From assembly GCA_016218825.1 (NCBI GenBank), contig JACRCV010000056.1, positions 160,416-224,415 of the forward strand: a stretch of DNA of 64,000 nt, in the 5' to 3' direction. The position numbers and the translations under genes were made by a program. This DNA comes from Deltaproteobacteria bacterium. GTDB taxonomy: Bacteria > Myxococcota > XYA12-FULL-58-9. Of this stretch, positions 1 to 64,000 are shown in pieces. The number at the start of each line of letters is the position of its first letter. Position 1 is the stretch's first letter. The notes beneath the pieces are model-generated. The model saw nothing but the letters and a program-made list of their open reading frames with translations. It ran no database searches and was not told the origin of the DNA.

Positions 1-93
1 TCTCCGCCGGGTCCCTCGAGGAGGTGATGACCGACGACGCCGCCTCCGTGAAGGTCGAGCGCTACGCCAGCCACTGGTGACGCCACCGAGATT

Positions 94-1674
94 CTAGCGC
101 CGGCGGCGACGCATCCAGAGCACGATCGCCAGCACCCCGAGCCCGGTCGTGGACGTGGCCGATCGACAGTGGCAACCACCGCCGTCTTTCGCCGGCTGAT
201 CGCCGTCGCCGCCGCTCACAACGCCGAGCGCCAGCCGCAACGCCGCCACCGGATCGACGATGCCGTAGCCGTAGAGCGGATCGTGGCCGTTGGCGTCGGG
301 GGTGGCGCGCGGCGCCCGGCGCGCGCTGTCGATGAGGAGCGCGTAGAGCTCCGCCGCGGTCTTGTCGGGCGCGGCGCTCACCAAGAGCCCGGCGATCCCG
401 GCCGCCACCGGACACGCCGACGAGGTGCCGCCGAAGTTGGCGGTGTAGTCGCCGAAGTCCGCGCCCTCGCTCCCGGAGACGTCGGTGGTCACGGTGCCGG
501 CGGGGGCGGCGAGATCCACCGGGCTGCCGAAGTTGGTGAACTGGGTGGCCTCGTCGTAGACGTTGACGGCGCTGATGCACAACACGCCGCGCACCGCCTC
601 GAGCTCGTTGGTTCCGAGCTCGCGGCCGTCGTTGCCGGCGGCGAACACCACCAAGGCGCCCCGGCCTCCCCGGCCGCTGTCGAACACGGCGTTGATCGCG
701 TCGGCGAGCGGCTGCGGCACCGGGGTCGGGTCGACGAAGCCCCACGAGTTGCTGACGACGTCGGCGTCGACCTCGAGCGCGAACTGAAAGGCGTCGACGT
801 CGGCGGAGACCGGCACGGCCTCAGCGTCGGCGCCGAGCATCCGCACGCAGCGCAGCCGGCACTCCGGACATCCCCCGGCGATGCCGACGCCGTTGTTGGT
901 CACCGCGCCGACGAGCCCGGAGCAGGCGGTGCCGTGCTCGTTGCCCGGCTCTCCCGGGACGTAGCTCGGGTCGTCGTCGGGGGTGACGACGTCACGCCCC
1001 TGATCCATCTTCGCCGCCAGGTCGGGGTGCTGCAGATCACAGCCGTTGTCGACCACCACCACGGTCGTATCGGGGCTGCCTTGGGACAGCGCCCAGGCGT
1101 CCACCATCTTCAGCCGGTTGAAGTAGGACTGGCCGGAGAACAGCGGGTCGTTCGGCGCGGCGCGCAAGCGGTGCGCCAGATAGAGGTCGGGGATCGCCTG
1201 GCGCAGCGTGCCCTCGCCGGAAAGCCCGACCGCGAGGTCGGTCGCGAGCGCCAGTCCGTCGCGCGCGCCGCCGGCGTCCTCGACCAGCCACAGGCCGATG
1301 CGCGGCATCAGCGCCCGGATCGCGACCAGCCCGAACGAACGGAGCACCGCCTGCGGCTCTTCGAGCTCCGGATCGATCTGAACGATCGCACGCCGGCCGA
1401 CGCCCGCGACGCTCGTTTGCCCATCGGCATAGGTCAGACGAACCGCCGCGAGGTCGGGGCGCGAAGCGATCGCGCGACCGAGACGCACCGCGGTCACCGG
1501 CTTGCCGCCGTTCAAGAATGTCCGCGCCGCAGGTTCCGAGGGCAGGCCCGAGGCGCTCGGCGACACCGGCACGCCGCCCACCTCGCCGGCGACCGCCGCC
1601 GAGCTGCAGAGCCCGCAAGCGAGGGCAACCATCGCCAGACTCGTCCAAAAGCGCGCACGCCAGCAACGCATCAT
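94..1674 (-). CDS. Secreted subtilisin-like serine protease (peptidase S8) with MYXO-CTERM-like C-terminal sorting tail
   Basis: Translation has the S8 catalytic triad motifs in order (VVVDNGCD ... HGTACSG ... GTSSACPVAAG). It has an N-terminal signal peptide (MMRCW..LAMVALACGLCSS). The C-terminus is GGGCHC followed by a hydrophobic stretch and RRRRR. Start ATG at 1674 (the track ORF extends upstream in GC-rich sequence). Confidence 0.85.
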   Translation of the reverse strand: MMRCWRARFWTSLAMVALACGLCSSAAVAGEVGGVPVSPSASGLPSEPAARTFLNGGKPVTAVRLGRAIASRPDLAAVRLTYADGQTSVAGVGRRAIVQIDPELEEPQAVLRSFGLVAIRALMPRIGLWLVEDAGGARDGLALATDLAVGLSGEGTLRQAIPDLYLAHRLRAAPNDPLFSGQSYFNRLKMVDAWALSQGSPDTTVVVVDNGCDLQHPDLAAKMDQGRDVVTPDDDPSYVPGEPGNEHGTACSGLVGAVTNNGVGIAGGCPECRLRCVRMLGADAEAVPVSADVDAFQFALEVDADVVSNSWGFVDPTPVPQPLADAINAVFDSGRGGRGALVVFAAGNDGRELGTNELEAVRGVLCISAVNVYDEATQFTNFGSPVDLAAPAGTVTTDVSGSEGADFGDYTANFGGTSSACPVAAGIAGLLVSAAPDKTAAELYALLIDSARRAPRATPDANGHDPLYGYGIVDPVAALRLALGVVSGGDGDQPAKDGGGCHCRSATSTTGLGVLAIVLWMRRRRR

Positions 1675-1810
1675 CGACCTCCTCGATTGTCGCGCCACGC
1701 TACGGCATCTGCCCCGCCGACGGTAGCGTTGTGCGATCAGAAACGGTATGGTACCGCGCCTTGCCGGTGGCCGCGACCGTGCGTGCCAGGGCGGACGCAA
1801 AGGAATCCTC

Positions 1811-2623
1811 ATGAGCCTGTCTTCGCTGCGATCTCATCGTCTTGGGTTGTCGGCCGCCGCGGTGCTGTTGGCGCTCGGCCTCAACGCCGGCTGCGGCTCC
1901 GACGACGCGGGCGACCCCAACCCGCTGCCGTCCGGGAACCTCTGCGATACCCCGGTCGTCAGCCCCTGCATGGACCAGGCGATCACCCAGGCAGGTCTCA
2001 AGGGCACGGTGGCGAAAGGCCTCATCACCAACGCCAGCGAGGGCAACGGCGTCTGGGCGTCGGAGATCGACGCCACCGCCGGCGGGCTCACGCCGACCGA
2101 GAGCTACGTCTACGCCGCGTTTGGCGACGCCGGGCTCGTGAAGCTCAACCTCGACGACGAGAGCGCCTTCAACGACATGGTCTGGGACGTGGCGTTTCGC
2201 CGTTTCGTCATCCGGATCAACAGCGGCGACTCCGGCCCCTCCTGCGACGTCGCCGCCGTCCTCGGCAGCAACGTTCGCTTCGACAGCGTCACCCTGGTAC
2301 CGACCAGCCTCACCTACTACTCCGACGACTTCATGTCGGACCCGCCGGCCTGCACGATGAACACCGACGCCTCCGGCATGAACTCGCCGGCCGTGTTCAT
2401 GGGCGGCTTCTGGCACCACGTCAACAACGCCTACGGCGGCTGTCTGCAGATGACCGACCAGGTCTACATCCTCCAGGTGCGCAGCGGCCGCCACGTGAGG
2501 TTTACGGTCACGCACTACTACAACGCCACGCCGCAAGAGGCCTGCGACACCGACCCGGCGAGCTTCAACGCCATGGGGCAAGGCTCGGGCCACGTCGGCG
2601 TGCGCTGGGCCTTCCTCGACTGA
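1811..2623 (+). CDS. Secreted lipoprotein of unknown function
   Basis: ATG at 1811 preceded by an AGGAA ribosome-binding site. Lipoprotein-type signal peptide (LGLSAAAVLLALGLNAGCGSD). Cys-rich mature part with no motif I recognise. Lies 8 bp upstream of the metalloprotease gene, so the two are probably co-transcribed. Confidence 0.55.
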   Translation: MSLSSLRSHRLGLSAAAVLLALGLNAGCGSDDAGDPNPLPSGNLCDTPVVSPCMDQAITQAGLKGTVAKGLITNASEGNGVWASEIDATAGGLTPTESYVYAAFGDAGLVKLNLDDESAFNDMVWDVAFRRFVIRINSGDSGPSCDVAAVLGSNVRFDSVTLVPTSLTYYSDDFMSDPPACTMNTDASGMNSPAVFMGGFWHHVNNAYGGCLQMTDQVYILQVRSGRHVRFTVTHYYNATPQEACDTDPASFNAMGQGSGHVGVRWAFLD

Positions 2624-2631
2624 GCGCCGCG

Positions 2632-4137
2632 ATGCGCCGGCTCACGATTCCATGGTCGGGGGTGTTGGCCGCGGTCGGCCTCGGCCTCACCGCCTGCGGT
2701 GCGCTGCCGGCAGACGGGCTCGATGGCCCGGTCTTGGCGACCGAGGCCCTCAGGCCCGACAACCCGGCGCGCGAGTCGTTCGGTTTCGACCCCGGCGACA
2801 CGGTCGAGATCCTGGACTCGCCGGGTGGCGATTTCCGGGTTCATTACGCCCGCGCCGGGCGGTGCGCGGTACCGGACACCGACCTGGACGGCAACCTGAT
2901 GCCGGACTACGTCGAAGACACCGCGGCGGTCTACGACGACGTCTTGACCTTCTACCGCGACGCCCTCGGCTTTCGGGCGCCGCTCGCCGACGACGGCATC
3001 GGCGACAACGGCGGCGACGGCCGCTTCGACGTCTATCTGGTGGACTTCGGCGGCAACTCCGACGGCATGCTCGGGGTCGACGGCTGCCTGAACGCCAACC
3101 CGGATCAGTGCGTCGGCTACATGCTGCAGGAGAACGACTTCGCCCGCTCGCAAGACTACCGCTATTCGTCGCTCCACGTCGCGACCCAGATCCTCGCCAG
3201 CCACGAGTTCTTCCACGCGGTCCAGAACGCCTACGACGGCTATCAGGGCTCGATCTTGAGCGAAGGCACGGCCACCTGGGCGTCCGAAGCCTACAACGCA
3301 GCGCTGCCGGATTTCGAGAAAGCGATCCAGGCGTACATGGACAACCCCGACCAGCCGATCGACACGCCGATGCCGGGCATGTCGTTCAATTACAGCACCG
3401 CGATCTTCTTCGAGTTCCTCGCCGAGCGGCTCGGACAAGACGCAGTCCGCAAGATCTATGAGGCGTCCGAGAACGGCGCCAACGGTGTGAGCGATCCGAG
3501 CTGGTTCGCGGCACTGCCCGACGTCATCTCGAGCTACGGCCAAGGCGCCTTCGACCGGATCTTCGTGGACTTCGCCACCTGGAACTTGTTCACCGGCAAC
3601 CGCGGCGACCCGGCCCAGAGCTACGCCCTGGGGCGCAGCTACCCGCGGGTGCGCCTCGACGTCGTCAGCCCGCCCTATGTCGATGCGTTGGTACGGATAC
3701 CCCACGCCGCCACCAAGTACTTCAGCGTCGTGCCGTCGGGCCGGACCGAGATGACCGCGGCGCTCGTCGGCCCCCCCGAAGAGCTCGCCGATCTCCACCT
3801 GCGCCTCACCGTGGAGCGTGGCCCGGCCTTCGAAACGCCGCTCGCCGTCCAAGATCTCCAGGCCGGCACCGAGGTCGTGAGCACCGACCTCGCCCGGACC
3901 TTCATCGTCTTCCTCGTCAACACCTCGACCGGCGGCACGAGCCGGCGCCCCGGGTTGTGCATCGGCACGCCCGCCGAGGTCACGGCGTGCAAGGCACAGC
4001 TCAACCCGACGCCGCCGCCACCACCTACGGAAGAAGATCCGGGCGGCTGCCTGAGCGCCACACCGACCGGGCCGCTCGCCGTCGTGTCCTCTGTCGCCCT
4101 GTTGTGGCGGCGACGCCGCGGCCGGCGTCAGTCGTAG
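2632..4137 (+). CDS. Secreted HExxH zinc metalloprotease with MYXO-CTERM-like tail
   Basis: Signal peptide plus lipobox (LGLTACG). HEFFH zinc-binding motif (LASHEFFHAVQ). C-terminal GGC, hydrophobic segment, then RRRRGRRQS. This is the C-terminal part of the artefactual 169..4137 long ORF; the real start is the ATG at 2632. Confidence 0.7.
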   Translation: MRRLTIPWSGVLAAVGLGLTACGALPADGLDGPVLATEALRPDNPARESFGFDPGDTVEILDSPGGDFRVHYARAGRCAVPDTDLDGNLMPDYVEDTAAVYDDVLTFYRDALGFRAPLADDGIGDNGGDGRFDVYLVDFGGNSDGMLGVDGCLNANPDQCVGYMLQENDFARSQDYRYSSLHVATQILASHEFFHAVQNAYDGYQGSILSEGTATWASEAYNAALPDFEKAIQAYMDNPDQPIDTPMPGMSFNYSTAIFFEFLAERLGQDAVRKIYEASENGANGVSDPSWFAALPDVISSYGQGAFDRIFVDFATWNLFTGNRGDPAQSYALGRSYPRVRLDVVSPPYVDALVRIPHAATKYFSVVPSGRTEMTAALVGPPEELADLHLRLTVERGPAFETPLAVQDLQAGTEVVSTDLARTFIVFLVNTSTGGTSRRPGLCIGTPAEVTACKAQLNPTPPPPPTEEDPGGCLSATPTGPLAVVSSVALLWRRRRGRRQS

Positions 4138-5639
4138 CTGCCGAGCACCCACCACCGCGCCTTGTCGGGCGCGCCCGCCAAGCGTAGCCGCAGACCGCCC
4201 TGCAGCTCGACGTCGTAGAGATCGCAAGCCGGACCCGCGACCTCGGGCGGTTGCCACCACTCCTCGCCACGCCGAAACGGGCCGCGACAGGCGGTGATCG
4301 AACCGCGAAAGCTGCGACTCGCGATCGCCGCCGGCAACGCGCCCTGAACCAGCACCTCGACCTCGCAGGGCGGGCGGAGGCGCCGCAAGCTCGTCACCGG
4401 CGGGGTCACTTCGCCCCGAGGTGTTGGCGCCCGCGTCGAGGTCGCGACCGGCGTCAAGGTGAAGCGATCGTCGCCATAGGTGTCGAGCAGGCGCGGCGCA
4501 CCGATGCGCTCCGGGCCGCACAGCGCCTGCAGCCGGGCCACGGTGAGCGCGAGCTTGTCGGGCGCCGGGCGCGGGGCGGAGAACAACGCCAGCTGCACCG
4601 GCTGCAAGGACGCCGGCGTCGCGACGACGGCCACCTGGATCACGGGCGCCGGCAGCGGTGCCTCGCTGAGGTGCAGCCGGCAAAGGGCCAAGAGCGCCGG
4701 GCGCTCGCGGCTCGGCGCGCTCACCCGGACCAGACGCTCGAAGCGCTCGCCGCCGTCGGCGACGAAGGAGAGGCGGAGGTCGCCGCAGAGATAGCCGCGC
4801 GCCGCCAGCTGCACCAAGAGCCGACCGAGCAGCTCGTCGAGCACGGCGAGCAAGGGCTCGAGGTTGTCGAGCGCGTAGTCGAGGCTGAGGTCGGCGCCAA
4901 TGACGACCGGGGTCGCGGCCGGCTGCAGACCACCCCCCTCCTCCTCGCCGCGCGCGCGGCGCAAGAGCGAAAGCCCCGAAGGTCCGAGCTTGTCGCCCAC
5001 CCGTGCTGCCGGCAGCGCCAAGAGATCGGCGACCGTCGTCAAGCCGAAGCGCCGCAGGCGCAGCGCGAGGGCGGGCTCGGGTCGCAACGCCGCGAGGGGC
5101 AACCCGGCGACGAAGGCCTGCTCGGCCGCCGTCGTCTCGGCGACGATGCAAGTGTCCGCCGCGACATCGGCCGCGAGCCGCGCCAAGGTCTTGGTGCGGG
5201 CCACGCCGACGGTGACGACAAGTCCCGCGTGCCGCGCCTCGCAAAGCAGCAGCCGCGCCACCTCCGCCGGCGGGCCGACGAGACGATCGAGGCCGGCGAC
5301 GTCGGCGAACAGCCAGTGTTCATCGCCGGCGGTCTCGCGCTCGATCCGGGAGGAGTAGTGTTGCATCAGTGTCAGCAGCACCTCGGCGGCAGCCGCCTCC
5401 AAGACCGGATCGCGGGGGATGACGGTCAGCGCCGGGACGACGGCGCGCGCCTGGGCCACGGTGATCGGGGGACGGATCCCGAGGCGCGCGGCGGCCGGCG
5501 ACGCCGCCCAGATCCGATCACCGCCGCCGGTGAGGACGGCGCCGACGATCGCCAGCACCTCGTCGCGCCGCGTCGGCGCGGTGCGCCAAAGCGCCTGGAG
5601 CGAGAAGGTCGGGGCGCGCAGGGCAGCGACGCGCGTCAT
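4128..5639 (-). CDS. imuB: ImuB, inactive Y-family polymerase-like subunit of the error-prone ImuA-ImuB-DnaE2 mutasome
   Basis: The protein begins MTRVAALRAPTFSLQALW. The central LPLAALRPEPALALRLRRFGLTTVADLLALP block and overall layout match ImuB proteins (Y-family fold). Start ATG at 5639, 8 bp after the imuA stop. Confidence 0.8.
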   Translation of the reverse strand: MTRVAALRAPTFSLQALWRTAPTRRDEVLAIVGAVLTGGGDRIWAASPAAARLGIRPPITVAQARAVVPALTVIPRDPVLEAAAAEVLLTLMQHYSSRIERETAGDEHWLFADVAGLDRLVGPPAEVARLLLCEARHAGLVVTVGVARTKTLARLAADVAADTCIVAETTAAEQAFVAGLPLAALRPEPALALRLRRFGLTTVADLLALPAARVGDKLGPSGLSLLRRARGEEEGGGLQPAATPVVIGADLSLDYALDNLEPLLAVLDELLGRLLVQLAARGYLCGDLRLSFVADGGERFERLVRVSAPSRERPALLALCRLHLSEAPLPAPVIQVAVVATPASLQPVQLALFSAPRPAPDKLALTVARLQALCGPERIGAPRLLDTYGDDRFTLTPVATSTRAPTPRGEVTPPVTSLRRLRPPCEVEVLVQGALPAAIASRSFRGSITACRGPFRRGEEWWQPPEVAGPACDLYDVELQGGLRLRLAGAPDKARWWVLGSYD

Positions 5640-5647
5640 GCGCCGCC

Positions 5648-6304
5648 TCAATCGACCGCCGCCGCCAGCGGCAAGAGCACCTCCGCCCCCGGCGTGCCGT
5701 GCCATTGGCGCGTCACCCGCACCCGCAGCCGCGCCACCTCCGGCGCCCAGGCGCACTCGAGGCGCAGCGCCGCCATGGCCCCGGCGCGCGCGTCCCCCGA
5801 CAAGAGCAGCAACACCGTGCGGCTGCGCTCGAGGCGATGCTTGAGCCGCACCCAGGTGCCGAGGTGACAAAGCGGGGCGCGGCGGCCGCCCTCCGCGACG
5901 TCGAGCGCCAACGCCGCGAAGCCGCCCGCCGCCACCACCTGGCCGGTCGCCGCCAGCGCCTGCGCCACGGCGTCAGCGCCGCGCGGCCGGATCCAGAGCA
6001 ACTGTTCGAGCACGACCCCGGAGGCTTGGGCGCTCAACGGGTCCAAGGTGTCGAAGGGATCGATCCAGGCGACGAGGGCGCCGGCCGCGGTCACGGCCGC
6101 CATCGCCCCCAGCGCCAACGACGTCCGGCCGCTGCTCGCCCGCCCGACGATCTCGGTGATCGCGCCGCACGGGAGCCCTCCCTGGAGCAGCGCGTCGAGG
6201 GGCCGCTGACCGGTGCTGAGCCTCTCGGCACGCAGCGCCGGCGCCGGGCGCAGCGCCGGGTGGGCTTTGAGCCACGCCAAGATCGAAGGAGAAGAAACTG
6301 CCAT
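5648..6304 (-). CDS. imuA: ImuA, RecA/SulA-fold SOS mutagenesis protein
   Basis: 218-aa protein with LSTGQRPLDALLQGGLPCGAITEIVG P-loop-like region typical of ImuA. Immediately upstream of imuB. A LexA-box-like palindrome sits 12 bp upstream. Confidence 0.75.
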   Translation of the reverse strand: MAVSSPSILAWLKAHPALRPAPALRAERLSTGQRPLDALLQGGLPCGAITEIVGRASSGRTSLALGAMAAVTAAGALVAWIDPFDTLDPLSAQASGVVLEQLLWIRPRGADAVAQALAATGQVVAAGGFAALALDVAEGGRRAPLCHLGTWVRLKHRLERSRTVLLLLSGDARAGAMAALRLECAWAPEVARLRVRVTRQWHGTPGAEVLLPLAAAVD

Positions 6305-6315
6305 GGCACGCCAAC

Positions 6316-6332
6316 CCTGAACACCCGTACAG
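6316..6332 (-). promoter_or_regulatory. Putative LexA (SOS) box upstream of imuA
   Basis: On the gene strand it reads CTGTACGGGTGTTCAGG, a CTGT-N8-nCAG palindrome. It matches 16 of 17 positions of the Myxococcus xanthus LexA box consensus CTRHAMRYBYGTTCAGS as I recall it. It lies 12 bp upstream of the imuA ATG. Confidence 0.55.
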
Positions 6333-6372
6333 TATCAAGGGCGCCGCCCGTTGCCAAGGCCCAAGGGCGCGG

Positions 6373-6930
6373 CTATTCGCCCACGTGCTCGATGCTGAGA
6401 CACGCCGCCTCGCCGTCTCGGAGGGTCACCACGAAGAGATCGCCATACTGCTGGTCCTCGATGCTGACCGACGTGCCGACGCCCAGGACCGCGAGGATCT
6501 CGGGGATGGTGTTCGAGTGCCCGACCACCAGCACCTGAGCGCCCCGGTGACGCTCTCGCAGGATCTGCACCAGACGGGTCGAGTCCGTCGCCGGCAGCTC
6601 TTGCGGCGTGAGCCCGAGCCGGGACGCCAGCGGCGCCGCGGTCTCTCCGGTGCGCTGGTACTGGGTCACGTAGATCGCTGCGAGGCCCACGGACGCCAGG
6701 CGCTCCTCGAGTGCCCGGGCCCGCGCCCGGCCCTTTGCCGACAGCGGCGGATCGTCGTCCCCGTCTCGCACCCGCGCCTTCTCCGCGTGCCGCACCAGGT
6801 AGACGACGCTGACGCCGCCGGCCTTGCGGCGCGACGCCACCTCGCGGCGCTCGTTCTGCGCCGGCGCGCTGCAGCCGATCGCGCACAGCAGCAGCAACAA
6901 CAACGACACGGCGTGCGCCCTACGCGACAT
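6373..6930 (-). CDS. Histidine phosphatase family protein (SixA/phosphoglycerate-mutase-like), lipoprotein signal peptide
   Basis: RHAEK catalytic motif (VYLVRHAEK) and the second His (VVGHSNTIPE). N-terminal MSRRAHAVSLLLLLLCAIGCSA signal. Start ATG at 6930 overlaps the end of the upstream exonuclease gene by 11 bp. Confidence 0.75.
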   Translation of the reverse strand: MSRRAHAVSLLLLLLCAIGCSAPAQNERREVASRRKAGGVSVVYLVRHAEKARVRDGDDDPPLSAKGRARARALEERLASVGLAAIYVTQYQRTGETAAPLASRLGLTPQELPATDSTRLVQILRERHRGAQVLVVGHSNTIPEILAVLGVGTSVSIEDQQYGDLFVVTLRDGEAACLSIEHVGE

Positions 6931-8257
6931 CGTGTCGCTCCCGTTGGCGCGCGCGGCGGCGCTGCAGGCGCTCGAGCCGGCGGGTCCGCTTCGCCGCGCC
7001 CTCGGCCGCGAGGGTGTGCTCGGCATGTGAGACGGCGCGGTCGAGATCGCCGAGCCGATGCTCGTAGAGCTTGGCGAGCCCGAGATGGATCGACGCCGCC
7101 GCCGTCCCGTCGGGGGCGGCGTAGGTCAAGGCGCGGTGCAGCGCGTCGGCCGCCGCTTGATAGGCGTGACCGCGCACCTCGAGCACCGCCACCAGCCGCA
7201 ACGCCGACACCGCGATCTCCGCTCGGCCCGCGAGCGCCACCTCGGCGAAGCGCCGGGCACGCGCGCCGTCATCGTTGCGCAACGCCAGCCGCGCGAAGCC
7301 CAGGGCCTCGTGAGGCGCGATGCGCTCGTTCACCCCGGCAAAGCCGGTCGCGAGCCGGTTCAAGAGCGCCGGCAGCGCCAGGATGTCCTGGACGTTGTGC
7401 TCCAACACCGGCTGCAACAGGCCGCCGTCGCCGGTCTTCAGGAAGCGCCAATAGAGCGGCGGGATCGAGGCGCCGTCGATGTCGTCGGCGCGCGACAGCC
7501 CCAGGACCTCCTCCTCGACGCTCTTCAGCCGCAGGCTCAAGAGGTGGCGGCGATAGACGCGCCGGACGGTGTGCAGCAGATCCAGGTGCGCGGGCCTGGG
7601 CGCCGCGAGGCGGTTCATGATGAAGCGGGTGCGCAACAGCGGCCAGTCGAAGCTCTTGCCGTTGAAGCTGACGATCGCCGAGGCCGCGGCGAGGCGCGCC
7701 GCCAGCCGACAGAGGAGCGGCCCCTCGTCACTGAGGCGGGAGAGGAGGAGCTGCTCCACCACGAAGGCGCCGCCTTCGAACCATCCGAGCCCGACGAGAA
7801 ACGCCAGGGTCCCGGTGCCGCCGGCGAGCCCCGTGGTCTCGGTGTCGAGGTAGAGGAAGCGCTGCGGATCGAGCGCCGCCAACGCCGGATCCAGCGCCAG
7901 CGCCGCGACCAGCGGCCCATCGCCGACGCCACCCACGGCGATCTCCTGCCGCCCGTGCCGGTGGCTCGCCGGGAACGCGTGCCGCACCACCTGCACCGCG
8001 CCTTCGGCTTCGAGCTCGAGCGCCCCGGGGAGGTCGTGGAGCTCGGCGGCCCGCGCCGGCCGATAGGTCCGGGTCTCGCGCGCCACGCCCTTCGCGGTCA
8101 TCTCGGCGAGACGGGCCTTGAGGCGGCCGAGGCGCTCCGCCTGCGACAACGGCGCCAGCGTCTCCGCGACGCAGGCCGTGGCATCCCCCGGCGCCGCGGC
8201 GCCGGGACTAGCGGGACCCGGCGGGCCGAGGCGCGCGAGCTTCTGCCGCAAGTCCAT
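6920..8257 (-). CDS. YprB/MrfB-like RNase-H-fold 3'-5' exonuclease with TPR-like C-terminal region
   Basis: DEDD-type exonuclease motif I (FLYLDTETTGLAGGTGTLAFLVGLGW). Has the same two-domain layout (exonuclease domain plus TPR-like tail) I recall for Bacillus MrfB/YprB. Positioned 9 bp downstream of the DUF1998 helicase gene. Confidence 0.75.
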   Translation of the reverse strand: MDLRQKLARLGPPGPASPGAAAPGDATACVAETLAPLSQAERLGRLKARLAEMTAKGVARETRTYRPARAAELHDLPGALELEAEGAVQVVRHAFPASHRHGRQEIAVGGVGDGPLVAALALDPALAALDPQRFLYLDTETTGLAGGTGTLAFLVGLGWFEGGAFVVEQLLLSRLSDEGPLLCRLAARLAAASAIVSFNGKSFDWPLLRTRFIMNRLAAPRPAHLDLLHTVRRVYRRHLLSLRLKSVEEEVLGLSRADDIDGASIPPLYWRFLKTGDGGLLQPVLEHNVQDILALPALLNRLATGFAGVNERIAPHEALGFARLALRNDDGARARRFAEVALAGRAEIAVSALRLVAVLEVRGHAYQAAADALHRALTYAAPDGTAAASIHLGLAKLYEHRLGDLDRAVSHAEHTLAAEGAAKRTRRLERLQRRRARQRERHDVA

Positions 8258-8266
8258 GCGCCTACC

Positions 8267-10699
8267 TCACGCGGTTCGCGGCACGCCGAGAGCGCCGAGA
8301 AGCGCCAGCGCGATCTCTTTGCGCGAGCCGCTCGTGGTCTCGCCGCCGTCGACCACGACGCCCACCGTCGGCCCGACGCAGGCGGGGCAGCCGCCGTCAC
8401 AGGCGCAGCTCTCGATGATGGTGCGGGCACGCACCAAGAGCACGTCCTTCTCGACGAACAGCCGCTCGGCGAGGCCGACGCCCCCGGGGACGTGGTCGTA
8501 GAGGAACAGCGTCGGGTTGAACCCGGCGCCGCCGGCGTCCTTGTGCGCCGGAACGCCGTCCCCTTCGCCCTCCCCCAAGGTCCAGCCGAGGTCGCGGCCG
8601 TCGGTCATCAAGCCGACCGTCGCCACGGTGTGCAGCGCGTGGCCGATGCCGCGGATCGCGTCGATCACCGCCGGCCGGGGTGCCGCCTGGGCGGCGACCG
8701 CGCTCTCTGCCACCGTCAGCCAGAAGGCCGTGGTGTGCATTTGGATCTCGGGGAGCCGGACGTCGCCGTAACCGACGTTCTCGTGCGAGTGGAACTTGAT
8801 CTTCTTGTAGCCGACGACCTTCTCGACGACGCTGACGTCGCCGGCGCCGGCGCGGAGCGCCTCGGCGCACCACGGCAGCGGCGCGCGGTTGTCCTCCTTG
8901 ATGACCGCGACCTTGGTGTAGGTCATCGCGGTGGTGTAGTAGTCGGGCTCGACCTTGCGCACGTAGGCCTTGTGGTTGTCGAGGTCGAGCTTCTCCACCT
9001 GATACTGCTCGCCGTCCTGCTGGTAGATCGCCTGCTCGTGCAGCATCGTGTGGCTGCTCTTCCAATCGAGCTCGGCTATTGCGAGGTCGCGCTCGACGTC
9101 GATGATGACGATGTTGTCCCAACCGACGCTGCGCAGCGACACGTGGTTCGCGGGATAGCTCTCGGAGGACCAGTGGTACAACGCCTTGCCGGTCGTGGTC
9201 GCGGCGCGGTGCAAGAGCTCGTGCTCTGTGAGGTACTGCAACGCCGCGCTGACGTCGTCGGGCGACAAGTCGCGAAAGCCGTCGCCTTCGGCAAACGGCA
9301 GCTCGAACGCGGCGCACTTCAGGTGCTGCACCAGGATCTCGACGTTGTCCGGGTCGATGCGCGCCTGCTCGATGGCGGCGCCGACCAGGGTCGCGGGGAG
9401 GGTCGCGAAGTATTGGTCGAGGGGGGCGCTCGAGGCGACGAGCAGCGCCAGCGACCGCTCGCCGCGGCGGCCGCCGCGGCCGAAGCGCTGCCAGAGCGCC
9501 GCCATGCTCCCCGGATAGCCGGCGCAGACGACCGCGTCGAGCATGCCGATGTCGATGCCGAGCTCCAGGGCGTTGGTCGCGACCACGCAGCGGATAGCGC
9601 CGGCCCGAAGGCCGTTCTCGATGTCGCGCCTGGTGCCCGGCAGGTAGCCGCCCCGATACCCCTGGATGAGCGCCGGATCGATCGAGTCGGTGGCCGCCGC
9701 GTCGCGCAGGTACTTCAACATCACCTCGACGGTGCTGCGGCTCTGGGCGAACACCAAGGTCGGCACCTTGGCGCGGATCAGGTCGGTCACGAGGCGGACG
9801 GCGCTCTTGACGTAGCTGGCGCGAATGCCGAGCTCGCGGTTGACGATCGGCGGGTTGTAGACCAACACCTGGCGCTCGCCCTGCGGCGCGCCGCTCTCGC
9901 ATATCAACAGCGCCTCGCGGCCGATCAGCCGTGCCGCGTGCTCCCGGGGGTTGCCGACGGTCGCCGAGGCCATCAAGAACACCGGCGCCGAGCCGTGGAA
10001 CGCCGCGACCCGCGACAGGCGCCGCAACAGGTTCGCGAGGTGCGAGCCGAGGACGCCGCGGTAGGTGTGCAGCTCGTCGATCACCACGTAGCGCAGGTTC
10101 GCGAACAGCCGCGCCCAGGCGGTGTGGTGCGGCAGGATGCCGGTGTGCAGCATGTCGGGGTTGGTGAGGAGCACGGCGCACTTCTCCCGCGCCGCGCGGC
10201 GGGCGTCGCCGGGGGTGTCGCCGTCATAGGTGATCGCGCCTTGGTCGAGCCCGGCGTCGGCCAAGAGCGCCCGCAGGCTCACCTCTTGGTCCCGGGACAG
10301 CGCCTTGGTCGGAAACAGGTAGAGCGCCCGGGCGTTCGGATCTTCGGCGAGCGCCTGCAGCACCGGCAGGTGGTAGCACAGGCTCTTGCCCGACGCGGTC
10401 GGGGTCGCGATCACCAGATCGCGTCCGGCCACGGCCGCCCGATAGGCGCGCGCCTGATGCGAGAACAAGCGCTCGATGCCGCGCCTCGCCAACGCGCCGA
10501 CGAGCGCGGCGCTCACCCCCTCGGGGATCGGATCGAGCACCGCCGGCGTCGCGGACAGCGCCAGGTCCAGCACCAGGTTGCCTTTCACCTTCGGCGTGTT
10601 GCGCCAGTCACGAAGCACCGCGTCGACCCCGTGCGCCCCGGCCCACGGTGTCGGTCGCGGCCGCTCGAAGCCCCACTCACCCGCTCTGTCGTCCGTCAT
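8267..10699 (-). CDS. MrfA/YprA-like DEAD/DEAH-box ATP-dependent helicase with C-terminal Cys4 DUF1998 domain
   Basis: Walker A (ATPTASGKSLCY), DExH (VIDELHTYRG) and SAT (MASATVGNP) motifs. C-terminal Cys4 cluster (CACDGGCPACVGP). The real start is the ATG at 10699 (MTDDRAGEWGF); the track ORF extends a further 194 codons upstream in Arg/Gly-rich sequence without protein character. Confidence 0.85.
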   Translation of the reverse strand: MTDDRAGEWGFERPRPTPWAGAHGVDAVLRDWRNTPKVKGNLVLDLALSATPAVLDPIPEGVSAALVGALARRGIERLFSHQARAYRAAVAGRDLVIATPTASGKSLCYHLPVLQALAEDPNARALYLFPTKALSRDQEVSLRALLADAGLDQGAITYDGDTPGDARRAAREKCAVLLTNPDMLHTGILPHHTAWARLFANLRYVVIDELHTYRGVLGSHLANLLRRLSRVAAFHGSAPVFLMASATVGNPREHAARLIGREALLICESGAPQGERQVLVYNPPIVNRELGIRASYVKSAVRLVTDLIRAKVPTLVFAQSRSTVEVMLKYLRDAAATDSIDPALIQGYRGGYLPGTRRDIENGLRAGAIRCVVATNALELGIDIGMLDAVVCAGYPGSMAALWQRFGRGGRRGERSLALLVASSAPLDQYFATLPATLVGAAIEQARIDPDNVEILVQHLKCAAFELPFAEGDGFRDLSPDDVSAALQYLTEHELLHRAATTTGKALYHWSSESYPANHVSLRSVGWDNIVIIDVERDLAIAELDWKSSHTMLHEQAIYQQDGEQYQVEKLDLDNHKAYVRKVEPDYYTTAMTYTKVAVIKEDNRAPLPWCAEALRAGAGDVSVVEKVVGYKKIKFHSHENVGYGDVRLPEIQMHTTAFWLTVAESAVAAQAAPRPAVIDAIRGIGHALHTVATVGLMTDGRDLGWTLGEGEGDGVPAHKDAGGAGFNPTLFLYDHVPGGVGLAERLFVEKDVLLVRARTIIESCACDGGCPACVGPTVGVVVDGGETTSGSRKEIALALLGALGVPRTA

Positions 10700-10707
10700 G
10701 CGCGCCA

Positions 10708-10723
10708 CTGTACGGATGTACAC
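10708..10723. promoter_or_regulatory. Second LexA-box-like palindrome immediately upstream of the helicase start
   Basis: CTGTACGGATGTACAC is identical at 13 of 16 positions to the imuA box (CTGTACGGGTGTTCAG). It is CTGT-N8-ACAC with 5 of 6 dyad symmetry between the outer half-sites. It lies 9 bp upstream of the helicase ATG. Confidence 0.3.
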
Positions 10724-10752
10724 CTGCCCTTGGCAAGTCTCTTCGTGACGCC

Positions 10753-11226
10753 TCAGCCGGAGCCGGCGCGGCGCGGGGTCTCGAGATCGGCCGAGTCGAT
10801 GACCAGGGTCACCGGACCGTCGTTCGTGAGCTCCACCTGCATCATCGCGCCAAACTCGCCCTCGAAGACCGGGACACCGGTGCCGCGCAGCACGGCGCTG
10901 AAATGCGCGCACAGGCTGCGGGCGCGGTCCGGGGCCTCGGCGTCGCCGAAGTACGGTCGCCGGCCGCGGCGGACGTCGGCGAACAGCGTGAACTGACTCA
11001 CCACCAAGATCGCCCCACCGATCTCGGCGAGCCCGAGGTTCGTCCGCCCGGCGTCGTCGGCAAACAGCCGCAGGCTGACGAGCTTCTCGGCGAGCGCCTT
11101 GGCGCGCGCCTCGTCGTCGCCCTTGGCGACGCCGAGCAGCACCAACAGGCCGCGCTCGATCGCCGCGACGACCCGCGCCTCGACGAGGACCCGCGCCTGA
11201 CTCACCCGCTGCACGACCGCGCGCAT
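10753..11226 (-). CDS. dtd: D-aminoacyl-tRNA deacylase
   Basis: Begins MRAVVQRVSQARV and contains the SQFTL motif. 157 aa, the typical Dtd length and signature. Start ATG at 11226. Confidence 0.85.
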   Translation of the reverse strand: MRAVVQRVSQARVLVEARVVAAIERGLLVLLGVAKGDDEARAKALAEKLVSLRLFADDAGRTNLGLAEIGGAILVVSQFTLFADVRRGRRPYFGDAEAPDRARSLCAHFSAVLRGTGVPVFEGEFGAMMQVELTNDGPVTLVIDSADLETPRRAGSG

Positions 11227-11338
11227 CTCGCCCTCCGGCTCCGGTCGCCTCGAGCCAACCAGCTTTGGCCACCGCCGGCAAGCGCCTCGGCTTGCAATCG
11301 TCAGGCGCAGTCGGTATCGAAAGCTCGAGAGGTCACCC

Positions 11339-12328
11339 GTGTCGTCGCGCCGCCTCGCACCATGGCTCGTCATCGTCGTCGGGGTCGTCCTCGCCGCGAG
11401 CGGCTGCGCGGCGCTCGAGGAGATGTGGGCGAGCATCGCCGGCCCGCCGCCGCAGGGAGACGCGCAGCGGGAGGTCACCGACAGTGAACGGCGCGCGCCG
11501 ATCCTGCTGTTGCACGGCATGGCGGGCTTCGACGCCGTCATCGGCGTCGAGTACTTCTACAAGGTCCCGGAGGCGCTCACCACCGACGGCCACGCGGTCG
11601 TCGCCGCCGTCGTCGATCCCTTCAACTCCGTCGCCCGCCGCGCCGAGCAGGTGGCGACGCAGCTCGACAAGGTCCTGCTCGCCACCGGCGCCAGAGGCGC
11701 GCACCTGATCGCCCACAGTCAGGGCGGCTTGGACGCGCGCTACCTCATCTCGACCTTGGGCTACGGTGACCGGGTGTTGTCCTTGACCACGATCGCGACG
11801 CCGCACCACGGCACGCTGATCGCCGACGCCGCGCTCGGCTGGGTGCCGAACCTCCCGGCCGAGGCCGACTACGCGTTCGCGCTCATCGACAAGCTCGGGC
11901 ACGGCGTCACCGGCACCGACGTGGATCTGCAGGCGCAGCTCTGGGGTCTGACAAGACGCTATGTCGAAGGGACCTTCAACCCGCAGAACCCCGACGATCC
12001 GCGGGTGCGCTACTACTCCTACGCCGGGGTCACGCAGGCCTGGCCCTTCGTGGATCGCGAGACCGTCGACATCGTCAACCCGGGGCTGCTCGCCTCCTAC
12101 CTCACGCTCAAGGCGCTCGAGGGCGAAAACGACGGGATGGTGTCGGTCAAGAGCGCCCGCTGGGGGGCCTTCCTCGGCGTGCTCGCCGCCGACCACATGG
12201 ACGAGGTCGGCCAACCGATGGGCGCCACCAGCAAGGCCTTCGACCACCTGGCCTTCTATCGCGCGCTGTCGCGCTTCGTGACCGGCGAGGGTCCGGCGCC
12301 GCGGCTCAGGAACCTCAAGGCGCCGTGA
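11339..12328 (+). CDS. Secreted alpha/beta-hydrolase triacylglycerol lipase (bacterial lipase family)
   Basis: Signal peptide with lipobox (VLAASGCAA). Oxyanion-hole region (LLLHGMAGF). Nucleophile elbow (IAHSQGGLDARY). Confidence 0.8.
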   Translation: MSSRRLAPWLVIVVGVVLAASGCAALEEMWASIAGPPPQGDAQREVTDSERRAPILLLHGMAGFDAVIGVEYFYKVPEALTTDGHAVVAAVVDPFNSVARRAEQVATQLDKVLLATGARGAHLIAHSQGGLDARYLISTLGYGDRVLSLTTIATPHHGTLIADAALGWVPNLPAEADYAFALIDKLGHGVTGTDVDLQAQLWGLTRRYVEGTFNPQNPDDPRVRYYSYAGVTQAWPFVDRETVDIVNPGLLASYLTLKALEGENDGMVSVKSARWGAFLGVLAADHMDEVGQPMGATSKAFDHLAFYRALSRFVTGEGPAPRLRNLKAP

Positions 12329-14542
12329 CCGTGAGACTGCCGGCCTCTGCCGGCGCGTACTGCTGCAGGTTCATCGCGCCGTCGGCGTCGCAGCACAGCC
12401 AGGTGGTGCCGCCGTCCATCGAGAAGCGCCACGCCCAGTCGTAGGTGCCGGGGACGTCGGGCGCCACCAGGATCGCCAGGTGCTCGTCGTTGACGCTCGA
12501 TGCCGGCCAGAGGTTGAAGACCCCCGAAGCACCCCAGCTCCAGTCGCCGGCGGTCGGCATCGAGGCGGGCGGGCCGTAGCCCACCTGCGACAACGGCGTC
12601 GGGCCGGCGCCCGCGGGCCCGGTCAGATCGACGCTGCCGGCGCGGCTCGCGAGCGCCGCGTGCACCTGTCCGTAGACGACCGCGGCCTCGCCCCGCCCGA
12701 GCGTCAGATCCTTGGACGGTGCCGGCAGCAACCGGCACCAATCGACGACGGCGCCGGCAGCCGGCGTGACGACGTCCAGGTTGAGCGCCAGCGACGCCTG
12801 GTAGGGATCGCCGTTCACCGCGCTGCCGCTGGTGTCGGCGATGAGCCACGGCCCGCCGTTCAGGCGCGCGCGCGCCGCCAGGTCATAGGGGTTGGCGATC
12901 ACGGGCGCGACCCCGCGCCAATCGTATTGATCGTCGGCCTGCACGCCGCCGCCGTCCACGTCACGAGCGTATTGCGCCGCGCTGTAGCTCCACGCCACCG
13001 TGCTCGGATCAGCACCCCGCGGGCCGACGCCCACCTGCACCTCGATGCCCGCGCCCTGACCGCCGCCCGGCGTCGAGCCGGCCTCGTAGATCTGCACCCG
13101 CGCCCCGATCGGCGCGCCGGGGCTGACGCGCGCCGCGTCCGGCGGCGTCACGATCCGCACCCAGTCGACCACCGGGGCGCTCACCAGGGCGTCGCCGAGC
13201 TTCGCGGGGTCGAACGTCATCGTGACCTCGTCGGTGTCGAGCCAGAGCCAGTGGGCGCCGGCGTCGAGGCTGGCGCGCGCCGCGTAGGCGTAGTGCCCGG
13301 CCGCGAGCGCCGGCAGCGCGACGACGTAGACGTCGTTGCTCGTCGCTTGGGCGTCACGCGCGTAGCCGGCGGCCTCGAGCTGCCAACCGCCGGCGTCGAT
13401 CGTCGGATCGGTCGCAGGTGGTCCGACGCCTACCTGCACCTCGATCCCCGGCCCTTGACCCGCGGCATCGGTGACCCCGGCCTTGTAGATCTCGATCTCG
13501 ATCTCCGGCCGCGCGCCCCCGGTCTCGAAGGCGACGGCGGGCGGGCGGAGCACACCCCAGTCGACGAGGTCGGTGACCACCGCGACCGTGAGCTTGCCGG
13601 CCTGGGCGGCCGTGTAACCCGAGAGCGCCGATCCGTCGCGATCGCAAAGCAGCCAGGCGCCGCCGCTCGCGAGCTTGAAACGCGCCGCGAAGTCATAGGG
13701 GCCGAGGACACCCGGCGCGACGAAGGTGGCGGCGAAGACATCGTTGTTGCCGTCGTCGCGGCCGAAGGAGAGCGGGCTCCAGGTCCAGCTGAGCTCGTCG
13801 GGGGTGCTGTCCCTCGGACCCACGCCGAGCTCGCCCACGAGGCTCGTCGGCGCACCACCGTCGGTGACCCCGGCCTCGTAAACGCTGGCCGCGGTCGCGA
13901 CCGACGCAGCGCCCGGAGCCAACGTCTGGGCCGGCGGCCCCTCCAGCCGACACCAATCGACCGCCGGCACCGGGGGCGGCGTGACCGTCAACGTGCCGCT
14001 GTCGGCGATCGCAAAGCCGTCACTCGTCCCAGCCCCGAGGTCGGCGTAGACCCACGGACCCGAGTAGAGCGCGAAGCGAAACGCGTAGCGGTAGGTGCCC
14101 GGCACCGCCGGCAAGGTCAGCGTGAGCTGGTACTCGTCGTTGGCGCCGTTGTCGACGTCGACGTTGAAGGCGGCGGGGGCCCACGCCCAGGCCGCGACCG
14201 GATCCGCCGCGCTGCCGAGCCCGCCTTCGGCCGTCACCCCCTGACCCCGGCCGGCGCCGTCGGTGATCCCTTGCTTGAAGACCCGGCCGTAGATGACGAC
14301 GGTGCTCTGGGTCTCGCCGCTGTGGCTCTCGGGGTGCTGCAATCGGGCCCACTCGATGCTCGGCACCACGACGGCATCGCCCGCGGCGCCCGAGTCGCCG
14401 GCGCGCCCGTCACCGTGCGGCCCCGGATCGGTCCCGGCGTCGAAGTCTCCGGGTTGAACCTTGACCGGCGGCGAATGGTCGCCGCTGCAACTCCACGCGA
14501 GCGCGACCACGACCACGAGGGCCCACGAGCCACGGCCTGACA
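12315..14542 (-). CDS. Large secreted (lipo)protein built from 5-6 tandem ~120-130-aa repeats of an unrecognised domain
   Basis: Start ATG at 14542 (MSGRGSWALVVVVALAWSCSG signal peptide). Repeats share VDWCRL/VDWVRI, YEAG(V/S)TDG, GQG.GIEVQVGVGP, ND.Y and G.Y.YA.R motifs. The track ORF 12315..15698 over-extends the 5' end. The antisense ORF 12480..14540 is an artefact. Confidence 0.65.
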
Positions 14543-14612
14543 TCGCGCACCTCCTTGCCCGGGCGCCGCCCTGGGCCGCCGGGGGTCGCCACCCTATCAC
14601 CAAAGCCTGCCG

Positions 14613-16805
14613 ATGGCTCGCGGCCGGGATCTTCCCTATACTCACCCCGGCATGCCGCCCGCCGATGGCCAACCGCTCAGCCGCATCCTCCGTGGCCAAC
14701 CGCTCCCGGCCGGGACCGCGATCGCCTGGGGCCTCAAGCTGGCGCAAACGTTGGCGCTCATCCACGACCACAGCAAGCTGCACCGCGACGTGCAGCCCTC
14801 GAACATCGTGATCGGCCGCGACGGCTCGATCCACCTCTTGGCCTCGAGCGTCGCCTCGGTCTCCGAGAGCCTCGAGGCCCCGACTCCGAGCGACGCCGGC
14901 GCCGCCCGCGCCGCCTGGCATCCGGCGGTCGACACCCCGGTCTTGATGGGGGCGCCGCCCTACATGAGCCCGGAGCAGGTCCAGGGCGAGCCGCTCGACG
15001 CGCGCAGCGACGTGTTCTCGCTCGGCGTCGTGCTCTACGAGATGACCACCGGCAAGCGCCCGTTCTCCGGCGCCACCAGCGCCGAGATCTTTCGCGACAT
15101 CGCCCGCGCCCAGCCGATCCCGCCGGCCGCGCTCGCGCCCGGGATCCCGCCGTCTTTGGAGCGGGTGATCCAGAGAGCGCTGGCGCCTGCCCGCCACGAC
15201 CGCTTCCAGGACGCCGGCGAGATGGCGCACGCTCTCGAGGAGTGCGCTCGCGCCCAAGAAGGCACGCCGTCGACGCAGCGCGGCCGCCGCCTCGGCGACC
15301 GCCCGCAACCGCCCGGCAAGCGCGCGCGATCGACGTTGCTCGCGACCGCGATCGGCGTCGCCGTCGCCGTCGCCGTCGTTCTGGCGGTCGTGATCTTTGG
15401 ACTCACGATCCTCGAGCCCGGCGCTGACGCGATGACGGTCATGCTCTTCCCCATCGAGGTGCGGCACGAATCGGCGGGCGCCGACCTGCTGGGCCGGTCG
15501 CTCGCCGAGGCGATCGCCGTCAACCTGGCGGAGGCTCGCCAGCTCCGGATCCTGCCGGTGCCGCAGGCCTCCGAGATCGAGGGGGTCGGAGCCCTGGGCC
15601 GCGCGGCGACCGCCCGCCGCCTCACCGCGGGGCGCTTGGTGTCGGGCGCGGTGACCCGGGAGCGCGGCAACGTTCACCTGACGCTGAGCCTGGTTCACAC
15701 CGTCGAGAACCGCATCCTCTGGGGAACGCAGATGGACGGCAGCGACGACGATCTGCCGGCGCTCACCGCCGCCGCCGCCCGCGCCGTCGCCCGCGAGCTC
15801 GGCGCGACCTTCCCGAAGCTGTACGACTACGTCGCCAACCTCTCCGGCGGACCGACCATGGCGGCGTCACCGGCGACCAGCGTCGCCCTGGGGGCGCTGC
15901 GCCGCGGCGAAATCCCGCCGCTGCTCCAAGCGACCGCGACCCTCGTCTCGACCTTCCCCGAGGAGGCCGACGCCCTGGCGCTCCGGGCGCACGCGCTCTT
16001 GCTCTCCTATGACGCCGACCGCCGCACCGCGAACCGCGACGCGCTCGAGGCCGCGCTCGCGGCGCTCGACGCCGTCGATCCCAAGAACCCCTACACCGCG
16101 TTCTACCGCGCCTACCTCTTCGCCCACGACAACCGGCCCGCCGACGCCATCAACCGCTACGCGGCGCTGCTCGGACGCGCCGACCTGACACCCGCGGCGC
16201 GGGCCTGGATCCTGCGCTATCGGGCGCTGGCGCGCACCAGCGTCGAGGGCCAGGCGGCGGCGCTCGAAGATCTGGAGACCGCGCTGCACCTCGACCCGGC
16301 GAGCGCTCGCACCTTCAACATCATGAGCGAGACCTTGCGCACCAACGGCCGCATCGAGGAGGCCGCGGTCCGCGCCCGCCAGGCGGTGGCGCTGATGCCG
16401 TCGTTCTGGCGCAACCATCAGAGCCTCGGCCTGGCGCTGTCGCGCCTCGGGCGCTGGAACGAGGCTGAAGAGGCCTTCGCCGCCGCCTGCGAGCTCGGGG
16501 ACGCGCAGGCGCCCTGCGCCCTGTTGGCGCTGGCGCTGTTTCGCACCGGCAACAAGACCCGGGCGCAGGAGGTCGCACAGCGCGCCGCGAAGCTCACCGA
16601 GGAGCCGACCGGGGCCTACAACCTCGCCTGCTACCACGCGCTCGCCGGCGACCGCGAGGCGGCGCTGCGCCTGCTGCGCCGCGCCAACGCCCTCGGCTTC
16701 GTCGATCCGAGCGCCGGCCAGGATCCGGATCTGGAGAACCTGCGCGCGATCCCGGAGTTCGCCGCGGTGCTCCGGCAGATCGAGGGCAAGACCCCGGCGC
16801 GCTGA
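14613..16805 (+). CDS. N-terminally truncated Hanks-type kinase-like membrane protein (pseudokinase C-lobe) + TM helix + TolB-N-like/TPR extracytoplasmic domain
   Basis: Has subdomain V-XI equivalents only: HRDVQPSN catalytic-loop remnant (Lys replaced by Gln), no DFG (LAS in its place), and an SPE (APE-like) motif. No Gly loop or VAIK in any frame upstream. TM segment LLATAIGVAVAVAVVLAVVIFGL, then TPR-like repeats. An alternative ATG is at 14652. Confidence 0.6.
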   Translation: MARGRDLPYTHPGMPPADGQPLSRILRGQPLPAGTAIAWGLKLAQTLALIHDHSKLHRDVQPSNIVIGRDGSIHLLASSVASVSESLEAPTPSDAGAARAAWHPAVDTPVLMGAPPYMSPEQVQGEPLDARSDVFSLGVVLYEMTTGKRPFSGATSAEIFRDIARAQPIPPAALAPGIPPSLERVIQRALAPARHDRFQDAGEMAHALEECARAQEGTPSTQRGRRLGDRPQPPGKRARSTLLATAIGVAVAVAVVLAVVIFGLTILEPGADAMTVMLFPIEVRHESAGADLLGRSLAEAIAVNLAEARQLRILPVPQASEIEGVGALGRAATARRLTAGRLVSGAVTRERGNVHLTLSLVHTVENRILWGTQMDGSDDDLPALTAAAARAVARELGATFPKLYDYVANLSGGPTMAASPATSVALGALRRGEIPPLLQATATLVSTFPEEADALALRAHALLLSYDADRRTANRDALEAALAALDAVDPKNPYTAFYRAYLFAHDNRPADAINRYAALLGRADLTPAARAWILRYRALARTSVEGQAAALEDLETALHLDPASARTFNIMSETLRTNGRIEEAAVRARQAVALMPSFWRNHQSLGLALSRLGRWNEAEEAFAAACELGDAQAPCALLALALFRTGNKTRAQEVAQRAAKLTEEPTGAYNLACYHALAGDREAALRLLRRANALGFVDPSAGQDPDLENLRAIPEFAAVLRQIEGKTPAR

Positions 16806-16898
16806 CACCCCTCCGGAACGCGGCCCCGACCCGCCCTTGCGGCTGTGGCGCTCGTCGGCCAGTCATGGTACATGATGCCGCGAGCTCGAGCGGCGTAG

Positions 16899-17189
<291 letters not shown>

Positions 17190-17270
17190 GGCTTCGCACC
17201 GCCTCTAGGACGACCACCCTCCGCATTTGCGTCGGGCCGCGTGGGATCCACCTGGCCTTCGTAGTCGAGT

Positions 17271-17903
17271 CTAGCCCTCGTACTGGGCGCGCTCGGTCTC
17301 GAGCAGCGCCACGTGGTCCTCTTCCTCGGCCGCGAGCTCGAGGTAGACGTCGCGCTCCGGCCCGACCGGCAGCGCCGCGGCTCGCGCCTTGAAGTGATCC
17401 CGGGTGCGGCGCTCCATCGCGATCGCCTTGTCGTAGACCTGGGTCACGTGGCCGGCGGCGTTCTTGAAGTCGATCCCCTCGAAGATCCACGTGGCCATGA
17501 TCTCGTCCTTCGCGGCCGACGGATTCTTGGCGTCGCTCTCGAGGTGGAGGTGGTACTTGGACTCGAGCTCGCTCAGGTGATCCTGCTCTTTGCCGAACAT
17601 GTCGACCAGCACCTCCTTGAGCTCGGCGTCCGCGGTCTTGGCGGCGGCAAGGCGGTAGAAGTGATACATGTCGAGCTCGTACTGCACCGCCTCGTTGACG
17701 GCCTTGATCTGCTCGGCGCCGGCGCCGGAGTAGCCCTTGACCACCTCGTTCTGGCCGCCGCACAGGTAGCAGCGGCCGTAGGGCACCGCGAAGCCGGTCG
17801 AGAGCTTGCCGCACGCCTTGCACTTCCAGGTGTACTTGACGTCGGCGCAGCAGATGGTGTCGTCATCCAATAGCTGGTGACACTTGGGACAGGAGGAAGC
17901 CAC
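17271..17903 (-). CDS. Reverse-rubrerythrin-like protein (N-terminal Cys-rich zinc-ribbon/rubredoxin-like region + ferritin-like diiron domain)
   Basis: N-terminus has 8 Cys arranged as CPKC...CC...CKAC...CYLC. It is followed by two ExxH diiron motifs (EQDHLSELE and EEEDHVALLE) in a ferritin-like domain. Confidence 0.7.
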   Translation of the reverse strand: MASSCPKCHQLLDDDTICCADVKYTWKCKACGKLSTGFAVPYGRCYLCGGQNEVVKGYSGAGAEQIKAVNEAVQYELDMYHFYRLAAAKTADAELKEVLVDMFGKEQDHLSELESKYHLHLESDAKNPSAAKDEIMATWIFEGIDFKNAAGHVTQVYDKAIAMERRTRDHFKARAAALPVGPERDVYLELAAEEEDHVALLETERAQYEG

Positions 17904-17933
17904 GATCGCAGTCCTTTCGCGAGAGTTTCCGAC

Positions 17934-20336
17934 TCAGGCGTCGCCGGCGCCGGCCACGGTCTTCGGCGGCAGCGGCGCGGGCCCGAGGCCCATGTAGTGC
18001 AGCATCCCCTTCGCGGCGCGCCGGCCGTCCCCCATCGCCAGGATCACCGTCGCCGCGCCGCGGACGATGTCGCCGCCGGCGAACACCCCGGACACCGACG
18101 ACATCTGCGTCGTCGGGTCGACCTCGATGTAGCCCCATTTGTTGGTCTTCAAGCCCGGGGTGCTCTGCGCGATGACCGGGTTCGCCGAGGTGCCGAGCGC
18201 CGAGACCACCATGTCGACGTCGAGGACGTGCTCGCTGCCCTTCTTGACGATCGGCTTGCGGCGCCCGGATTCGTCGGGCTCGCCGAGCTCCATGCTGACG
18301 ACCTCCATGCCGGTCACCCAGCCCTGGCTGTTTCCGAGGATGCGGGTCGGGTTCGTGAGCCACAGGCACTCGACGCCCTCTTCGATGGCGTGGTGCAGCT
18401 CTTCGGCGCGGGCCGGCGACTCCTTGATGCTGCGGCGGTAGACCAGATAGACCTTCTCGGCTCCCATCCGCAGCGCCACGCGACAGCCGTCCATCGCGGT
18501 GTTGCCGGCACCGATGACCGCCACCCTCTTCCCCATCCCGACCGGGGTGTCGTAGAGCGGCTGCCTGAAGCCCTGCATCAGGTTGACGCGGGTCAGGAAC
18601 TCGTTCGCCGAGACCACGCCGTTCAGCGCCTCGCCGGGGATGCCCATGAACTTCGGGCTGCCGGCGCCGGTGCCGACGAACACGGTGTCGTTCTTCTTGT
18701 CGGTCAAGAGCTGCGGGATCGTGAAGATCTTGCCGATGATCTTGTCGAGCTCGAAGCGCACCCCGAGCTTCGCGAGGCCGTCGATCTCGATGTCGATGGT
18801 GTCGTTCGGCAGCCGGAACTCGGGGATGCCGTACTTCAACACCCCACCGGCGACGTGCAACGCCTCATAGACCGTGACCTCGACCCCGGCCTTCACCAGA
18901 TCGCCCGCCACCGCCAGCCCCGCCGGGCCCGAGCCGATGACCGCGGCCCGCTTGCCCGAGGGCTTGGCCTTCACCGGCGCGTCCCAGCCCCGACCGACCG
19001 CGAAGTCGGCGGCGAAGCGCTCCAGACGACCGATCGCCACCGGCTCCAGCTTGTTGCCGACGATGCAGGTGGCCTCGCACTGGGTCTCCTGCGGACAGAC
19101 GCGGCCGCACACCGCCGGCAGCGCGTTGGCGTCCTTCAGGACCAGATAGGCCCCCTTCATGTCCCGGCGCGCCATCGCGCCGATGAAGCTCGGGATGTCG
19201 ATCTCCACCGGACAGCCGGGGACGCACTTGGGCTTGGTGCACTGGATGCAACGGTCGGCCTCGGCGAGCGCCATCTCCAGGCTGAAGCCGAGCGCCACCT
19301 CTTCGAAGTTGCCCTTGCGAACCGCGGCCGGTTGCTCCGGCATCGCGGTGCGCTTCGGCGCCACGGTGCTGAGCTTCTTCATCTTCCGTGGCGTACCGGG
19401 CGCCGGCGTCGGCGCGGTCGGCGCCGGCGGCTCGACGCGGCTCATCGCCCGTGCTCGCGCCTCGACCACCGCCGGGTTGCGGCCGCCGTGGCCGAGCTCC
19501 CGCAGCCGCTGGCGCTCGGACTCGAAGCGCTTCAGGCACTCCTTCTCCTCGCACTCGAAGCGCTTCTGGCGCAGCATCAGCTCGTCGAAGCTCACCAGGT
19601 GGCCGTCGAAGTCCGGGCCGTCGACGCAGGCGAACTTTACCTTGCCGCCGACCGTCACCCGGCAGCTGCCGCACATGCCGGTGCCGTCCACCATGATCGA
19701 GTTCAGGCTCACCATCGTCCGGATGTTCTTCGATCGCGTCAGCTCGCTGCAGGCCTTCATCATCGGCAACGGGCCGATGGCGATCACCTCGTCGATGTCG
19801 TCGTGCTCCTCGAGGACCTTGCCGAGCACCACGGTCACGAAGCCCTTGGTGCCGAACGAGCCGTCGTCGGTGGCCACCTTGAAGTCGTCCGAGAAGCGCT
19901 CGAACTTGTCCTTCCAGAACATCAGCTCCCTGTTGCGAAAACCGATGATCGAGATGGTCTTGGAGCCGATCTCCTTGTGACGCCGGAGCTGCGGGAACAC
20001 CGGCGCGACGCCGAGGCCGCCGCCGACCACCACCACCTTGCGCTTCTTCTCCAGGTGCGACGCGACCCCGAGCGGCCCGATGAAGTCGAGGACCGACTCC
20101 CCTTCCTTCATGTCCATCATCTGATGGGTGGTCTTGCCCACCGCCTGCACCACGACGGTGACCGTGCCCCGGTCGCGATCGAAGTCGGCGACCGTGAGCG
20201 GAATGCGCTCGCCGGTCTCGTCGAGTCGGACCATCAAGAAGTGCCCCGGCTCACAGGCCCGGGCAACGTCGGGGGCCAGCACCTCCCAAAGAAAGGTGAC
20301 CGGTCCGAACTGCTCGCGCTTCACGATCTTGTACAT
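17934..20336 (-). CDS. Fused NfnA-like (PyrK/SudB-type FAD + 2Fe-2S) and NfnB/GltD-like (4Fe-4S, FAD, NAD(P)H) oxidoreductase
   Basis: N-terminus MYKIVKREQFGPVTFLWEVLAPD with GMCGSCRV.FACVDGP (2Fe-2S). Middle region CIQCTKPKCVPGCPVEIDIP. Dinucleotide folds AAVIGSGPAGL and VAVIGAGNTAMD. Single 800-aa polypeptide. Confidence 0.8.
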   Translation of the reverse strand: MYKIVKREQFGPVTFLWEVLAPDVARACEPGHFLMVRLDETGERIPLTVADFDRDRGTVTVVVQAVGKTTHQMMDMKEGESVLDFIGPLGVASHLEKKRKVVVVGGGLGVAPVFPQLRRHKEIGSKTISIIGFRNRELMFWKDKFERFSDDFKVATDDGSFGTKGFVTVVLGKVLEEHDDIDEVIAIGPLPMMKACSELTRSKNIRTMVSLNSIMVDGTGMCGSCRVTVGGKVKFACVDGPDFDGHLVSFDELMLRQKRFECEEKECLKRFESERQRLRELGHGGRNPAVVEARARAMSRVEPPAPTAPTPAPGTPRKMKKLSTVAPKRTAMPEQPAAVRKGNFEEVALGFSLEMALAEADRCIQCTKPKCVPGCPVEIDIPSFIGAMARRDMKGAYLVLKDANALPAVCGRVCPQETQCEATCIVGNKLEPVAIGRLERFAADFAVGRGWDAPVKAKPSGKRAAVIGSGPAGLAVAGDLVKAGVEVTVYEALHVAGGVLKYGIPEFRLPNDTIDIEIDGLAKLGVRFELDKIIGKIFTIPQLLTDKKNDTVFVGTGAGSPKFMGIPGEALNGVVSANEFLTRVNLMQGFRQPLYDTPVGMGKRVAVIGAGNTAMDGCRVALRMGAEKVYLVYRRSIKESPARAEELHHAIEEGVECLWLTNPTRILGNSQGWVTGMEVVSMELGEPDESGRRKPIVKKGSEHVLDVDMVVSALGTSANPVIAQSTPGLKTNKWGYIEVDPTTQMSSVSGVFAGGDIVRGAATVILAMGDGRRAAKGMLHYMGLGPAPLPPKTVAGAGDA

Positions 20337-20648
20337 GACTGGCCAAAACTCCCTGAGACCTACCCACCAAGGCCGCGTATAGCAGACATGCGGCGGCCCG
20401 CGCTACCCGCGCCGCACCGGGGTTGGAGCGATCGAGATCTCGCTTCTTTGATTCCCGGCGGGCGCTTCGCGCCCCAGCAACCTGGCGGGGGGACCGCCCG
20501 CCGGCACGTGGTCCGAGGGCGACACTGGAGGTGACGCGCCGGCTCTGCGTCCCCCCGTGCCCCCGCACCTCGCACTGGCAAAGCCAGCTGCTCGGTGCCC
20601 GACCGGGTGGGGCGGGGCAACATCGGCCCATCCCTGCCTCGCGACCGC

Positions 20649-21131
20649 CTACGCCTTGTCGCCGACGATCTGCTGCGCCAGGTAGTTCTGCAGGCCCACC
20701 TGGGCGATCTGGTCGCGCTGCGCCTCGAGCCAGTCGACGTGCTTCTCTTCGTCTTTGAGGATCTTCTCCAAGAGCTCGCGACTGCCGTTGTCGTTGAGCT
20801 CGGCGCACAGGGCCACGCCCTTGTTGTAGTGGGCGACGGCGCCGTACTCGAGGTCGAGGTCGGCCTTGAGCTGCTCTTCCACGGTCTCGCCGATGTTGAT
20901 CTTGCCGAGCTTCTGGACGTTGGGGACCCCCTCGAGATACAGGATGCGCCCGATCAACGCCTCGGCGTGCTTCATCTCCTCGATGGCGTCCTTCTCCCGG
21001 AGGTCGTGGAGGCGATCGTAGCCCCAGTTGCCGCACATCTCGGCGTGCACCACGTACTGGTTGATGCCGGTCAGCTCGGCCGACAGCGACTCGTTCAAGC
21101 AGTCAATGACCTTCTTTTGTCCTTTGGGCAT
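20649..21131 (-). CDS. bfr: Bacterioferritin
   Basis: MPKGQKKVIDCLNESLSAELTGINQYVVHAEMC, 160 aa, with the haem-ligand Met and ferroxidase residues typical of Bfr. Confidence 0.9.
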   Translation of the reverse strand: MPKGQKKVIDCLNESLSAELTGINQYVVHAEMCGNWGYDRLHDLREKDAIEEMKHAEALIGRILYLEGVPNVQKLGKINIGETVEEQLKADLDLEYGAVAHYNKGVALCAELNDNGSRELLEKILKDEEKHVDWLEAQRDQIAQVGLQNYLAQQIVGDKA

Positions 21132-21134
21132 GGC

Positions 21135-21377
21135 TCATCTCCTCGCCTGGCGCCGGCGGGCTTCGGGTTCGCGGCGCGCCATCGGCACGCCAACCCCCGT
21201 CGTGTCCCTCGGTCCTTGCCGCTGGTCAAGCATCGCCTGGAGGGTCGCGCGACACGCGCCGCACGCGGTGCCGGCGCCGTCGAGCAGCTGCGACAGCGCC
21301 TCGACGTCTTTCGGCGACAGGGCGACAGCGGCCTCGGCCTGAACCTCAGACACAGCCTTGCACATGCAGACGATCAT
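21135..21377 (-). CDS. bfd: Bacterioferritin-associated ferredoxin (BFD-like 2Fe-2S)
   Basis: MIVCMCKAVSE...GTACGAC cysteine pattern. Directly upstream of bfr. Confidence 0.8.
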   Translation of the reverse strand: MIVCMCKAVSEVQAEAAVALSPKDVEALSQLLDGAGTACGACRATLQAMLDQRQGPRDTTGVGVPMARREPEARRRQARR

Positions 21378-21439
21378 TCGGCCCCTTTGCCCGTCTACAG
21401 GTAATGACGGCAGGCCGGGGCGTCAACCCGAACGGTGAC

Positions 21440-23770
21440 TCAGCGCTTCGCCCGCATCGCCGCGAGCACCCGCTCCGCGGTGAACGGCGCTCTGCGCAGG
21501 CGAACCCCGACCGCGTCGTAGATCGCGTTCGCCAAGGCCGGCAGCGGCCCGTTGATGCCGATCTCGGAGACGCTCTTGGCGCCGTAGGGCCCGCTCGCCT
21601 CGTAGGTCGGCACCAGGATGGTCTTGATGACGATGGGATCGGCGGTCGAGAACAGCTTGTAGTTGCGGAAGTTGGGGTTGCGCATCCGCCCCTGGTCGTC
21701 GAACAGGTACTCCTCGAGGAGCGCGTACGACAGCCCGTTCATCACCGCGCCCTCGCACTGCCCCTCCGCGAGCTTGGGATTGATCGCGGTGCCGCAGTCC
21801 GCGGCTATCACGTAGCGGCGGACGAACACCTGGCCGGTCTCGGTGTCGACGTCGACCTCGGCGAAGTGCGCCGCGAACGGCGGCGGCGACCTGTCGGTGA
21901 CGTGCGAGACCATCGCCCCGATCTGGTGTTGATCGTGGGCGTAGAGGCTGCGGAGCGCGACCTCGGCCAAGGTCACCTTCTTGCCGCCCTTGCCGTGCAC
22001 CGCCTTGTCGCCGAGCCGCAACCGCTCCGCGGGCTCCTGCAACATGTCGGCGGCGACGCGCTTGATCTGCGCCGCCACCTCGAGCGCCACCTTCTCCACC
22101 GCCTTGCCGGAGAGGTAGGTCGTGCTCGAGGCGTAGGCGCCGACGTCAAAGGGCGTCAGATCGGTGTCCGACGAGTAGACCACGATGTCGCCGACGTCGA
22201 CCCCGAGCACCTCCGCCGCGACCTGCGCCAGCACGGTGTCGGAGCCGGTTCCGAGATCGGTGGCGCCCATCAGCAGGTTGAACGAGCCGTCCTCGTTCAT
22301 CTTCAGGCTCGCCGCCCCCATGTCGATCTTCGGGATCGACGAGCCCTGCATGCCGATCGCCATGCCATAACCGCGCTGCACCGGCGGCGTCGCGGCCGCC
22401 TTCTGCTGCTGCCGCTCGCGCCAGCCGATGAAGGCCGCGCCCTGCTTGATGCACTCGTCCAGGCCGCAGGAGCCGATGGTCTGCTCGACCCCCTCGGTCC
22501 CCTCGCCGAGCATCCGGAACACCGGCGAGCCCTGACCCGCCTGGATGTGGCTCTTCAAGCGCAGATCGGCCGGATCCACTTTCAGCCTCTCCGCGGCCTC
22601 GTCCATCAAGCACTCGACCGCGAACGCCGCCTGCGTCGCGCCGTAGCCGCGGTAGGCCCCGGCGATCGGGCTGTTGGTGTAGACCGAGTCGGCGAAGAAC
22701 GAGACGTTGTCGCACGGATAGAGCGGCAGCACCTTCGAGCCGCAGTTGGAGATCACCGTGAGCGCGTGCGCCCCGTAGGCGCCGGTGTTGGTCCGCACCT
22801 TCATGTCGATGGCGGTGAGCTTGGCGTGCTTGTCGAAGCCGAGCGCCACCTTCACCACCGCCGGGTGCCGGGTCCTCGACGAGATGAACTCCTCGGCGCG
22901 GCTGAGCTCGAGGCGGACCGGCCAACCGCTGCGGAGCGCGAGCATCGCCACTACCTGCTCGAGGAAGACCTCCTGCTTGGCGCCGAAGCCGCCACCGATG
23001 CGCGGCTTGATCACCCGCACCCGCGACACCGGGATGCCGCAGACCGCGGCGACGATCCGCCGGGCGTGGAACGGCACCTGGGTGCTGGAGCGCAACACCA
23101 GGCGGCCGTCGGTGTCGAAGTACGCCAGCACCACGTGGGTCTCGAGCGGACAGTGTTGGCCGTAGTGGGTCTCGAACTCTCCTTCGACCTTGAGCGCCGC
23201 CGCTGCCAGCGCCGCCGCGGTGTCGCCGACGCCGGCGTCGACCTGCGCCGCGACGTTGTGTTTCGGCTCGTAGGCGACCGGGATCAGCACCCGAGCGTCC
23301 TTCTCGTCGTGAATGACCGGCGCGCCCTCGGCGTCGGCCCGGCGGATGTCGAACACCGGGGGCAGCGGCTCGTAGTCGACGACGATGCTCGCGAGCGCCG
23401 CCTCCGCCACCGCGCGGGAGGTCGCGGCCACCGCCGCCACCCGATCGCCGACGAAGCGGACCTTGGCGTCGAACAGCGGCGTATCGTAGGGCGACGGCTC
23501 GGGGTAACCCTGGCCGGCGGTGGTGTGCAGCACCCGCTCGGTGTTCCGGTGGTGGATCACCGCGCGCACCCCCGGCATCGCCTCGGCGGCGCTGGCGTCG
23601 AGCTTGGTGATGCGCGCGTGCGGGTGCGGGCTGTAGAGGATCGCGCCCCACAGCGCGTCGGCGAGGCGGACGTCGTCGGTGAACACCGGCGCCCCACAGG
23701 CGAGCGCCAGCGCGTCGATCTTGGCGACGCTGTGGCCGACCACACGCGTAGACTTCGACTTCGAGGTCAT
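21440..23770 (-). CDS. Molybdopterin-binding large subunit of a xanthine-dehydrogenase/CoxL-family molybdenum hydroxylase
   Basis: Roughly 780-aa XdhA/CoxL-like sequence (for example GGGFGAKQE and AYRGYGATQAAFAVE). Start ATG at 23770 (MTSKSKSTRVVGH). Confidence 0.85.
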   Translation of the reverse strand: MTSKSKSTRVVGHSVAKIDALALACGAPVFTDDVRLADALWGAILYSPHPHARITKLDASAAEAMPGVRAVIHHRNTERVLHTTAGQGYPEPSPYDTPLFDAKVRFVGDRVAAVAATSRAVAEAALASIVVDYEPLPPVFDIRRADAEGAPVIHDEKDARVLIPVAYEPKHNVAAQVDAGVGDTAAALAAAALKVEGEFETHYGQHCPLETHVVLAYFDTDGRLVLRSSTQVPFHARRIVAAVCGIPVSRVRVIKPRIGGGFGAKQEVFLEQVVAMLALRSGWPVRLELSRAEEFISSRTRHPAVVKVALGFDKHAKLTAIDMKVRTNTGAYGAHALTVISNCGSKVLPLYPCDNVSFFADSVYTNSPIAGAYRGYGATQAAFAVECLMDEAAERLKVDPADLRLKSHIQAGQGSPVFRMLGEGTEGVEQTIGSCGLDECIKQGAAFIGWRERQQQKAAATPPVQRGYGMAIGMQGSSIPKIDMGAASLKMNEDGSFNLLMGATDLGTGSDTVLAQVAAEVLGVDVGDIVVYSSDTDLTPFDVGAYASSTTYLSGKAVEKVALEVAAQIKRVAADMLQEPAERLRLGDKAVHGKGGKKVTLAEVALRSLYAHDQHQIGAMVSHVTDRSPPPFAAHFAEVDVDTETGQVFVRRYVIAADCGTAINPKLAEGQCEGAVMNGLSYALLEEYLFDDQGRMRNPNFRNYKLFSTADPIVIKTILVPTYEASGPYGAKSVSEIGINGPLPALANAIYDAVGVRLRRAPFTAERVLAAMRAKR

Positions 23771-23777
23771 CGGCCCC

Positions 23778-25184
23778 TCACCCTCTCGGCCGGCGTCGCA
23801 ACGACGCCGCCGCCTTTTGCACCGCCGCGAGCTGTTTGACGTAGCCGGTGCAGCGACACAGGTTGCCGTCCAACGCCAGGCGCAGCTCTGCGTCACTCGG
23901 ATCGGGGATGACGTCCAACAGGCTCTTGGCGGCGACCACGAAGCCCGGAGTACAGAAGCCGCACTGCACCGCGCCTTCCTCCACCATCGCCGTCTGCAGC
24001 GGATGGGGGCAAAGCACGGTGCCGATGCCGGCCGCGGTCAAGAGCGACAAGCCGTCGACCCGCGCCGCCAGCACCAGGCAGCTGTTCAACACCCTTCCTG
24101 CGACCTGCACCGTGCAGGTGCCACAGTAGCCTTCGTCACAACCGCGCTTGACGCTGGCGACGCCCTCGCGCCGCAATACGTCAATCAGCAAGTCGCCCGG
24201 CCGGGTAGCGAAGCGCCGCGCGGCGCCGTCGACCTCGAGGTGCAACACTCGGCCGCTCTCCGGACTGGTGCGCAGCCGCGGCCATGGCGGCGGCTGCATC
24301 CGGCGCGGTACCTTCAGCTTCTCTTCACCGCTGGCCCGGTGCCAGGCGGAGATCAGCGCCCGGCGCACCGCGGTCGCGAGCAGCTCGCGACGATACTCCG
24401 GGCTCGCGCGCAGGTCCGCGTGGACCACGGCCCCCGCGGCGACGCGCTTCGCCGCCTCACCGATCAGGGTCTCGTTGAGCTTGGCGCCGACGAGCAGCGC
24501 CTCCGCCGCCGGCGCACGCGCCGGCCGCGGCTGCACGGTGCCGAAGGCGATCGCCGCCGCCTTGCAGACCCCGGCCTCGACCGTGAGCAGCGCCGCGGCG
24601 TTGGCGAGCCCGATGTCGACGGCGGTGCGCGCCATCTTGACGAACGCGCCCCCGGTCCCGGGCGCGGGCTTGCGGACCGCGACCGCGGTGATGATCTCGC
24701 CGGGCTCGAGGACCTTGCGGGGGTGCTCGACGAAGAGCTCCGCCAGGCTCAACCGCCTCTTCGTGCCCGGATCGCGGGCGATGATCGCCGTGGCGTCGAG
24801 CGCCAACAGCGCCACCGGCAAGTCGGCCCACGACAGGTGCCCGGTGATGTTGCCGGCCACGGTGACCTGGTTACGCACCGCCTGCGGCGACACCGCGGCC
24901 GCGGCCTCGCAGAGCATGCCGGCACCGAGCCCGTCGAGGCTGGCCGAGCCCGCGAGCGTCGCGGCGGTGACCGTCGCGCCGATCGTGATCTCGACGGCGT
25001 CCGCCTCGATGCTCTCGAGCCCGCAGCGGGTGATGTCGACGAGGATCCCGACGCGCGACGGCAGCCGCAGCGACTGCACCGTGCCGCCGCTGACAATCGC
25101 CGCCCGACCGCCGCGCTCCTTGAGCAGGCGCAGGGCTTCGTTGACCGTCGTCGGGATCAGGTACTCGCTCAGGTGGATCGTCAT
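23778..25184 (-). CDS. Fused FAD-binding (CoxM/XdhB-like) + 2Fe-2S (CoxS/XdhC-like) subunit of the molybdenum hydroxylase
   Basis: N-terminal FAD/PCMH domain (AAIVSGGTVQSL). C-terminal CDEGYCGTCTV...CGFCTPGF...CRCTGY 2Fe-2S clusters. 4-bp overlap with the upstream amidohydrolase gene. Confidence 0.8.
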   Translation of the reverse strand: MTIHLSEYLIPTTVNEALRLLKERGGRAAIVSGGTVQSLRLPSRVGILVDITRCGLESIEADAVEITIGATVTAATLAGSASLDGLGAGMLCEAAAAVSPQAVRNQVTVAGNITGHLSWADLPVALLALDATAIIARDPGTKRRLSLAELFVEHPRKVLEPGEIITAVAVRKPAPGTGGAFVKMARTAVDIGLANAAALLTVEAGVCKAAAIAFGTVQPRPARAPAAEALLVGAKLNETLIGEAAKRVAAGAVVHADLRASPEYRRELLATAVRRALISAWHRASGEEKLKVPRRMQPPPWPRLRTSPESGRVLHLEVDGAARRFATRPGDLLIDVLRREGVASVKRGCDEGYCGTCTVQVAGRVLNSCLVLAARVDGLSLLTAAGIGTVLCPHPLQTAMVEEGAVQCGFCTPGFVVAAKSLLDVIPDPSDAELRLALDGNLCRCTGYVKQLAAVQKAAASLRRRPRG

Positions 25185-26599
25185 CGCGGGCCTTCCTTCG
25201 CTCTCGCCTGGAGGAAATCGCGACCGGTGTGCGCCTGGGCGCCGCTCACCATGCTCGCGGCGATGTCGTTCGCGAGACCGATCAGCTCGTCCTCGTCGGC
25301 GCCGACCAGGCGGCCGCCGGCGACCGCCACCTCGCCGTTCACCACCACCAGGTCGGCGCGCCGCGCCGCGGCACAGAACACCAGCGCCGCCACCGGGTCG
25401 TGCATCGCGCCGGCGAAGCCCAGATCGTGGGTGTCGAAGACCGCGAAGTCGGCGGCCTTGCCGGGCTCGAGGCTGCCGATGTCGTCGCGGTTCAAGACCT
25501 CGGCGCCGCCCCGAGTCGCGATCTCCAACACCGAGCTCGCGGTGGTCGAGCCGACGCCGCTCTGGATGCGGTGCACGAGCAGCGCCATCCGCACCTCGGC
25601 GAGCATGTTGGAGGAGTCGTTGGAGGCGCTGCCATCGACCGCCAGACCCACCGGCACCCCCAGGGCGCGCATCTTCGGCACCAGGGCTATCCCCGAGGCC
25701 AGCCGGAGGTTCGAGGTCGGACAGTGGGCGATGCCGGTCTTGGTGGCGGCGAGCAGCCCGAGCTCGTCGTCGTTGAAGTGGATGCCGTGGGCGTACCAGA
25801 CGTCACGCCCGACCCACCCCTGCCGCTCCATGTAGGCGAGCGGCCGCAGACCGACGGTCTTCAGACAAAAGGCCTCCTCGTCCTTGGTCTCCGCCAGGTG
25901 GGTGTGCATCAGGACCTTGTGGCGGCGGGCCAACAGCGCGGTCTTCTCCAGGAGCTTGTCGGTGACCGAAAACGGCGAGCACGGCGCCAGCGCCACGCGG
26001 CACATCGAGAACGGCGCCGGATCGTGGAGCGTTTGGATGACGCGCTCGCAGTCGGCGAGGATCGCGTCCTCGGGCTGCACCAGATCGTCGGGCGGCAGCC
26101 CGCCACCGCTCTTGCCCCGGCTCATGCTGCCGCGGGTCGGGTGGAAGCGGATGCCGAGCTCGGCCGCGGCCCGCGCCTGCACGTCGATCAAGCGGCCGTC
26201 GACGTCCTTCGGGAACACGTAGTGGTGATCGGTGGACGTGGTGCAGCCGCTGAGCAGCAGCTCGCCCAGGCCGACGAGGGCGCCGATGCGCACCGCCTCC
26301 GGCGTCAGCTGCCGCCAGATCTCGTAGAGGTCGGTCAGCCAATCGAAGAGCTCGACGTCCTGCACCCGCGGCACGGCGCGGGTCAGCGTCTGGTAGAGGT
26401 GGTGGTGGGTGTTGACGAGCCCCGGGATCACCACCTTGCCGTGTAGATCGACGCTGCGATCGTGCGCCAGCGCCGACAGCCCCGGCCCGACCGCGGCCAA
26501 CGCCTTGCCTTCGACGAGCAGGTCGGCGTCGTACAAGACCCGGCGCGCGCGGTCCATCGTGACCACGACCTTGGCGCGACGATAGAGGGTTCGTGTCAT
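25181..26599 (-). CDS. Metal-dependent amidohydrolase, guanine/8-oxoguanine/cytosine deaminase-like (SsnA/chlorohydrolase group)
   Basis: PGLVNTHHHLYQT metal-binding motif and HTHLAET...HCP later in the sequence. Upstream of, and overlapping, the molybdenum hydroxylase genes; together they look like a purine-catabolism unit. Confidence 0.75.
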   Translation of the reverse strand: MTRTLYRRAKVVVTMDRARRVLYDADLLVEGKALAAVGPGLSALAHDRSVDLHGKVVIPGLVNTHHHLYQTLTRAVPRVQDVELFDWLTDLYEIWRQLTPEAVRIGALVGLGELLLSGCTTSTDHHYVFPKDVDGRLIDVQARAAAELGIRFHPTRGSMSRGKSGGGLPPDDLVQPEDAILADCERVIQTLHDPAPFSMCRVALAPCSPFSVTDKLLEKTALLARRHKVLMHTHLAETKDEEAFCLKTVGLRPLAYMERQGWVGRDVWYAHGIHFNDDELGLLAATKTGIAHCPTSNLRLASGIALVPKMRALGVPVGLAVDGSASNDSSNMLAEVRMALLVHRIQSGVGSTTASSVLEIATRGGAEVLNRDDIGSLEPGKAADFAVFDTHDLGFAGAMHDPVAALVFCAAARRADLVVVNGEVAVAGGRLVGADEDELIGLANDIAASMVSGAQAHTGRDFLQARAKEGPR

Positions 26600-26677
26600 G
26601 GTCTCGCCTCTCGCTTGCCCCGGCGCGCACCTGTCGGCCGGCGTCCGCCACGCCCATGCCGCGGCTCGTTGCCGACG

Positions 26678-27613
26678 CTACTTGGCGCTCGACTCCACGG
26701 TCGGCTGCGGCGTGGTCTGCGAGATCCGGCTGTTCGCCGGCACGTCCTTGGTCAGCCAGACGTTGCCGCCGATCACCGAGCCCTTGCCGATGGTGATCCG
26801 GCCGAGGACGGTGGCGCCGGCGTAGATCACCACCTCGTCCTCGAGGATCGGGTGACGCGGAATGCCCTTGATCGGATTGCCGTCGGCGTCCAACGGGAAG
26901 CTCTTGGCGCCGAGGGTCACGCCCTGGTACAGCCGCACGTTCTTGCCCAAGACGCTGGTCTCGCCGACGACCACGCCGGTGCCGTGGTCGATGAAGAAGC
27001 TCTCGGCGATCGTCGCGCCCGGGTGGATGTCGATGCCGGTCAGGCTGTGGGCATGCTCGGCGATCATCCGCGACAACAGCGGCACCTCGAGGCGGTAGAG
27101 CTCGTGCGCCAGGCGGTGGTTGGTGATCGCCATGATCCCGGGGTAGCAGAGGATGGTCTCGTCGGGCGAGGTCGCCGCCGGATCGCCCTCGTAGGCCGCC
27201 TGGACGTCGGTGCCGAGCAGACGCTTGACCTCCGGCAATCGGGCGAGGAACGCCTCGGTGGCGTTGTCGGCGCGCTCGGCGCAGTCCGGACACTCCAGGG
27301 CGCCGACGTCGCACTCGCAGACGTAGCGGAAACAGCGGTGGATCTGCTCGGCGAGCACGTGCCGCACCCGGTCCAGCGTGCCGCCGACGTGGTAACACAC
27401 GCTCGCCGGTGACAGGTCGGTGGTCCCGAAGTACCCGGGGAACATCACGCCGCGCAGCTCCTCGACCGCGGCGATGGTCGCGGTCCTGGACGGCAACAGC
27501 CGCTGGCCGCGCGCTCCGTGGTCGGAGCGCTCGGGGCTGGTGTGGGTGCTGCACCGGTAGTCGACGAGCTTGCCGAGATCGGCGATGTGATTCTGCTTCC
27601 TTCTGACTGCCAC
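26678..27613 (-). CDS. cysE: Serine O-acetyltransferase
   Basis: Left-handed beta-helix hexapeptide region (GIDIHPGATIAESFFIDHGTGVVVGETSVLG). Start is uncertain: a GTG at 27613 has an AAAGGA ribosome-binding site; an ATG (MFPGYF) at about 27448 is the alternative. Confidence 0.7.
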   Translation of the reverse strand: MAVRRKQNHIADLGKLVDYRCSTHTSPERSDHGARGQRLLPSRTATIAAVEELRGVMFPGYFGTTDLSPASVCYHVGGTLDRVRHVLAEQIHRCFRYVCECDVGALECPDCAERADNATEAFLARLPEVKRLLGTDVQAAYEGDPAATSPDETILCYPGIMAITNHRLAHELYRLEVPLLSRMIAEHAHSLTGIDIHPGATIAESFFIDHGTGVVVGETSVLGKNVRLYQGVTLGAKSFPLDADGNPIKGIPRHPILEDEVVIYAGATVLGRITIGKGSVIGGNVWLTKDVPANSRISQTTPQPTVESSAK

Positions 27614-27672
27614 GGTACGTCCTTTCTGCCTCCGGGCGCGCCGCGCGGGCGCCGGCGCCGCGGGAGCCAGGG

Positions 27673-28938
27673 TTACACTTGCTTCAACGCGTCGTCGAGC
27701 GCCTGGGTGAGATCGGCGATGTCTTCGATGCCGACCGACACCCGGATCAGGCCGTCGGTGATCCCGACCTTCTCGCGCTTCGCCTTCGGCACGCAGGCGT
27801 GGGTCATCGACGCCGGGTGCTGGATCAACGAATCGACGCAGCCGAGCGACACCGCGAGGGTGAAGACCTTGATGCGATCCATCAAGGTGCGCCCGGCCTC
27901 GACGCCGCCCTTGATGTCGAACGACACCATGCCGCCGAACTTGCCGCTCATCTGTCGCGCCGCGAGCTTGTGCTGCGGGCTCTCGGGGAGCCCGGGGTAG
28001 TAGACCCGCTCGACCTTCGGGTGCTTGACGAGGAAGCCGGCGATGGCCGCGGCGTTCTCGCAGTGGCGATCCATGCGCAGCGGCAGGGTCTTGATGCCGA
28101 GGTTCACGAGCCAGGCGTCGAAGGGGCTCGGGTTGCCGCCGGTGTCCTTGATCACCATGTAGGTCTTGTCTTTGAGCGCGTCGCTCACCGTCGTCATCGT
28201 CCCGCCGACGACGGTGCCGTGGCCGCAGAGATACTTGGTGGTCGAGTGGACGACGACGTCGGCGCCGAGCTCCAGCGGCCGCTGCAGGTACGGGGTCGCG
28301 AAGGTGTTGTCGACGATGACCTTCATCTCCGGGTTCGCGGCGTGCGCGAGCTTCGCGACCTCGGCGATGTCGGTCACCGCGAGCGTCGGGTTGGTCGGGG
28401 TCTCGAAGAGGATCGCCTTGGCCCGGGGGTTCTTCTGCACCGCGGCCCTGACCGCGTCGAGATCGGCGGTGTCGACCTCCACGGTCTTGATCCCGAGCTT
28501 GACGAGCACGTTCTGCGCCAGATGTTGGGTGGCGCCGTAGAGCACGTCGCCGAGTAGCAGCGTGTCGCCGCTCTCGCACAGCGCCAAGAGCGTGGCGCTG
28601 ATCGCCGCCATCCCCGACGAGAACGCCAAGGTCGAGACCCGGCCGCCGGGGTTCTTGAGCTTCACCTCTTTGCCCTCGAGCGCGTTCATCTTCGCCTCGA
28701 GCAAGAGCACCGTGGGGTTGCCGAGCCGGGTGTAGACGTACCCCGGACGCTCGCCGGCGAAGATCTCCGCCCCCTCGGCGGCGCTTTGGAACACGAAGGT
28801 CGAGCTTTGATAGATGGCCGCCGCGTGCGAGGTCGCTTCCGGCTGGCCGACGTGCTCGCCGGCGTGCAAGGCGCGCGTGGCGAAGCCGCAGTTCAAGAAG
28901 AACTTATCCAGGAAATCGGGGGATTTTGAGTCTTCCAC
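27673..28938 (-). CDS. PLP-dependent Cys/Met-metabolism enzyme (methionine gamma-lyase / O-acetylhomoserine sulfhydrylase family)
   Basis: Conserved PLP-lysine region ([14 protein letters not shown]) and overall Cys_Met_Meta_PP-type sequence. 60 bp upstream of cysE on the same strand. Confidence 0.85.
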
Positions 28939-29140
28939 GGCCTTGATCCTTTTCGCGGTTGTCGCGACGCGAGCCGTCCTACCACAGCTGTGCCGCTCAG
29001 GTCACCTCGCCGCCGCGGGCGTGTAGACCGTTTTCGCCTTCATCTGATTCCCGCGCCGCCGATGCGGCGTCGCTCCCCACCCCCACCCCCCTGAATCCCC
29101 CGCCCCCGAGGGGGCCGGATCACGTCCACCTGAAGACGGT

Positions 29141-30430
29141 CTACAGGTCCTCGGGCACGCAAGGCAGGATGGTCCAGGTCAGGTCGCTCTTCTCCAGCCC
29201 GAAGATCACCGAGCGATCGAAGCCGTGGCCGTTCCAGGTCAGGCGCACGACCTCGTCCTGGTCGTCGGCCGCGACGTAGAGCTCCGGCTTGCCGTCGCCG
29301 TCCAGATCGGCCGCGCCCGCGGCGTTCTCGAACCCCGTGGCGCTGTCGTCGACCAGGAGCTTGTCCCAGCCCTTGCCCTTTGCGGCGGGCGGGCGGAGCC
29401 GCCAGACGCCGGCCTTCATCGTCGAGATCACGAGCTCGCGCTTGCCGCTCCCGGTCAGATCGGCGGCGAGAAGCACCCGCGCCTGGACCGCGCCGGGGAG
29501 GCTCGCGAGGGTCTTCGCCCGCCACTCGCCCTGTCGGCCGCGCTCCAGCTGCCGCACCTCGACCGGGCTCGCCTCTTCACCCTTGTCGCCGCGCACCGCC
29601 TCGACCGCGGCGTAGAGCTCGTCCTTGCCGTCGCCGTCCAGGTCCGTCGCCAGGATCTCTTTGGCGTGGCTCCGGCCGAGCTTCGCGACCACCTCGCGGC
29701 GGTAGGTCTTCCGGGCGGCGACGTAGTCGAAGCCGAGGATGTTGCCGCTCTGCGACGCCTCCGCCTTGTTGGGCTTCGAGGGCGTCACGAAGATCTCGAG
29801 GACGCCGTCGCCGTCCACGTCGCCGAGCTCGACCTCGTGGATGAAAGTGTCGGGCTCGCGGTAGATCTCGCGCGCCCGCCAACCGCTCCCGGCGCGCGCC
29901 AACACCGCCACCACCCCCTGGTCGTGGGTGCCGATCACGAGCTCGCGCTTGCCGTCGCCGTCGACGTCACCGATCTCGAAGTCGCGCAGGCGGTCCCACT
30001 TGCCGCCGAAAGTCGCCTGCCAGAGCGCGGTGCTGGTCCAGGCGCCGCCCTCGACCCGCCAGAGCTTGAGATAGGCGCCGGTGCCGCCGATGGTCAGCAA
30101 GCGGCTGGCGCCGGCGTCGGTCACGCAGACCGCCTTGTGCAACACTCGGCTGTCCTCGTCCTGCAGCACCTCCACCTTCCAGGTCGGGGTACCGGGCGCC
30201 AGCATCACCAGCTTCGCGGGACCGGGCTTGACCGAGCGCTTGCCGTCGGCGCCGTCCTCCCAGACGAACTGCGCCTGCGCCAACAGCAGGGTCTTCGGGC
30301 TCGGGAAGGTCGGCGCCGCCGGAGCCGGCGCGGCGCTCGGCTCCTTCACGAGTGGAGGCGGCGCGGGCGCCGGGGTGCAGGACGACGCGAACGACAGCGT
30401 CGCGACGAGAGCGGTGCACAGAGTTCGCAT
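29141..30430 (-). CDS. FG-GAP/beta-propeller repeat lipoprotein
   Basis: Signal peptide plus lipobox (LSFASSC). Repeated GDVDGDG..EL calcium-loop-like motifs. Confidence 0.7.
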   Translation of the reverse strand: MRTLCTALVATLSFASSCTPAPAPPPLVKEPSAAPAPAAPTFPSPKTLLLAQAQFVWEDGADGKRSVKPGPAKLVMLAPGTPTWKVEVLQDEDSRVLHKAVCVTDAGASRLLTIGGTGAYLKLWRVEGGAWTSTALWQATFGGKWDRLRDFEIGDVDGDGKRELVIGTHDQGVVAVLARAGSGWRAREIYREPDTFIHEVELGDVDGDGVLEIFVTPSKPNKAEASQSGNILGFDYVAARKTYRREVVAKLGRSHAKEILATDLDGDGKDELYAAVEAVRGDKGEEASPVEVRQLERGRQGEWRAKTLASLPGAVQARVLLAADLTGSGKRELVISTMKAGVWRLRPPAAKGKGWDKLLVDDSATGFENAAGAADLDGDGKPELYVAADDQDEVVRLTWNGHGFDRSVIFGLEKSDLTWTILPCVPEDL

Positions 30431-30570
30431 GGGCGTCAGTCTCCTGGGGCGGCAGTTATCGCCGGCCCCGACGCAGGGTCAAGCGTCTCCTCGGCCGCCC
30501 GCCGGCGCGGGTTCACGGTCCGGTGACTTGGCGCGGCCGCCGAGATATAGCAGCGCCGGCCGGACGCTGC

Positions 30571-32304
30571 ATGCACAGACCCCACCTCATCCTCGTCGTC
30601 GCCCTGGGCTCCGGTCTGACGACCTGCCGCTCGCCCGCCCCGGTCGACCGGCCGCCGGACCCGACGTTGGGCCGCACCTGGCAAGACGAGGTCATCTACC
30701 AGCTCCTCACCGACCGGTTCGCGAACGGCGACTCGACCAACGACGCCGGCGCCGAGCCGAGCTGCGGCGGCTGCTATCACGGCGGCGACTGGCGCGGCGT
30801 CGCTTCCCGCCTCGACTACCTGCAGACCCTGGGGGTCACCGCGATCTGGATCTCGCCGGTGGTCGCGAACATCGACACCCCGAGCCGCGGCCAGGCGTAC
30901 CACGGCTACTGGCCGCTGGCCCTCGACCGCGTCAACGAGCGCTTCGGCACCCTCGACGATCTGCAGGCGCTGGTCGCCGCGGCCCACGCCCGCGGCATCA
31001 AGGTCATCGCCGACGTGGTCTTGAACCACCTCGGCCCGGTGGCGTTCTACGACCTCAACGGCAACGGCGTCCTCGACGAGACCGGCGGCGCCGGCGACCC
31101 CGCCAACGAGCTCTCGCCGCCCTTCGACCCCCAAGGGGTCAAGGACCAGCAAGGCACCCTCGCCGCGCCCTTCCTGTTCTTTCCCGCGGCCACCACCACG
31201 ACCGCCGGGATCTCGCCCGCGGTGTTGCGGGCGCCGGCCGCGTTTCACCGCCGCGGGCTGATCCTGGACTACAACGAGCCGGCGCAGTCGCTGACCGGCG
31301 ACTTCAGGGGCGGGCTGCGCGACCTCGACACCTCGGACCCTGCGGTCGAGGAGGCGCTCGTCGACCTGACCCTCGCCTGGGACGAGCTGGTCGGCTTCGA
31401 CGGCTATCGCTACGACGCCGCCAAGCACGTCGAAGACGCGTTCTGGCGCGTCCTGCTCCCGGCGCTCAGGGACCGCCGCGGTCCGCCGCCGGACGCCGGC
31501 GACGGCCTGTTGCAGTTCCCCGAGGTCCTGGACGGCCGCCCCGACTACTTGGCGACCTTCACGAGGCCCGAGATGTTCGACACCGTGCTCGACTTCGCGT
31601 CCAAGTTTCGGGTCTTCGACGAGGTGTTCAAGCACGGCGGGCCGGCGAGCGCCGTCCTCGCCACCTGGAGAGAGACCACGGCGGCGTTTCCGAGCGAGCC
31701 GCAGATCGCGGGGATAAGCACCGCACCGGCGGCGACGCTGCTCCGTTTCCTCGACAACCACGACCTGCCCCGCTTCCTCTCCGAGAACCCGAGCATCGAG
31801 GCGCTGCACGCGGCGCTCGCCTACCTCGTCCTCGGTGACGGCGTCCCGGTGATCTACTACGGCACCGAGCAGGCGTTCGCGGGCGGCACCGATCCCGGCA
31901 ACCGCGAGGACTTGAGCCGGTCCGGCTACGCCACCGACGGCGCGACCTTCCGCTTCCTGCAGACCCTCATCGGCCTGCGCCGCACCTACGTCGCGTTGCG
32001 CCGCGGCGACACCCGCTTCGTCTGGGCCTCCGAGCACACCGGCAACGAGACCGACGCCGGCGTCCTCGCCTTCGAGCGGGTCGCGGGCGGCGAGCGCCTG
32101 CTGGTCGTGATCAACACCCACGCCACGAAGACGAGCGACACCACCTACCTCGGCGAGACGCTGCAGGTCGGCTTCGCGCCGGGCACCGTGCTCGTCGATC
32201 TCTTGGCCGGCGACCACACGAGGTACGTGGTGGCGGCCGACGGCGGCCTCCGCCTCTCGGTGCCACCGCACGGCGCGCGGCTCCTCGCGCCGGTGTCACC
32301 GTGA
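30571..32304 (+). CDS. Secreted GH13 alpha-amylase-family glycoside hydrolase (lipoprotein)
   Basis: GH13 regions DVVLNH, GYRYDAAKH and FLDNHD. Signal peptide plus lipobox (ALGSGLTTC). Start ATG at 30571. Confidence 0.85.
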   Translation: MHRPHLILVVALGSGLTTCRSPAPVDRPPDPTLGRTWQDEVIYQLLTDRFANGDSTNDAGAEPSCGGCYHGGDWRGVASRLDYLQTLGVTAIWISPVVANIDTPSRGQAYHGYWPLALDRVNERFGTLDDLQALVAAAHARGIKVIADVVLNHLGPVAFYDLNGNGVLDETGGAGDPANELSPPFDPQGVKDQQGTLAAPFLFFPAATTTTAGISPAVLRAPAAFHRRGLILDYNEPAQSLTGDFRGGLRDLDTSDPAVEEALVDLTLAWDELVGFDGYRYDAAKHVEDAFWRVLLPALRDRRGPPPDAGDGLLQFPEVLDGRPDYLATFTRPEMFDTVLDFASKFRVFDEVFKHGGPASAVLATWRETTAAFPSEPQIAGISTAPAATLLRFLDNHDLPRFLSENPSIEALHAALAYLVLGDGVPVIYYGTEQAFAGGTDPGNREDLSRSGYATDGATFRFLQTLIGLRRTYVALRRGDTRFVWASEHTGNETDAGVLAFERVAGGERLLVVINTHATKTSDTTYLGETLQVGFAPGTVLVDLLAGDHTRYVVAADGGLRLSVPPHGARLLAPVSP

Positions 32305-32348
32305 GCGAGCCCGCGGCCGCGCGGGAATCAAGTGAGGCCGAGGGCGTT

Positions 32349-33818
32349 CTACTCGCCGGTCGCGGCCTCGACGCTGCCCCGATCGGCGTCCATGTCGTGC
32401 GGCAAGCTGCCGCGCGGCGCGCGCAAGTACGCGAACGGCGTGCAGGCGCCGAGGTTCGAGACTCGCGAGGTGTAGATGTCGGCGTAGCGCTCGATCTGGC
32501 GCGCCAGCAGGCTCTTGTCGTTGCCGGCGCGCATCAAGAGCCCCCAGCGCGGATTGGCCAGCTCGCTCGCGCGGCGCGCCAGCGGCGCGATCTTGTCGTC
32601 CATCTCCGAGAGCTCGGCCCGGAGCGCCTGCAGCTCCTCTTTGAGGGCCGCCGCTGACGCCTCGGAGACGCCGTCATAGCCGCCCTCGCGCCGCAGCAGC
32701 TCCAAACGCAGCCGGGTGTAGCGGCGCTCGATCGCCTCCTTGTCGTGCATCAGACCATCCAGGGCCCGCTGCTCGCCCTGAAACGCCGCGAGCGCCGCGA
32801 CCTCGTCCTCGATCTCGCGGACCACGAGCGCGGTGCGCCAGCGCAGCAGGCTCTTCGACACGTGGACGTCGGAGAAGATGTGATCGCCGACGTACAAGAT
32901 CTCGGCGCCGGACAGCCCGAGGTGCTTCTCGACCGTCGCGGCGTCGCCGCCCCAGTAGACCCCGCCCGCCGCGAGCCCGCCGGCGGCCGGCCGCAACAGC
33001 CCCTCGGGGCTGACGACCTCGAAGAGCGGATTCGGCTGGCTGAAGAACTCCGGCTTGCGCGCCGACACGATCACCATGTCGAACAACGTCCGCCAGCCGC
33101 GGCTCGCGTCGGGCGCAGCGCCGAAGACCAACCCCATCATCGCCTGGGTGTAGGCCCAGTCGGAGTTGGTGATCAGCAGCACCTTCTTGCCGGCGGCCCG
33201 CAGGTCTTTGAGCGTCAGTGCCAGCGCCGGATCCGCCTCGACGAAGGTCGCCGGCGCCGCGATGATCTCGGCCTTCAGCTCGCCCTCGGCGTGGACCGCG
33301 TCGAGGCTGCGGCGGACTTTGTCGTACAGGCCGCCGTAGCCCATGATCCCGGGCAGGCGGCGGGCGTCGAAGAGATCGACCGTCTGCGCGTACAAGCAGG
33401 CCTCGGACAGCGCGAACAGCGTGCTCATCAAGCGGAATCGAGGCTCGGCGAGATCGACCAAGACCCCGGCGTACACCTGGCGCTGCTCCTCGAACGACAA
33501 CATCCGCGTGCCGTGCATCGCGCGCTTCACGTAGCCGAAGCGATCCGCCTTCACCAGGTTGCCGCTCTCGGTGTCGAACACCAGCCCCAAGGTCGCGAGC
33601 TCCGGATCGAACACCGCGTCGGCGAGCGGCCAGCCGAGCGCCAAGAGCCGCTGTCGGGCATGCTCGTAGGCCCGCTCTTCCCACGCCTCGGTGCGGTAGT
33701 GCACCAGGGTGTAGTCCATGTCGAACCCGACGGCGCGGATGGCGCGCAGGTTCAGGGTGCGGTTGCAGAACACGCGCCGCCCCGGCACGGGGCGGTCGCT
33801 CTCCTCATGGTTCGTCAT
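32349..33818 (-). CDS. HAD-IG family cytosolic 5'-nucleotidase (cN-II-like)
   Basis: VFCNRTLNLRAIRAVGFDMDYTLVHY HAD motif I of the 5'-nucleotidase family. Start ATG at 33818 (33833 is the alternative). Confidence 0.8.
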   Translation of the reverse strand: MTNHEESDRPVPGRRVFCNRTLNLRAIRAVGFDMDYTLVHYRTEAWEERAYEHARQRLLALGWPLADAVFDPELATLGLVFDTESGNLVKADRFGYVKRAMHGTRMLSFEEQRQVYAGVLVDLAEPRFRLMSTLFALSEACLYAQTVDLFDARRLPGIMGYGGLYDKVRRSLDAVHAEGELKAEIIAAPATFVEADPALALTLKDLRAAGKKVLLITNSDWAYTQAMMGLVFGAAPDASRGWRTLFDMVIVSARKPEFFSQPNPLFEVVSPEGLLRPAAGGLAAGGVYWGGDAATVEKHLGLSGAEILYVGDHIFSDVHVSKSLLRWRTALVVREIEDEVAALAAFQGEQRALDGLMHDKEAIERRYTRLRLELLRREGGYDGVSEASAAALKEELQALRAELSEMDDKIAPLARRASELANPRWGLLMRAGNDKSLLARQIERYADIYTSRVSNLGACTPFAYLRAPRGSLPHDMDADRGSVEAATGE

Positions 33819-34022
33819 CGGGCCTCCGGACATGCCACATCGATCCGAACGTTGCCGGTGCCATCCGCTCCCGCCTGCCATCCGGGCCGGTCGCGGTCAA
33901 GGAGATAAGGGCCGTTCACGACCGAGACCCAGGGCGATTGCCCTGGACCGAGCCCCGGCCCGCCTTGCGGGAGCCGGGGACCTCTGTTATCGCCCCCCCG
34001 AACTGGAGCGGTGGACCTTGGG

Positions 34023-34490
34023 ATGAGCACCATTCGGCCCGCGCTGTTGGCAGACCTGCCGCTGTTGGCGGCGCGCCTGTCGCCGTTGCCACTCTTCACG
34101 CGCTACGGTCACACCGCGACCCGGCTCGAGCAGCTCCTCGGCGGCGCGCTCGGCCGCGGTGAGCAGTTGCTGGTCATCGACGCCGACGGCCCGCGGGGTA
34201 TGGCGTGGTTCCTGACGAGCGGCACCCTGGGCATCGGCGGCTATTTGCGGCTGATCGCGGTCGACCCGACCTTCCAGAACCGCGGCACCGGGGCGGCGCT
34301 GCTCGCCGCCTTCGAGACCCACACCTTCGCAAAGAGCGCGCACGCCTTCCTCTTGGTCAGCGACTTCAACGACGGCGCCCAGCGCTTCTACGAACGGCAC
34401 GGCTACGTCCGCGTCGGCGCCCTTGCCGGCCTCGTATTGCCGGAGGTCAACGAGCTGTTGTACTGGAAGCGCCGCCCGCCGGCCTCTTGA
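34023..34490 (+). CDS. GNAT family N-acetyltransferase
   Basis: Acetyl-CoA binding motif (RLIAVDPTFQNRGTGAALL). An alternative GTG start is at 34011. Confidence 0.7.
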   Translation: MSTIRPALLADLPLLAARLSPLPLFTRYGHTATRLEQLLGGALGRGEQLLVIDADGPRGMAWFLTSGTLGIGGYLRLIAVDPTFQNRGTGAALLAAFETHTFAKSAHAFLLVSDFNDGAQRFYERHGYVRVGALAGLVLPEVNELLYWKRRPPAS

Positions 34491-34512
34491 GCCCCCGAGC
34501 CGTCAGCTGCAG

Positions 34513-35907
34513 ATGAACACACAGGCGTCAGGGTCGCAGGCTGCCGGTTTGCCGCCGCCCGCGGCGCGGGCCTTCGCACCCCGAGCTCTGCGCCTGCGCC
34601 GCAACCTCGCCTACAGCATGGCCGACGCGTTCGCCTTCAGCTTCATGGTCGGCGGCGGCGAGGTGTATCTCCCGGCCTTCGCGCTGGCGCTGCAGATGGG
34701 AGAGACGGTCGCCGGGCTGCTCGCGGCGCTGCCGCTGTTGGTCGGGGCGCTCTTGCAGCTCGTGTCGCCGTTCGCGGTGCGAACCCTCGGCTCCTACAAG
34801 CATTGGGTGATCCTGTGCGCGTCGATCCAGGCGTGCGTCTTCGTGCCGCTCGTGGCCGCGGCCGTCCGCGGCTCGCTCTCGGTCGCCGCGGTCTTCTTGT
34901 TGGTCGCGACCTATTGGGGCGCGGCGCTCGCCACCGGCCCGGCGTGGAACACCTGGATCGAGCAGCTGGTGCCACGACCGATCCGCGCCCATTACTTCGC
35001 GCGCCGCAACCGGCTGGGGCAGATGGGGCTGCTCGCCGGCATCGTCGGCGGCGGCGCGCTGCTGCAGCTCGGCAGGGGCGCGCGTCGCGAGCTCGCGGCG
35101 TTCGCGGTGCTGTTCGCGGCCGCCGGCGTCTCGCGCCTGGCCTCGGTGCTCTTTCTCACTCGACAGCATGAAGAGCGCCGGTCGATCCGCGCCGACCGTC
35201 AGCTGTCGCTGTGGGTCTGGGCCAGGCGGCTCAAGAGCAGCAGCGACGGCCGACTGCTCGTCTACCTGCTCGCGATGCAGACCGCGGTGTACGTCGCCGG
35301 GCCCTACTTTACCCCCTACATGCTGCACCAACTGAGCTTCTCGTATGTCACCTACATGGGGCTGTTGTCGGTCTCTCTCGTCACCAAGATCCTCTGCCTG
35401 CCGGCGATCGGGCTGTTGGGCCGCCGGATCGGCGCGCATCGGCTCCTGTGGTTGGGCGGCGCCGGCATCGTACCGATGTCAGCCACCTGGTTGGTCTCAG
35501 ACAACCTGGTCTACCTGTCGCTGATCCAGGTCGCCTCCGGCGTAACCTGGGCGGCCTACGAGCTGGCGACGGTGTTGATCTTCTTCGAGACCATCCGCGC
35601 CGACGAGCGGGTGAGCATGCTGACCTTCTTCAACCTGGCGAACGCCGCGGCGCTCGTGGTCGGCTCCGCGATCGGCGGTCTGCTCCTCCACGGCCTCGGC
35701 GAGACCCGCGTCGCCTACGGCGTGCTCTTCGCGCTGTCGTGCCTGCTGCGCGGCGCGAGCCTGCTCTTGCTCCCCAAGGCCGACAAGATCCGGGCGGCGC
35801 AGGTCCCGATCGACGTCACGACGTTGACCGTGCGGGCCGACGTCGGCGGCATCGCGCGCCCGATGCTGCCCGGCCTGAGAGACACGCCCGACCGAGAGCG
35901 CGGCTAG
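34513..35907 (+). CDS. MFS transporter
   Basis: About 12 predicted TM helices. The N-terminal half has a conserved Arg-rich cytoplasmic loop motif (RNRLG) after TM helices. Start ATG at 34513 (MNTQASG). Confidence 0.7.
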   Translation: MNTQASGSQAAGLPPPAARAFAPRALRLRRNLAYSMADAFAFSFMVGGGEVYLPAFALALQMGETVAGLLAALPLLVGALLQLVSPFAVRTLGSYKHWVILCASIQACVFVPLVAAAVRGSLSVAAVFLLVATYWGAALATGPAWNTWIEQLVPRPIRAHYFARRNRLGQMGLLAGIVGGGALLQLGRGARRELAAFAVLFAAAGVSRLASVLFLTRQHEERRSIRADRQLSLWVWARRLKSSSDGRLLVYLLAMQTAVYVAGPYFTPYMLHQLSFSYVTYMGLLSVSLVTKILCLPAIGLLGRRIGAHRLLWLGGAGIVPMSATWLVSDNLVYLSLIQVASGVTWAAYELATVLIFFETIRADERVSMLTFFNLANAAALVVGSAIGGLLLHGLGETRVAYGVLFALSCLLRGASLLLLPKADKIRAAQVPIDVTTLTVRADVGGIARPMLPGLRDTPDRERG

Positions 35908-36082
35908 CGTCGCACCCACACCGCCCCACACCGAGAGGATCTTTGCCACCGCGCCGTCTTTGTTGCGGCGCCCTGCGCCGCCGAGGGTTACACTGTGAGT
36001 GGGTTCCGCCAGCGCTTGGTTCTAGCGGCCCTGTTGGAAGTACGGGCGACAGGGCGGACCGCAACAGCGAGGCGCGAGCTCC

Positions 36083-36778
36083 ATGTCTTCAGTCGACCGT
36101 TTCGTGATTGGCGTCGAGTCCACCGACGTCGCCGGGCAGATCCACACCGTCGGCATCAAACCGCGGCTGCGCGGCGTCCCCGACGTCTTCGCGACCATGC
36201 TCGCGGTGCCGGCGGCGGCGCTGCTCATCGCCCATGCGGCCGACGGCGTGGCGCGCACCGCCAGCGTCATCTACGGCGTCGCCCTGGTGCTGTTGTTCGC
36301 GGTGAGCGCGACCTACCACACCCCCACCTGGCCGATCCGCGTCCGCAATATCCTGCGGCAGCTGGATCACTCGACGATCTACGTGCTGATCGCGGCATCC
36401 TATACCCCGCCCTGCCTGCTCGCGCTCCCGCGTCACGAGGGCCTGGCGCTGCTCACCGTCGTCTGGATCACCGCGGCGGCGGGCTTCATCAAGTCGGCGG
36501 TGTGGCGCAAGGCGCCGCGCTGGCTGAACGCCGGCGTCTACGTGCTCATGGGCTGGGCGGTGTCGCCGTTCGTGGTCGAGCTCTACCACGGCCTGGGGTT
36601 CTTGGGGGCGCTGCTGCTCCTCGGCGGCGGCGTCATCTACACGGTCGGCGCCGTCATCTACTCCCGGCGCTGGCCGAACCCCTACCCCACCGTCTTCGGC
36701 TACCACGAGCTGTTCCACGTGTTCGTGGTCGCCGCAGCGGCCACCCAGTACGTGGCGATGTGGAACTTGGTCGGTTGA
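36083..36778 (+). CDS. Hemolysin III / PAQR family channel protein
   Basis: 7-TM protein with HlyIII signature histidines (TYH...HELFH). Confidence 0.85.
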   Translation: MSSVDRFVIGVESTDVAGQIHTVGIKPRLRGVPDVFATMLAVPAAALLIAHAADGVARTASVIYGVALVLLFAVSATYHTPTWPIRVRNILRQLDHSTIYVLIAASYTPPCLLALPRHEGLALLTVVWITAAAGFIKSAVWRKAPRWLNAGVYVLMGWAVSPFVVELYHGLGFLGALLLLGGGVIYTVGAVIYSRRWPNPYPTVFGYHELFHVFVVAAAATQYVAMWNLVG

Positions 36779-36787
36779 CCACGGCCG

Positions 36788-38287
36788 TCAGGCGCCGAGC
36801 GACCGGGGCTCGGCGTGCACCGCGACCCGGGTGAGCTCCGGCACCGCGGCGCGCAACGCCGCCTCCAGCCGGTCGGTGATCGCGTGCGCCTCGTCCATCG
36901 GGGTCTCGGCGGCGAGGAAGCAGTGACACGAGAGGTAGATGCCGGTCGCGGTGCGCGCGAACATCAGGTCATGGACCGCCGCGTCACCGACGACCCTGCG
37001 AGACACCGCCTCCACCTTGGAGGCCAGCGCCGCGCGCGTCCCGGCGTCGATCTCCCCCGAGACCTCCGCCTCGTCTTGGGCGAGCTCGAGGTGAATGTCG
37101 ACGCGGGAGAGCTCGGGCACGTCCCGGCGTACGCGCCTCTCGATCCGATCGGCGATCGCGTGACCTTCGCCGAGCGCCATCCGCCGCGGCAGCTCGATGT
37201 GCAGGTCGGCGTGACCCGCCGGCCCGTCTCTGCGCGCCGTGATGTCGTGCGCCTGGATGCCCTCGGAGGCGACGGCGATCGCGATGCGGTCGTGCAACGA
37301 CAACGAGCCCTCGACCTCGGCGTTCAACTGCACGGTGATGTGCGCCGCGCCGCCGAGCACCTCGCCGATCCGTCGCCGCACCTCCGCCGCCAGCCGCTCG
37401 CCCTCGGCCACCGGCAGGTTCCGCTGCATGCCGACCTCGACCTCCGCGAAGTATTGGTCGCCCGCCTGCCGCAGGCGAAGCTCCGGCGCCCCGGCGACGC
37501 CCGGCAGACCGGCGAGCGCGGCGCGGATCGCATCGAGCTTTCCGGCCGGGGCGCGATCGAGGAGCATGTCGGCGGCCCGCCTCCCGAGGTTCCACGACAG
37601 CACCAGGACGATGAGCGCCACGATGCTCGCCGCGATCGGATCGGCGAGCGTCAGCCACGCGACCCCGGACGTCCGGGCGACGACCACACCCACGAGCCCG
37701 ACGATGACGACGGCCGACGACGCGATGTCGGTCGAGAAATGCAGCGCGTCGGCCTCGAGCGCCTGGCTGTTGCTCATCCGCGCCACCCGCGCCAGATCGC
37801 GGGAGCGCACCAGATCGATCACGATCGAGGCGCCCATCACCGCGAAGGCGTACCCGCTCGGCTCCACCTCCGGGCCCTGGCCCATGAAGCGCTTGCCCGC
37901 CTCGTAGAGGATCCACACCGAGGTCGCGGCGAGCAGCAAGCTCTCGACGAGCGCCGAGAGGTTCTCGATCTTGCCGTGACCGTACTGATGCTCGGCGTCG
38001 GGCGGCCGCCACGAGCTCCGGACCGCGAACAAGGTGACCGCGGCCGCGCCAAAATCGAGCGCCGAGTGCGCCGCCTCGGCCAGCAGACCCAACGACCCGG
38101 TCGCGAGGCCGGCGATGAGCTTGATCGTCGTCAGGAAACCACCGGCGAGAACGCTCGCCAGCGCGGCGCGGATCTTCTCGCGGATGAGAAGCCGCCGCTC
38201 CCCGTCGATCGTCGGAACCGTGGTGTTCGACACAGGGCCCCCGCTCTCGTTGTCCGGCCGTTGTACCAGAGCGCGGAGCCGAGGCAA
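36788..38287 (-). CDS. Cation diffusion facilitator (CDF) metal efflux transporter with extended/duplicated C-terminal cytoplasmic domain
   Basis: TM domain with HSALDFG and HFSTD metal-site motifs, then two successive CTD-like regions. Start not verified. Confidence 0.75.
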   Translation of the reverse strand: MPRLRALVQRPDNESGGPVSNTTVPTIDGERRLLIREKIRAALASVLAGGFLTTIKLIAGLATGSLGLLAEAAHSALDFGAAAVTLFAVRSSWRPPDAEHQYGHGKIENLSALVESLLLAATSVWILYEAGKRFMGQGPEVEPSGYAFAVMGASIVIDLVRSRDLARVARMSNSQALEADALHFSTDIASSAVVIVGLVGVVVARTSGVAWLTLADPIAASIVALIVLVLSWNLGRRAADMLLDRAPAGKLDAIRAALAGLPGVAGAPELRLRQAGDQYFAEVEVGMQRNLPVAEGERLAAEVRRRIGEVLGGAAHITVQLNAEVEGSLSLHDRIAIAVASEGIQAHDITARRDGPAGHADLHIELPRRMALGEGHAIADRIERRVRRDVPELSRVDIHLELAQDEAEVSGEIDAGTRAALASKVEAVSRRVVGDAAVHDLMFARTATGIYLSCHCFLAAETPMDEAHAITDRLEAALRAAVPELTRVAVHAEPRSLGA

Positions 38288-38340
38288 GTCAGGCCCCCCC
38301 TGCGCGAGAATTGTTCTCGCCAGACCGTGCGTGATAGGTA

Positions 38341-38784
38341 TTGCAGGTGAGCTCCACTCCCCTGCCCACCGCGCCGGCGTCGGCGCTCGTCTTCGTCGTC
38401 GACGACGAGCAGGGAAACCTCGACCTGGTGGCGCGGACGCTGCGCGCCACCTGCCAGACTCGGACCTTCGTCGAGAGCCGCTCGATGCTGGAGGCGGCCG
38501 AGAAGGACGCCCCCGACCTGGTCCTCGTCGACTTCCGGATGCCGAACACGACCGGCGTCGAGGTCCTGCGGGCCTTGCGGCAGAAAGGGATCAACTGCCC
38601 GGCGCTCTTGGTCACCGGCTTCCCCGACATGGAGGAGGTGAAGAGGGCGCGCGACGAGGGCCTGATCTTTCGGGTGATCACCAAGCCCTGGTCGCCGCCG
38701 GCGCTGGTCGCGAACGTGACGTTGGCCTTGTCGCTGGCACGGCTCGACAAGACCATGGAGACGATCGGCAAGGCCGAACGCTAG
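38341..38784 (+). CDS. Stand-alone response-regulator receiver (CheY-like) protein
   Basis: LVFVVDDE ... LVLVDFRMP ... KP receiver motifs. Start is a TTG at 38341 or a GTG at 38346. Confidence 0.7.
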   Translation: MQVSSTPLPTAPASALVFVVDDEQGNLDLVARTLRATCQTRTFVESRSMLEAAEKDAPDLVLVDFRMPNTTGVEVLRALRQKGINCPALLVTGFPDMEEVKRARDEGLIFRVITKPWSPPALVANVTLALSLARLDKTMETIGKAER

Positions 38785-38802
38785 GAGCACAGCGAGGGAG
38801 CA

Positions 38803-39639
38803 ATGCAAGGCACGCCGAAGCCCGTGATCCTGATCGTCGACGACGAGCCCGACAACCTCGATTTGCTGGAGCGGGCCCTGCGCTCCGAGTACGTCGTCCA
38901 CCGCGCCGCGAGCGGTCACGAAGCCCTGCAGCTCCTCCCCGATCTCCCCGAGTTGAGCATCATCATCACCGACCAGCGGATGCCCGGGCTCGCCGGCACC
39001 GAGATGCTCCGCAAGGCCCGGGTGCGCCGCCCCGAGGCGGTGCGCATCATCCTCACCGGCTACACCGAGCCCGCCGACCTCATCGACGCGATCAACAACT
39101 CCAACGTCTACCGTTACCTCACGAAGCCCTTCCGTCCCGACGAGCTCCGGCTGCTGTTGCGCCGCGCGCTCCGGGTCAACCGCGCCGGCGGCGGCTACAT
39201 GGTCGACGAGGTGACCGGCCTCGCGAACCGCGGCCTGCTGCAACGCCAGTTGGCTCGGGAGCTCGCCCGCGCCGATCGCCTCGCGGCGCCCCTGGTGGTG
39301 GTCGCGATCCGGGTGAACGGCGTCTCCGAGTGCATCGCGGCGCTCGGTGAGCCGACGACCGAGCTGATGATCGCCAACGTCGCCGAGAGCCTCGAGAAGC
39401 AGATCCGCGCCATGGACATCTTGGGCTACTACGACCCTGGGATCTTCCTCGCCATCCTCCCCGGCTGCAGCGAGCCGGAGACCGCGGTGCGGCGGTTGGT
39501 CGAGCTCGCCGAGCAGGCCTCCGACGCCCAGACCATGCGGACGCGAGTGAGCGCGCTCGGCTTCTCCGGGACCTTCGTCAAGGTCGCCGCCAAGGCCGGC
39601 ATCGACGAGGTTCGCCGCGCGCTGCAGCTACCGGACTGA
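38803..39639 (+). CDS. Response regulator: REC + degenerate GGDEF domain
   Basis: REC domain (ILIVDDEPDN ... ITDQRMPG ... TKPF). GGDEF-like fold (EVTGLANRGLL) in which the GG(D/E)EF site is LGYYDPG and the metal-binding Asp positions are lost. Confidence 0.75.
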   Translation: MQGTPKPVILIVDDEPDNLDLLERALRSEYVVHRAASGHEALQLLPDLPELSIIITDQRMPGLAGTEMLRKARVRRPEAVRIILTGYTEPADLIDAINNSNVYRYLTKPFRPDELRLLLRRALRVNRAGGGYMVDEVTGLANRGLLQRQLARELARADRLAAPLVVVAIRVNGVSECIAALGEPTTELMIANVAESLEKQIRAMDILGYYDPGIFLAILPGCSEPETAVRRLVELAEQASDAQTMRTRVSALGFSGTFVKVAAKAGIDEVRRALQLPD

Positions 39640-39664
39640 TCGTCGAGGCGGCCGCGCCGCCGGC

Positions 39665-41014
39665 TCAGGCCACCGCACCGGCGCTCGCGGCCACCGAGTC
39701 GGCCGACGGCAGCCACACCGTGAAGGTGGTGAACTTGCCGACCTCGCTCTTCACCGAGATCTTGCCGTTGTGGGCGTTGACGATCGAGTAGGTGATCGAG
39801 AGCCCGAGCCCGGTCCCCTCACCCACCGGCTTGGTGGTGAAGAACGGGTCGAAGATCTTCAGCTGCAGATCCTCGGGGATGCCGACGCCGTTGTCGGTGA
39901 TCTCGGTCGCGACCCCACCCTGCTCCTCGTGGACCACGATCTCGATCTGCCCCTTCTTCGGGATCGCCTGGACGCCGTTGATCAGGATGTTCATGAACAC
40001 CTGGTTCAAGCGCCCCTCGTTGCCCCACACCTCCGGCGCCGTCGGGTTGTAGTTGCGCACGATCGCGACCCGGTCCTTGGTGTTGTGGCTGATGAGGTTC
40101 AAGGCGCGCTCGATGCACTCCGGCAGCCGCACCCGACCCATGTTGTCGTCCGAGCGGTGACAGACCTGACGCAGATCGCGGACGATGCCGGCGACCCGCT
40201 CGGTGCCGAGCCGAATCGACTTGGTGAGCTTCGCCAGGTCCTCGCGCACGTAGGCCAGGTCGACCTCGGTCTCCACCGCGCGGATCCGGGCCGCCTGCTC
40301 TTCGGGCAGCTCGAGCCCGTCGTGGGCGCCGATGACCTTCAAGAGCGCGGCGACGTGGCTGTCGAGGAAATCGAGGTTGCCGTAGATGAAGTTGATCGGG
40401 TTGTTGATCTCGTGCGCGACGCCGGCGACCAATTTGCCCAGCGACGACAGCTTCTCCGATTGGATCAGCTGCGCCCGGGTCGAGCGCAGCTCGTCCAACG
40501 ACTTCTGCAGATCGGCGGTGCGGGCCTTGACCTGCTCTTCGAGCAGCTCGGCGCGCCGGCGCTCGTTGTCGAGCAGGACCTTGTAGCGATCCTGGATCCG
40601 CGCCTCGGCGGTGACGTCACGGTAGGTCTCGAGCACCGCCCACACGTTCCCCTGCGGGTCGCGCAGCGGGATGGTGCTGACGATCAGGGTCTGCTGGTCG
40701 TCGTCCTTGTTCTTGACCCGCTGGCCGTGGATCTCGTGCACCCGCACCGACCGCCCGTCGTTGAAGGTGCGCGCGCCCAGACAGCCGGAGTCACAGACCT
40801 CCAGGCCATAGAGATCGCGACAACGGGTGCCGGGTCGCTCGGCCTCGCGCGCCAGGCTCTTGGCCCCGAGGCCGACGGTCTCGGCGTAGGCCGCGTTCCA
40901 CGCCAGCGGTTTCAGGTCGCGGGAGACCACGACGGCGGCGTCGGTGATGCCGTCCAGGAGAGAGCGCAGCTGCTGCGGATCGTACTGGGTGGGTGGCGAT
41001 TGCTCGGCTGCCAT
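39665..41014 (-). CDS. PAS-domain sensor histidine kinase (cytoplasmic)
   Basis: PAS-like N-terminus. H-box ([13 protein letters not shown]). N, G1 and G2 boxes ([21 protein letters not shown]). Confidence 0.85.
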
Positions 41015-41027
41015 GGTTGCGAACGCT

Positions 41028-41501
41028 TCAGCCCCTTCTCAGGAAGGCAAAGTAGCTGTCCTCGAGGTCGTCGAACTCCATCTTGCCGGCGCAGTGCGGA
41101 CAGGCGCGGTTCGCGAGGTCCGGGACGCGCCCGGACTCGACGCTGACGACGACGCGCTCGGAGCGGCCACACTTGTCACACATGAACGGCGCCTGCACCG
41201 ACACCACCCGCGCCAGGCCGACGAAGTTGCTGATGGTGTTGATCTGGTTGACCATCGGCGGGCTGCACTGCTCGAGCTTCACCTTCAGGTTGTTCGGCAG
41301 CTTGCGCATGAAGTTGACCCACTCGCGCACGCCGCACGAGTTGACCCGGTTGATGCCGCCGAGGTCCATGCTCACCTGGTTCTTGCCGGCAAGCGCGGTC
41401 ACCAGCGGCGCGAAGTCGGCGTCCTCGTTGACCGGGCCCGACAGCTTGACGCCGGCTTCGGCGCCCTTGGCATCGATGACCCACTCCAATCGACTGCTCA
41501 T
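41028..41501 (-). CDS. STAS-domain (anti-sigma-antagonist-like) protein with C-terminal Cys4 zinc ribbon
   Basis: SpoIIAA-like pattern (VKLSGPVNEDADFAPL ... VSMDLGGINRVNSCGVREWV ... LEQCSPPMVNQINTISNF). Then CDKC-x22-CPHC. Good GGAGAG ribosome-binding site. 32 bp after the kinase gene. Confidence 0.65.
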   Translation of the reverse strand: MSSRLEWVIDAKGAEAGVKLSGPVNEDADFAPLVTALAGKNQVSMDLGGINRVNSCGVREWVNFMRKLPNNLKVKLEQCSPPMVNQINTISNFVGLARVVSVQAPFMCDKCGRSERVVVSVESGRVPDLANRACPHCAGKMEFDDLEDSYFAFLRRG

Positions 41502-41533
41502 CCGTTACTCTCCGTGGTGCTGCCTGGCAGCGG

Positions 41534-43285
41534 TCACGACTTGGAGGGTGACTTGACCTGCTGCAACAGCCGGAAGAACCGCGATGCCTTGTCAGAGTCG
41601 CTCGCCAACAGCGCGTCCACCAGGCTCGAGGCGCCGCACCTTCTGACGAACTCGTTCTCGAAGCGAATGACGTGCGGGAACAGCTTCTTCAACCACGCCG
41701 CGAGGTCGGTCTCGCCCTTGAGCTTGGTCAGCGCGGCGCGCAGATCGGCCTCCATCTTGCCGGCGTCCGAGTACCGGTGCGCCGGATCCTTCTCCAGGCT
41801 CTTCTCGATGATCGGGAACAGGCTGCGCGGGATCTTCGAGGTCCAGCCGGGACGGTCGATCTTGTCGTTGACGATGGCATAGGCGGTCTGGTCGACGGTG
41901 GCGCGGCGGAACGGGTTGGCGCCGGTGAGCATCGAGATCAAGAGCAGCCCCGCGCCCCAGAGATCGGTCTGCGGCGTCGCCTCCTTGCCGAGGAAGATCT
42001 CCGGCGCCATCCAGAACGGGTTGCCGAGGATGGTGTCCTTGTCCCAGTTGCGGCTGCGGACGTAGCCGGCGAGGCCGAAGTCGACGAGCTTGACGACGCC
42101 GTCGAAGCTCACCAGCACGTTGCCCGGCGTGACGTCGCGGTGCACCAACATCCGGCCGCTGGTGTCGGGTATGTGGGCGCGCGCCAACCCCTTGCAGAGG
42201 TCGGCGATGATGGTCGCGACCACCGTGGGCGGCACGGTCGCGCCGTGGCCGACCACCTCGCTCATGATCTCGGTGAGGCTGCGGCCGTGGACGAACTCCA
42301 GCACCATGAAGAACGAGCCCTCGACCCGCTCGAGATCGAGGACGCGGATGACGTTCGGGTGATCCATGCGCGCCGCGAGCTTGGCCTCGTCCAAGAACAG
42401 CCGGATCATGCGGTCGTCGGTGGACAAGTCGGCGCGCACCTGCTTCACCACCGCGAGGCGGCGGAAGCCCATCGCGCCGTGCTGGCGCACCAGGTGCACC
42501 TCCGCCATCCCGCCTTCGCCGAGCTTACAGACGAACTCGTACTTGTTCGCGAAGCGCTTCTTGGCCTCTTCGACCGTCGCCTTGGCCACCGCCGCCTTCT
42601 GGGCCACCGCCGGCTTCTTGGGCGGCGCCGCCTTCGCCGGTGCGGGGCTGCTCGCCGCCACCGCACGCCCGGGCCGCTGCTTGCTCACCGCGGCGATGAA
42701 CTCGCGGTAGTCCTCTTCGCGCTCGGCGATGTCGATCGGCACGCCGCACTCGGCGCACGACGGGCTCGACGCCAGCCAGCCGTCGAACGAGCCGACCGCG
42801 ATCGAATACCAGGTCGCGCGCCGGCAGGTGCCGCAACGTCCGGGGAATAGGATGCTCGCTACCGTGGCGCCGGAGAGCAGCGCCGGGTCGTCGGCGAAGC
42901 GCCGCAACGCCACCGCCGAGCAGTTCACCAGGCTGGTCGCCACGTTCTGGGTCAGCGAGTCCATTGCCGTCCGCCAGCGCTCGAAGCCGCTGGCGTCGAA
43001 GTGCGCGACCCGCTGCATGTCGATGGTCGCCGACGGGCTGTCGGTCGCGGCCACCTGCCGGCCCGGGAACGTGCCGTCGATGATCCCCGCCAGGCGGATG
43101 TTGGTGTTGTTGCCCTCGACCGACTGCCGCGTGGTCAGCCGGACCCCCGGCACTTCGGGCAGCCAGCTGTCGGGGCGCCGCATGGTGCCGAGCACCGCCG
43201 CCGGCGGCGCCGCCGGGGTCACCGAGCGGACGTACTCGAACAGGATCGAGGGATCGTCGTCGAGCTGCGCGTCGCGGCCGCACAC
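41534..43285 (-). CDS. Hanks-type Ser/Thr protein kinase with N-terminal STAS-like + zinc-ribbon module
   Basis: Complete kinase motifs: GEGGMAEV, AVVKQV, HRDVTPGNVLV, DFGLAG, WMAPE. The N-terminal region is paralogous to the 41028..41501 protein (FDASGFERW...CGTC...CAEC). The annotated 5' end is the first start codon (GTG) after an in-frame TAG, so the true N-terminus is uncertain. Confidence 0.75.
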   Translation of the reverse strand: MCGRDAQLDDDPSILFEYVRSVTPAAPPAAVLGTMRRPDSWLPEVPGVRLTTRQSVEGNNTNIRLAGIIDGTFPGRQVAATDSPSATIDMQRVAHFDASGFERWRTAMDSLTQNVATSLVNCSAVALRRFADDPALLSGATVASILFPGRCGTCRRATWYSIAVGSFDGWLASSPSCAECGVPIDIAEREEDYREFIAAVSKQRPGRAVAASSPAPAKAAPPKKPAVAQKAAVAKATVEEAKKRFANKYEFVCKLGEGGMAEVHLVRQHGAMGFRRLAVVKQVRADLSTDDRMIRLFLDEAKLAARMDHPNVIRVLDLERVEGSFFMVLEFVHGRSLTEIMSEVVGHGATVPPTVVATIIADLCKGLARAHIPDTSGRMLVHRDVTPGNVLVSFDGVVKLVDFGLAGYVRSRNWDKDTILGNPFWMAPEIFLGKEATPQTDLWGAGLLLISMLTGANPFRRATVDQTAYAIVNDKIDRPGWTSKIPRSLFPIIEKSLEKDPAHRYSDAGKMEADLRAALTKLKGETDLAAWLKKLFPHVIRFENEFVRRCGASSLVDALLASDSDKASRFFRLLQQVKSPSKS

Positions 43286-43360
43286 CGCGCACTGCCGGAC
43301 CGGGGCCTCCGGCGCGGCGAACGCCGTGTGGTCGAGCTGCGCGTCGAAGAGGTGCGTGGT

Positions 43361-43363
43361 CTA
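43361..43363 (-). other. In-frame TAG codon separating the STAS fragment from the Ser/Thr kinase ORF
   Basis: The track ORFs 43361..43702 and 41534..43285 share a reading frame (43702 minus 43285 is 417, which is 139 codons). The only interruption between them is this stop. Confidence 0.6.
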
Positions 43364-43702
43364 CTCGCCGCAGGAGTCGCACTGGTAGTACGACCGGAAC
43401 GACAACAGCGAACCGCCGCCGTCGAAGCCGACCACCATGTTGAACTGGTCGCTCATGCGCGGCGAGGCACGGACGAAGAACAGCCCCTCCACCTGCTGGC
43501 GGACGGCGCGCACCGCGTTGATCCAATCGCGGACGCCGACCGACGACAGTTGCTTGATGTGGGCGACGTCGAGGACCAGGAACTTGGCGCCGGCGGGCTG
43601 GAGCACCGCGGCGTCAAACGAGTCATCGAGGCGCCCCGACAGGGCGCGGAGGAGGACCGTACCGTCCTTCAACTCACGCAAGACCCGCATGTTGGCTGCC
43701 AT
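43361..43702 (-). CDS. STAS-like domain fragment ending inside a zinc ribbon; in frame with the downstream kinase (probable 5' part of a disrupted or recoded gene)
   Basis: Paralogous to the 41028..41501 protein. It stops after the first CxxC (YYQCDSCGE-TAG). The next 25 in-frame codons plus the kinase ORF continue the ribbon (..RQCAVCGRDAQLDDD..). Confidence 0.5.
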   Translation of the reverse strand: MAANMRVLRELKDGTVLLRALSGRLDDSFDAAVLQPAGAKFLVLDVAHIKQLSSVGVRDWINAVRAVRQQVEGLFFVRASPRMSDQFNMVVGFDGGGSLLSFRSYYQCDSCGE

Positions 43703-43927
43703 TCGACACAGGAGATATCAACTCGAGGAATTCAGTCAAGCGTTTAGCTCCGGCGACCGCGCCGGCCGATTCGTTGACTGCCTCGAAGCGGCCTGCTACT
43801 GATCGTTAGGTTATCCTTACGCAAACTCATATGGCTCCCAGAACGAATCGCCACGACTGTCCGACCCCAGGGAGTGATCGTCAGCTCCTTGCATCCGCAC
43901 GAAAGGCAGACGAAAGACCGGGGCCTC

Positions 43928-45655
43928 ATGACTGACACGATCGCGACGCACCTCCTCCGCGTGGCAAAGAGCCACCCCGACCGCCCCTTCCTCCAAACCC
44001 CAACAGAAACGTTGAGTTACAGCCAGGCGGTGATCCGCGTCGCCGGCACCGCGAAACGCTTCGCCGACCTCGGCTTGCGCCGCGGCGACTTCATTGCCTG
44101 TTACTGCGAGTCACAGGTGGCCGGCCTGTTCTTCAGCCTCGCGTGCGCGACCACCGGTATCCGGCCGGCGCCGCTGTCCCCGGTGTTCTCCGTCGACTAC
44201 CTGATCTCCGGCATCGCCGGCGCCTTGAACGCCCGCGCCATCTTCTGCGACATCGATCGCACGCCGCTGCTCGTCGAGCACCGCTGCCGGCCGCTGTGTT
44301 TCGCGCCGGCGCAGACCGACGTCCCGGGCGCCGAGATCATCGAGGAGACGTTCGACCTGCAGTTCGGCGAAGCGCTGGAGTATCTCGAGCGCGCCAGCCA
44401 CGGGATTGGCCCGGACGACGTCTTCATGATCCTGCCGACCGCCGGCTCCACCGGGACGCCCAAGCTCGTCGTCCGCCGCCACGTCTCGTTCACCCGCTAT
44501 CTGAAGTACCTCGGCCAGGAGCTCGGCCCGGGGCTCGAGGACGGCACCCCGCATCGCTTCCTGATGGTCTCGGCGCTCACCCACGCGTTCGGCTATCACC
44601 TGCTGACGACCGCCATCGGGCTCGGCGCGACCCTGGCGCTTACCTCCAAGATCGACACCGAGGCCGATCTGGTCGAGATCCGTGCCCTCGATCCGACGGT
44701 GCTGCCGTTGTTGCCGCGGGTACAGCGCTCGCTGTTCCGGCAGCACTTCGCCAAGCCCGAGACCGAGCTCGCCACCAAGGCCCAGATGTTCTCGGCGAGC
44801 GCCCGCTTCGTCTGCAGCGCCGGCGGCATCCCGAACTACGATATCCTCAAGTACCTCATGGACCAGGGCCTCGACATCGTCGAGTTCTACGGCTCCACCG
44901 AGGCGTCCTTGATCGCGATCACCAAGCGCGGCACCTGGAAGCCGGGCTGCTCGGGCAAGGTGGTCGACGACGTCGAGGTCAAGCGCGACCCGGACGGCGA
45001 GATCCTGGTGCGCTCCGCGGGCGTCACCCCCGGCTACTTCGGCGACGACGAGGCCACCCGCGCGGTGATCACCAACGACGGCTACTTTCACACCGGCGAC
45101 CACGGCGAGCTGGCGCCCGATCGTTCGCTGTCCATCGTCGGCCGCAAGAAAGACGTCTTCAACACCTCCGAAGGCACCAACATCTTCCCGACCCGCATCG
45201 AGCAGATGATCGAGCTGTTGCCCTGGGTGCACCAGGTCTGCCTGGTCGGCGACGCCCGCCCCTTCTTGACCGCGCTCATCGTCGTCAAGGACGAGGGCAA
45301 CCTGCGAAACCCGCGCGAGTACGGCTTCCTCGAGGCGGCGTCCAACGTCGAGGTCTATCGCCGCGCCGGCTCGGATCTCTCCGACATCAACCTTCGCCTG
45401 GAGCGCATCGAGCACATCGTCCGCTTCGCGCTCTTCGGGCGTGAATTCCCGACCGACATCTACGCCAAGGTGTCGGCGGGTAAGATCCGCCGCGACCGCA
45501 AGGTGTTCAACGAGCGCTTCCGCGCCGTCATCGAGATGCTCTACACCTCGCGGCCACAGCCGATCCCGGATCCGTCGTTCGTGCCCGGCACCGATCGCCG
45601 TCTGCGCATGCGCGGCAAAGATCGCCGCCTCGCGCCTCGCGCCGGCAAGCGCTGA
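43928..45655 (+). CDS. AMP-dependent synthetase/ligase (acyl-CoA synthetase, ANL superfamily)
   Basis: AMP-binding motif (ILPTAGSTGTPKLV) and YGSTE / GDHGEL regions. Start ATG at 43928. Confidence 0.8.
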   Translation: MTDTIATHLLRVAKSHPDRPFLQTPTETLSYSQAVIRVAGTAKRFADLGLRRGDFIACYCESQVAGLFFSLACATTGIRPAPLSPVFSVDYLISGIAGALNARAIFCDIDRTPLLVEHRCRPLCFAPAQTDVPGAEIIEETFDLQFGEALEYLERASHGIGPDDVFMILPTAGSTGTPKLVVRRHVSFTRYLKYLGQELGPGLEDGTPHRFLMVSALTHAFGYHLLTTAIGLGATLALTSKIDTEADLVEIRALDPTVLPLLPRVQRSLFRQHFAKPETELATKAQMFSASARFVCSAGGIPNYDILKYLMDQGLDIVEFYGSTEASLIAITKRGTWKPGCSGKVVDDVEVKRDPDGEILVRSAGVTPGYFGDDEATRAVITNDGYFHTGDHGELAPDRSLSIVGRKKDVFNTSEGTNIFPTRIEQMIELLPWVHQVCLVGDARPFLTALIVVKDEGNLRNPREYGFLEAASNVEVYRRAGSDLSDINLRLERIEHIVRFALFGREFPTDIYAKVSAGKIRRDRKVFNERFRAVIEMLYTSRPQPIPDPSFVPGTDRRLRMRGKDRRLAPRAGKR

Positions 45656-45673
45656 CAAACCCGCGCCCTCCCC

Positions 45674-47128
45674 ATGCTCAGGACATCGTGGCGCAAGATC
45701 GTCCCGGTGCTGGTGCCCACCGTCCTGGCCATCATCCCCGCGCCCACCGGACTGCCGCAGCACGCCTGGTGGTATTTCGCGATCTTCGTCGGCGTCATCG
45801 TCGGCCTGGTGCTCGAGCCGTTGCCGGGTGGCGCCGTGGGCTTCATCGGGGTCACGCTCATCGGGGTGCTGGCGCGCGTCGTGCTCTTCAGCCCCGCACA
45901 GCTCGCGGATCCCGCCTTCCGGGCGACCGCCGAGGCGGTCCGGTTCACGGTGTCGGGTTTCGCCAACACCACGGTCTGGCTGATCTTCACGGCCTTCATC
46001 GTCGCCACCGGCTACGAAAAGACCGGCCTTGGGCGGCGGGTGGCCTTGCTTCTCGTCAAGGCGATGGGGCGACGCACGCTCACCCTGGGATACGCGGTCG
46101 CGCTGGCCGACCTCGCGCTCGCGCCGTTCACGCCCTCCAACACCGCGAGGTCCGGAGGCACGCTGTTTCCGGTGTTGAAGAGCCTGGCGGCTCTCTATGA
46201 GTCCAAACCGAACGACCCCTCCGCCCGTCGGATCGGCGGCTACCTCATGTGGACGGCGATCGCGGCCACGACGGTCACCAGCTCGATGTTCGCGACCGCC
46301 ATGGCGCCCAACCTCCTGGCCCTGGAGATGGCGCAAAAGACGGTCAACGTGACGGTCACCTGGCTCGAGTGGCTCACGGCGATCACGCCGGTTGCGCTCC
46401 TCCTCTTCCTGGCCACTCCCCTGCTCGCGTACCTCCTGTACCCACCGGAGGTGAAGACCGGCGGCGCGGTGCCGCAGTGGGCAGGTCAGGAGCTCGAGCG
46501 GATGGGTCCGTTGAGCGGGCGCGAGCGTACGCTCGGTGGGCTGGTGCTGACGGCGTTGGCGCTGTGGATCTTCGCCGGCGACCTCGTCGATGCCACCGCG
46601 GTCGCGATGGTCGTCGTCGCGCTCATGGTGGTCACCGGCGTCGTCGGTTGGGACGACGTGCTCGGCAATCGCCGGGCGTGGAACACGCTGGTCTGGTTCG
46701 CGACGCTCGTGGCGCTGGCCGACGGTTTGACGCGCGTCGGCTTCATCAAGTGGTTTGCCGAGACCGTGGGCGGCGCGCTGCGTGGCCTCGCGCCGATGAC
46801 CGCCACGGTGGCCACGGTGCTGGTGTTCTTCTTGTTGCACTACCTGTTTGCGAGCGTCACCGCGCACGTGACCGCCCTGATGCCGGTGATGCTCGTGGTG
46901 AGCACCGCCATCCCCGGCGTCGATCCCGCCACGGTCACGCTGTCGCTGGTCGCGACTCTCGGGATCATGGGTGTGCTGACACCGTATGCGACCGGCCCGA
47001 GCCCGATCTACTTTGGAAGCGGCTACATCAGGGCCTCGGACTATTGGAGGCTCGGTGCGATTTTTGGCGCGATCTACATCGTCGTGCTCACTTGCGTCGG
47101 TATCCCTTGGATCGTGATGACCCGCTAG
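45674..47128 (+). CDS. DASS-family (divalent anion:Na+ symporter / CitT-like) anion permease
   Basis: 484 aa, polytopic. Hairpin-loop SNT and related motifs (PFTPSNTARSGG). Confidence 0.75.
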   Translation: MLRTSWRKIVPVLVPTVLAIIPAPTGLPQHAWWYFAIFVGVIVGLVLEPLPGGAVGFIGVTLIGVLARVVLFSPAQLADPAFRATAEAVRFTVSGFANTTVWLIFTAFIVATGYEKTGLGRRVALLLVKAMGRRTLTLGYAVALADLALAPFTPSNTARSGGTLFPVLKSLAALYESKPNDPSARRIGGYLMWTAIAATTVTSSMFATAMAPNLLALEMAQKTVNVTVTWLEWLTAITPVALLLFLATPLLAYLLYPPEVKTGGAVPQWAGQELERMGPLSGRERTLGGLVLTALALWIFAGDLVDATAVAMVVVALMVVTGVVGWDDVLGNRRAWNTLVWFATLVALADGLTRVGFIKWFAETVGGALRGLAPMTATVATVLVFFLLHYLFASVTAHVTALMPVMLVVSTAIPGVDPATVTLSLVATLGIMGVLTPYATGPSPIYFGSGYIRASDYWRLGAIFGAIYIVVLTCVGIPWIVMTR

Positions 47129-47208
47129 CCATCGCCGCACGCCCCTATGGGGCTGGCCTTGGCTTCGCATTCGAGGTAGGCGGATGCCTTGCCTCAAGGA
47201 GACTTGCC

Positions 47209-47499
47209 ATGATCAAGGTGTTGCGTGAGCGGTACTGCAGTGCGGCCAACGAGAAGACGGTCCGCGAGATCGAGAAGGCCACGCGGGAACAAGCCAAGAA
47301 GCAGCCCGGCTGGGTGTCGGGGGAAACGCTGCGAGACAAGGCGGACCCCACCCACACCGTGATCGTGGCCACCTGGGAGTCGGAGAAGGCGTTCGCGGCC
47401 TGGGAGAGCTCGGAGGGCCGCAAGAAGGTCATGAAGGATATCGCCAAGCTCATGGCAAAGCCCGAGAAGGTCACCGTCTTCGAGCTCCTGTCGAAGTAG
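47209..47499 (+). CDS. ABM (antibiotic-biosynthesis-monooxygenase-like) ferredoxin-fold protein
   Basis: 96 aa with AAGGAG ribosome-binding site. ABM-like pattern (..HTVIVATWESEKAFAAW..). Confidence 0.6.
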   Translation: MIKVLRERYCSAANEKTVREIEKATREQAKKQPGWVSGETLRDKADPTHTVIVATWESEKAFAAWESSEGRKKVMKDIAKLMAKPEKVTVFELLSK

Positions 47500-47689
47500 G
47501 CCGCGGCCGCGCCGCCGCGCACACGCTGCACGGGCGTCGGCGGGGCGCCGGCGTGGAGGTGTCGTCCACCCCTTCCGGGCCGGTGGCCGTGTCAAGGACG
47601 GCAGGCCGAGCGGGTCCGCGGGATCTCGCTTTCTTCGCCGACGTTGGGCATATTCTACGACCTGCATCGGGGCGTGAGGAGCCTGGCTC

Positions 47690-48877
47690 ATGAAGCGACG
47701 GGATTTCGTCCTCGGTATGTTGGGGCTCTCTGGGACCTCCCTGGCGCTGACCAAGTGGCTCCTGGCTTCACGCCGGGTCACCCCCGCGGAGTGGCTCGGC
47801 TCGCCCTACCCGCTGGTCAAGGTGCCGGGCGCCGGCGAGATGTATCAACTGTGGGATCGCCCGCCCCTCTACGAAACGCCGGTGTCGAAGCTCGTGGGCA
47901 CGAAGAACCCGCCCTTCACCGACACTGATCACTACTACATTCGTTGGCGGGAGGCCGACCTCAAGCCGCTGGACCCGGATGCCTTCAGGCTCACCATCAC
48001 CGGCGAGGGTGTGCCCAAGCCGGTGACGCTCACGCTCGCCGACATCAAGAACTTCCCCAAGATCGAGCGCGGCGCGGTTGGCATGTGCGGCGCCGCCGGC
48101 TTCGGCCTCATTCGCCCCCGACGACCGGCGCCACCGTTCACCAAGGGCGATCTCTCGTGTGCGCTCTGGGGAGGCGCCAGCTTGCGGGCCATTCTCGAGG
48201 ACGTCGGCGCTCGACCGGAGTTTGGAGTGCTGACCGCCAAGTCGGCGGTGAAGATCATCTCCAACAAGCACCCCACCTACATCAGATCCGTCCGCATGGT
48301 GGACGCCACCGGAGCGAACACCCTGCTGGCCTACGAGATGAACGGCGAGGCGCTGCCCTTCTGGCATGGTGCGCCCCTGCGACTGGTCATCCCCGGGGTC
48401 ATAGGACCGAACTGGGTCAAGCAGCTGGTAGAGCTGGAGGTGCGACGGACCCTGGCGCCCCGAAGTTGGTACCAGAAGGCCACCGGCTTCGGCCCCGATG
48501 TTCCCAAGATGGGCGTCAAGACGTTCTCGCTGGTCCTCTCGCCGCTCGACGGCGAGCGGGTGCCGGTGGGTGCGCCGGTGGACGTCATGGGCATCGCCTT
48601 CGACTCGGGGCAGGGGATCGACCGCGTGGACGTCAGCGCCGACAACGGTTGGAGCTGGCAGGGCGCGGAGCTCGGTCCCCAGCCCGACGCCTACGTGTGG
48701 CGGAAATGGAAGACGTCGTTCACCCCCACGACGGCCGGTCGAATCAACGTCATGTCGCGGGCGACCTCCACGAACGGCGAGACCCAGCCGCTCGACGCCT
48801 GGCCGAACATCCAACACGAAGGCGGGCACCGTAACAACTCGAGCCGGACCTTCGCGACGACGTTCGAGGTCGTGTGA
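47690..48877 (+). CDS. Tat-exported sulfite-oxidase-family molybdopterin oxidoreductase (SorA/YedY-like)
   Basis: Twin-arginine signal (MKRRDFVLG). Molybdopterin-binding Cys region (AVGMCGAAGFG). C-terminal dimerisation domain. GAGGAG ribosome-binding site. Confidence 0.8.
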   Translation: MKRRDFVLGMLGLSGTSLALTKWLLASRRVTPAEWLGSPYPLVKVPGAGEMYQLWDRPPLYETPVSKLVGTKNPPFTDTDHYYIRWREADLKPLDPDAFRLTITGEGVPKPVTLTLADIKNFPKIERGAVGMCGAAGFGLIRPRRPAPPFTKGDLSCALWGGASLRAILEDVGARPEFGVLTAKSAVKIISNKHPTYIRSVRMVDATGANTLLAYEMNGEALPFWHGAPLRLVIPGVIGPNWVKQLVELEVRRTLAPRSWYQKATGFGPDVPKMGVKTFSLVLSPLDGERVPVGAPVDVMGIAFDSGQGIDRVDVSADNGWSWQGAELGPQPDAYVWRKWKTSFTPTTAGRINVMSRATSTNGETQPLDAWPNIQHEGGHRNNSSRTFATTFEVV

Positions 48878-50088
48878 TGGGCGCCCAATCTCCTGCTGCG
48901 CGTCGCCCTCTGGTCGCCGCGGTCCTGGTCGGATCGCTGGGCATCGCCGGGGGATGTCGGGAGTCGGATCGCCCGGTCTCCGGCCCGCCCCCCTACGTCC
49001 GTGAGCTCAAGCCCGGAGAAGGGAAGCTGCATGTGGAGAGCGCGTGCCTGTCGTGCCACAACGCGCGCACCATCATCACCCTGGAGGGCATGACCAAAGA
49101 CTGGTGGCGGTTCGACGTCTGCAAGATGCGCCACACCTTCGGCGCCGAAGTAAGCGACGTCGATACCGCCAAGATCATCAAGTACCTCGAGGACAACTAC
49201 AGCTGGCCGGATCCGGTGGAGGACCGCGAGCGCACCGGGACCGACGTGATCGAGCGTGTGTGTTACCAGACCCCCGAATCGGTGCTCTACCACGCCCCTG
49301 AGGACGTCTATCTGGTCTCGAATATCAACGGCAGCCCGCTCGGCGTCGACGGCGACGGCTTCATCAGCAAGATCGCCGCCGACGGCACCGCCCTCGATCT
49401 CACGTGGATCAGCGGCGAGCGCGAAGGCACGGTCCTCAACGCCCCGAAGGGCATGGCGATCCAGGGTTCGACCCTCTACGTCGCCGACCTCACCGTCGTG
49501 CGCAAGTTCGACCTCCGGACCGGTGGGCCGACGGGCAACATCCCCATTCCCGGAAGCACCTTCCTCAATGACGTTTGTGAGGGGCCGAACGGTAGTGTCT
49601 ACGTCACCGACACCGGGTTGAGCGGAAACACCGAGGGTTTCGTGAACACCCGGACCGACGCGGTGTACCGCATCGAAGCAGACGACCGTTACCGGGCGAT
49701 CGCAACCGGGACCGTCCTCGGGCAACCCAACGGCTGCGTCGCGGTGCCCGGCGGCCTGGTGGTGGTCACCTTTGGGTCAGGAGAGGTCTATCGGCTCGAC
49801 GACGACGGCACCCGCCACCCGATGCCACGACCGCCGCGCGGCGTCCTCGACGGCGTCGTCGCGCTCGGTGACGGCCGCTTGGTGATCTCCAGCTTCGGTG
49901 GCCAGGCGATCTACATCCTCCGCCACGACCAGACCTACGAAGCGCTGGCGCCGCTCGTCGACAACCCCGCCGACATTGCCTGGGACCAGAAACGCGGCCG
50001 CATCGTGGTGCCGCAGTTCATGAAGAGCCGGGTGGTCTACTTCAACCTCGACGGCGCGACCGCTGGAGCGACCCCGACGGGACCGTAG
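48877..50088 (+). CDS. Mono-haem cytochrome c (SorB-like) fused to a beta-propeller (SMP-30/NHL-like) domain; lipoprotein
   Basis: Start overlaps the sorA-like stop (GTGATGG). Lipobox (LGIAGGC). CLSCHN haem-binding site. C-terminal repeated propeller-like blades. Confidence 0.7.
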   Translation: MGAQSPAARRPLVAAVLVGSLGIAGGCRESDRPVSGPPPYVRELKPGEGKLHVESACLSCHNARTIITLEGMTKDWWRFDVCKMRHTFGAEVSDVDTAKIIKYLEDNYSWPDPVEDRERTGTDVIERVCYQTPESVLYHAPEDVYLVSNINGSPLGVDGDGFISKIAADGTALDLTWISGEREGTVLNAPKGMAIQGSTLYVADLTVVRKFDLRTGGPTGNIPIPGSTFLNDVCEGPNGSVYVTDTGLSGNTEGFVNTRTDAVYRIEADDRYRAIATGTVLGQPNGCVAVPGGLVVVTFGSGEVYRLDDDGTRHPMPRPPRGVLDGVVALGDGRLVISSFGGQAIYILRHDQTYEALAPLVDNPADIAWDQKRGRIVVPQFMKSRVVYFNLDGATAGATPTGP

Positions 50089-50090
50089 CC

Positions 50091-52286
50091 CTACTCCACC
50101 ACATCGACCAAGAGCATGGTCATGTCGTCTTCCTGCGGCGTGTCCTCGGGCCGCAGGCGATCGACTTGATCCATGATGTGCTTCGCGGCGTCCTCGATGC
50201 CCATGCCCGCGGTCTCGAGCAGGAAGGCGCGCAGCGCTCTAATGCCGGTGGCCTTGGTCTTGCGGATCGCCTCGAACTCGTACAACCCGTCGGTGAACAT
50301 GAAGATCCGGGTGCCCGGCAGCTTCGGGATCTCGAGGTGGCCGATCTGGAGCTCGGGCGCCAACGCCAGCGGCGTACCGCGAACCGCCCTGCCCTGCACC
50401 CGCCGGTCCGGGTCCAACACCAGGAGCATCGGCGCGCCGCCGTTCCACCAGTGGATGACGCTCTCGTCGTGCGGCATGTCGAGCAGCGACATCGTCATGT
50501 GGTAGTGACCCTGGGCGGTCACCAGCAGCTCGTCGTGCATCTCTTTGAGCTGCTCTTCGACCGACAGCTCCGGCATCATCCGCCGCAGAATGCGGTAGAC
50601 GCTCTCGGTCGCCGCGGTCACCATCGCCGGCCCCGGGCCGTGGCCGGAGACGTCGCCGACCGCGACCCGCACCGAGCCCTGGTGGTCGTCGAACCACCAC
50701 CAGTCACCGCCGCACTCGTCGGCGGCGCGGCAGAAGCCATGGATGACGAGCCCCTCGGCCCGCATGGTCTTGTGCTTGGGCTGGAACATCTCCTGGACGG
50801 CGGCGATCAGCGCCATGTCCTTCTTGTAGGCGGCCTCGAGGCTCTTCTTGCCGGCCTCGACCAGCTGGGTCATCGCGAGCTTCTCCTGGATGATCGCCTG
50901 CAGCGTGTTCTGCAGATCGTCATAGGAGCGCGCCAGGTTGGTCAGGGTGACGTTGCCGTGGCCCATGAGCTCGCGGTAGGTCACCTGCGGCGGCACCGGC
51001 AGGCCGCAGGTCTTCGCGACCCGCGCGACGCCCTCGGGGATCGCGGTGAACAGCTGCTCGGCGCCGTCGCGAGCGATCCCCAGCAAGTCGCAGGCCTTGA
51101 ACGCCGCTTGCCGGGTTTGCTCGACGTCGCCGGGCTCGAACATCGCCGCGATCCGCTCCACCACCCACGCCACGAGCGCCAGCGGCTCGCCGCCCGGAGG
51201 CTCATCGTCGTGGTGATGCAGAACGGCCTCGACGACGCCGTGTGGCACGTCCCAGTCGGTCGCGAGCTCCATCACCCGGACGCCGTGCTCGACTTCATTC
51301 GCCGCCCGTTCGCGGATCGGGCGCGACTTCGACGGGCTCAGGCCGATCTCCAGCGCCCCGGTCGGGTCGTGCATCGCCCGCGCCAACAGGCCGGCATCCA
51401 TCAGGAAGCCGGCGGCGACCGCGAAGTTCAGGTCGACGTCCCGCACCCAGTTGCACACCAACGACGCGGTGACCGCGCGCCGCAGCACCAGCGGCAACAG
51501 GTACTCGACCGCGGGGTTGGTCTCTTTGACGAGGTCGAGCACCGAGAGCGCCATGGTGACGGCCTCGACGCCGTCGATCCCGAGCTCCTCGATCACCGCG
51601 TCCGGGTCCTTGGTGACGTCGGTCACCGAGAACAACCGGCTCGCGGTCAACGCCCGGAAACGATTCTCGAAAAGCTTGTCACCCTTCACCAGCTGCTTCT
51701 GCTCGTTGAGCTCGGCGGTGTCGTGACGCGCCGGCTCCGCCGCCGCCCCCGGCTTGCGCTTCACCGCGAGGTTGCTGAGCGCGGTGGACAGCGCCGCGAA
51801 GTTGACCGGCTTCGGCAGCATCAGATCGCCGCCCACCGCCTTGAGCTCGTCCTCGGAGTAGCGCGCGCCGTAGCCGGTCACGAAGATGATCGGCAGCTTG
51901 TCGAGCAGCGGCACCGCCTTGGCGTACTTGGGCTTGCGCGCCTCCGGCAACGTGCCGCGCGCCAGCTTCGTGAGCTCGATGCCGTCCATGTGCGAGCCCT
52001 TGAGCTCGATGTCCATCAACACCGCCGCGAGCTCCTTGCCGCTCTCGGCGAGGATGGCGCAGGCCTCCTGGTCGTTCTTCGCCCACTGCATCGCGAAGCG
52101 CCGCTTCAACACCAGCTCGGTGACCTCCCAGTTCTCGGGCACGTCCTCGACGTAGAGGATCCGTTGGCGCTCGGTCTGTGGCAGCGGCGCCGCCAACGCC
52201 CGGCGCGCCCCGGCGCCGGCGACCGACGCCGGATCGCTCGCGTCCGGGGTGCTCTTGCTGACACTCCATTTGTGGAGCTTCTTCAT
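50091..52286 (-). CDS. Response regulator with REC + HDOD-like + PP2C (SpoIIE/RsbU-type) phosphatase domains
   Basis: REC domain (ILYVEDVPEN ... LMDIELKG). PP2C motifs (GGDWWWF ... VGDVSGHGPGPAM ... FTDGLYE). Confidence 0.8.
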   Translation of the reverse strand: MKKLHKWSVSKSTPDASDPASVAGAGARRALAAPLPQTERQRILYVEDVPENWEVTELVLKRRFAMQWAKNDQEACAILAESGKELAAVLMDIELKGSHMDGIELTKLARGTLPEARKPKYAKAVPLLDKLPIIFVTGYGARYSEDELKAVGGDLMLPKPVNFAALSTALSNLAVKRKPGAAAEPARHDTAELNEQKQLVKGDKLFENRFRALTASRLFSVTDVTKDPDAVIEELGIDGVEAVTMALSVLDLVKETNPAVEYLLPLVLRRAVTASLVCNWVRDVDLNFAVAAGFLMDAGLLARAMHDPTGALEIGLSPSKSRPIRERAANEVEHGVRVMELATDWDVPHGVVEAVLHHHDDEPPGGEPLALVAWVVERIAAMFEPGDVEQTRQAAFKACDLLGIARDGAEQLFTAIPEGVARVAKTCGLPVPPQVTYRELMGHGNVTLTNLARSYDDLQNTLQAIIQEKLAMTQLVEAGKKSLEAAYKKDMALIAAVQEMFQPKHKTMRAEGLVIHGFCRAADECGGDWWWFDDHQGSVRVAVGDVSGHGPGPAMVTAATESVYRILRRMMPELSVEEQLKEMHDELLVTAQGHYHMTMSLLDMPHDESVIHWWNGGAPMLLVLDPDRRVQGRAVRGTPLALAPELQIGHLEIPKLPGTRIFMFTDGLYEFEAIRKTKATGIRALRAFLLETAGMGIEDAAKHIMDQVDRLRPEDTPQEDDMTMLLVDVVE

Positions 52287-52345
52287 TTATGCTCCCGGCG
52301 CCCCGCCAAGGTATCGCGAGGCTCTCGCCTGCTCCGCTGGAGTCG

Positions 52346-53347
52346 TCACATCTCGGGACCGCGCGGCGCCTCGAGCTGTTCGCGACGCTCGAACTCCTGC
52401 ACCACGCGCTGGTAGGCCGAGTCCTCCTGCATGCACAAGGCGCTGTAGGCCACGGTCCAGTTGTGCATGAAATACTTCAGGTCGGCGGCCAGATCCGCGC
52501 GCAGCTCGGCGAGCGTCGGGCTCTCGAACTCGACGCCGACGCCGGCGCGCACCTTGCGCATGCCGGTGTTGCGCGGCGGATCACCGAAGAACGCCCGCCA
52601 GCTGCGCTTGACGGCCGACCCGAAGCCGGTCCCAGGCTCCTGACCCCGGACCTCGATCTCGTAGGGCATGACGTACTCGGTGGCCTGCAGCCCCGAGCCT
52701 TGATCGTTCCGGAACACGCCGCGCTCCCGCCCCTGCTCGTGCGCCTGCTTCAGCGCCGCGCGGAACCGCGCCGAGCCGCCGACGTCGGTGTCGACGTTCG
52801 GGAAGAACTCCATCCGGACTCCCGCCCGCGCCGCGAGCGCCGCCATGCTCTTGTTCATCACCGCCGCCAAGTCCTGGGTGGTGGAGACCTTCTGCAGACA
52901 GACCGCGAAGCCCTCCATCTGCCGTCCCAAGGCGATCAGCATCTCGATGTCCAGAGACGCCCGCAGCCCGGCGCGCACCAAGGTGTGGAGGCGATCCGGC
53001 GTCGCCTCCGACTTGGCGAGGTAGTAGTCGATGTCGTAGTCGTTGAGGATCTTCTCTTCCGGCGCGACGCCCGGCTGCCCGGTGCGCAACACCAGGCGCA
53101 GTGACCGGTCGCAGTGGGCGCGGATGTGGCGACACAGATCGAGACCGGCGTGATCCGTCTCCATCACCACGTCGATGAACGCGACGTTGAAGCTCTTGGT
53201 GGCCAGGATCTGTTGCGCTTCTTTGCCGCTCGCGGCGCTGGTGATCGTGAACTTCTTCTGCCGCCAGCTGCGGTGCTTGAGCGCCAGCTGCGTGATCTGG
53301 TGCACGTCCGGTTCGTCGTCAACTACGAGGATCTGCCAGTTTTCCAT
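52346..53347 (-). CDS. Response-regulator-like protein: N-terminal REC + uncharacterised ~200-aa domain (no output kinase)
   Basis: REC domain (NWQILVVDDEPD ... FIDVVMETDHAGLDLC). The C-terminal domain is paralogous to the middle domain of the next gene (..YFMHNWTVAYSALCMQE..). Start ATG at 53347. Confidence 0.7.
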   Translation of the reverse strand: MENWQILVVDDEPDVHQITQLALKHRSWRQKKFTITSAASGKEAQQILATKSFNVAFIDVVMETDHAGLDLCRHIRAHCDRSLRLVLRTGQPGVAPEEKILNDYDIDYYLAKSEATPDRLHTLVRAGLRASLDIEMLIALGRQMEGFAVCLQKVSTTQDLAAVMNKSMAALAARAGVRMEFFPNVDTDVGGSARFRAALKQAHEQGRERGVFRNDQGSGLQATEYVMPYEIEVRGQEPGTGFGSAVKRSWRAFFGDPPRNTGMRKVRAGVGVEFESPTLAELRADLAADLKYFMHNWTVAYSALCMQEDSAYQRVVQEFERREQLEAPRGPEM

Positions 53348-53360
53348 GGTCGCTCCAAAG

Positions 53361-55127
53361 CTACTTCCGCAAGCTGAGGGCCGTCGGCTGCACACTCGCG
53401 CCTTGCACGGGTGCGGTCTTCGGCAGCAGGAGGGTGAACGTTGCCCCTTGTCCCGGTTTGCTGTCAACCCTGATCGAACCGCCCAGGAGATTGGTCACGA
53501 TGTTGTGCGAGATCGCCAGCCCGAGCCCGGTGCCGCCCTTGTTGCGCCCCGAGGTGACGAAGGGCTCGAACATGCGCGGCATCATCTCGGCCGCGATCCC
53601 CTTGCCGAAGTCGCGGTACACCAGCTTCAGCATCGGGCCCTTGTCGCCGTTGGCGTTGCTGAGCGTGATCTCGATCTTGCCGCCGCTCTGGCCCTCGTCG
53701 TAGCCGTAGCGACAGGTGTTCTGGATGAAGTTCACCAGCACCTGCGACAAGTGGCCAGGGTAACCATCCCACTCGAGGTTCGCGTTCGGCTCCTCCACCA
53801 CCGTCGCCTGGATGCTCTGCTTCTTGAGCACCGGCCCCATGGTGTCGACGCAGGTCCGTGCGACCTCGCCGATCGGCGCCAGCACCCGATGATCGGAGAG
53901 CTGCGACGCCGAGAGCTGCTTGAAGTTCTTGATCAGGTCCTGGGCGCGCACCAGGTTCTTGGTGAGCAGATCGGCCGATGACGTCAGGTCCGCGGCCATC
54001 TCCTTGCGCTGCGTCGGGTCGACGTTCTCCCCGGCCAGCTGCTGGGCGAGGTCGACCACCATCGCCCGCGCGGTGTTCGCGACCCCGAGGGGGGTGTTCA
54101 TCTCGTGCGCCACCCCGGTGACCATCGTCGCGATGCTCTGCATGCGCTCGAAGTACATCTGCTCGCGCAACATCCGTTCCTTGGCCAGACGCTCTTGAAG
54201 CCGCAACGTCGAATACGCGATGCGCCAGTTCTCGATGAACAGCCGGGCGTCGGAGGAGAAGTCGTTGATCGCCTTCTCCGAGAAGTACTCCGGCACGATC
54301 TCGGCGTAGAGACCGCCGTTGCCCACCGTGACCTCGCCGGCCTGCCCCTCTTCCTTGCCGGGCTCCTCGACCTTGGTGCAGAACAACTGCACCAAGCTGT
54401 TGTTGGGAAATCCCACCGCCGGGCCGCGGCTGAGGCTGATGTCGGCACCGGGCTTCGCGGTTTCGTGCAGGCCCTTGAGCTTGGCCTGGACTGTGTGAGA
54501 TTCGACCGACGTCTTGCCGGAAAACTGGATCGGGATCGGCGTGTCTACCGAGAGGTCGTAGTAGAACAGGCTCGAGGCGTTGTGCTTCAAGTCCAAGAAC
54601 GCGATGCCCTCGCGCATGAACACCAGCAGATCTTCGAGCGAGGTCACGCGCTGCAGCGCGCGGGTGAAGCTCTGCAGCTGGCGGCCGAACGCCAGCAGCG
54701 TCGAGATGTCCTCGGAGCTGCGCAGGCACGAGCGGATGACCGAGTACAGCTTCTCGGGCGAGGCGTCGGTCTTCTCCATATAGAAGTCGATGTCGTAGTT
54801 GTTGAGCACGGCCTCCTCCGGCGCCATGCCCGGCTGGCCGGTGCGCAACACGATGCGGGCCGACGGCGGACAGTTGCTGCGAATGTACTGACAGAGCTCG
54901 AGGCCGGCGGTGTCGGTCTCCATCACGACGTCGACGATCGCCACCCGGTACTGCGCCGGGTTCTTGCTGATGATCGCCTTGCCTTCCTTCAGGCTCTTGG
55001 CGTGCGCGATCTCGAAGCCCTTCTTCTTCCACTTCTTGCGTCGCAGCGCGAGCTCGGTGACGTTGTGAACGTCTTCCTCGTCGTCGACGACGATCAGCTG
55101 CCAGTTCTGGCCTTCATCCATTGTCAA
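53361..55127 (-). CDS. Hybrid sensor kinase: N-terminal REC + uncharacterised domain + HisKA/HATPase
   Basis: REC domain (NWQLIVVDDEED ... IVDVVMETDTAGLELC). H-box (VTGVAHEMNTPLGV). HATPase N/G boxes (NFIQNTCRYG, GTGLGLAIS). The first ATG is 2 codons inside the track ORF. Confidence 0.8.
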   Translation of the reverse strand: MTMDEGQNWQLIVVDDEEDVHNVTELALRRKKWKKKGFEIAHAKSLKEGKAIISKNPAQYRVAIVDVVMETDTAGLELCQYIRSNCPPSARIVLRTGQPGMAPEEAVLNNYDIDFYMEKTDASPEKLYSVIRSCLRSSEDISTLLAFGRQLQSFTRALQRVTSLEDLLVFMREGIAFLDLKHNASSLFYYDLSVDTPIPIQFSGKTSVESHTVQAKLKGLHETAKPGADISLSRGPAVGFPNNSLVQLFCTKVEEPGKEEGQAGEVTVGNGGLYAEIVPEYFSEKAINDFSSDARLFIENWRIAYSTLRLQERLAKERMLREQMYFERMQSIATMVTGVAHEMNTPLGVANTARAMVVDLAQQLAGENVDPTQRKEMAADLTSSADLLTKNLVRAQDLIKNFKQLSASQLSDHRVLAPIGEVARTCVDTMGPVLKKQSIQATVVEEPNANLEWDGYPGHLSQVLVNFIQNTCRYGYDEGQSGGKIEITLSNANGDKGPMLKLVYRDFGKGIAAEMMPRMFEPFVTSGRNKGGTGLGLAISHNIVTNLLGGSIRVDSKPGQGATFTLLLPKTAPVQGASVQPTALSLRK

Positions 55128-55201
55128 CCACCGGTTTCACGTCTTGAGGCAACAACAACGATTCTCGACCGCAACCAAGCTAGCCGACCCGCCGGGTGGA
55201 T

Positions 55202-56410
55202 TCAAGACCGGAGTGGAGCCGATCCTTTGCGCCGCCGTGCCGCCAACCGGGCCGTCAACACCAGGCACAAAACACAGGGAACCAGCAACACCCCGTTCAG
55301 GAGCTCGAAGCCCAACGCCTCGAACATGCCGGCGGTGGTGAGCACCGCGGCGGCCGACACCCCGAAGGCGACGGAGTCGAAGAAGCCCTGAGCCCGCCCC
55401 CGTTCCGCGGCGGTGTGGGTCTCGACGAGGAGGCGCGACGACGCCAAGAAGAGAATGCTCCACCCCACCCCGATCAGGATCATGCCCACCCAGAGGACGG
55501 CGATCGACGCCCCCATGAGCAGCACCACGAGGGCGGCGGTGAGGAGCCCGGCGCCGACGACCATCATCCTCAAGATCCCGAAGCGTTGGAGAAGCGCGCC
55601 GGTCACGAACGACGGCGCGAACATCGCGAACATCCGCCACATCACTATAAAGGAGATGTCTTTGAAGGGAAATCCGAGCTTCTTCATCGCCAGCGACCCG
55701 CCGATCATCGGCACCTGCAGCACGAGCCACGAGACCGCGCCGCCCACGGCGGCGACGACGTAAGCCTCCTGCCTGACGATCACTCCCAGCGGCCGACCGC
55801 CCGCCTTTCCCTCTTCGCTGCCGGCAGCGGGAATGCGCAACCCCCCCAAGAGCGGGATGGTGAGGGCGGTACACACGGCGGTGGCGGCGTAGCAGCCGCT
55901 GTACATGATGGGGTCGAAGGTAGCCCGCGTGAGGTTGGCGAGCGCCGAGCCGGCAAAAGGGGCCACGACCCCTCCGGCCAGAACCAAGGACATCGCCTTG
56001 CTCTTGAACAGCGGCTTCGCGGCGTCCACGGCGGCAAAACGGTACTTCTGCGCGAACGCCAGATAGGTCCCCACCGTCGCGTTGCCCAGCATCAGCACCG
56101 CGAAGCTCCGCCAGAAGATCGCGCCCGCGATCAGCGCCGCTCCGAGGGTGCCGATGGCGGCCCCGGTCATGAAGCCGCGCCGTCGGCCGAGCCGCTGCAT
56201 CAGGTTCGAGGCCGGCATCGAGGTGAAGGCGTTGAACAGCACCGTGAGGCCGTTCGGGATCGTGGCCAGCCAGACCGCCGGCGCCAGCTCGACGCCGACC
56301 AGCGGTCCGGTGCTCCACATGACGGTGTTGCTCGTCATCATGATCGCTTGGCAGAGCGCGAGCACGAGAACGTTGCGCTTCTGGTGCTGGAAGATGTCGC
56401 TCGGTTGCAT
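55202..56410 (-). CDS. MFS transporter
   Basis: 402 aa with about 12 TM helices and a conserved MFS loop motif (RLGRRRGF). Confidence 0.75.
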   Translation of the reverse strand: MQPSDIFQHQKRNVLVLALCQAIMMTSNTVMWSTGPLVGVELAPAVWLATIPNGLTVLFNAFTSMPASNLMQRLGRRRGFMTGAAIGTLGAALIAGAIFWRSFAVLMLGNATVGTYLAFAQKYRFAAVDAAKPLFKSKAMSLVLAGGVVAPFAGSALANLTRATFDPIMYSGCYAATAVCTALTIPLLGGLRIPAAGSEEGKAGGRPLGVIVRQEAYVVAAVGGAVSWLVLQVPMIGGSLAMKKLGFPFKDISFIVMWRMFAMFAPSFVTGALLQRFGILRMMVVGAGLLTAALVVLLMGASIAVLWVGMILIGVGWSILFLASSRLLVETHTAAERGRAQGFFDSVAFGVSAAAVLTTAGMFEALGFELLNGVLLVPCVLCLVLTARLAARRRKGSAPLRS

Positions 56411-56619
56411 GAGACTCGCGTCAGCGGCCGTGGCGGCGTGGGCAGGATCTCAGCCCCGCGCCGCCGACACCAGGTGGCGCTGACCTCGTACACCCACGAG
56501 ATCCGCCGATCAACCGCCATCGTCCCGTGTCTTCCCATGGGCCCCGGCCCCGACCCCGGCCATCACTCTCGAAAGCTCAACCTTGACACGAACTCCGTCA
56601 TTGGACAGGCTCTGGTCCC

Positions 56620-58611
56620 ATGGCCCATGTCCGATACCAACTGAGTGCCCTCCTGATTTTGCTGAATCTCTACGCCTGCGTCCTGGTGACGCCCGACCAG
56701 GTGCAGCCCGGGCCAACCCCGGACGCGCCGACCGTCATCATCTTGAAGAGCAGCGACAACAGCCTGTTCGACGGACCGGTCAAGGAGTTCCTCGGCGCGA
56801 CCGCGGCGCAGGTGGTCGTGTTCACCGTGGCGGCGGCGCCGAAGGACGAGCTGGTCACCGAGATCCGGTTCCGCAAGCCGGCGTTGCTCTTCACCCTCGG
56901 CACGCCCGCGACCCTGCTCGCCAAGGAGAACTTCCCCGACGTCCCGGTCATCTTCGCGATGGTCGTCGACCACTCGCGCTTGAAGCTCGACGCCGCGAAG
57001 AACGTCGCCGGCATCTCCCTCGAACCGCCGGCCACCAGCGAGTTCACCCAGTTCAAGATGGTGTTGCCCGAGGTGAAGCGGGTGGTCGCGTTCCACACCC
57101 CGAGCTCGGCGCAGATGGCGACCACCGCGAAGGAGCAGCTCACCGGCATGGGCATCGAGCTGGTCGCGGTCGCGGTCGCGTCCCCGGCCGAGGTCGGCCG
57201 CGCCTACACCGACAACGTCAAGCCCGGCGACACGGTGTGGCAGCTCAACGATCCGGTGCTGACCACCCAGGAGACCTTTGAATACCTGAAGAACCAGACC
57301 AAGGCGTCGCGGCTGCCGTTCCTGTCGTCGCTCTCCGAAGACTTCGCCGCCGCCGGGGCGCTGATGGCGGTCTCGGTCGATCTGACCTCGCTCGGCGCCC
57401 AGGCCGCCGACATGGCGCGCCGGCTCCTCGACAAGTCGAAGGCCCCGGCCGATCTCGGGGTGCAGCCGCCGATCGGCGCCTACCTGGCGCTCAACCTCGA
57501 CGTCGCCCAGGACATCGGCCTGCACATCGACGACACCGCGCTGCAGTTCGTCAACAAGCTGCTCGCCAAGACCGCGCCGGTAGCAGTGGCCGCGGCGCCC
57601 GGAGAGAAGCCGGCGGAGATCGCCGCGGTGGCGGAGGTCAAGCCCGAGGAGAAGCCCGCCGAGGTCAAGCCCGCGGAGGTCAAGCCGGAAGAGAAGCCGG
57701 CCGAGGAGAAGCCGGCCGAGGTCAAGCCCGAGGAGAAGCCGACGAAGGGCAAGAAGAAGGGCAAGAAGGGCAAGGAGGTCGCCGCCAAGGTCGAGGAGAA
57801 GCCGGCGGAGACCAAGGTGGTCGAGGCCAAGCCGGAGCCCAAGCCGGAGCCCAAGCCGGAGCCCAAGCCGGAGCCGCGGAAGGCCCGCAAGGGCGGCGGG
57901 GTCGTGGCGTTCTACGATCCGGACGCCAACCTGCGCGAGATTCTGAAAATCACCGCGTGGTTCACCGACTTCCTGCACACCATCGATCCGGAGCTCAAGC
58001 TGCAGCCGGTGTCCAACGCCGCGGCGCTCGAGAACCTGGTGTCGAATCAGAAGGTGGAGTTCGCGGTGGTCTCGGCGAAGTACTTGAGCGGCAAGTCGAA
58101 GAAGCTCAAGCTCACGCCGCTGCTCGTGCCGTCGGCGAACGGCGACACCTTCTACCGCACCATCCTCGTGGTGGCTGACGAGAAGCGGGGCAAGAACCTC
58201 GCGGGCGCCAGCATCGGCGCCACCGTGGTCGGCGGCGACACCGCCTCGGTCCTGAAGATCCTCGGCGGCGCCGGCATCAACACCAAGGGCGCGATGATCA
58301 TCCCGGTCTCCAAGGACATCGACGCGCTGATGGCGCTGACGATGGGACAGGTGGACGCGGCGCTGGTGACGCCCTCCAGCCTCGACGTCTTGAAGACCAT
58401 CAACCCGGCGGCGGTCGCGTCGCTGAAGAAGGCCGCCGAGACTCAGCCGGTGCTGCGGGCGCCGTTCTGCGCCGTCGGCGAGAAGGGCAGCGACGTCGGT
58501 GACGTCACCCGCGCGATGCAAGCCATGGCCTCGCACGCGGCCGGGCGCCGCGCGATGAAGACCCTCGGCTTCGACAAGTGGGTGCCGTACAGCCCGGCGA
58601 TGTCGAAGTAG
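56620..58611 (+). CDS. Periplasmic double substrate-binding lipoprotein: ABC_sub_bind-like domain + KPE-repeat linker + PhnD/SsuA-like domain
   Basis: Lipobox (LLNLYACV). N-terminal domain with FTLGTP / YTDN motifs. About 100 aa of (E/K)KPAEVKPE and KPEP repeats. The second domain resembles phosphonate-type binding proteins. Confidence 0.65.
   Translation: MAHVRYQLSALLILLNLYACVLVTPDQVQPGPTPDAPTVIILKSSDNSLFDGPVKEFLGATAAQVVVFTVAAAPKDELVTEIRFRKPALLFTLGTPATLLAKENFPDVPVIFAMVVDHSRLKLDAAKNVAGISLEPPATSEFTQFKMVLPEVKRVVAFHTPSSAQMATTAKEQLTGMGIELVAVAVASPAEVGRAYTDNVKPGDTVWQLNDPVLTTQETFEYLKNQTKASRLPFLSSLSEDFAAAGALMAVSVDLTSLGAQAADMARRLLDKSKAPADLGVQPPIGAYLALNLDVAQDIGLHIDDTALQFVNKLLAKTAPVAVAAAPGEKPAEIAAVAEVKPEEKPAEVKPAEVKPEEKPAEEKPAEVKPEEKPTKGKKKGKKGKEVAAKVEEKPAETKVVEAKPEPKPEPKPEPKPEPRKARKGGGVVAFYDPDANLREILKITAWFTDFLHTIDPELKLQPVSNAAALENLVSNQKVEFAVVSAKYLSGKSKKLKLTPLLVPSANGDTFYRTILVVADEKRGKNLAGASIGATVVGGDTASVLKILGGAGINTKGAMIIPVSKDIDALMALTMGQVDAALVTPSSLDVLKTINPAAVASLKKAAETQPVLRAPFCAVGEKGSDVGDVTRAMQAMASHAAGRRAMKTLGFDKWVPYSPAMSK
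57829..57876 (+). repeat. Four tandem copies of the 12-bp unit AAGCCGGAGCCC (last copy has one substitution), encoding (KPEP)n
   Basis: Direct reading of the sequence. Sits within a longer imperfect GAGAAGCCGGCCGAGGTCAAGCCCGAG-type repeat tract (about 57600..57880). Confidence 0.8.
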
Positions 58612-58647
58612 CTCGAGGCGCGACGTGAATCCGCAGAGGAAACGGTT

Positions 58648-60342
58648 ATGAGCCTTCGCACCCAGATCCTGGTCCTGTTGGTGGTCCTGGTCGCCGCCGG
58701 CGTCGCGTTGACCGGCGGCACGTTGGTGACATGGTTCCGGACCGATCTCAACAACGAGATCGAGGCGACGGCGAGGACGCTGCGCGAGGAGTTGGTCGCC
58801 AAGGGCACCGCGGTCGCGCTCAACGCCGCGCTCGCCTCCGAGGCGGCGATCGAAGGCACCGACTTCGTCTTCCTCACCGAGATCCTGAGCTCGACGGTCA
58901 CGAACGATCCGGAGATCGCGTACGCCTTCATCGCCAACAAGACCGGCCGCATCGCGGTGCACTCGGATCCCGCGAAGGCCGGCTCGAACGCCGAGGGCGG
59001 GCTGCAGAAAGAGGCGTTGGCGAAGAACAAGACCATCAGCGGCGCGGCGCAAATCAACGGCCAGCCCGGCCTCGAGGTCGCGGCGCCGGTGAACGTCGGT
59101 GGCTTCCCCTGGGGGACCCTGCACCTCGGTATTCAGCTCAAGGCGTTGAATCAGGCGATCGAGACCGCGACCGTCGCCACCCGCGCCCGCGTGGTTCGCG
59201 GCACCACCGCGGTCGGCATCGCGGCGCTCGTGGTGCTGGTGGCGGTGCTGGTCGTCGGCGTGTTTCTCTCCAAGCGCACGACGCGGCCGCTCGGCGTCCT
59301 TCTGGCCGGCATCGCGAAGATCCGCGCCGGCAGCCTCGAGCACGTGGTGCGCCTGGGCGGCAGCCGGGAGTTCGTGGCGCTCGGCATGGCGGTCAACGAG
59401 CTCTCCAACGAGCTCCGGGTGCGCACCAAGAAGGTGCAGCAGAACGTCACCAAGCTGCACGAGGCCTTGAGCGGCCTGAAGACCGCGACCCGCCAGCGTG
59501 AGGAGTTTCTGGCCAACGTCTCCCACGAGCTACGAACGCCGTTGAACGCCATCCTCGCGGTGCCGCATCACCTGGTCGAGGATTTCCAGCAGGGGCCGGT
59601 GTTGCACTGCAAGAAGTGCGACAACTACTTCCAGACCGATCGTGCCGAGGCCTCCGGCACCCAGCTGTGCCCTGACTGCAAGGTGCCGGTCGCGACCGAG
59701 ATCCGGTTGTTGTTCGTCGGCAACGCCAACGACCACGTCCACTTCATCCAGCGGCTGAAGACCTCGACCGCGACGATGCGCACCATCGTTCGCTCGCTCG
59801 TGGACTTCTCGAGGCTCGGCGGCCAGGGGGCGCAGCTGCAGCGCAAGAAGGTCGACGTCCGCACGCTGATCGACACGGTGCGCGGCGCGATCGTCGATCT
59901 GGCGAAGCCGGCCGACATCCGCACCTACTTCCCGAAGCTCGTCCTGCCGCTGGTGCTGGACGTCGACGACACGATGTTGTCGCAGATCCTCTTGAACCTC
60001 CTCGGCAACGCGGTGAAGTTCACGCCGGCGGGCGGCGCGGTGAGCTTCGAGGTGGAGCCCAAGGTCGACCAGGGCCGCAAGGTCGTCGAGTTCCGGGTGA
60101 CCGACACCGGCGTCGGCTTGGAGAAGAACCAGCTCGAGGCGGTGTTCAAAGACTTCTATCAGGTGGACAGCGGCCACACCCGCGCCAAGGGCGGCACCGG
60201 CTTGGGGCTCTCGATCGCCAAGCGCATGGTCGAGCTGCACGGCGGACGGATCTGGGCCGACAGCGCCGGCCTGAACCAGGGGACGACGTTTGCCTTTCGT
60301 CTGCCGGCCGAGGCCGGCGGCTCGACAGCGAGTGGATCATGA
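58648..60342 (+). CDS. Membrane sensor histidine kinase (periplasmic sensor + HAMP + HisKA with zinc-ribbon insertion + HATPase)
   Basis: Two TM helices. H-box (VSHELRTPLNAIL) is followed by a 60-aa insert containing HCKKC-x20-CPDC. N/G boxes ([25 protein letters not shown]). Confidence 0.8.
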   Translation: MSLRTQILVLLVVLVAAGVALTGGTLVTWFRTDLNNEIEATARTLREELVAKGTAVALNAALASEAAIEGTDFVFLTEILSSTVTNDPEIAYAFIANKTGRIAVHSDPAKAGSNAEGGLQKEALAKNKTISGAAQINGQPGLEVAAPVNVGGFPWGTLHLGIQLKALNQAIETATVATRARVVRGTTAVGIAALVVLVAVLVVGVFLSKRTTRPLGVLLAGIAKIRAGSLEHVVRLGGSREFVALGMAVNELSNELRVRTKKVQQNVTKLHEALSGLKTATRQREEFLANVSHELRTPLNAILAVPHHLVEDFQQGPVLHCKKCDNYFQTDRAEASGTQLCPDCKVPVATEIRLLFVGNANDHVHFIQRLKTSTATMRTIVRSLVDFSRLGGQGAQLQRKKVDVRTLIDTVRGAIVDLAKPADIRTYFPKLVLPLVLDVDDTMLSQILLNLLGNAVKFTPAGGAVSFEVEPKVDQGRKVVEFRVTDTGVGLEKNQLEAVFKDFYQVDSGHTRAKGGTGLGLSIAKRMVELHGGRIWADSAGLNQGTTFAFRLPAEAGGSTASGS

Positions 60343-62045
60343 AACGGGCGCGCAGGCAGTTCCGACTCGGGTTGCGCGGGCGATTGGGCCTGACGATCTT
60401 CGTCTTGGTGGGCGCGGCGGCGAGCCTCCTCACCCAGTACTTCGTCCGCATGCACACCGTGGCGCTGCGCGAGGTCGCGACCCAGCGCTCGAAGGCGGTG
60501 CGCCAGAGCCTCGAGGATCGCGCCGAAGCGCTGGCGCGAAATGGTGCGATCAGCTCGGCGCCGGCGGCGGTGATGATGGACTTCACGCTCTTGCAGCGCG
60601 CGGTGTCGGCGACGGTGCAGGCGGACTCCGACATCGCCTACGGTCTGATCACCGACGGCCAGAACAAGATCGTGGTCCACAGCGACAAGAAGAAGGTCGG
60701 GCAGACCGCGGCGGCGGCCGACGCCAAAGGCGGCAAGGGCGACCAACCGGTGGTGCGGGAGCTGAAGGTGGACGGCAAGGGCGTCGTCGAGGTCAGCGCC
60801 CCGATCAAGGTCGGCGACGAGCGCTGGGGGACGGTGCGCTACGGGCTGTCGTTGCTGTCGGTGGACCAGCAGCTCGCGGCCACCGAGAAGCACCTGCGCG
60901 CGGTGCGCGCCAAGACCACGCGCTACAGCCTGTTCGCGACCTTGGTGGTGATGTTCATCGCGCTCGTGGTCACCACGATCACCACCAACCGGATGACGCG
61001 CACCGTGCGGGTGCTCGAGGAGGGCATGCGCGCGGTGCTCGCCGGGCGCCGCGAGACCCGGGTGAAGATCACCAAGCCGGTGGAGATCAAGCAGCTCGCC
61101 GAAGGCTTCGGGGCGATGCTCGAGACCATCGAGGAGCGGGACAAGGCGCTGCTCGCGGACGAAGTTCGGGCCGACGTCGCGGTCGAGCAGGCCAAGAGGA
61201 CCGACAAGACCAAGGAGAACCTGGTCTCGCGCTTCACCCAGGACATGCTGCAGCCCATCGATCAGATCGCCAAGCTCTCCGAGGCGATGCAGAAGGCGTT
61301 CACGGCGACCAACGCCCTGGTGTGCCCGAAGTGCCAGGAGAGCTACGAGGCGCCGCCGCCGGGACAGCCGGTCGGCAATTGTCCGACCTGCAAGGTGGCG
61401 CTCGCGCCCTCCGAGGTCGTGGTGCTCACCGACGACCCCGGTGCGCAACGCGGCCGCCTGCAGGAGGTGACCGGCGTCGCCACCAACCTCCTGGCGCTCA
61501 TCAACGGCGTCCTCGATCTGGCCAAGGTCGACGCGCAGAGCAAGCAACTGGAGGGGAGCGCCCCGGTGAAGCTCGCCGACCTCGCGGTCGGGGCCAAGAA
61601 GTACGTCGACGGCGTCTGCGACGACGCCGAGCGGGTGTTCTGGCCGATGCTCACCCAGCCGCTGAGCGTCGAGGGTGACGCCGCCCGCCTGCAGCAGGCG
61701 TTCGGGATGGTCGCCGAGCTCGTGGTGCGCCTGACGGCCCGCGGCCGCGGCACGGTGCGGGTCGAGGTCGACACCTGTGCGTTCCGCGGTGCTCCCGGCG
61801 TGCAGATCGTCTTCCGCGAGGAGGGCCCCGGGCTCACCCCGGAGGTGCTGGAGTCGATCGACGGCGGCCGGACGCCCGACATTCGCGCGACGATGGCGGT
61901 GCTCTTGGTCCGCCAGGTGACCGAGCTCCATCACGGCGAGTTCTCGCTGCAGAGCGAGGTCGGGCGGGGCATGAGCGCGCGTCTGGTGTTGCCGCAGCGG
62001 CAGCAGACGACAGGTGCCGCCCGAGCCGCGAGCGCGCCCGCGTAG
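60339..62045 (+). CDS. Paralogous sensor kinase-like protein lacking the phospho-acceptor His (probable pseudo-HK), with the same zinc-ribbon insertion
   Basis: 4-bp overlap with the upstream histidine kinase. Same layout. The H-box position reads LVSRFTQDMLQPI (no His). Insert is CPKC-x17-CPTC. Degenerate HATPase boxes. Confidence 0.7.
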   Translation: MKRARRQFRLGLRGRLGLTIFVLVGAAASLLTQYFVRMHTVALREVATQRSKAVRQSLEDRAEALARNGAISSAPAAVMMDFTLLQRAVSATVQADSDIAYGLITDGQNKIVVHSDKKKVGQTAAAADAKGGKGDQPVVRELKVDGKGVVEVSAPIKVGDERWGTVRYGLSLLSVDQQLAATEKHLRAVRAKTTRYSLFATLVVMFIALVVTTITTNRMTRTVRVLEEGMRAVLAGRRETRVKITKPVEIKQLAEGFGAMLETIEERDKALLADEVRADVAVEQAKRTDKTKENLVSRFTQDMLQPIDQIAKLSEAMQKAFTATNALVCPKCQESYEAPPPGQPVGNCPTCKVALAPSEVVVLTDDPGAQRGRLQEVTGVATNLLALINGVLDLAKVDAQSKQLEGSAPVKLADLAVGAKKYVDGVCDDAERVFWPMLTQPLSVEGDAARLQQAFGMVAELVVRLTARGRGTVRVEVDTCAFRGAPGVQIVFREEGPGLTPEVLESIDGGRTPDIRATMAVLLVRQVTELHHGEFSLQSEVGRGMSARLVLPQRQQTTGAARAASAPA

Positions 62046-62074
62046 CCTGGCGCCGCCCTAACGGCGGCCGGAGC

Positions 62075-63370
62075 TCACCCCGTCGGTCCGGAGGGCAGCT
62101 GCCCGGGTACGAGGGCGGGGATCTCGACCGTGAACATCGTGCCTTTGCCCTCGTGGCTCTCGCAGCGGATCGTGCCGCCCAGCATGTTCGTGACCACGTT
62201 GTGGATCACCGCGAGCCCGAGGCCGGTGGCGCCCCGATCGCGCTGCGAGGTCACGAACGGCTCGAAGATGCGCGGCCGGACCTCGGCGGGGACGCCGCGG
62301 CCGTAGTCCTCGATTTCGATGCGGTAGCGCTTAGTGCCGTTGTGGTCAGCGGCCGAGAGGCGGAGATCGAGGCTGCCGCCACCCTGCTCGGTGTAGGCGT
62401 GGCGGATGCTGTTCTGGATCAGCGCCTCGATGATCTGCTCGAAGGAGTCGGGGTGGCCGCGCCACGGAAAGGCCTGGGTGCCGTTGGTCTGCACCCGCAC
62501 CGCGATCTTCGCGGTCGCCAGCGCCGGCCCAAGCGCGTGGATGGAGCTCTGCACCAGCTCCACCAGGTCGCAGTCGATCGGATCCGCGACCATGTCGAAC
62601 GCCGCCAACCCCTTGAACTCCTGCACCACCTGCTCGGCCCGAGACAGGGAGCGCAACAACAGCGCGCAGGAGTCGAGGAGATCCTCGCGCACCTCCCCGG
62701 CCATCGGCTCGACGCTATCGGCGGCCACTTGTTTGATCGCGGTTCGCACCACGGCGCAGGCCGACTTGGCGACGCCGAGCGGGGTGTTGAGGGCGTGCGC
62801 GACGCCGGCGACGGTGCGTGCCAGGCTGTGGATGCGCTCGCGGTACATCGCCTCCCGCATGCTGCGCTCCTTCGCCAGGTGCGCTTGGTTCTCCTGGAGC
62901 TCGCGGTTCGAGCGCTGCAGATCGGCCAGCAGCCGGTCGTGCTCTTGGCCGAGCTCATAGCGCTCCAGCGCCTGGCGCAGGATCGAGCGCAGCTCGTCGA
63001 TCTTGAAGGGCTTGACGATATAACGGTAGACCTCGCCGCGGTTGACGGCGTCGATCAGATCCCCGAGCTCGGTGTGCGCGCTCAGCACCAGGCGCATCGT
63101 CTGCGGACTGCGCTCCTTCAGGAGGGCGAGGAACTGGATGCCGCTCATCCCGGGCATGCGTTGGTCGACCAACGCCAGATCCACCTGCCGCCCGGCTTCG
63201 ATGGCGGCGAGCGCCGCCTCGCCGCTGGCAAAGAGCGCGCAGTCGTACTCGGGTTGCAGGATCCGCGAGAGGAGCTCGAGGTTCTCGGGCTCGTCGTCGA
63301 TCACCACCACCCGGTGCCGGCCGTGGCTCTGGCTCACCGGTGTCGGGCCCTCGGGCATCCAGCGCTCCAT
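62075..63370 (-). CDS. Hybrid histidine kinase with N-terminal REC domain
   Basis: REC domain (VVVIDDEPEN ... VDQRMPGMSG ... VKPF). H-box (VAGVAHALNTPLGV). HATPase (GTGLGLAV). Start is uncertain: ATG at 63370, 63415 or 63358. Confidence 0.75.
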   Translation of the reverse strand: MERWMPEGPTPVSQSHGRHRVVVIDDEPENLELLSRILQPEYDCALFASGEAALAAIEAGRQVDLALVDQRMPGMSGIQFLALLKERSPQTMRLVLSAHTELGDLIDAVNRGEVYRYIVKPFKIDELRSILRQALERYELGQEHDRLLADLQRSNRELQENQAHLAKERSMREAMYRERIHSLARTVAGVAHALNTPLGVAKSACAVVRTAIKQVAADSVEPMAGEVREDLLDSCALLLRSLSRAEQVVQEFKGLAAFDMVADPIDCDLVELVQSSIHALGPALATAKIAVRVQTNGTQAFPWRGHPDSFEQIIEALIQNSIRHAYTEQGGGSLDLRLSAADHNGTKRYRIEIEDYGRGVPAEVRPRIFEPFVTSQRDRGATGLGLAVIHNVVTNMLGGTIRCESHEGKGTMFTVEIPALVPGQLPSGPTG

Positions 63371-63510
63371 TCTCGCGAGCTCAGTGCCGCTGTCGGCCGG
63401 GCGATCCGGCGGCATCGCGTCTCGCAGGTCGCGGACGGCCGCGACGTCAGCCGCCGGAGTAGCAGGGCTGAGGTCGGCATTGCAAGTCCCGGCGCGCGGT
63501 GCGGCACGAC

Positions 63511-64000
63511 CTACTTCTTCCTGCGAACGACGAACTGGACCTTGTCGCCGGGTCGGGCGGCGTCGCCGCGGTTGTCGATCACCAGACCGACGCGGGTGCC
63601 GCTGCCGGTCTCGGACGCGGTGGCCAGGCGGCAAGGGACGGCGCCCTCGAGCTCCTGCACCTCGCAGCCGACGACGGCGTTGGCGTCGACCGTGCCCGCC
63701 GGGACCACCGCCAAGAGCTGCGCGACGTCGGCGCCATCGACGAGCTTGGTGCCGCGCTTCACCGAGGCGCCGACCGCCTTGTGGACCTTGAGGATGCGCC
63801 CGGCCTCCTTGGCGCGCACCGTCCAGCCGCCGTCCTTGCGCTTCAGGGCGTCGAGCTCCTTCTTCGCCGCGAGGTAGAAGTCCTCGTAGTCCGGACTCTG
63901 CTTCGCCATCGCCTCGAGGGACTTCACCTTGCGCTCCGCCGCTTGACGGCGCTGTTGGCCCTTCGGATCTTCGCCGCTCAGCAACACCTCGCCTCGCTCC
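63511..64000 (-). CDS. 5'-partial gene; product resembles the beta-barrel/C-terminal part of an HlyD-type membrane-fusion (efflux adaptor) protein
   Basis: The reading frame stays open to the window edge. Assignment is weak and based on general resemblance only (..GTKLVDGADVAQLLAVVPAG...VGLVIDNRG..). Confidence 0.35.
   Translation of the reverse strand, partial: ERGEVLLSGEDPKGQQRRQAAERKVKSLEAMAKQSPDYEDFYLAAKKELDALKRKDGGWTVRAKEAGRILKVHKAVGASVKRGTKLVDGADVAQLLAVVPAGTVDANAVVGCEVQELEGAVPCRLATASETGSGTRVGLVIDNRGDAARPGDKVQFVVRRKK

Follow-up and report, generated by a model that had tools for sequence, protein, structure and literature searches.

In Bacillus subtilis, the proteins MrfA and MrfB remove mitomycin-type bulky adducts independently of UvrABC. 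This pathway of mitomycin C repair, in which the two proteins are also known as YprA and YprB, was reportedly described by Burby and Simmons. YprA-type helicases associated with MrfB represent the repair branch of their family, and the MrfAB homologues from Pseudomonas aeruginosa did not complement B. subtilis. The actinobacterial helicase SftH is not known to be paired with an MrfB gene. In the available Bacillus MrfAB papers, no mention of LexA or SOS control of mrfAB was found, so that they did not confirm the initial annotation's statement that the Bacillus genes are reported not to be SOS-regulated, and a search for literature linking DUF1998 or yprA with LexA retrieved nothing relevant.

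For Myxococcus xanthus, the SOS box was described by Campoy 2003 (via PMC9705874), and the LexA consensus is given as CTRHAMRYBYGTTCAGS, LexA binding to the sites at lexA and recA2 having been confirmed in gel shifts (PMC9705874). The published gel shifts cover the lexA, recA2, recN and pafBC sites only, and the recN site, with two deviations from the consensus, was not shifted by LexA in vitro (PMC9705874). In the RNA-seq data of the same study, the gene MXAN_RS18615, named 'helicase, YprA', was induced by UV (log2FC 1.26, p=2e-10) and derepressed in a lexA deletion (log2FC 1.88, p=8e-14; PMC9705874 Table S1). It was classed as indirectly regulated, with no box under the strict consensus. The imuA and imuB genes of M. 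xanthus were induced by UV, without derepression in the lexA mutant (PMC9705874).

The locus described here lies in a contig of a Myxococcota bacterium, and the window is the whole stretch of 64,000 nucleotides that was analysed. On its minus strand, the genes are arranged in the order dtd, mrfA, mrfB, histidine phosphatase, imuA and imuB. The reading as a whole, an MrfA-MrfB operon under a sigma-70 promoter that carries a LexA box and is released on DNA damage, is considered likely. The following features were identified.

4128..5639, minus strand: imuB (Y-family polymerase-like), 503 aa, Pfam IMS, ATG 8 nt past the imuA stop
5648..6304, minus strand: imuA (RecA-fold accessory protein of the ImuA-ImuB-DnaE2 mutasome), 218 aa, Pfam RecA 56.8 bits
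6317..6332, unstranded: predicted LexA-type operator of imuA, CTGTACGGGTGTTCAG(G) on the imuA coding strand
6373..6930, minus strand: lipoprotein-type histidine phosphatase (His_Phos_1, SixA/PmrG-like), 185 aa, PF00300 65.9 bits
6920..8257, minus strand: mrfB/yprB-type DEDDh 3'-5' exonuclease, 445 aa, beginning 9 bp past the mrfA stop
8267..10699, minus strand: mrfA/yprA-type SF2 DExH 3'-5' DNA helicase, 810 aa (811 codons including the stop), with a Cys4 MZB (DUF1998)
10707..10712, minus strand: -10 hexamer TACAGT of mrfA, within the right half-site of the palindrome, the ATG following 7 nt on
10708..10723, unstranded: predicted LexA-type operator of mrfA, GTGTACATCCGTACAG on the coding strand and CTGTACGGATGTACAC on the plus strand
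10731..10736, minus strand: -35 hexamer TTGCCA of mrfA, from a scan for sigma-70-like promoters
10753..11226, minus strand: dtd (D-aminoacyl-tRNA deacylase), Pfam Tyr_Deacylase 171 bits, TIGR00256 173.8 bits

The mrfA product, which is identical to NCBI MBI5509278.1, contains the Pfam domains DEAD (101.9 bits), Helicase_C (53.3 bits), WHD_HRQ1 (41 bits) and, at residues 686-775, MZB (PF09369; 52.5 bits, cut-off 24.2). The initial annotation of a DExH helicase with a C-terminal Cys4 DUF1998 was thus borne out by the HMM search. Motifs I and II are present as PTASGKS and VIDELH, with DELH as the DExH sequence. In the C-terminal segment, SCACDGGCPACVGP, the CxC...CxxC arrangement (SCACDGGCPAC) was aligned with CPCHDGCPSC of B. 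subtilis, which identifies four conserved cysteines. In a phmmer comparison to B. subtilis YprA/MrfA (PDB 6ZNP), 670 bits were obtained in one stretch, with residues 51-779 of the query aligned to 30-734 of the chain, collinear over the full length and including the winged-helix and OB/CON region. The protein is therefore a full-length relative of MrfA, and neither an Lhr- nor a RecQ-type helicase, the alternatives considered beforehand.

In the mrfB product, the RNase_H_2 core spans residues 135-302, preceded by an N-terminal extension and followed by a helical C-terminal tail. The core matched Pfam RNase_H_2 (PF13482) with 123.9 bits, and a PDB search returned MrfB (8UN9, E=6e-30) as the sole match. 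In the alignment with 8UN9, the DEDDh residues are kept in DTETTG, NGKSFDWP and HNVQD (H-x3-D), in agreement with the initial annotation of a DEDD-type exonuclease of the RNase H fold located 9 bp behind the helicase. When residues 300-445 were compared to the Pfam TPR models, only TPR_7 was found, with a weak E value of 2.6, which did not confirm the TPR-like tail of the initial annotation. Of 33 Myxococcota loci, about 30 have an mrfB gene directly 3' of mrfA, as do the loci L036, L039 and L044. The assignment of the gene pair to the B. subtilis MrfA/MrfB type holds on the full-length match to 6ZNP and the match to 8UN9. Judged by its sequence, this is a genuine MrfA-MrfB operon, which codes for an SF2 helicase with a zinc-binding MZB and a DEDDh exonuclease.

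The next gene has an 11-bp overlap with the mrfB stop and codes for the His_Phos_1 protein, whose predicted signal peptide is of the lipoprotein type (MSRRAHAVSLLLLLLCAIGC, followed by S); both the overlap and the signal peptide had been correctly recognised before. An orthologue of 57% identity, likewise with signal peptide and lipobox, is present at the same position in L044, while the gene is absent from the P0002 contig, of which only the gene order entered the comparison. A functional tie of the phosphatase to repair was not supported, as homologues elsewhere are located in unrelated contexts. The gene is probably cotranscribed with mrfAB as a passenger.

Upstream of mrfA, dtd is located on the same strand; the dtd-mrfA gap comprises 53 bp, with 17 nt between the dtd stop and the -35 hexamer. 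A dtd gene also adjoins mrfA in L019, L044 and the P0002 contig. The two closest relatives are L044 (77% MrfA identity) and the P0002 contig (76%). Downstream, the imuA product matched NCBIfam ImuA_translesion (NF033429) with 52.3 bits, which is under the cut-off of 150, and the window ImuB is identical to P0135, with homologues that carry the JGI name ImuB. The imuA box begins 13 nt 5' of the imuA ATG and agrees with the published M. xanthus consensus at 16 of 17 positions; its score of 24.3 bits is not independent, as the box is among the eight training sites of the matrix described below. No dnaE2 gene was identified beside imuAB or anywhere in the 64-kb window. In L044, dnaE2 is present in convergent orientation, and L043, the one distant locus with ImuB from a metagenome scan, holds an imuA-imuB-dnaE2 cassette with a box. 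The mrfAB genes adjoin imuAB only in the window and in three related contigs. Of the earlier proposal that the module was recruited to the LexA regulon next to imuAB, the LexA-type site is supported, but it is not peculiar to the window locus or to adjacency with imuAB, which was seen in these four contigs only.

On both strands of positions 5500..11600, TTGCCA-18-TACAGT was the sole sigma-70-like promoter, with a match at 9 of 12 positions. The mrfA operator, an imperfect 16-bp palindrome that is best read in coding orientation, extends over the final 10 nt of the spacer and takes in most of TACAGT. The initial annotation placed this palindrome 9 bp upstream of the helicase ATG; it is present at 10708..10723, but 8 bp from the ATG at 10699. 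The earlier count of 13 of 16 positions in common with the imuA box, the first eight being identical, was reproduced, in a comparison that pairs opposite orientations relative to the genes. With at most two mismatches allowed, the palindrome pattern occurred three times in the window, compared to 0.43 matches expected. An E. coli-type LexA motif was ruled out for the window box, since a strict search for CTGT-N8-ACAG gave no match in the window. To the M. xanthus LexA consensus, the mrfA site corresponds at 14 of 17 positions. The -10 hexamer is located 7-8 nt from the start codon in the window and in L011, L019, L021, L029, L039 and L044. The mRNA of mrfA is probably leaderless, because the ATG follows only 7 nt after the -10 hexamer.

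A LexA weight matrix was built from eight SOS sites not belonging to mrfA, namely the two gel-shift-verified M. xanthus boxes, five imuA sites and one dnaE2 site. With this independent matrix, the window mrfA site reached 18.9 bits, a score attained by about 0.2% of random 260-nt windows. The palindrome thus scores as a LexA site, and it is also conserved in orthologous loci. Scores of at least 12 bits were obtained upstream of mrfA in 38 of 38 Myxococcota loci, and of at least 15 bits in 34, with 0.5% of random 260-nt windows reaching 12 bits. Two Anaerolineales mrfA loci remained at background level (1.2 and 4.5 bits). About 24 distinct site variants, counted by eye, are present among the Myxococcota loci. 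When 487 kb were scanned on both strands with CTRHAMRYBYGTTCAGS, position 13 being relaxed to W and at most one mismatch allowed, 31 matches were found, all of them mrfA-upstream sites or the window imuA box; shuffled sequences gave 0-5. A predicted LexA-type operator in front of mrfA is hence a clade-wide feature of the Myxococcota, which is independent of imuAB adjacency.

In an alignment of 31 mrfA promoters, TTG is kept 17-18 nt from TACAGT, and GTACAGT is invariant in 31 of the 31 loci, which were anchored on GTACAGT itself. Beyond the -35 and -10 regions, the spacer bases TG..C..C, corresponding to the left half-site, are conserved (T in 30, G in 29, C in 31 and C in 29 of 31), and the flanks contain nearly zero information. 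The closest relatives with available DNA, L040 and L044, have a near-identical mrfA promoter, CTTGCCA..GTGCACATCCGTACAGT. Compared to the strict consensus, the mrfA sites deviate systematically, with A instead of T at position 13, T instead of S at position 17 and, in the window lineage, G at position 1. The imuA boxes of L039 (CTGTACATTAGTACAG), L044 (CTGTACGGGCGTACAG) and L045 (CTGTACATTTGTACAG) are of the same GTACAG type, as is the box preceding dnaE2 of L044, and the mrfA box shares its type with the boxes of imuA, dnaE2, lexA and recA2. In tblastn searches of the window and all compared loci with E. coli queries, no match was obtained for lexA, whose autoregulatory site had been sought as a reference for the clade, and recA matched only the RecA-fold imuA genes.

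In the Myxococcus loci L036-L038, GTATACGTCTGTACAGT is located 10 nt 5' of the mrfA ATG and has 13 of 17 positions in common with the verified lexA box. The DK1622 contig L042 begins inside mrfA behind an Illumina adapter and gave no promoter. The MrfA protein of DK1622, ABF87959.1, belongs to the 90% cluster of P0072, and its gene was equated with MXAN_RS18615 by the published name 'helicase, YprA', not by sequence. The regulation of mrfA was in this way partly anticipated by the published RNA-seq listing. A direct repression of mrfA by LexA, as predicted here, is well supported, because the operator is conserved and of the same type as the verified boxes, and because of the M. xanthus RNA-seq data. 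The mrfAB genes have probably been overlooked as a direct part of the SOS response in Myxococcota. Because imuA and imuB were not derepressed in the M. xanthus lexA mutant, the imuA box can only be presumed to be a LexA box in other lineages.

A different damage regulator might occupy the site, for example a PafBC-like WYL activator or a LexA paralogue, so that the dependence on LexA would be indirect. In M. xanthus, 51 LexA-affected genes were classed as indirect, PafBC-type sequences were found in 24 of them, and pafBC is itself LexA-repressed (PMC9705874), so that the derepression of 'helicase, YprA' could be indirect. In addition, the mycobacterial motif TGTCGGTG-N8-TANNNT is partly matched in the correct register at some loci, with GTTCGGTG in L027 (6 of 8), CCTCGGTA in L036 (5 of 8) and GGCAGGTG in the window (5 of 8). 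However, over 37 loci the modal match to TGTCGGTG in register was 2 of 8, and the PafBC/RecA-NDp motif was rejected as the conserved feature. Only its terminal TG is conserved, which is common to the LexA half-site, and the bases of the 'N8' are under strong constraint, in a pattern expected from the LexA consensus. The dyad symmetry CTGTAC/GTACAG is typical of a dimeric repressor, and the sites belong to the same type as the gel-shift-verified LexA sites. A regulator other than LexA is thus considered unlikely.

It is still less probable that the conservation reflects nothing more than a strong housekeeping promoter, with constitutive mrfAB expression and a palindromic appearance as a by-product. 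TTGCCA-18-TACAGT is a good sigma-70 match, and the bases that vary least, TTG and TACAGT, coincide exactly with the promoter hexamers. However, the near-invariant spacer bases, which have no role as promoter hexamers, agree at each position with the published LexA consensus, and the same type of 16-mer is found at imuA and dnaE2 in another register relative to their promoters. Constitutive expression also disagrees with the UV induction and the derepression of the M. xanthus 'helicase, YprA' gene (PMC9705874). That the helicase-nuclease pair is a YprA-family anti-phage defence module (DISARM, Druantia or Dpd-like) and not a repair operon is very improbable, since the matches of the PADLOC models BrxH, SngC, DruE, DpdF and DrmA to MrfA are limited to the helicase core (about residues 75-430, at most 150 bits) as against 670 bits over the full length for B. 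subtilis MrfA, the MrfB-type DEDDh partner and the other neighbour genes have no PADLOC match, defence genes such as a methylase or PLD nuclease are lacking next to the pair, and the pair is stable on the chromosome across the phylum.

For the preferred reading, a LexA-controlled MrfA-MrfB operon, transcription would start from the single sigma-70-type promoter TTGCCA-18-TACAGT within the dtd-mrfA gap. LexA would be the protein bound, and its dimer on the spacer and the -10 hexamer would occlude RNA polymerase, because the palindrome fills both elements. After DNA damage, RecA-stimulated self-cleavage of LexA would allow mrfA and mrfB to be transcribed, along with the phosphatase gene that overlaps mrfB, and the products of mrfA and mrfB may serve in adduct repair in the window organism. 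Directly downstream, imuA-imuB would be controlled from their own box of the same type, so that the 6.6 kb would represent two adjacent SOS transcription units.

The MrfAB system itself is already known, and the new aspect is its predicted placement in the known LexA regulon. With a conserved LexA-type operator, MrfAB would have a well-defined position in the way a large soil phylum responds to damage; the Myxococcota share their habitat with producers of mitomycin-type antibiotics. In one lineage, mrfAB is located head-to-tail with imuAB, and in L044 a convergent dnaE2 faces the mrfAB operon, which, under the more far-reaching proposal below, would suggest a functional hand-off from excision or resection by MrfAB to gap filling by ImuA-ImuB-DnaE2. 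The SOS model of M. xanthus would have to be revised, as genes classed as 'indirectly' LexA-dependent may carry variant operators. A more far-reaching proposal, which we put forward tentatively and with some doubt, is that direct repression of MrfAB by LexA is ancestral and MrfAB is a core function of the SOS response in Myxococcota, its operator having been fused to the -10 hexamer (GTACAGT). Strict-consensus searches would then have missed the mrfA operator because of this fusion, and the published set of direct LexA targets in M. xanthus, limited to five regulatory genes, would be too narrow.

Compared to B. subtilis MrfA-MrfB (YprA-YprB; structures 6ZNP and 8UN9), the same order of helicase and exonuclease genes was identified. 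The likeness of MrfA extends over the full length, including the winged-helix and Cys4 MZB domains, and in MrfB the DEDDh core is conserved, with a helical C-terminal region behind it. In contrast to the B. subtilis protein, the window MrfB is longer by about 130 aa at its N-terminus, and a TPR tail is not detectable by sequence (Pfam). The window operon further differs from B. subtilis mrfAB by the LexA-type operator in front, the added phosphatase gene and the abutting imuAB genes. With Mycobacterium smegmatis SftH (TIGR03817, DECH helicase, actinobacterial YprA-type), the window MrfA has the family and the domain order in common, but the TIGR03817 match (residues 49-776, 631.8 bits) is under the equivalog cut-off of 874.1. 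The YprA helicases of the defence branch (DrmA, DruE, DpdF/J and BrxH) share the SF2 core, and some of them DUF1998; the similarity is at the level of the core only and defence partners are absent, which places the window MrfA in the MrfB-associated repair branch.

In relation to the M. xanthus LexA box, the window operator is equal in length and architecture and has a core-promoter position. However, the right half-site at mrfA is GTACAGT and not GTTCAGS, and thus doubles as the -10 hexamer. The published M. xanthus LexA regulon does not count the mrfA gene among its direct targets. With the LexA-regulated imuA-imuB-dnaE2 cassette (bioRxiv 10.1101/2020.12.14.422803), the window shares imuA-imuB and an adjoining LexA-type box, and in relatives, imuA and dnaE2 are likewise preceded by this type of box. 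In contrast to this cassette, the window is devoid of dnaE2, and mrfAB forms a separate transcription unit upstream.

In the window, whose G+C content is about 72%, the genes dtd, mrfA, mrfB, a histidine phosphatase gene, imuA and imuB are all located on the minus strand and are transcribed in this order. The features are:

10753..11226, minus strand, dtd
10708..10723, 16-mer palindrome, coding strand reading GTGTACATCCGTACAG
8267..10699, minus strand, mrfA-type helicase (810 aa)
6920..8257, minus strand, mrfB-type exonuclease
6373..6930, minus strand, histidine phosphatase (His_Phos_1, lipoprotein signal peptide, SixA/PmrG-like)
5648..6304, minus strand, imuA
4128..5639, minus strand, imuB

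The genes are separated by 53 bp (dtd-mrfA), 9 bp (mrfA-mrfB) and 68 bp (phosphatase-imuA), the mrfB stop is overlapped by 11 bp by the phosphatase ATG, and 8 nt lie between the imuA stop and the imuB ATG. Unrelated genes, including a subtilase gene, follow 3' of imuB, and no dnaE2 was found in the entire 64-kb window. A long open reading frame without a Pfam match (12315-15698, minus strand) shows several apparent tandem repeats, each with the motif VDW.R, from an internal lipoprotein-like start (MSGRGSWALVVVVALAWSCSGD), and probably encodes a secreted repeat protein.

The protein annotations initially proposed for this cluster were borne out. The helicase, identical to NCBI MBI5509278.1, contains the Pfam domains DEAD, Helicase_C, WHD_HRQ1 and the DUF1998 domain MZB (PF09369), and its residues 51-779 align continuously with B. 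subtilis YprA/MrfA (PDB 6ZNP; 670 bits), including the four cysteines. Models of Lhr, RecQ and Hel308 all score far below. An assignment to a YprA-type defence system was also rejected, since PADLOC models match the helicase core alone with at most 150 bits and the gene context is likewise against it. The exonuclease was identified by RNase_H_2 (PF13482, 124 bits); the one related PDB entry, 8UN9 (E=6e-30), is the exonuclease core of MrfB, and the DEDDh motifs are kept. The proposed TPR-like C-terminal tail was not confirmed by sequence search. The signal peptide of the phosphatase is of the lipoprotein type.

A consensus scan of both strands of 5500..11600 gave a single sigma-70-like promoter, TTGCCA-18-TACAGT (10736..10707, minus strand). 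Because the coding strand reads GTGTACATCCGTACAG at this promoter, the palindrome takes up the final 10 nt of the spacer together with all but one base of the -10 hexamer. The distance from TACAGT to the mrfA ATG is 7 nt in the window and 7-8 nt across the window and six comparison loci (L011, L019, L021, L029, L039, L044), and none of these seven has a Shine-Dalgarno sequence in between. This spacing suggests that the mrfA mRNA is leaderless in these lineages. In Archangium-like loci, the mrfA leader is longer and contains GGGAGAG.

A scan of species-representative genomes yielded 33 Myxococcota loci (57-68% MrfA identity), with mrfB directly following mrfA in about 30, and two Anaerolineales loci. 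When the window and thirty loci were aligned on GTACAGT, the information was about zero in the flanks, and conservation was identified for the -35 TTG, for TACAGT, which lies within the alignment anchor, and for five spacer bases (T 30/31, G 29/31, C 31/31, C 29/31, G 30/31). None of these five bases belongs to a promoter element; one by one, they agree with the LexA box published for M. xanthus, CTRHAMRYBYGTTCAGS. The mrfA sites depart from it systematically by A at position 13 and T at position 17, which jointly generate the -10 hexamer. With position 13 relaxed to W and at most one mismatch, a scan of the window and 35 loci (487 kb, both strands) gave 31 matches, each located 5' of mrfA or at the window imuA box, compared with 0-5 in shuffled sequence. 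The promoter-operator CTTGCCA...GTGCACATCCGTACAGT is nearly unchanged in the closest relatives with DNA (L040, 72% identity; L044, 77%).

Two variants were noted. The two most divergent loci, L026 (labelled Polyangiaceae; 6919-6934) and L033 (uncultured delta proteobacterium; 6964-6979), carry the mrfA box CCGCACAT(T/C)TGTTTAG, with a right half GTTTAG resembling the imuA box of L046. In the Archangium clade (L003, L005, L006, L008, L012, L022, L031, L032), two extra CTG-N10-CAG elements flank the main box about 20 nt to each side, CTGAAAACTTGAGCAG over the -35 hexamer and CTGAACGGGAGAGCAG over the RBS, in a region that reaches from about 45 nt 5' to about 25 nt 3' of GTACAGT. Their scores with the matrix described below stay under 12 bits, and they could be auxiliary operators or coincidence.

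Because position 13 had been relaxed post hoc, with the data in view, an independent weight matrix was built. Canonical SOS-gene boxes were drawn from related contigs found via MrfA and ImuB homologues:

imuA box, L039: CTGTACATTAGTACAG
imuA box, L044: CTGTACGGGCGTACAG
imuA box, L045: CTGTACATTTGTACAG
imuA box, L046: CTGTACATTTGTTTAG
imuA box, window: CTGTACGGGTGTTCAG
dnaE2 box, L044: CTATACAAATGTTCAG (coding strand CTGAACATTTGTATAG), about 9 nt 5' of the dnaE2 ATG

By these predicted boxes, GTACAG, which mirrors the left half CTGTAC of the consensus, is an ordinary half-site of the mutagenesis cassette. The same motif type, CTGAACGTTTGTTCAG, was seen about 35 nt 5' of imuA in a distant metagenomic imuA-imuB-dnaE2 cassette (L043, 2760-2775; ImuB 27% identical). 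No lexA promoter of this lineage was found in the window or the comparison loci.

The matrix was trained on these six sites and on two M. xanthus sites verified by gel shift (lexA, recA2), and 1.14 million positions were scanned. Training sites aside, the highest scores belong almost all to mrfA promoters. Within 260 nt around the mrfA start, the best score is at least 12 bits in all 38 Myxococcota loci and at least 15 in 34; among random 260-nt windows taken from these loci, 0.5% score 12 bits or more. The window site (18.9 bits) exceeds the verified recA2 site, itself a training site (17.9). The two Anaerolineales loci gave 1.2 and 4.5 bits. The palindrome is conserved in orthologous loci and the helicase carries DUF1998, so that the initial interpretation is supported by the refuting criteria set out with it.

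For Myxococcus xanthus, MXAN_RS18615 ("helicase, YprA") was reported to be induced by UV (log2FC 1.26, p=2e-10) and by deletion of lexA (log2FC 1.88, p=8e-14) (Sheng et al. 2021, Table S1, PMC9705874). From the published gene name we infer that it is the DK1622 helicase; the DK1622 protein falls into the same 90% cluster as the helicase of three Myxococcus loci (L036-L038). These carry GTATACGTCTGTACAGT 10 nt 5' of the mrfA ATG, which agrees with the verified lexA box at 13 of its 17 positions and deviates at three from the strict consensus. By that consensus, full boxes were found only at lexA and recA2, and other LexA-affected genes were classed as indirect, with PafBC as a possible route; a recN site with two deviations gave no gel shift in vitro, and imuA and imuB were not derepressed in the lexA mutant (PMC9705874). 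For an Lhr helicase (MXAN_RS04795) and a DEAD/DEAH helicase (MXAN_RS26715), expression was likewise induced by UV and derepressed by the lexA mutation, with no box reported (Table S1, PMC9705874); both genes may carry variant operators of the mrfA kind. A Logan contig with a DK1622-type helicase (L042) begins within the gene with an Illumina adapter (ACACGACGCTCTTCCGATCT, 1-30); its start is an assembly artefact, unusable for promoter analysis.

PafBC-type activation of mrfA retains some weight, since a few loci match 5-6 of the 8 positions of the mycobacterial motif TGTCGGTG-N8-TANNNT. In-register partial PafBC/RecA-NDp matches are GTTCGGTG-N8-TACAGT in L027 (about 3530-3560) and CCTCGGTA-N8-TACAGT in Myxococcus L036 (5965-5995), where mrfA may be under dual LexA and PafBC control. 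However, the modal in-register match is 2/8, with the terminal TG alone conserved, and the N8 is constrained in the manner predicted by the LexA consensus. That the conserved element is a promoter alone is very improbable, as this leaves unexplained why the spacer bases are conserved, why the motif recurs at imuA and dnaE2 in another register relative to the promoter, and what was seen in the M. xanthus lexA mutant. The mrfA gene is a probable direct LexA target, with a predicted operator fused to the -10 hexamer.

The neighbourhood of mrfAB and imuAB behind the compact repair island initially proposed is present in the window, but is not a general arrangement. Such adjacency occurs in none of the 33 Myxococcota genome loci, and linkage was identified at four loci, namely the window; L044, which has the window order including the phosphatase and also a convergent dnaE2 (9515-12634, 1031 aa, facing imuB, with its own box); the contig of a close relative (P0002), with the window order without the phosphatase; and L039, with one gene between mrfAB and imuAB. 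Since linkage is confined to these loci, the predicted LexA-type control of mrfA is older than the linkage and independent of it. The L044 phosphatase (6692-7249) also lies between mrfB and imuA, is 57% identical and has a lipobox too; homologues elsewhere are many, in unrelated neighbourhoods, and the phosphatase is best read as a passenger.

LexA control is not mentioned in the accessible MrfAB papers, and a literature search linking DUF1998 or yprA to LexA gave nothing relevant. The MrfAB pathway itself has already been described; the assignment of mrfA as a probable direct target of LexA is new.

Follow-up and report, generated by a model that had tools for sequence, protein, structure and literature searches.

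A candidate partner-switch-type signalling locus built on STAS–zinc-ribbon modules in a Myxococcota genome

The window (the whole 64-kb stretch of DNA that was analysed, part of a 224-kb contig) carries on its minus strand a gene for a Hanks-type Ser/Thr kinase with two N-terminal STAS–zinc-ribbon (STAS-ZnR) modules, a stand-alone gene for a third module and a gene for a PAS histidine kinase (Table 1). The 32-nt and 13-nt gaps between these genes and the position of the histidine kinase are as described in an earlier sequence-only reading of this DNA. The PAS domain of the histidine kinase bears a conserved Cys cluster, and the convergent REC and REC-GGDEF genes are probably phosphorelay partners of this enzyme. 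The REC and PP2C domains that had been assigned to a more distant gene are present, together with an HDOD domain (Pfam); this gene lies 8.6 kb from the stand-alone gene, with unrelated metabolic and transport genes between them. Of the genes that were scanned from 30 to 56 kb, none belongs to a sigma factor or anti-sigma family.

Table 1. Features of the STAS-ZnR locus and of the candidate phosphatase gene (window positions).
Feature	Position	Strand	Basis or remark
Module 1, STAS core and Cys4 ribbon	43220..43702	-	Residues 1-161 of the 722-aa read-through protein
In-frame TAG within the module 1 zinc ribbon	43361..43363	-	Frame-0 translation
Module 2, degenerate STAS-ZnR	42686..43147	-	Residues 186-339; profile match, 46.5 bits; BLASTP E 6e-9 (with module 3)
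Low-complexity linker rich in Ala/Pro/Lys	42542..42685	-	Residues 340-387, from translation
Hanks-type Ser/Thr kinase domain	41768..42541	-	Pfam Pkinase, E 2.7e-40, 138.9 bits
Kinase C-terminal tail (about 77 aa without family match) and stop codon	41534..41767	-	
Stand-alone STAS-ZnR protein (module 3), 157 aa	41028..41501	-	Identical to NCBI HY903_11165
PAS_4-HisKA-HATPase_c histidine kinase, cytoplasmic	39665..41014	-	Pfam
REC gene	38341..38784	+	Pfam
REC-GGDEF gene	38803..39639	+	Pfam
REC-HDOD-SpoIIE (PP2C) protein, candidate phosphatase	50091..52286	-	Pfam SpoIIE (E 1.6e-28), HDOD, REC

The three modules are paralogous, as had been proposed: module 3 matches module 1 with an E-value of 2e-14 (BLASTP) and also matches module 2 (Table 1). 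A profile of 41 stand-alone homologs recognizes module 1 with 83 bits (E 1.6e-18) and module 2 with E 3e-7, both E-values being computed for a library of 1.84e9 proteins. Each module contains the CxxC-x22/26-CxxC pattern and the acidic tail originally quoted for it. Module 1 has the full family signature, with Ser54 within LSSVGVRDW, ribbon residues C108, C111, C138 and C141, and the acidic tail LDDDPSILFEYV; module 3 has Ser55 within NSCGVREW, C108/C111/C134/C137 and the tail FDDLEDSYFAFL. The expected phospho-Ser is thus found in modules 1 and 3, whereas module 2 (FDASGFERW) has Ala at this position (D-A-S-G). Module 2 keeps four Cys residues (C290, C293, C316, C319), lacks Q86, N88, the REW motif and the FDD tail, and is a degenerate copy.

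The modules have the alpha/beta fold of SpoIIAA, RsbV and SLC26 STAS domains, but where the SpoIIAA/RsbV-like core would end in its last helix, the family has a predicted Cys4 zinc ribbon followed by an acidic FDDxEDxYFxF tail. HMM alignments match the invariant Ser to the residue that is phosphorylated in RsbV and TM1442, with N54-S55-C56-G57 of module 3 aligned to the D-S-A/T-G of these proteins; in the structure model of module 3, S55 opens a helix (residues 55-67), and beta-strands are predicted at residues 101-108, 114-120 and 140-143. The STAS identity put forward earlier is borne out by the fold and by the alignment of the Ser, but the window modules stay below the Pfam thresholds: module 1 scores 19.5 bits against STAS_2 (PF13466; E 1.1e-3; cut-off 29.2) and 16.0 bits against STAS (PF01740; cut-off 22.6), and module 3 has no match to either at E≤1. 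At the same E-value limit, 17 of the 41 homologs match STAS (best E 1.3e-4) and 13 match STAS_2 (best E 3.6e-5); the larger proteins P0057 (26.6 bits) and P0064 (26.2 bits) exceed the STAS cut-off of 22.6. Pfam zinc-ribbon matches to the predicted Cys4 ribbon are sub-threshold, and the four Cys residues show little or no variation in any of the three modules or any class of the family.

The kinase domain scores far above the Pkinase (PF00069) cut-off of 31.7 bits and includes GEGGMAEV, AVVK, HRDVTPGN, DFG and APE. The description of this domain as fully intact holds for the Gly loop, Lys, HRD, DFG and APE, but not for the catalytic loop, in which the Lys of the canonical HRDxKxxN is missing. 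The loop is HRDV[ST]PxN in homologous fusions, and this Lys is absent family-wide.

In the deposited assembly, the ORF at 43361..43702 is ended by an in-frame TAG that falls within the module 1 zinc ribbon (...CDSCGE*TTHLF...), and the unchanged frame continues past this stop with the remaining CxxC and the AQLDDDPSILFEYV tail. Because the TAG interrupts module 1, no covalent module 1–module 2–kinase protein can be derived from this assembly, and the NCBI annotation contains only a 583-aa kinase with a GTG start. The Logan assembly of SRR12113407 (contig L001) aligns over 3,186 bp with a single mismatch, at window position 43363 (C versus T), and has CAG (Gln) in place of TAG, which yields an open frame for a 722-aa protein with two STAS-ZnR modules and the kinase. 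The proposed STAS-ZnR-STAS-ZnR-kinase fusion is thus broken in one assembly and intact in the other. The intact kinase gene would be the CAG allele, and the TAG may be an assembly error or a population variant. If the TAG were instead real and fixed in a decaying gene, the products would be limited to a STAS fragment of 113 aa and a kinase of 583 aa without module 1, and so the fusion would be non-functional in this genome. The deposited metagenome-assembled genome and its 583-aa annotation accord with such decay, which is nevertheless improbable given the CAG in an independent assembly of the same population, the absence of further lesions, the coding-type GC3 on both sides of the TAG (0.90-0.96) and the continued fit of the post-stop sequence to the family profile, second CxxC and tail included.

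The STAS-ZnR family comprises at least 1,082 representative clusters (50% identity, E≤1e-30) in Myxococcota and allies. It has no Pfam or NCBIfam model, and its members are currently annotated as "hypothetical protein" or generic "serine/threonine protein kinase". Conservation was assessed on the best 150 representative clusters (50% identity). Among these, the N-cap Ser of helix alpha-2 is invariant in 69/69 single proteins and in the first modules of 16/16 kinase-type and 37/37 TM-type proteins, and the signature consisting of S-x-G-[VI]-R-E-W, Q/N/F and Cys4 is invariant or nearly so in stand-alone proteins and first modules; it is conserved in all 16 kinase-type homologs. Second modules are degenerate across the family in the same set. 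The fusion of STAS to a kinase recurs, with double modules joined to a Hanks kinase in 15 of the best 150 representative clusters, and such double-module kinases lie within 4 kb of a stand-alone gene in seven related loci. In six further loci, a protein of about 1,700 aa with the architecture Pkinase-STAND-TPR-GAF-SpoIIE is encoded in the STAS-ZnR cassette or adjoins it. Other architectures include FIST sensor domains preceding STAS-ZnR (P0198 and P0199), and single loci hold several STAS-ZnR paralogs with differing extensions (TPR, C-terminal parts of unknown type).

The gene next after the stand-alone gene almost always encodes an enzyme with a Cys-bearing PAS domain, either a histidine kinase or a GGDEF protein, and a PAS histidine kinase is the most consistent gene directly 3′; an orthologous histidine kinase is directly downstream in at least 44 of 80 related loci, and the order of histidine kinase and then single-domain REC is found in 29. 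The linked PAS domain is attached to a histidine kinase, to a GGDEF domain or to nothing, since stand-alone PAS proteins adjoin other STAS-ZnR genes, and the PAS region of the window's histidine kinase has 41% identity (E 1e-32) with its counterpart in a PAS-GGDEF protein encoded at the same position in locus L040. A SpoIIE-type PP2C gene lies within 8 kb on either side of the stand-alone gene in 48/80 related loci; myxobacterial genomes contain 1 to 13 SpoIIE-like genes each (PMC2887360). In the closest relatives, a GHKL kinase with REC-like and SpoIIAB-like parts is encoded directly upstream of the STAS-ZnR gene and is translationally coupled to it. The closest relatives of the stand-alone protein itself (56-58% identity) have this GHKL gene and lack the Hanks fusion, whereas no GHKL homolog is found in the 64-kb window; here the gene directly upstream is that of the Hanks kinase. 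Both kinases occur together in five related loci (L002, L005, L006, L007 and L011). The sequence-only reading had paired the stand-alone protein with the Hanks kinase, but the partners conserved most strongly are the downstream enzyme with the Cys-bearing PAS domain and the GHKL kinase, the latter in the closest relatives.

The STAS-ZnR locus looks like an uncharacterised, widespread variant of bacterial partner-switching. It resembles SpoIIAA/SpoIIAB/SpoIIE and RsbV/RsbW/RsbU of Bacillus in the STAS fold, whose helix alpha-2 starts with a Ser, in the SpoIIE-family PP2C genes linked at family level and, in the closest relatives, in the translational coupling of a SpoIIAB/RsbW-fold kinase gene to the STAS gene. 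It differs from them in that a predicted Cys4 ribbon and a conserved acidic tail take the place of the last helix of the STAS domain, in that the window copies fall under Pfam STAS thresholds and have no sigma or anti-sigma gene nearby, in the fusion of STAS-ZnR copies to a Hanks kinase, and in the GHKL kinase of the relatives, which begins with a REC-like domain, is encoded ahead of the STAS gene and has no counterpart in the window. In the Sia system of Pseudomonas aeruginosa (PDB 6kko), SiaA, SiaB, SiaC and SiaD are a PP2C, a kinase, a STAS-like switch and a diguanylate cyclase, respectively; SiaC belongs to DUF1987 and has no known zinc ribbon, and Hanks kinases are not known to take part in the system. 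The two would be alike in that a STAS-like phospho-switch has a signalling enzyme, not a sigma factor, as output. In L040 the gene next after STAS-ZnR encodes a PAS-GGDEF protein; the candidate output in the window is a PAS histidine kinase. HsbR/HsbA of Pseudomonas is a further case of a STAS switch protein under an RsbW-like kinase with a receiver domain, as is SypE/SypA of Vibrio fischeri (PMC10120452). Both tie partner-switching to two-component signalling through REC, but they combine kinase, REC and PP2C in one polypeptide, have no known zinc ribbon or Hanks kinase, and act on other outputs (polysaccharide, flagellar and biofilm regulation).

Two statements of the sequence-only reading overlook published work. 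The STAS proteins of canonical partner-switching systems had been said to be phosphorylated by GHKL-type and not by Hanks kinases; however, the Hanks-type receptor kinase PknD of Mycobacterium tuberculosis phosphorylates the STAS protein Rv0516c, an anti-anti-sigma homolog, and thereby alters its partner binding, at Thr2 in an N-terminal extension and not at the canonical Ser (PMC1847690). PknD and Rv0516c are thus a precedent for Hanks-to-STAS signalling, but they are separate proteins, are not co-operonic as here, and have no zinc ribbon. The fused arrangement had also looked like an undescribed variant of partner-switching, but a 2010 survey of myxobacterial genomes recorded COG1366 (STAS) domains fused to eukaryotic-like kinases (ELKs) in Sorangium cellulosum, with an ELK-linked function suggested (Treuner-Lange 2010, PMC2887360). 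This record is a single sentence at the COG1366 level, without domain dissection, zinc ribbon, tandem modules, stand-alone paralog or neighbourhood analysis.

We propose that the locus encodes a phospho-signalling cassette of the partner-switch type, with the unnamed STAS-ZnR domain as its building block, and we give this reading, jointly with the mechanism below and the CAG allele, a probability of about 0.4. The stand-alone protein would be the switch. Unphosphorylated, it would bind and modulate the co-transcribed PAS histidine kinase, and hence the relay to REC and REC-GGDEF, in a manner resembling the action of SiaC on SiaD; phosphorylation of Ser55 would free it from this partner. The Hanks kinase may plausibly phosphorylate the stand-alone protein and would be the likely Ser55 kinase in this genome, in which it occupies the slot directly upstream that belongs to a SpoIIAB-like kinase in the closest relatives. 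Module 1 may serve as a dock for the switch protein (by hetero-dimerisation) or as a cis-substrate, module 2 may be a structural pseudo-dimer partner of module 1, and the REC-HDOD-SpoIIE protein may reset the switch. The paralogy of the three modules, the alignment and invariance of the Ser, the links to Hanks kinases, to SpoIIE-type PP2C and to the PAS enzyme, the intact CAG allele and the PknD precedent speak for this explanation. The Thr2 site of PknD on Rv0516c, the missing canonical Lys of the Hanks catalytic loop, the 8.6-kb distance of the PP2C gene with its intervening metabolic genes, and the lack of sigma or anti-sigma genes between 30 and 56 kb are counted against it.

R59, E60, W61, Q86, N88, F93 and the tail are conserved well beyond what a phospho-acceptor loop needs, and also in kinase-less TM-type and FIST-type proteins; a common ligand or partner therefore fits this conservation equally well. 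STAS-ZnR might instead be a ligand, metal or redox input domain (e.g., a redox switch based on zinc-thiolate chemistry, or a STAS domain that binds nucleotides) that is not itself phosphorylated and steers the attached or adjacent Hanks kinase, TM/PDZ protein or PAS histidine kinase, in which case the invariant Ser would be a structural helix N-cap or a binding-pocket residue. The invariance of these residues, the four Cys and the FDD..Y..F tail even without any kinase is consistent with such a role, as are the N-terminal placement of STAS-ZnR in kinases, its placement downstream of FIST in P0198 and P0199, and the general NTP-binding role proposed for STAS domains, as cited in PMC2887360. SpoIIE-type PP2C enzymes and SpoIIAB/RsbW-like kinases are the hallmark enzymes that dephosphorylate and phosphorylate STAS proteins. 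The enrichment of the former (48/80 loci), the translational coupling of the latter in relatives and the exact alignment of the Ser with a phospho-Ser argue against a purely sensory domain, which we regard as somewhat unlikely.

Both kinases coexist in the five related loci named above, so the Hanks kinase does not have to stand in for the GHKL kinase. This coexistence, the complete stand-alone signature retained by module 1, and the closest stand-alone relatives with a GHKL gene and no Hanks fusion would also fit a Hanks kinase that is a target or competitor rather than the writer of the mark. A GHKL kinase elsewhere in the genome would then mark all STAS-ZnR copies, and module 1 would put the Hanks kinase under the GHKL/PP2C switch, either through a phosphorylated Ser54 that regulates the kinase in cis or by letting it compete for the GHKL or PAS partner against the stand-alone protein. 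The absence of a GHKL homolog from the window, the record of 0/66 database GHKL-family relatives on a 224,724-bp contig like that of the window, and the conserved kinase domain with its catalytic motifs make this rather unlikely. A stressosome-like hub, in which STAS-ZnR paralogs hetero-oligomerise and sequester the kinase until a signal arrives, as RsbR and RsbS do, would suit the tandem duplication (which suggests module pairing) and the paralogs of differing build (single, single with extension, double) at one locus, but is highly unlikely given that STAS is C-terminal in RsbR and N-terminal here, that the gene order has nothing resembling RsbT or RsbX and that the canonical C-terminal STAS helix is replaced by the zinc ribbon.

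To our knowledge, myxobacteria have hundreds of eukaryotic-like kinases, almost none with a known substrate or a link to other signalling systems. The partner-switch reading offers a concrete, testable candidate circuit of kinase, substrate, phosphatase and output, made up of a conserved domain fused to a kinase, a stand-alone paralog in the same operon, a linked PP2C and a candidate PAS histidine kinase or PAS-GGDEF output, and the locus exposes a large domain family that Pfam and NCBIfam do not model. A broader generalisation is doubtful when all its parts are taken together: STAS-ZnR might define a distinct, widespread partner-switching class of Myxococcota in which Hanks kinases, domain-fused or within giant Pkinase-STAND-GAF-PP2C proteins, put the phospho-mark on STAS, either replacing GHKL kinases or working beside them, the ribbon is a metal or redox input, and the output is a Cys-bearing PAS that drives a histidine kinase or diguanylate cyclase, not a sigma factor. 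If true, such a class would wire eukaryotic-like Ser/Thr signalling directly into His-Asp and c-di-GMP signalling.

Four genes lie in tight series on the minus strand of the window, whose G+C content is about 69%: a 113-codon ORF, a Hanks kinase gene, a 157-aa ORF and a histidine kinase gene. The STAS-ZnR module, in which a SpoIIAA-like STAS core is followed by a four-Cys zinc ribbon and an acidic tail, occurs as two N-terminal copies on the kinase (modules 1 and 2) and as a stand-alone protein (module 3), which is identical to HY903_11165 of the deposited 'Deltaproteobacteria bacterium' MAG. A promoter and terminator scan of 38–45 kb of the window gave nothing informative.

Coordinates of features in the window and in related loci (L-numbers)
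Feature	Locus	Position	Strand	Remarks
113-codon ORF	window	ATG 43702 to TAG 43361	minus	
In-frame TAG	window	43361..43363	minus	
Kinase ORF	window	43285..41534	minus	583 aa, GTG start
Kinase catalytic loop	window	42119..42142	minus	HRDVTPGN
Stand-alone STAS-ZnR ORF	window	41501..41028	minus	157 aa; 32 nt past kinase ORF
PAS_4-HisKA-HATPase_c histidine kinase	window	41014..39665	minus	449 aa; 13 nt past stand-alone ORF
REC-GGDEF protein	window	38803..39639	plus	
Cation-diffusion-facilitator zinc transporter	window	36788..38287	minus	Cation_efflux and three ZT_dimer stretches
Second signalling cluster	window	50091..55127	minus	REC-HDOD-SpoIIE (731 aa), REC-containing protein (373 aa), REC-HATPase_c (588 aa)
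Secreted/TM-anchored protein, about 310 aa	L010	6980-7963		
Secreted/TM-anchored protein, about 310 aa	L008	6979-7956		
Pkinase-AAA_16/STAND-TPR-GAF-SpoIIE protein, about 1,700 aa	L040	9534-14660		
PilZ-TPR protein	L002	3905-4645	minus	
STAS-ZnR-TPR protein	L002	2612-3901	minus	

Translation of 43450..43200 places the 113-codon ORF and the kinase ORF in one frame, with a single TAG between them (...YYQCDSCGE*TTHLFDAQLDHTAFAAPEAPVRQCAVCGRDAQLDDDPSILFEYV...). Because this stop falls between both CxxC knuckles of module 1, inside the conserved zinc ribbon, the module, which the sequence-only reading had placed within one ORF, spans two, and the tandem fusion described there is broken as assembled. 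The fusion does hold in a second allele: a Logan assembly of run SRR12113407 (L001, a contig of 3,186 bp) differs from the window at position 43363 only, where it has CAG (Gln), and its gene call stays open for 682 residues, up to the contig edge. An intact 722-aa allele is therefore present in the same population. Two explanations are left for the TAG, a minority variant or an error in assembly or consensus; reading the TAG as a recoded codon was rejected, since the CAG allele of the second assembly is the simpler explanation. Owing to the TAG in the deposited MAG, the NCBI annotation has the 583-aa kinase only, with its start at an internal GTG and the first 139 residues omitted.

BLASTP aligned the stand-alone protein with residues 21–159 of the read-through protein (E 2e-14), across the stop, and with residues 196–336 (E 6e-9), and a profile built from 41 stand-alone homologs scored 83.1 and 46.5 bits on these first and second regions (E 1.6e-18 and 3e-7 for a library of 1.84e9 proteins). 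These scores are far beyond chance and, at the sequence level, identify the three modules as paralogs, each with a CxxC-x22/26-CxxC ribbon followed by an acidic aromatic tail. Assignment to STAS from sequence is weak yet consistent: in Pfam scans, module 1 matched STAS_2 below threshold (E 1.1e-3) and module 3 matched neither STAS nor STAS_2, weak matches to STAS and STAS_2 occur in 17 and 13 of the 41 homologs, respectively, and one JGI annotation among the homologs reads 'MlaB component / RPC12'. The predicted structure settles the STAS fold. AlphaFold2, run on all 157 residues of the stand-alone protein with a 41-sequence alignment, gave a model with pLDDT 95.9 and pTM 0.89, and a Foldseek search agreed with the STAS fold over about 100 of the 157 residues; the unaligned remainder, comprising β strands 101–108, 114–120 and 140–143 and the terminal helices, corresponds to the ribbon and tail, and no solved chain covers both the STAS core and the ribbon-tail part. 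With a profile limited to STAS (A3), the STAS matches were clean though weak, and in them N54-S55-C56-G57 aligned with the D-S-x-G motif of TM1442 and RsbV. This alignment puts Ser55, at which helix 55–67 of the model begins, on the phospho-acceptor Ser position.

The pattern of conservation separates first from second copies. Stand-alone proteins and the first modules of both kinase-type and TM-type proteins show the full signature, in which [NST]-S-x-G-[VI]-R-E-W, Q86, N88, F93, the four Cys residues and the tail FDD..Y..F are invariant or nearly so. Ser55 is kept in all 69 stand-alone proteins, in 16/16 kinase-type first modules and in 37/37 TM-type first modules. Second modules retain the Gly and the four Cys residues alone: the tail and REW are absent, and P, E, A or D stands in place of the Ser, a rule that module 2 of the window obeys (FDASGFERW). 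We infer one functional face per protein, with the second copy being structural and forming a pseudo-dimer.

A word-index search with the 343-aa double-module N-terminus matched the window's own kinase alone, the Ala/Pro-rich linker probably interfering, and it was replaced by a profile search run exhaustively over 1.84 billion representatives. This profile search returned 1,082 proteins at E ≤ 1e-30, together with 4,821 at E ≤ 1e-3 and 3,885 at E ≤ 1e-10, the latter two counts being upper bounds because the ribbon half attracts C2H2 zinc-finger arrays; spurious matches of this kind dominate when the profile is run against PDB sequences. The figures relied on are thus these 1,082 and the best 150 hits, which were inspected and every one of which matched the whole profile. 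These 150 representatives comprise stand-alone single modules (68; 150–181 aa), single modules with a C-terminal extension (about 21; 236–359 aa), short double modules (7; about 280–440 aa), double modules with a Hanks kinase (15; 14 at 672–770 aa and one at 1,090 aa), double modules with a TM helix and a periplasmic PDZ-like region (at least 31; about 550–755 aa) and two FIST_N/FIST_C fusions (P0198 and P0199; 1,080 and 1,168 aa). The commonest double-module architecture is the TM/PDZ-like type, not the kinase (P0057, P0058, P0063 to P0067 and others); its periplasmic region of about 300 aa has a PDZ-like C-terminus and ends in ...RDDPTQ or ...IWDDNP[DF][EN]. Scans of the modules found no model for the STAS-ZnR domain in Pfam or NCBIfam, and the source records carry generic names ('hypothetical protein', 'serine/threonine protein kinase', 'anti-anti-sigma regulatory factor'). 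When genomes were scanned, one for each species, 347 stand-alone-type genes were confirmed. The best 80 of them come almost entirely from MAGs assigned to Myxococcota or Deltaproteobacteria (Kofleriaceae, Haliangiales, Polyangia), with a few others given as Bdellovibrionales, as other classes or plainly as 'bacterium' (UBA-type names).

Gene context was counted in 80 related loci, with the two closest relatives (L082 and L083) added. In at least 44 of the 80 loci, the gene that begins a few bases past the stand-alone gene is orthologous to the PAS histidine kinase, with E from 1e-47 to 1e-146; a wider PAS-containing cluster is present in 67 of 81, and a single-domain REC gene comes next in 29. 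In L040, the histidine kinase position is occupied by a PAS-GGDEF protein whose PAS-linker region shares 41% identity (E 1e-32) with that of the window histidine kinase, including a C-x9-C-x3-C cluster; small PAS-only proteins adjoin other STAS-ZnR genes. As PAS occurs with a histidine kinase, with GGDEF or alone, the conserved partner is the PAS domain, regardless of output. The conserved Cys cluster (PAS residues about 64–78 in the window protein) may bind a metal or a redox cofactor. The REC-GGDEF protein of the window has ...GYYDPGIF... in place of GG[DE]EF, by eye an apparently degenerate active site.

A SpoIIE-type PP2C lies within ±8 kb in 48 of the 80 loci, in most cases a HAMP-SpoIIE accompanied by a TPR protein; whole myxobacterial genomes contain only 1 to 13 SpoIIE-type PP2C genes (PMC2887360). 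In 16 loci and both closest relatives, whose stand-alone proteins are 56–58% identical to that of the window, a gene of about 320 aa either ends where the stand-alone gene starts or overlaps that start. Its products have invariant E..N-A, D..G and G-A-G-L-G boxes, and a few match HATPase_c_2 or bear the name 'anti-sigma regulatory factor (Ser/Thr protein kinase)'. No homolog of this REC-like/GHKL protein was found in the 64-kb window, where the Hanks kinase gene holds the position that the GHKL gene has elsewhere. In L010, L008 and 25 other loci of the Kofleriaceae type, the secreted or TM-anchored protein lies directly upstream of the stand-alone gene; it has no Pfam match, resembles a periplasmic binding protein by eye, and is preceded by a TPR protein and a HAMP-SpoIIE.

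The most economical reading is that the stand-alone protein is a phospho-switch of the partner-switching kind, given its fold, its aligned and invariant Ser, a kinase like SpoIIAB and phosphatases of the SpoIIE type, taken together. No sigma or anti-sigma genes turned up among those scanned between 30 and 56 kb of the window. As the PAS neighbour is also constant, the output would be an enzyme, and this proposed enzyme output would be the likeness to SiaABCD.

In the genome of the window, the Hanks kinase would write the phospho-mark on the stand-alone protein, a role suggested by the domain fusion, the gene position and an independent association of STAS-ZnR with Pkinase-PP2C. Double-module kinases occur within 4 kb of the stand-alone gene in seven loci, and the Pkinase-AAA_16/STAND-TPR-GAF-SpoIIE protein lies in or beside the cassette in six further loci (L030, L040, L059, L061, L064 and L069), in four of them on the same strand and directly past it. 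These giants are encoded beside a REC-like/GHKL and STAS-ZnR pair, in L040 also with PAS-GGDEF. Against the Hanks kinase as writer, a GHKL kinase and the Hanks fusion coexist in L002, L005, L006, L007 and L011, and the search for a GHKL gene covered the 64-kb window of a larger genome. The catalytic loop of the Hanks kinase is atypical, being without the canonical Lys of HRDxKxxN (homologous fusions have HRDV[ST]PxN). The whole face is also conserved in kinase-free proteins, which a ligand or common partner would fit too. The full model, with the stand-alone protein as switch, the Hanks kinase as writer, PP2C as reset and the PAS histidine kinase as output, is tentative, at a probability of about 40%. 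A defence-system kinase was rejected on context and on score, since the weak NCBIfam MADS6 match reached 117 bits where the cut-off is 460.

For phosphorylation of a STAS protein by a Hanks kinase, the precedent is PknD acting on a non-canonical Thr of Rv0516c (PMC1847690), and STAS (COG1366)-ELK fusions in Sorangium received a passing mention in 2010 (PMC2887360). Literature searches on STAS with zinc ribbon and on STAS-Hanks partner-switching found no account of the STAS-ZnR family, of the tandem active-plus-degenerate arrangement or stand-alone paralog, or of the PAS, PP2C and REC-GHKL neighbourhood. The STAS-ZnR finding is real, widespread and experimentally tractable; the mechanism is a proposal.

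The zinc transporter of the window is separated from the end of the histidine kinase gene by about 1.4 kb, with the two REC genes in between, and its presence beside zinc-ribbon genes is probably a coincidence. In L002, the PilZ-TPR and STAS-ZnR-TPR proteins adjoin the double-module kinase, an arrangement that hints at a connection to c-di-GMP.

Follow-up and report, generated by a model that had tools for sequence, protein, structure and literature searches.

An in-frame TAG in a tandem STAS-ribbon Ser/Thr kinase gene of a metagenome-assembled deltaproteobacterial genome: very probably a consensus error or an unfixed nonsense allele

STAS-ribbon modules and the kinase to which they are fused

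STAS is the fold of anti-sigma-factor antagonists, among which SpoIIAA and RsbV (PF01740/PF13466) are the described proteins with which the modules discussed here can be compared, and PknB is the corresponding point of reference for the kinase that follows them. In the 64-kb stretch of DNA analysed here (hereafter the window), a gene at 41534..43702 on the minus strand, reconstructed as 722 codons plus a TGA stop by reading through an in-frame TAG at codon 114, encodes two consecutive units of a STAS domain with a four-cysteine ribbon and then a Hanks-type Ser/Thr kinase. This arrangement agrees with the STAS-STAS-kinase architecture proposed in an earlier note on the same DNA, as judged from matches to the STAS fold and from a PF00069 domain. 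In each module the STAS fold covers residues about 5-108, with matches to 4hyl, 1til and 6m36, and the loop 'D-L-x-x-V-x-x-I-S-S-x-G' can be recognised. For the STAS core of module 1 (43379..43690, minus strand), the assignment draws on Foldseek, on hhalign and on a profile search of the PDB: the structural model matches 4hyl with an E-value of 1.2e-4 and a target-normalised TM-score (TMt) of 0.64, and also matches SpoIIAA and RsbV; hhalign pairs the module with SpoIIAA at a probability of 91%; and the module profile finds 4hyl at 1.6e-4. Matches of the same profile to C2H2 zinc fingers in the PDB were rejected, the spacing of the CxxC pairs alone having been matched. At the level of family models, the STAS match in the window protein (residues 23-89) scores 18.3 bits, below the PF01740 gathering threshold of 22.6, and an orthologue, P0002, stands just above that threshold at 23.3 bits. 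No Pfam zinc-ribbon family reaches its cut-off for the read-through protein, and neither Pfam nor NCBIfam holds a model for the STAS-ribbon module, which draws sub-threshold STAS matches only.

Unlike SpoIIAA and RsbV, the STAS core carries an added four-cysteine ribbon and two short helices, and the resulting module is tandemly duplicated and fused to a Hanks kinase. The ribbon of module 1 (C108-x2-C111 ... C138-x2-C141; 43280..43381, minus strand) is the element that the TAG interrupts, at residue 114; module 2 (residues about 189-340; 42683..43138, minus strand), delimited by alignment, likewise comprises a STAS core and a ribbon (C290-x2-C293 ... C316-x2-C319). When module 1 is read through and aligned with module 2 and with a single-module protein of 157 residues encoded next to the kinase gene, both CxxC pairs are invariant across the three modules, so the alignment of the interrupted ribbon with the intact ribbon of its paralogue, as originally claimed, holds. 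All eight ribbon cysteines are present in the read-through protein, and C290, C316 and C319 of module 2 are nearly invariant in the homologue alignment. A full-length AlphaFold2 model, made with X at residue 114, has a pLDDT of 89.6 (96.3 for module 1 alone) and is confident through the stop site; it gives module 2 the same order of secondary-structure elements as module 1, and it places beta-strands at residues 101-108, 116-120 and 144-147 of the module 1 ribbon region with pLDDT above 90. In this model, the last STAS strand is predicted to lead straight into the first CxxC, and residue 114 would lie in the turn just past that knuckle.

A further difference from SpoIIAA concerns phosphorylation. 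The position of the SpoIIAA phospho-acceptor Ser58, before the conserved Gly, is occupied by Val55 here and by Phe in the family consensus in the hhalign alignment, and classical partner-switching phosphorylation therefore cannot be assumed for these modules. The family consensus at module 1 residues 53-56 (window about 43535-43546, minus strand) reads S-S-F-G. Its invariant Ser54 was considered as a SpoIIAA-type phospho-acceptor and set aside on the alignment, in which it pairs with Ser57 of SpoIIAA.

The kinase domain (residues 388-645; 41768..42541, minus strand) scores 138.2 bits against PF00069, for which the cut-off is 31.7. It retains all of its catalytic motifs, namely K420, H521-R-D523, D541-F-G543 and the APE motif at P567-E568; in the homologue alignment K420, H521, F542, G543, P567 and E568 are invariant and R522, D523 and D541 nearly so. 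Its best fold matches are PknB structures (TMt about 0.89, about 30% identity), and in fold, PF00069 score and catalytic motifs it is thus like the PknB-type kinases. It departs from them in that PASTA repeats are absent, a Pfam search returns no further domain, the accessory domains are the N-terminal tandem STAS-ribbon modules, and the score against NF033483 (196) falls far under the NCBIfam equivalog cut-off of 450. A literature search returned nothing relevant on kinases with STAS and zinc-ribbon modules.

Position of the stop codon and homologues across the site

The TAG at codon 114 (43361..43363, minus strand) is in frame with both flanking open reading frames, confirming the codon and the frame given in the earlier note, which had described the stop as splitting the first module from the kinase between the two CxxC pairs. 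Upstream lies an N-terminal fragment of 113 codons (43364..43702, minus strand; ending ...SYYQCDSCGE) that holds the STAS core of module 1 and the first CxxC. Downstream, the frame stays open from 43360 to the TGA at 41536-41534. The first 25 codons of this stretch (43286..43360, minus strand), homologous with the part of the ribbon between its two knuckles, offer no ATG, GTG or TTG, and they end in G or C at the third position in 25 of 25 cases in a window of roughly 68% G+C, so the gap still looks coding. The first possible restart is GTG 43285, which, as had been noted before, falls inside the second CxxC; it encodes Val140 of C138-A-V-C141, and no Shine-Dalgarno sequence stands at a usable distance from it.

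In the NCBI annotation, the gene is represented by two coding sequences. MBI5509303.1 (109 aa, 'hypothetical protein HY903_11175') begins at Met5 (window 43690), and MBI5509302.1 (583 aa; 41534..43285, minus strand; P0001 in our searches), titled 'MAG: serine/threonine protein kinase [Deltaproteobacteria bacterium]', begins at the GTG of Val140. A general pattern of in-frame stops was not seen in the window. Other pairs of neighbouring same-frame open reading frames were considered as further broken genes and rejected, each consisting of separate, complete genes. One such pair comprises a DEAD/Helicase_C protein whose C-terminal domain is an MrfA zinc-binding (MZB) domain (8267-11281, minus strand) and, in the same frame after its TGA, an RNase_H_2-superfamily protein (6920-8257, minus strand); together they resemble the MrfA/MrfB helicase-exonuclease repair pair, as two complete genes of which neither is broken.

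Homologues were collected with phmmer, using residues 1-345 of the read-through protein as the query, which returned representatives of 1,670 clusters (50% identity) at E<=1e-3, of which 550 remain at 1e-10. The best matches, P0002 (714 aa) and P0003 (733 aa), each align in one stretch over query residues about 6-327 (E about 1e-91); they are 47% identical in the N-terminal part used as query and about 50% identical when whole proteins are compared, and the best homologues continuous across the site are 714-753 aa long. These single-stretch matches across residue 114 support the earlier statement that homologous sequence continues beyond the stop and, together with the retained cysteines, indicate that the N-terminus and the kinase were not juxtaposed by chance. 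In the best 148 of about 1,670 homologue clusters the site is uninterrupted without exception, every one of them carrying a sense residue where the window has TAG (E61, D29, A9, T8, S8 and Q6 in the aligned column); at the DNA level, the aligned codon of P0003 is GAG. In the alignment of these 148 homologues with the window protein (149 rows), C108, C111 and C138 occur in every row and C141 in all but two (147).

The possibility raised beforehand that orthologues would prove to be two separate genes is refuted, the homologues being single polypeptides, and no orthologous locus with the same split was found among the 1,670 clusters, of which the best 148 were aligned at this column. The ENA contig that encodes P0002, L002, has in addition genes orthologous to those of the 157-aa protein (52% identity) and of a PAS histidine kinase (55%), a partial synteny that makes P0002 a credible, and intact, orthologue. 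A word-index protein search with the read-through N-terminus matched only the locus itself, and scans of genome and metagenome contig collections with back-translated peptides found no relatives. More broadly, the tandem STAS plus four-cysteine ribbon module defines a large family in which its fusion partners are Hanks kinases (on either side of the module), PDZ domains and FIST_N/FIST_C arrays: among the 149 listed matches to the full-length query, not counting P0005, the N-terminal fragment of this locus, the order is module-kinase in 62 and kinase-module in 15, and 72 have other partners, PDZ and FIST domains among them.

Origin of the TAG

An independent view of the locus comes from Logan, a per-run assembly of the Sequence Read Archive, in which the relevant contig was reached via the neighbouring 157-aa protein. 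In Logan, exact proteins of the deposited contig are matched only in run SRR12113407. Its contig SRR12113407_832841 (3,186 bp; L003), which corresponds to window 43583..40398, differs from the window by a single mismatch in 3,186 bp: position 221 of the contig is C where window 43363, read on the minus strand, is T. Codon 114 is accordingly CAG (Gln) rather than TAG, and an uninterrupted open reading frame of 682 aa, open at the contig start, runs through it to the normal end of the kinase. Window 43559-57856 (14,298 bp) and window 37743-39850 (2,108 bp) are covered by two additional contigs from that run with 0 mismatches, so that over about 19.6 kb the sole disagreement between the two assemblies is the base that creates the stop. 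The contig ends 220 nt upstream of the variant site and hence lacks the first 40 codons of the gene, which are supplied by the adjacent L004/L006 (from window 43559), with an overlap of 25 nt; on L004, Prodigal calls the N-terminal 48 aa with its start at ATG 43702. The overlap, at window 43559-43583, falls short of k-1 = 30, the length that unitigs of 31-mers would share if linked, and the variant base is about 200 nt from the break between L003 and L004. For each accession, Logan constructs unitigs of 31-mers, drops k-mers seen once and applies a SPAdes-like graph simplification (PMC12424806); given that once-seen k-mers are dropped, the C allele is backed by at least 2 reads at every 31-mer covering the site. 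When genome and metagenome contig collections were scanned for the exact DNA around the stop, leaving the variable base as N, no other copy was recovered.

From these results we conclude that 41534..43702 is very probably one gene for a 722-residue kinase, in which the TAG represents a C-to-T difference with two about equally likely origins: an error in the consensus of the metagenome-assembled genome (MAG), or a nonsense allele that arose very recently, has not been fixed and coexists with the intact one. A CAG-to-TAG change is a C-to-T transition, a very common kind of spontaneous change, and by computation about 2-3% of random substitutions in the kinase open reading frame would create a stop. 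The CAG in the assembly of SRR12113407 indicates that the stop is not fixed in the sequenced population, and the identity of the flanking 3.2 kb, with all motifs intact, implies that the event that produced the TAG, if real, is extremely young. A consensus error is a possible origin in that errors meet no selection and this stop was noticed precisely for being a stop. An assembler does not normally emit a base without read support, however, and reads bearing the T therefore probably exist, in which case the TAG may be a genuine allele rather than an error. Wherever the T allele exists, translation would be expected to stop after a 113-residue STAS fragment with half a ribbon, and the kinase downstream would depend on inefficient reinitiation. 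Among known situations, the locus most resembles a single-base consensus discrepancy in a MAG or an unfixed nonsense SNP: a CAG-to-TAG change puts a stop into a conserved gene that is intact elsewhere, the sense codon stands in a second assembly, and the annotation pipeline has split the gene into two coding sequences, with nothing material that differs.

It is unlikely that the gene is a fixed, recently formed pseudogene in the strain behind the MAG, one in which module 1 is ruined and the kinase is absent or weakly expressed, the CAG having come from a co-occurring sister strain or from an error of its own. An otherwise identical CAG allele of 3.2 kb is present in the sole public run that matches the organism's exact proteins, and the 19.6 kb compared show neither a second lesion nor relaxed constraint nor any other difference, whereas further changes would normally accumulate in a fixed pseudogene; on the other side, the TAG does stand in the deposited consensus, it requires only a common type of transition, and two genes are annotated by NCBI. 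Of the marks of a decaying pseudogene, disruption of a reading frame that is intact in homologues is present, and further lesions or relaxed constraint were not seen in the ribbon cysteines, the kinase motifs, the gap codons or the 3,186 bp. A literature search turned up no link between SRR12113407 and the MAG, which may derive from another sample, and the TAG could then be fixed there. It is quite unlikely, in turn, that the T allele is real and is held at appreciable frequency beside the intact allele, as a natural loss-of-function or 'fission' polymorphism. If it were, a free STAS fragment of SpoIIAA size and, by weak reinitiation, an N-terminally shortened kinase would be produced, and the allele would be kept because inactivating or rewiring the kinase is advantageous in part of the population; low-level UAG readthrough yielding both products from one allele is still less likely.

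Two further explanations treat the TAG as functional, and both are highly improbable. Programmed readthrough or recoding of the UAG, by a suppressor tRNA or by pyrrolysine insertion, would set the ratio of short STAS fragment to full-length kinase, and it would account for the conserved in-frame coding sequence past the stop, which offers no restart for 25 codons, and for a truncated product about the size of a free STAS protein. An in-frame UAG followed by homologous coding sequence is indeed what the locus shares with such systems. It differs from them in that the UAG is not conserved in relatives (0 of the 148 best homologues have a stop at the codon, where most have Glu or Asp, and the closest available DNA has GAG), in that a sense allele, CAG, occurs in the same population, and in that TAG is an ordinary terminator here, ending 16 of the 38 coding-like open reading frames in the window (21 TGA, 1 TAA). 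Additionally, no tRNA gene lies in the 64-kb window, and the downstream readthrough context that the earlier note had suggested looking for did not materialise: the 136 nt at 43240-43375 (minus strand) fold no better than shuffled sequences (MFE -56.1; mean of the shuffles -59.8; z = +0.95), which leaves no RNA structure past the stop. Adaptive gene fission would instead make a free STAS protein and a shorter kinase started at GTG 43285, both functional. The cut, though, falls inside a predicted metal site of four cysteines, so that neither product has more than half a ribbon; the proposed start codon is that of Val140, within an invariant CxxC; the sole GGAGG upstream lies 20 nt away, too far to serve as a Shine-Dalgarno sequence; no homologue is split at the site (best 148 of about 1,670); and the free-standing paralogues keep a complete ribbon. 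That single-module STAS-ribbon proteins exist as genes of their own, the 157-aa neighbour for example, and that NCBI calls two coding sequences are the points in favour of fission.

The earlier note had offered sequencing error, recent nonsense mutation and programmed readthrough as explanations, and had named a sense codon in the reads as the observation that would overturn its reading. A sense codon is what is seen, at the level of an assembly; with CAG present in Logan, error and recent mutation both stand, the latter only in unfixed form, and readthrough is left unsupported, there being no need for it and nothing in its favour. The comparison of orthologous loci recommended there, sense codon versus TAG, points the same way. 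The TAG is, very probably, an ordinary annotation and assembly issue or an unfixed nonsense SNP.

Signalling neighbourhood and implications for the family

The kinase gene lies in a dense signalling neighbourhood that includes two response regulators, one of them with a GGDEF domain. The 157-aa paralogue, with a single STAS domain and an intact ribbon (MBI5509301.1; 41028..41501, minus strand), is encoded immediately upstream of a PAS-HisKA-HATPase histidine kinase (39665-41014, minus strand). Orthologues of these two genes adjoin on the contig of P0002 (16053-16520 and 16544-17941), about 6 kb from P0002 itself, and this recurrence of the arrangement in sequence suggests that the STAS-ribbon protein and the PAS histidine kinase form a conserved functional unit. 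Farther off, 50091-52286 (minus strand) encodes a protein of 731 aa that combines receiver, HDOD and SpoIIE (PP2C-type phosphatase) domains, and a hybrid histidine kinase (52346-55127) and additional response regulators belong to the same block. SpoIIE-type phosphatases act on STAS proteins in partner-switching systems, and the SpoIIE-type protein may be linked to the STAS-ribbon proteins encoded 7-9 kb away. Elsewhere in the window, a cation-efflux (CDF) transporter of 499 aa (36788-38287, minus strand) has three separate ZT_dimer matches, which point to a repeated C-terminal domain.

The immediate consequence of these findings is a corrected gene model, in which MBI5509303.1 and MBI5509302.1 are pieces of one 722-residue protein and the GTG start of MBI5509302.1 is an artefact; neither entry should be taken as evidence for recoding or for gene fission. 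More generally, suspicious stops in MAGs can be checked quickly and independently against the Logan contigs of a single run. As for the protein, the tandem STAS-ribbon modules most likely serve the kinase as regulatory domains or for the binding of partners. They belong to a STAS-ribbon family that is large and for which Pfam and NCBIfam lack a dedicated model, a point of modest interest in itself.

Follow-up and report, generated by a model that had tools for sequence, protein, structure and literature searches.

The three adjacent genes described here each encode a protein with a receiver (REC) domain at its N terminus, which raises the question of how these receivers are connected to each other and to an output. 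The genes are located in a stretch of 64,000 nucleotides from a Deltaproteobacteria bacterium (the window), as co-directional open reading frames (ORFs) on the minus strand at 53361..55127, 52346..53347 and 50091..52286, with downstream toward lower coordinates. The stop of the kinase gene is 13 bp from the start of the REC-X gene, and the stop of REC-X is 59 bp from the start of the phosphatase (PP2C) gene, whose ATG is preceded by a GGGAG ribosome-binding site. No minus-strand terminator-like site was found inside the three-gene block, and an operon-like arrangement is supported. The gene for an MFS transporter (55202..56410, minus strand), 80 bp upstream, may be co-transcribed with the kinase gene and is not conserved in related loci. 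Pfam and the ORF check agree with the three architectures originally described, and the catalytic and phospho-acceptor residues are intact in all three proteins.

The first protein, REC-X-HK, is a cytoplasmic hybrid kinase of 586 residues (53361..55121, minus strand), characterized by Pfam, alignment and an AF2 model. The ORF ending at 53361 was correctly recognized in the original prediction, but its start is probably different: the ATG at 55121 is more likely than 55127, and the length it gives agrees with the public gene call. Pfam identifies Response_reg (residues 10–117), HisKA (332–404) and HATPase_c (455–569). The receiver (54738..55106, with the acceptor Asp in VDVVME, 54918..54935) is followed by domain X (54162..54737), the DHp domain (53898..54161, with the H-box VAHEMNTPLG at 54084..54113) and the catalytic ATPase domain (53406..53897). 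In an alignment of 33 sequences, Asp13, Asp14, Asp64, Thr94 and Lys117 of the receiver are invariant, and His339 and the N-, G1-, F- and G2-boxes are conserved. The motifs VAHEMNTPLG, NFIQN, DFGKGI, FEPFVT and GGTGLGLAI are those of a HisKA-type kinase. In the AF2 model (pLDDT 82), a single continuous helix (residues 282–362) runs from domain X into α1 of DHp.

The second protein, REC-X (333 residues, 52346..53347, minus strand), was studied by Pfam, alignment, AF2 and tree, and its only Pfam match is Response_reg (residues 6–124). Its receiver (52973..53347, acceptor Asp in IDVVME, 53159..53176) has invariant Asp10, Asp11, Asp59, Thr89 and Lys112, and is followed by domain X (52349..52972). 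As originally recognized, it is a paralog of the corresponding region of the kinase (36% identity over 340 residues, E = 3e-70), and the two share the motifs NWQ[LI][IL]VVDDE.DVH, DVVMETD.AGL[ED]LC and F[IM][EH]NW.[IV]AYS[TA]L..QE. Domain X of REC-X is closed by a helix of about 47 residues (FMHNWTVAYSAL, 52436..52471), which stops where the H-box would begin.

This ending could suggest that REC-X is a shortened relative of the kinase rather than a conventional response regulator, and that the two heterodimerize by way of domain X and the long helix at the C terminus, so that REC-X poisons or re-tunes the kinase. The alignment of REC-X with the kinase extends to the last residues ahead of the H-box, the end helix is continuous with the dimeric DHp in the kinase, and the conserved residues of domain X (Gln18, Leu35, Leu46, Phe168, Asn171 and Trp172) sit in helices and do not line a pocket. 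A decoy of this kind seems unlikely, however. In the tree, the standalone and the kinase-fused proteins form separate clades of old origin, with this REC-X placed in a standalone clade (P0002–P0010). Moreover, many standalone REC-X genes have no adjacent REC-X-HK (L001, L088), and for this clade of REC-X the tightest and best-conserved partner gene is that of PP2C.

Domain X was originally regarded as unrecognized. It has no Pfam match even at E ≤ 10, and the DUF3369 model (PF11849) fails at this threshold to detect either X domain, P0014, P0071 or P0080; precomputed Pfam annotations of X family members list PF00072 alone. Detection also fails in both directions between the Pfam model of DUF3369 and an exhaustive HMMER profile built from X, and BLAST with X alone is weak, giving only E = 0.015 against L019. 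Profile–profile alignment, on the other hand, points to a link between the two families. With hhalign, X (79 sequences) aligns with DUF3369 (20 sequences) over 152 columns (probability 90.4%, E = 1.4e-6), and without the shared linker helix the match is at 63% and E = 6.8e-5, compared to E = 0.66 for a reversed control. Full-length REC-X also aligns colinearly with proteins of L003 and L019 until DUF3369 ends.

DUF3369 is a GAF-like domain found in RpfY-family REC-DUF3369-HD-GYP and in REC-DUF3369-HK proteins, with V. cholerae VCA0210 and D. vulgaris DVU0722 as examples of RpfY (Galperin & Chou, bioRxiv 10.1101/2021.11.05.467447). Domain X occupies the same position, directly after the same unusual receiver subtype (DVVME acceptor motif, LRTGQPG after β4) and before the output domain, and both are α/β domains of about 170–200 residues with a long helix at the end. 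DUF3369 starts near residues 144–156 and X near residues 126–130. The architecture of REC-X-HK has a counterpart as well, as genuine REC-DUF3369-HisKA-HATPase proteins occur in L074 and L021. In contrast to DUF3369, X is missed by PF11849, has a diverged middle part with an insertion, and makes up a small family of its own (87 clusters at 50% identity). Apart from rare variants, the members seen are all REC-X or REC-X-HK, and fusion to HD-GYP or GGDEF was never seen among these clusters. The AF2 model of X alone (pLDDT 90.8, pTM 0.81) has just three long strands. Foldseek against the PDB with the X model (pLDDT 91) finds nothing at E ≤ 1e-3 (best E = 0.07); the top of the list is rich in GAF-clan folds (6oap, SpoIISA, the LasR ligand-binding domain, 3p01, CodY and the PDE5 GAF domain), with TM scores of only 0.3–0.45. 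By its profiles and position, domain X is probably a remote, lineage-restricted and very divergent offshoot of DUF3369. With X as such a copy of a known domain, the locus is an uncharacterized variant of known bacterial signaling schemes (RsbK/RsbY-like and RpfY-like) and not a novel type of system.

The third protein (731 residues, 50091..52286, minus strand) has the arrangement REC-HDOD-coiled coil-PP2C (SpoIIE type), according to Pfam, ortholog alignment and a PDB profile search. Pfam identifies Response_reg at residues 43–170, HDOD at 192–360 (PF08668, 36.2 bits against a cutoff of 22.9) and SpoIIE/PP2C at 536–729 (PF07228, 100.4 bits against a cutoff of 25). The receiver (51777..52160) has its acceptor Asp in LMDIEL (52002..52019), and Glu47/Asp48, Asp92, Thr137 and Lys159 are invariant among the orthologs. 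The HDOD domain is at 51207..51713, and the PP2C domain (50100..50681) contains the motifs GGDWWWF, GDVSGHG, FTDGL and EDDMT. The metal-binding elements GGD, GDVSGHG, TDG and DD are all kept across five orthologs. The profile search finds the PP2C domain of Rv1364c (3ke6), SiaA (6k4e) and the HDOD domain of MmoQ (3p3q/3ljx).

These three genes belong to a larger signaling cluster that is conserved in a few uncultured myxobacteria. The original proposal was to be given up if X were a known domain and the three genes were not conserved as a set; X is probably related to a known domain, and the set is present in the nearest relatives. The conserved unit is nonetheless larger than three genes, as it includes a divergent operon for a solute-binding lipoprotein (SBP), an sCache kinase and a pseudokinase. 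Its tightest pair is REC-X and PP2C, not the kinase and REC-X. The order SBP, REC-X, REC-HDOD-PP2C, convergent with the two membrane proteins HK-A and HK-B, is found in L081/82, L084/85 and L090, and SBP orthologs are directly upstream of REC-X in L081–L085 and L090. In both L084 and L090 there is an overlap between the REC-X gene and the PP2C gene, and all PP2C orthologs found have REC-X family genes on the same contigs. REC-X-HK adjoins the module in L084/85 and L090, and is elsewhere on the contig in L081.

In the window, the SBP gene (56620..58611, plus strand) encodes a protein with the lipobox LYAC and two periplasmic solute-binding-like domains (Pfam ABC_sub_bind and Phosphonate-bd), between which is a PEKPAEVK-rich linker. 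HK-A (58648..60342, plus strand) is an sCache-HAMP-HisKA-HATPase membrane protein with orthologs in L081, L084/85 and L090. Judged from its sequence, including the H-box VSHELRTPLN (59518..59547), it is predicted to be an active kinase, and it has a CxxC..CxxC insert within DHp (59605..59682). HK-B (60339..62045, plus strand), whose first 4 bases overlap the end of the HK-A gene, is an sCache-HAMP pseudokinase with the same Zn-ribbon-like insert. Gln replaces the phospho-acceptor His in FTQDMLQPID (61233..61262), a change kept in the L084 and L090 orthologs, and the ATPase boxes are degenerate. A further gene (62075..63415, minus strand; start codon uncertain) encodes REC-HK3, a canonical receiver fused to a kinase core by Pfam. 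This core is a close paralog of that of REC-X-HK (41% identity, E = 5e-66), and REC-HK3 is specific to the neighborhood of this window.

We tentatively propose that two two-component wires converge on the receiver-controlled PP2C phosphatase at this conserved myxobacterial locus. The domain content, the intact catalytic and acceptor residues, the synteny and the association of kinase cores with receiver types are observations. Who phosphorylates whom, which was assigned from gene neighborhoods, is inferred, as are the action of REC-X on PP2C and the substrate. In the first wire, the lipoprotein would report an extracytoplasmic ligand to the membrane pair of HK-A and the His-less HK-B, and HK-A would phosphorylate the receiver of REC-HDOD-PP2C. 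This wire is suggested by synteny and by one independent locus (L091), where a kinase with an HK-A-like, Zn-ribbon-containing DHp/ATPase core (33% identity, E = 5e-49) adjoins a REC-HDOD-GGDEF protein and a lone REC, which are 39% and 51% identical to the REC(-HDOD) region of the PP2C protein.

In the second wire, soluble REC-X-HK would be gated by phosphorylation of its own receiver, which may act as an internal regulator by analogy with RsbK. Domain X, as a divergent DUF3369/GAF-like transmitter, would relay the change through the continuous helix into DHp. The cores of REC-X-HK and the neighboring REC-HK3 would then phosphorylate DUF3369-type receivers, above all REC-X. Kinase cores 29–41% identical to that of REC-X-HK (E ≤ 1e-28) neighbor 36 of the 78 RpfY-type loci. 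Among the other kinases compared from the window, the PAS-HK reaches only 6e-16 and HK-A only 5e-8 in this comparison, and HK-B has no match at E ≤ 1e-5. In L035, a REC-HK3-like kinase is directly upstream of a receiver of the DUF3369-protein type. The wires would converge through REC-X, whose gene directly precedes that of PP2C and which most likely tunes the phosphatase by protein–protein contact.

A single branched input is possible but doubtful. HK-A would in that case phosphorylate the receivers of REC-X-HK, REC-X and REC-HDOD-PP2C in parallel, with REC-X as a phosphate sink or competitor tuning the flux to the other two and the REC-X-HK core acting on a regulator encoded elsewhere. HK-A, HK-B and the SBP are conserved along with all of the components, four loci have the SBP gene directly upstream of REC-X, clade-B REC-X paralogs adjoin sCache-HAMP membrane proteins, and the acceptor Asp is kept in every REC-X. 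However, the REC-X-type and PP2C receivers are of different types, and the association of the REC-X-HK core subfamily with DUF3369-type receivers (36 of 78 loci) makes REC-X its obvious local target.

As the output of the two converging wires, the phosphatase would dephosphorylate a protein carrying phospho-Ser/Thr; by analogy, this would be a switch protein of the STAS type whose gene is located elsewhere. The original prediction had instead envisaged a His-Asp phosphorelay, with the phosphatase acting on the STAS proteins of a module at 41028..43717. No HPt domain was matched in Pfam scans of proteins across the window, and therefore there is no sign of a strict His-Asp-His-Asp phosphorelay; the locus is better explained by a branched two-component network with several kinases. 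In favor of the STAS part, STAS proteins are the usual substrates of PP2Cs of the SpoIIE type (RsbU, RsbP, RsbY, RsfR; PMC10950880). The position that is normally phosphorylated is still a Ser in three STAS-like domains of the window, and homologous STAS-like/Zn-ribbon genes are beside REC-X loci in L001 and, within about 1 kb of HK-A, in L090. On the other hand, the STAS matches are below Pfam thresholds (E about 1e-3), and the kinase of the module is of the Hanks type; the module is not an RsbV/RsbW pair. It is located 6.4 kb away, past unrelated and oppositely oriented metabolic genes, and L081 and L084 have no such module within 10 kb. The link to the phosphatase is circumstantial, and the original model as a whole is improbable. 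It is very unlikely, but conceivable, that the HDOD-PP2C protein dephosphorylates STAS-like/Zn-ribbon domains, either standalone or fused to the Hanks-type Ser/Thr kinase, with REC-X as a phosphorylation-dependent adaptor. The two wires would then determine how far a STAS switch is phosphorylated, and the switch would control a eukaryote-like kinase in place of a sigma factor.

Coupling of a receiver to a PP2C output, also part of the original prediction, is a known route from a two-component signal to Ser/Thr dephosphorylation. In RsbK/RsbY of Bacillus cereus and RsfS/RsfR of Mycobacterium smegmatis, the REC-PP2C regulator acts on a STAS anti-sigma antagonist (PMC10950880, PMC4574943). The protein in the window likewise has an N-terminal receiver on a SpoIIE/RsbU-type PP2C with intact metal-binding motifs, and a sensor kinase alongside. 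In contrast to RsbK/RsbY, its REC and PP2C are separated by HDOD and a coiled coil, sensing would be through sCache domains and a solute-binding lipoprotein rather than through CHASE3, and REC-X, REC-X-HK and the pseudokinase are additional. Moreover, RsbV, RsbW and a sigma factor are missing among the window proteins scanned and within 10 kb in L081, L084 and L090. In the REC-DUF3369 systems, adjacent kinases share the core subfamily of REC-X-HK.

Multi-kinase networks with pseudokinase partners, such as GacS/RetS, are known. The locus is similar in that it groups several kinase and receiver genes and that one of the kinase-like proteins is devoid of the phospho-acceptor His, but there is no sequence relationship, and HK-A and HK-B are tandem paralogs that share the insert in DHp. 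MmoQ of Methylococcus capsulatus has the same succession of REC and HDOD (profile match to its HDOD structure, E = 1e-5). In comparison, REC-HDOD is here joined to an enzymatic output, which is PP2C in the window and GGDEF in the paralog P0193.

The three receiver genes are located consecutively on the minus strand of the window, which has a G+C content of ~68-70%, as judged from a third-position-GC gene map and the ORF list. The first gene encodes REC-X-HK (53361..55121, 586 aa counted from ATG), with a receiver, a region of ~200 residues (referred to here as domain X) and a histidine kinase core. Its ORF is as originally predicted, except that the start at 55127 is an upstream TTG; the ATG at 55121 is used here. 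The second gene encodes REC-X (52346..53347, 333 aa), a paralog with no kinase, and the third REC-HDOD-PP2C (50091..52286, 731 aa). The intergenic gaps are 13 and 59 bp, GGGAG precedes the start codon of the third gene, and no terminator-like hairpin was seen on the minus strand within the block. Public gene calls on the identical contig agree with this map. Pfam recognizes REC, HisKA and HATPase_c in the first protein, REC only in the second, and REC, HDOD and SpoIIE(PP2C) in the third. REC-X-HK and REC-X share 36% identity over 340 aligned residues (E = 3e-70), spanning the receiver, the ~200 residues of X and the helix after X. The spacing, architectures and paralogy in the original prediction are thus borne out, and the motifs that it quoted are all present in both REC-X proteins. 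No sigma-70-like sites were found in a promoter scan, as expected for such GC content and phylum, and the window gave no match to Rfam or to tRNA models.

The catalytic and acceptor residues are well preserved. Residues D10, D11, D59, T89 and K112 of the receiver (REC-X numbering) are invariant in a 22-sequence family alignment. Their equivalents are invariant in 33 kinase-type homologs, which likewise show no variation in the H-box His or in the N, G1, F and G2 boxes. The receiver acceptor residues and the PP2C motifs GGD, GDVSGHG, TDG and DD are kept in the PP2C protein of the window and four orthologs; the alignment has 6 rows, the sixth being a paralog (P0193) that carries GGDEF instead of PP2C. 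A PDB search with the single PP2C-protein sequence gave no match, while the family profile matches Rv1364c (3ke6) and SiaA (6k4e) in their PP2C domains and MmoQ (3p3q/3ljx) in its HDOD domain. The PP2C output had been assigned correctly, and with these conserved residues and profile matches all three proteins look active and phosphorylatable at the sequence level.

Domain X is not recognized by Pfam or NCBIfam and had been described as an unknown domain. This description is corrected by four lines of evidence that tie it to DUF3369 (PF11849), a GAF-like domain. At greater distance, REC-X matches hundreds of REC-DUF3369-HD-GYP proteins with the same unusual receiver subtype (VDVVME..., LRTGQPG), and the alignments extend 60-70 residues past the receiver, into X. 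X sits at the position that DUF3369 takes in its own proteins, and full-length REC-X is colinear to the end of DUF3369 in proteins from Pseudoalteromonas and Pelomonas (loci L003 and L019). With hhalign, X (79 sequences) and DUF3369 (20 sequences) are matched over essentially the whole domain with 90.4% probability (E = 1.4e-6). Without the shared linker helix the values are 63% and E = 6.8e-5, compared to E = 0.66 for a reversed control. The AF2 model of X (pLDDT 90.8) contains two helices, a three-stranded sheet packed with helices, and a C-terminal helix of ~47 residues. A Foldseek search of the PDB with this model found nothing significant, the best-ranked entries being mostly GAF-clan folds (TM 0.3-0.45).

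The Pfam DUF3369 model and a HMMER profile of X do not detect each other. Used in an exhaustive HMMER search across 1.84 billion representatives, this profile delineates an X family of 87 clusters (~87 at 50% identity; 76 at E <= 1e-10), almost wholly REC-X (~330 aa) or REC-X-HK (~560 aa). Among nine clusters scanned, the rare forms REC-X-HK-REC and GAF-X-HK are found and none matches PF11849. Homology at the HMMER level was rejected on this basis; the kinship is visible to profile-profile methods only. The family is found in Myxococcota in the loci for which the source organism was seen, and a scan of a genome collection contains at least two X-family loci among the matches listed, which are mostly RpfY-type (REC-DUF3369-HD-GYP) receivers. 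In our reading, X is probably no new fold class but a distant branch of DUF3369 that is confined to one lineage and somewhat reduced. A DUF3369-like, GAF-like name and a family boundary can now be given to a domain missed by current Pfam models.

The architecture of REC-X-HK is already known from genuine REC-DUF3369-HisKA-HATPase proteins (L074, L021), and a REC-GAF-HK protein with the same kinase core also occurs (L068). In the full-length model of REC-X-HK, a single helix (residues 282-362) connects X directly with DHp α1 and extends past the phospho-acceptor His339, as would be expected for a transmitter domain. REC-X stops exactly where the H-box would start. Two possible origins of REC-X were considered, a recent tandem duplicate and a decaying kinase fragment. 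In a neighbor-joining tree, the kinase-fused proteins form one clade, apart from several standalone clades, and the pair is therefore ancient; these old clades and the conserved acceptor residues rule out both possibilities.

The REC-X protein of the window belongs to one standalone clade (P0002-P0010), and in every context of this clade (L081/82, L084/85/86, L090) REC-HDOD-PP2C directly follows REC-X, with a gene overlap in L084 and L090. Where upstream sequence is available (L081-L085, L090), REC-X is preceded by a ~650-aa ABC_sub_bind + Phosphonate-bd protein; where downstream sequence is available (L081, L084/85, L090), two tandem sCache-HAMP kinase genes face the operon in convergent orientation. 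The gene for the solute-binding lipoprotein (SBP) has REC-X-HK as its neighbor in L084/85 and L090. The window has the same parts in another arrangement, with SBP, HK-A and HK-B divergent from MFS, REC-X-HK, REC-X and PP2C. Beside the protein of the window, at least four REC-HDOD-PP2C orthologs were found among the matches listed, each on a contig with REC-X family genes.

More distant loci are varied. One has three REC-X genes, REC-X-HK and a HAMP-SpoIIE protein, another has REC-X and REC-X-HK amid Hanks kinases and PP2Cs, and a Sorangium locus has a 292-aa REC protein and REC-X-HK. In yet another variant, REC-X adjoins kinase-less membrane proteins with two tandem sCache-HAMP units and no other output. 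Proteins of this kind are encoded at L088:2260-4008, L001:10999-12798 and L090:3310-5085, each directly adjoining a standalone REC-X paralog from a different clade than that of the window. The three-gene set is therefore conserved within a larger module, not as a unit by itself, and its firmest pair is REC-X and PP2C. This module has six to eight genes in uncultured myxobacteria, comprising an SBP co-sensor, a kinase and a pseudokinase, a receiver-gated cytoplasmic kinase, its kinase-less paralog, and the rare REC-HDOD-PP2C output. The system is a branch of the REC-DUF3369 family, from Myxococcota in the loci with organism seen, in which one member is joined to its cognate type of kinase and one is standalone, combined with REC-HDOD-PP2C and an SBP/kinase/pseudokinase sensor. 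It is no new category of system, and nothing in it is categorically new; no member is known to have been characterized.

The sensor genes are transcribed divergently from the three-gene block. The SBP lipoprotein (56620..58611, lipobox LYAC) has two different periplasmic-binding-protein domains, separated by a PEKPAEVK-rich low-complexity linker of ~100 residues (about 57604..57891). HK-A (58648..60342) has a normal H-box. HK-B (60339..62045) overlaps the HK-A stop with its start. Gln replaces its phospho-acceptor His (H-box position 61233..61262), and its ATPase boxes are degenerate. Both features are common to the orthologs in the window, L084 and L090, and HK-B is thus a conserved pseudokinase, always in tandem with the active HK-A. 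A Zn-ribbon-like CxxC...CxxC insert is located between the two DHp helices of HK-A (59605..59682) and HK-B (61320..61394), and also in an otherwise different 7TM kinase (L091:7274-9901); we are aware of no earlier account of an insert of this kind. A TonB-dependent receptor gene is found in L081 (13164-15407), L082 (7340-9583) and L090 (12164-14467), and none is present in the window. In L081 and L090 it lies between the PP2C and pseudokinase genes, and the L082 contig ends before the kinase genes. This gene hints that the ligand sensed by the module is an imported solute.

The neighborhoods of related proteins point to two separate phosphotransfer routes. Among the matches listed in the genome-collection scan, 78 loci carry REC-DUF3369-type genes and span many phyla. 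In 36 of these, the adjacent gene encodes a kinase whose DHp+CA core is 29-41% identical to that of REC-X-HK (E <= 1e-28). Two other kinases of the window reach no more than 6e-16 (PAS-HK) and 5e-8 (HK-A), and the pseudokinase HK-B gave no match at E <= 1e-5. These values suggest that the kinase-core subfamily of REC-X-HK is the habitual partner of DUF3369-type receivers, and the neighborhoods point to REC-X and the receiver of REC-X-HK itself as its targets. A further kinase, REC-HK3 (REC-HisKA-HATPase, 62075..~63415, minus strand), has a canonical receiver, no domain X, and a core 41% identical to that of REC-X-HK; its start codon is uncertain, as the ORF continues upstream into an Arg/Pro-rich, probably non-coding stretch. 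In L035, a kinase of this kind is directly upstream of a receiver of the DUF3369-protein type.

For the PP2C protein, the neighborhood in L091 is informative. The 7TM kinase there shares its Zn-ribbon-bearing core with HK-A (33% identity, E = 5e-49) and adjoins both a lone REC with 51% identity to the PP2C protein and the paralog P0193 (L091:10001-11899), which keeps the REC-HDOD-coiled-coil part (39% identity) with GGDEF as output. This arrangement points to HK-A as the phosphate donor for the PP2C receiver. HK-A would then phosphorylate the receiver of REC-HDOD-PP2C, and REC-X-HK would phosphorylate REC-X and its own receiver. If confirmed, this wiring would be a further example of a two-component signal leading to Ser/Thr dephosphorylation, in a new phylum and with extra layers, and would give a concrete context for functional study of HDOD and DUF3369-type domains. 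The strict phosphorelay that had been proposed is rejected, as no HPt domain is present in any protein scanned from the window.

SpoIIE-type REC-PP2C regulators dephosphorylate STAS antagonists, as in RsbK/RsbY and RsfS/RsfR (PMC10950880, PMC4574943). No RsbV/RsbW/sigma set was found in any protein scanned from the window. The STAS-like module that had been suggested as the target (41028..43717, minus strand) contains three paralogous, sub-threshold STAS-like domains (STAS_2, E about 1e-3), with a Zn-ribbon-like motif after each. They occur in a 118-aa protein, N-terminally in a Hanks-type Ser/Thr kinase (41534..43360), and in a 158-aa protein, and a PAS histidine kinase comes after the three genes. 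Fusion of STAS to a Hanks kinase is unusual. Homologs are located near REC-X loci in two other MAG contigs, L001 (12849-13988, adjoining the REC-X/sCache-HAMP pair) and L090 (18869-21937, within ~1 kb of HK-A). However, the module is 6.4 kb from the PP2C gene, across unrelated genes on the other strand, and no homologs lie at up to 10 kb in either L081 or L084. A link between the two is possible but weakly supported, and the STAS target is not established.

Two other gene pairs were noted. A sulfite-oxidase-like molybdopterin oxidoreductase and a 404-aa protein with a weak haem-binding match (47690..50088, plus strand) converge on the PP2C gene, with 2 bp between their end and its stop codon, and this pair is not conserved beside the module in other loci. 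Farther away, a DEAD/Helicase_C/MZB helicase (MrfA-type Zn-binding) followed by an RNase_H_2-superfamily protein (6920..11332, minus strand) presumably resembles the MrfAB DNA-repair pair.
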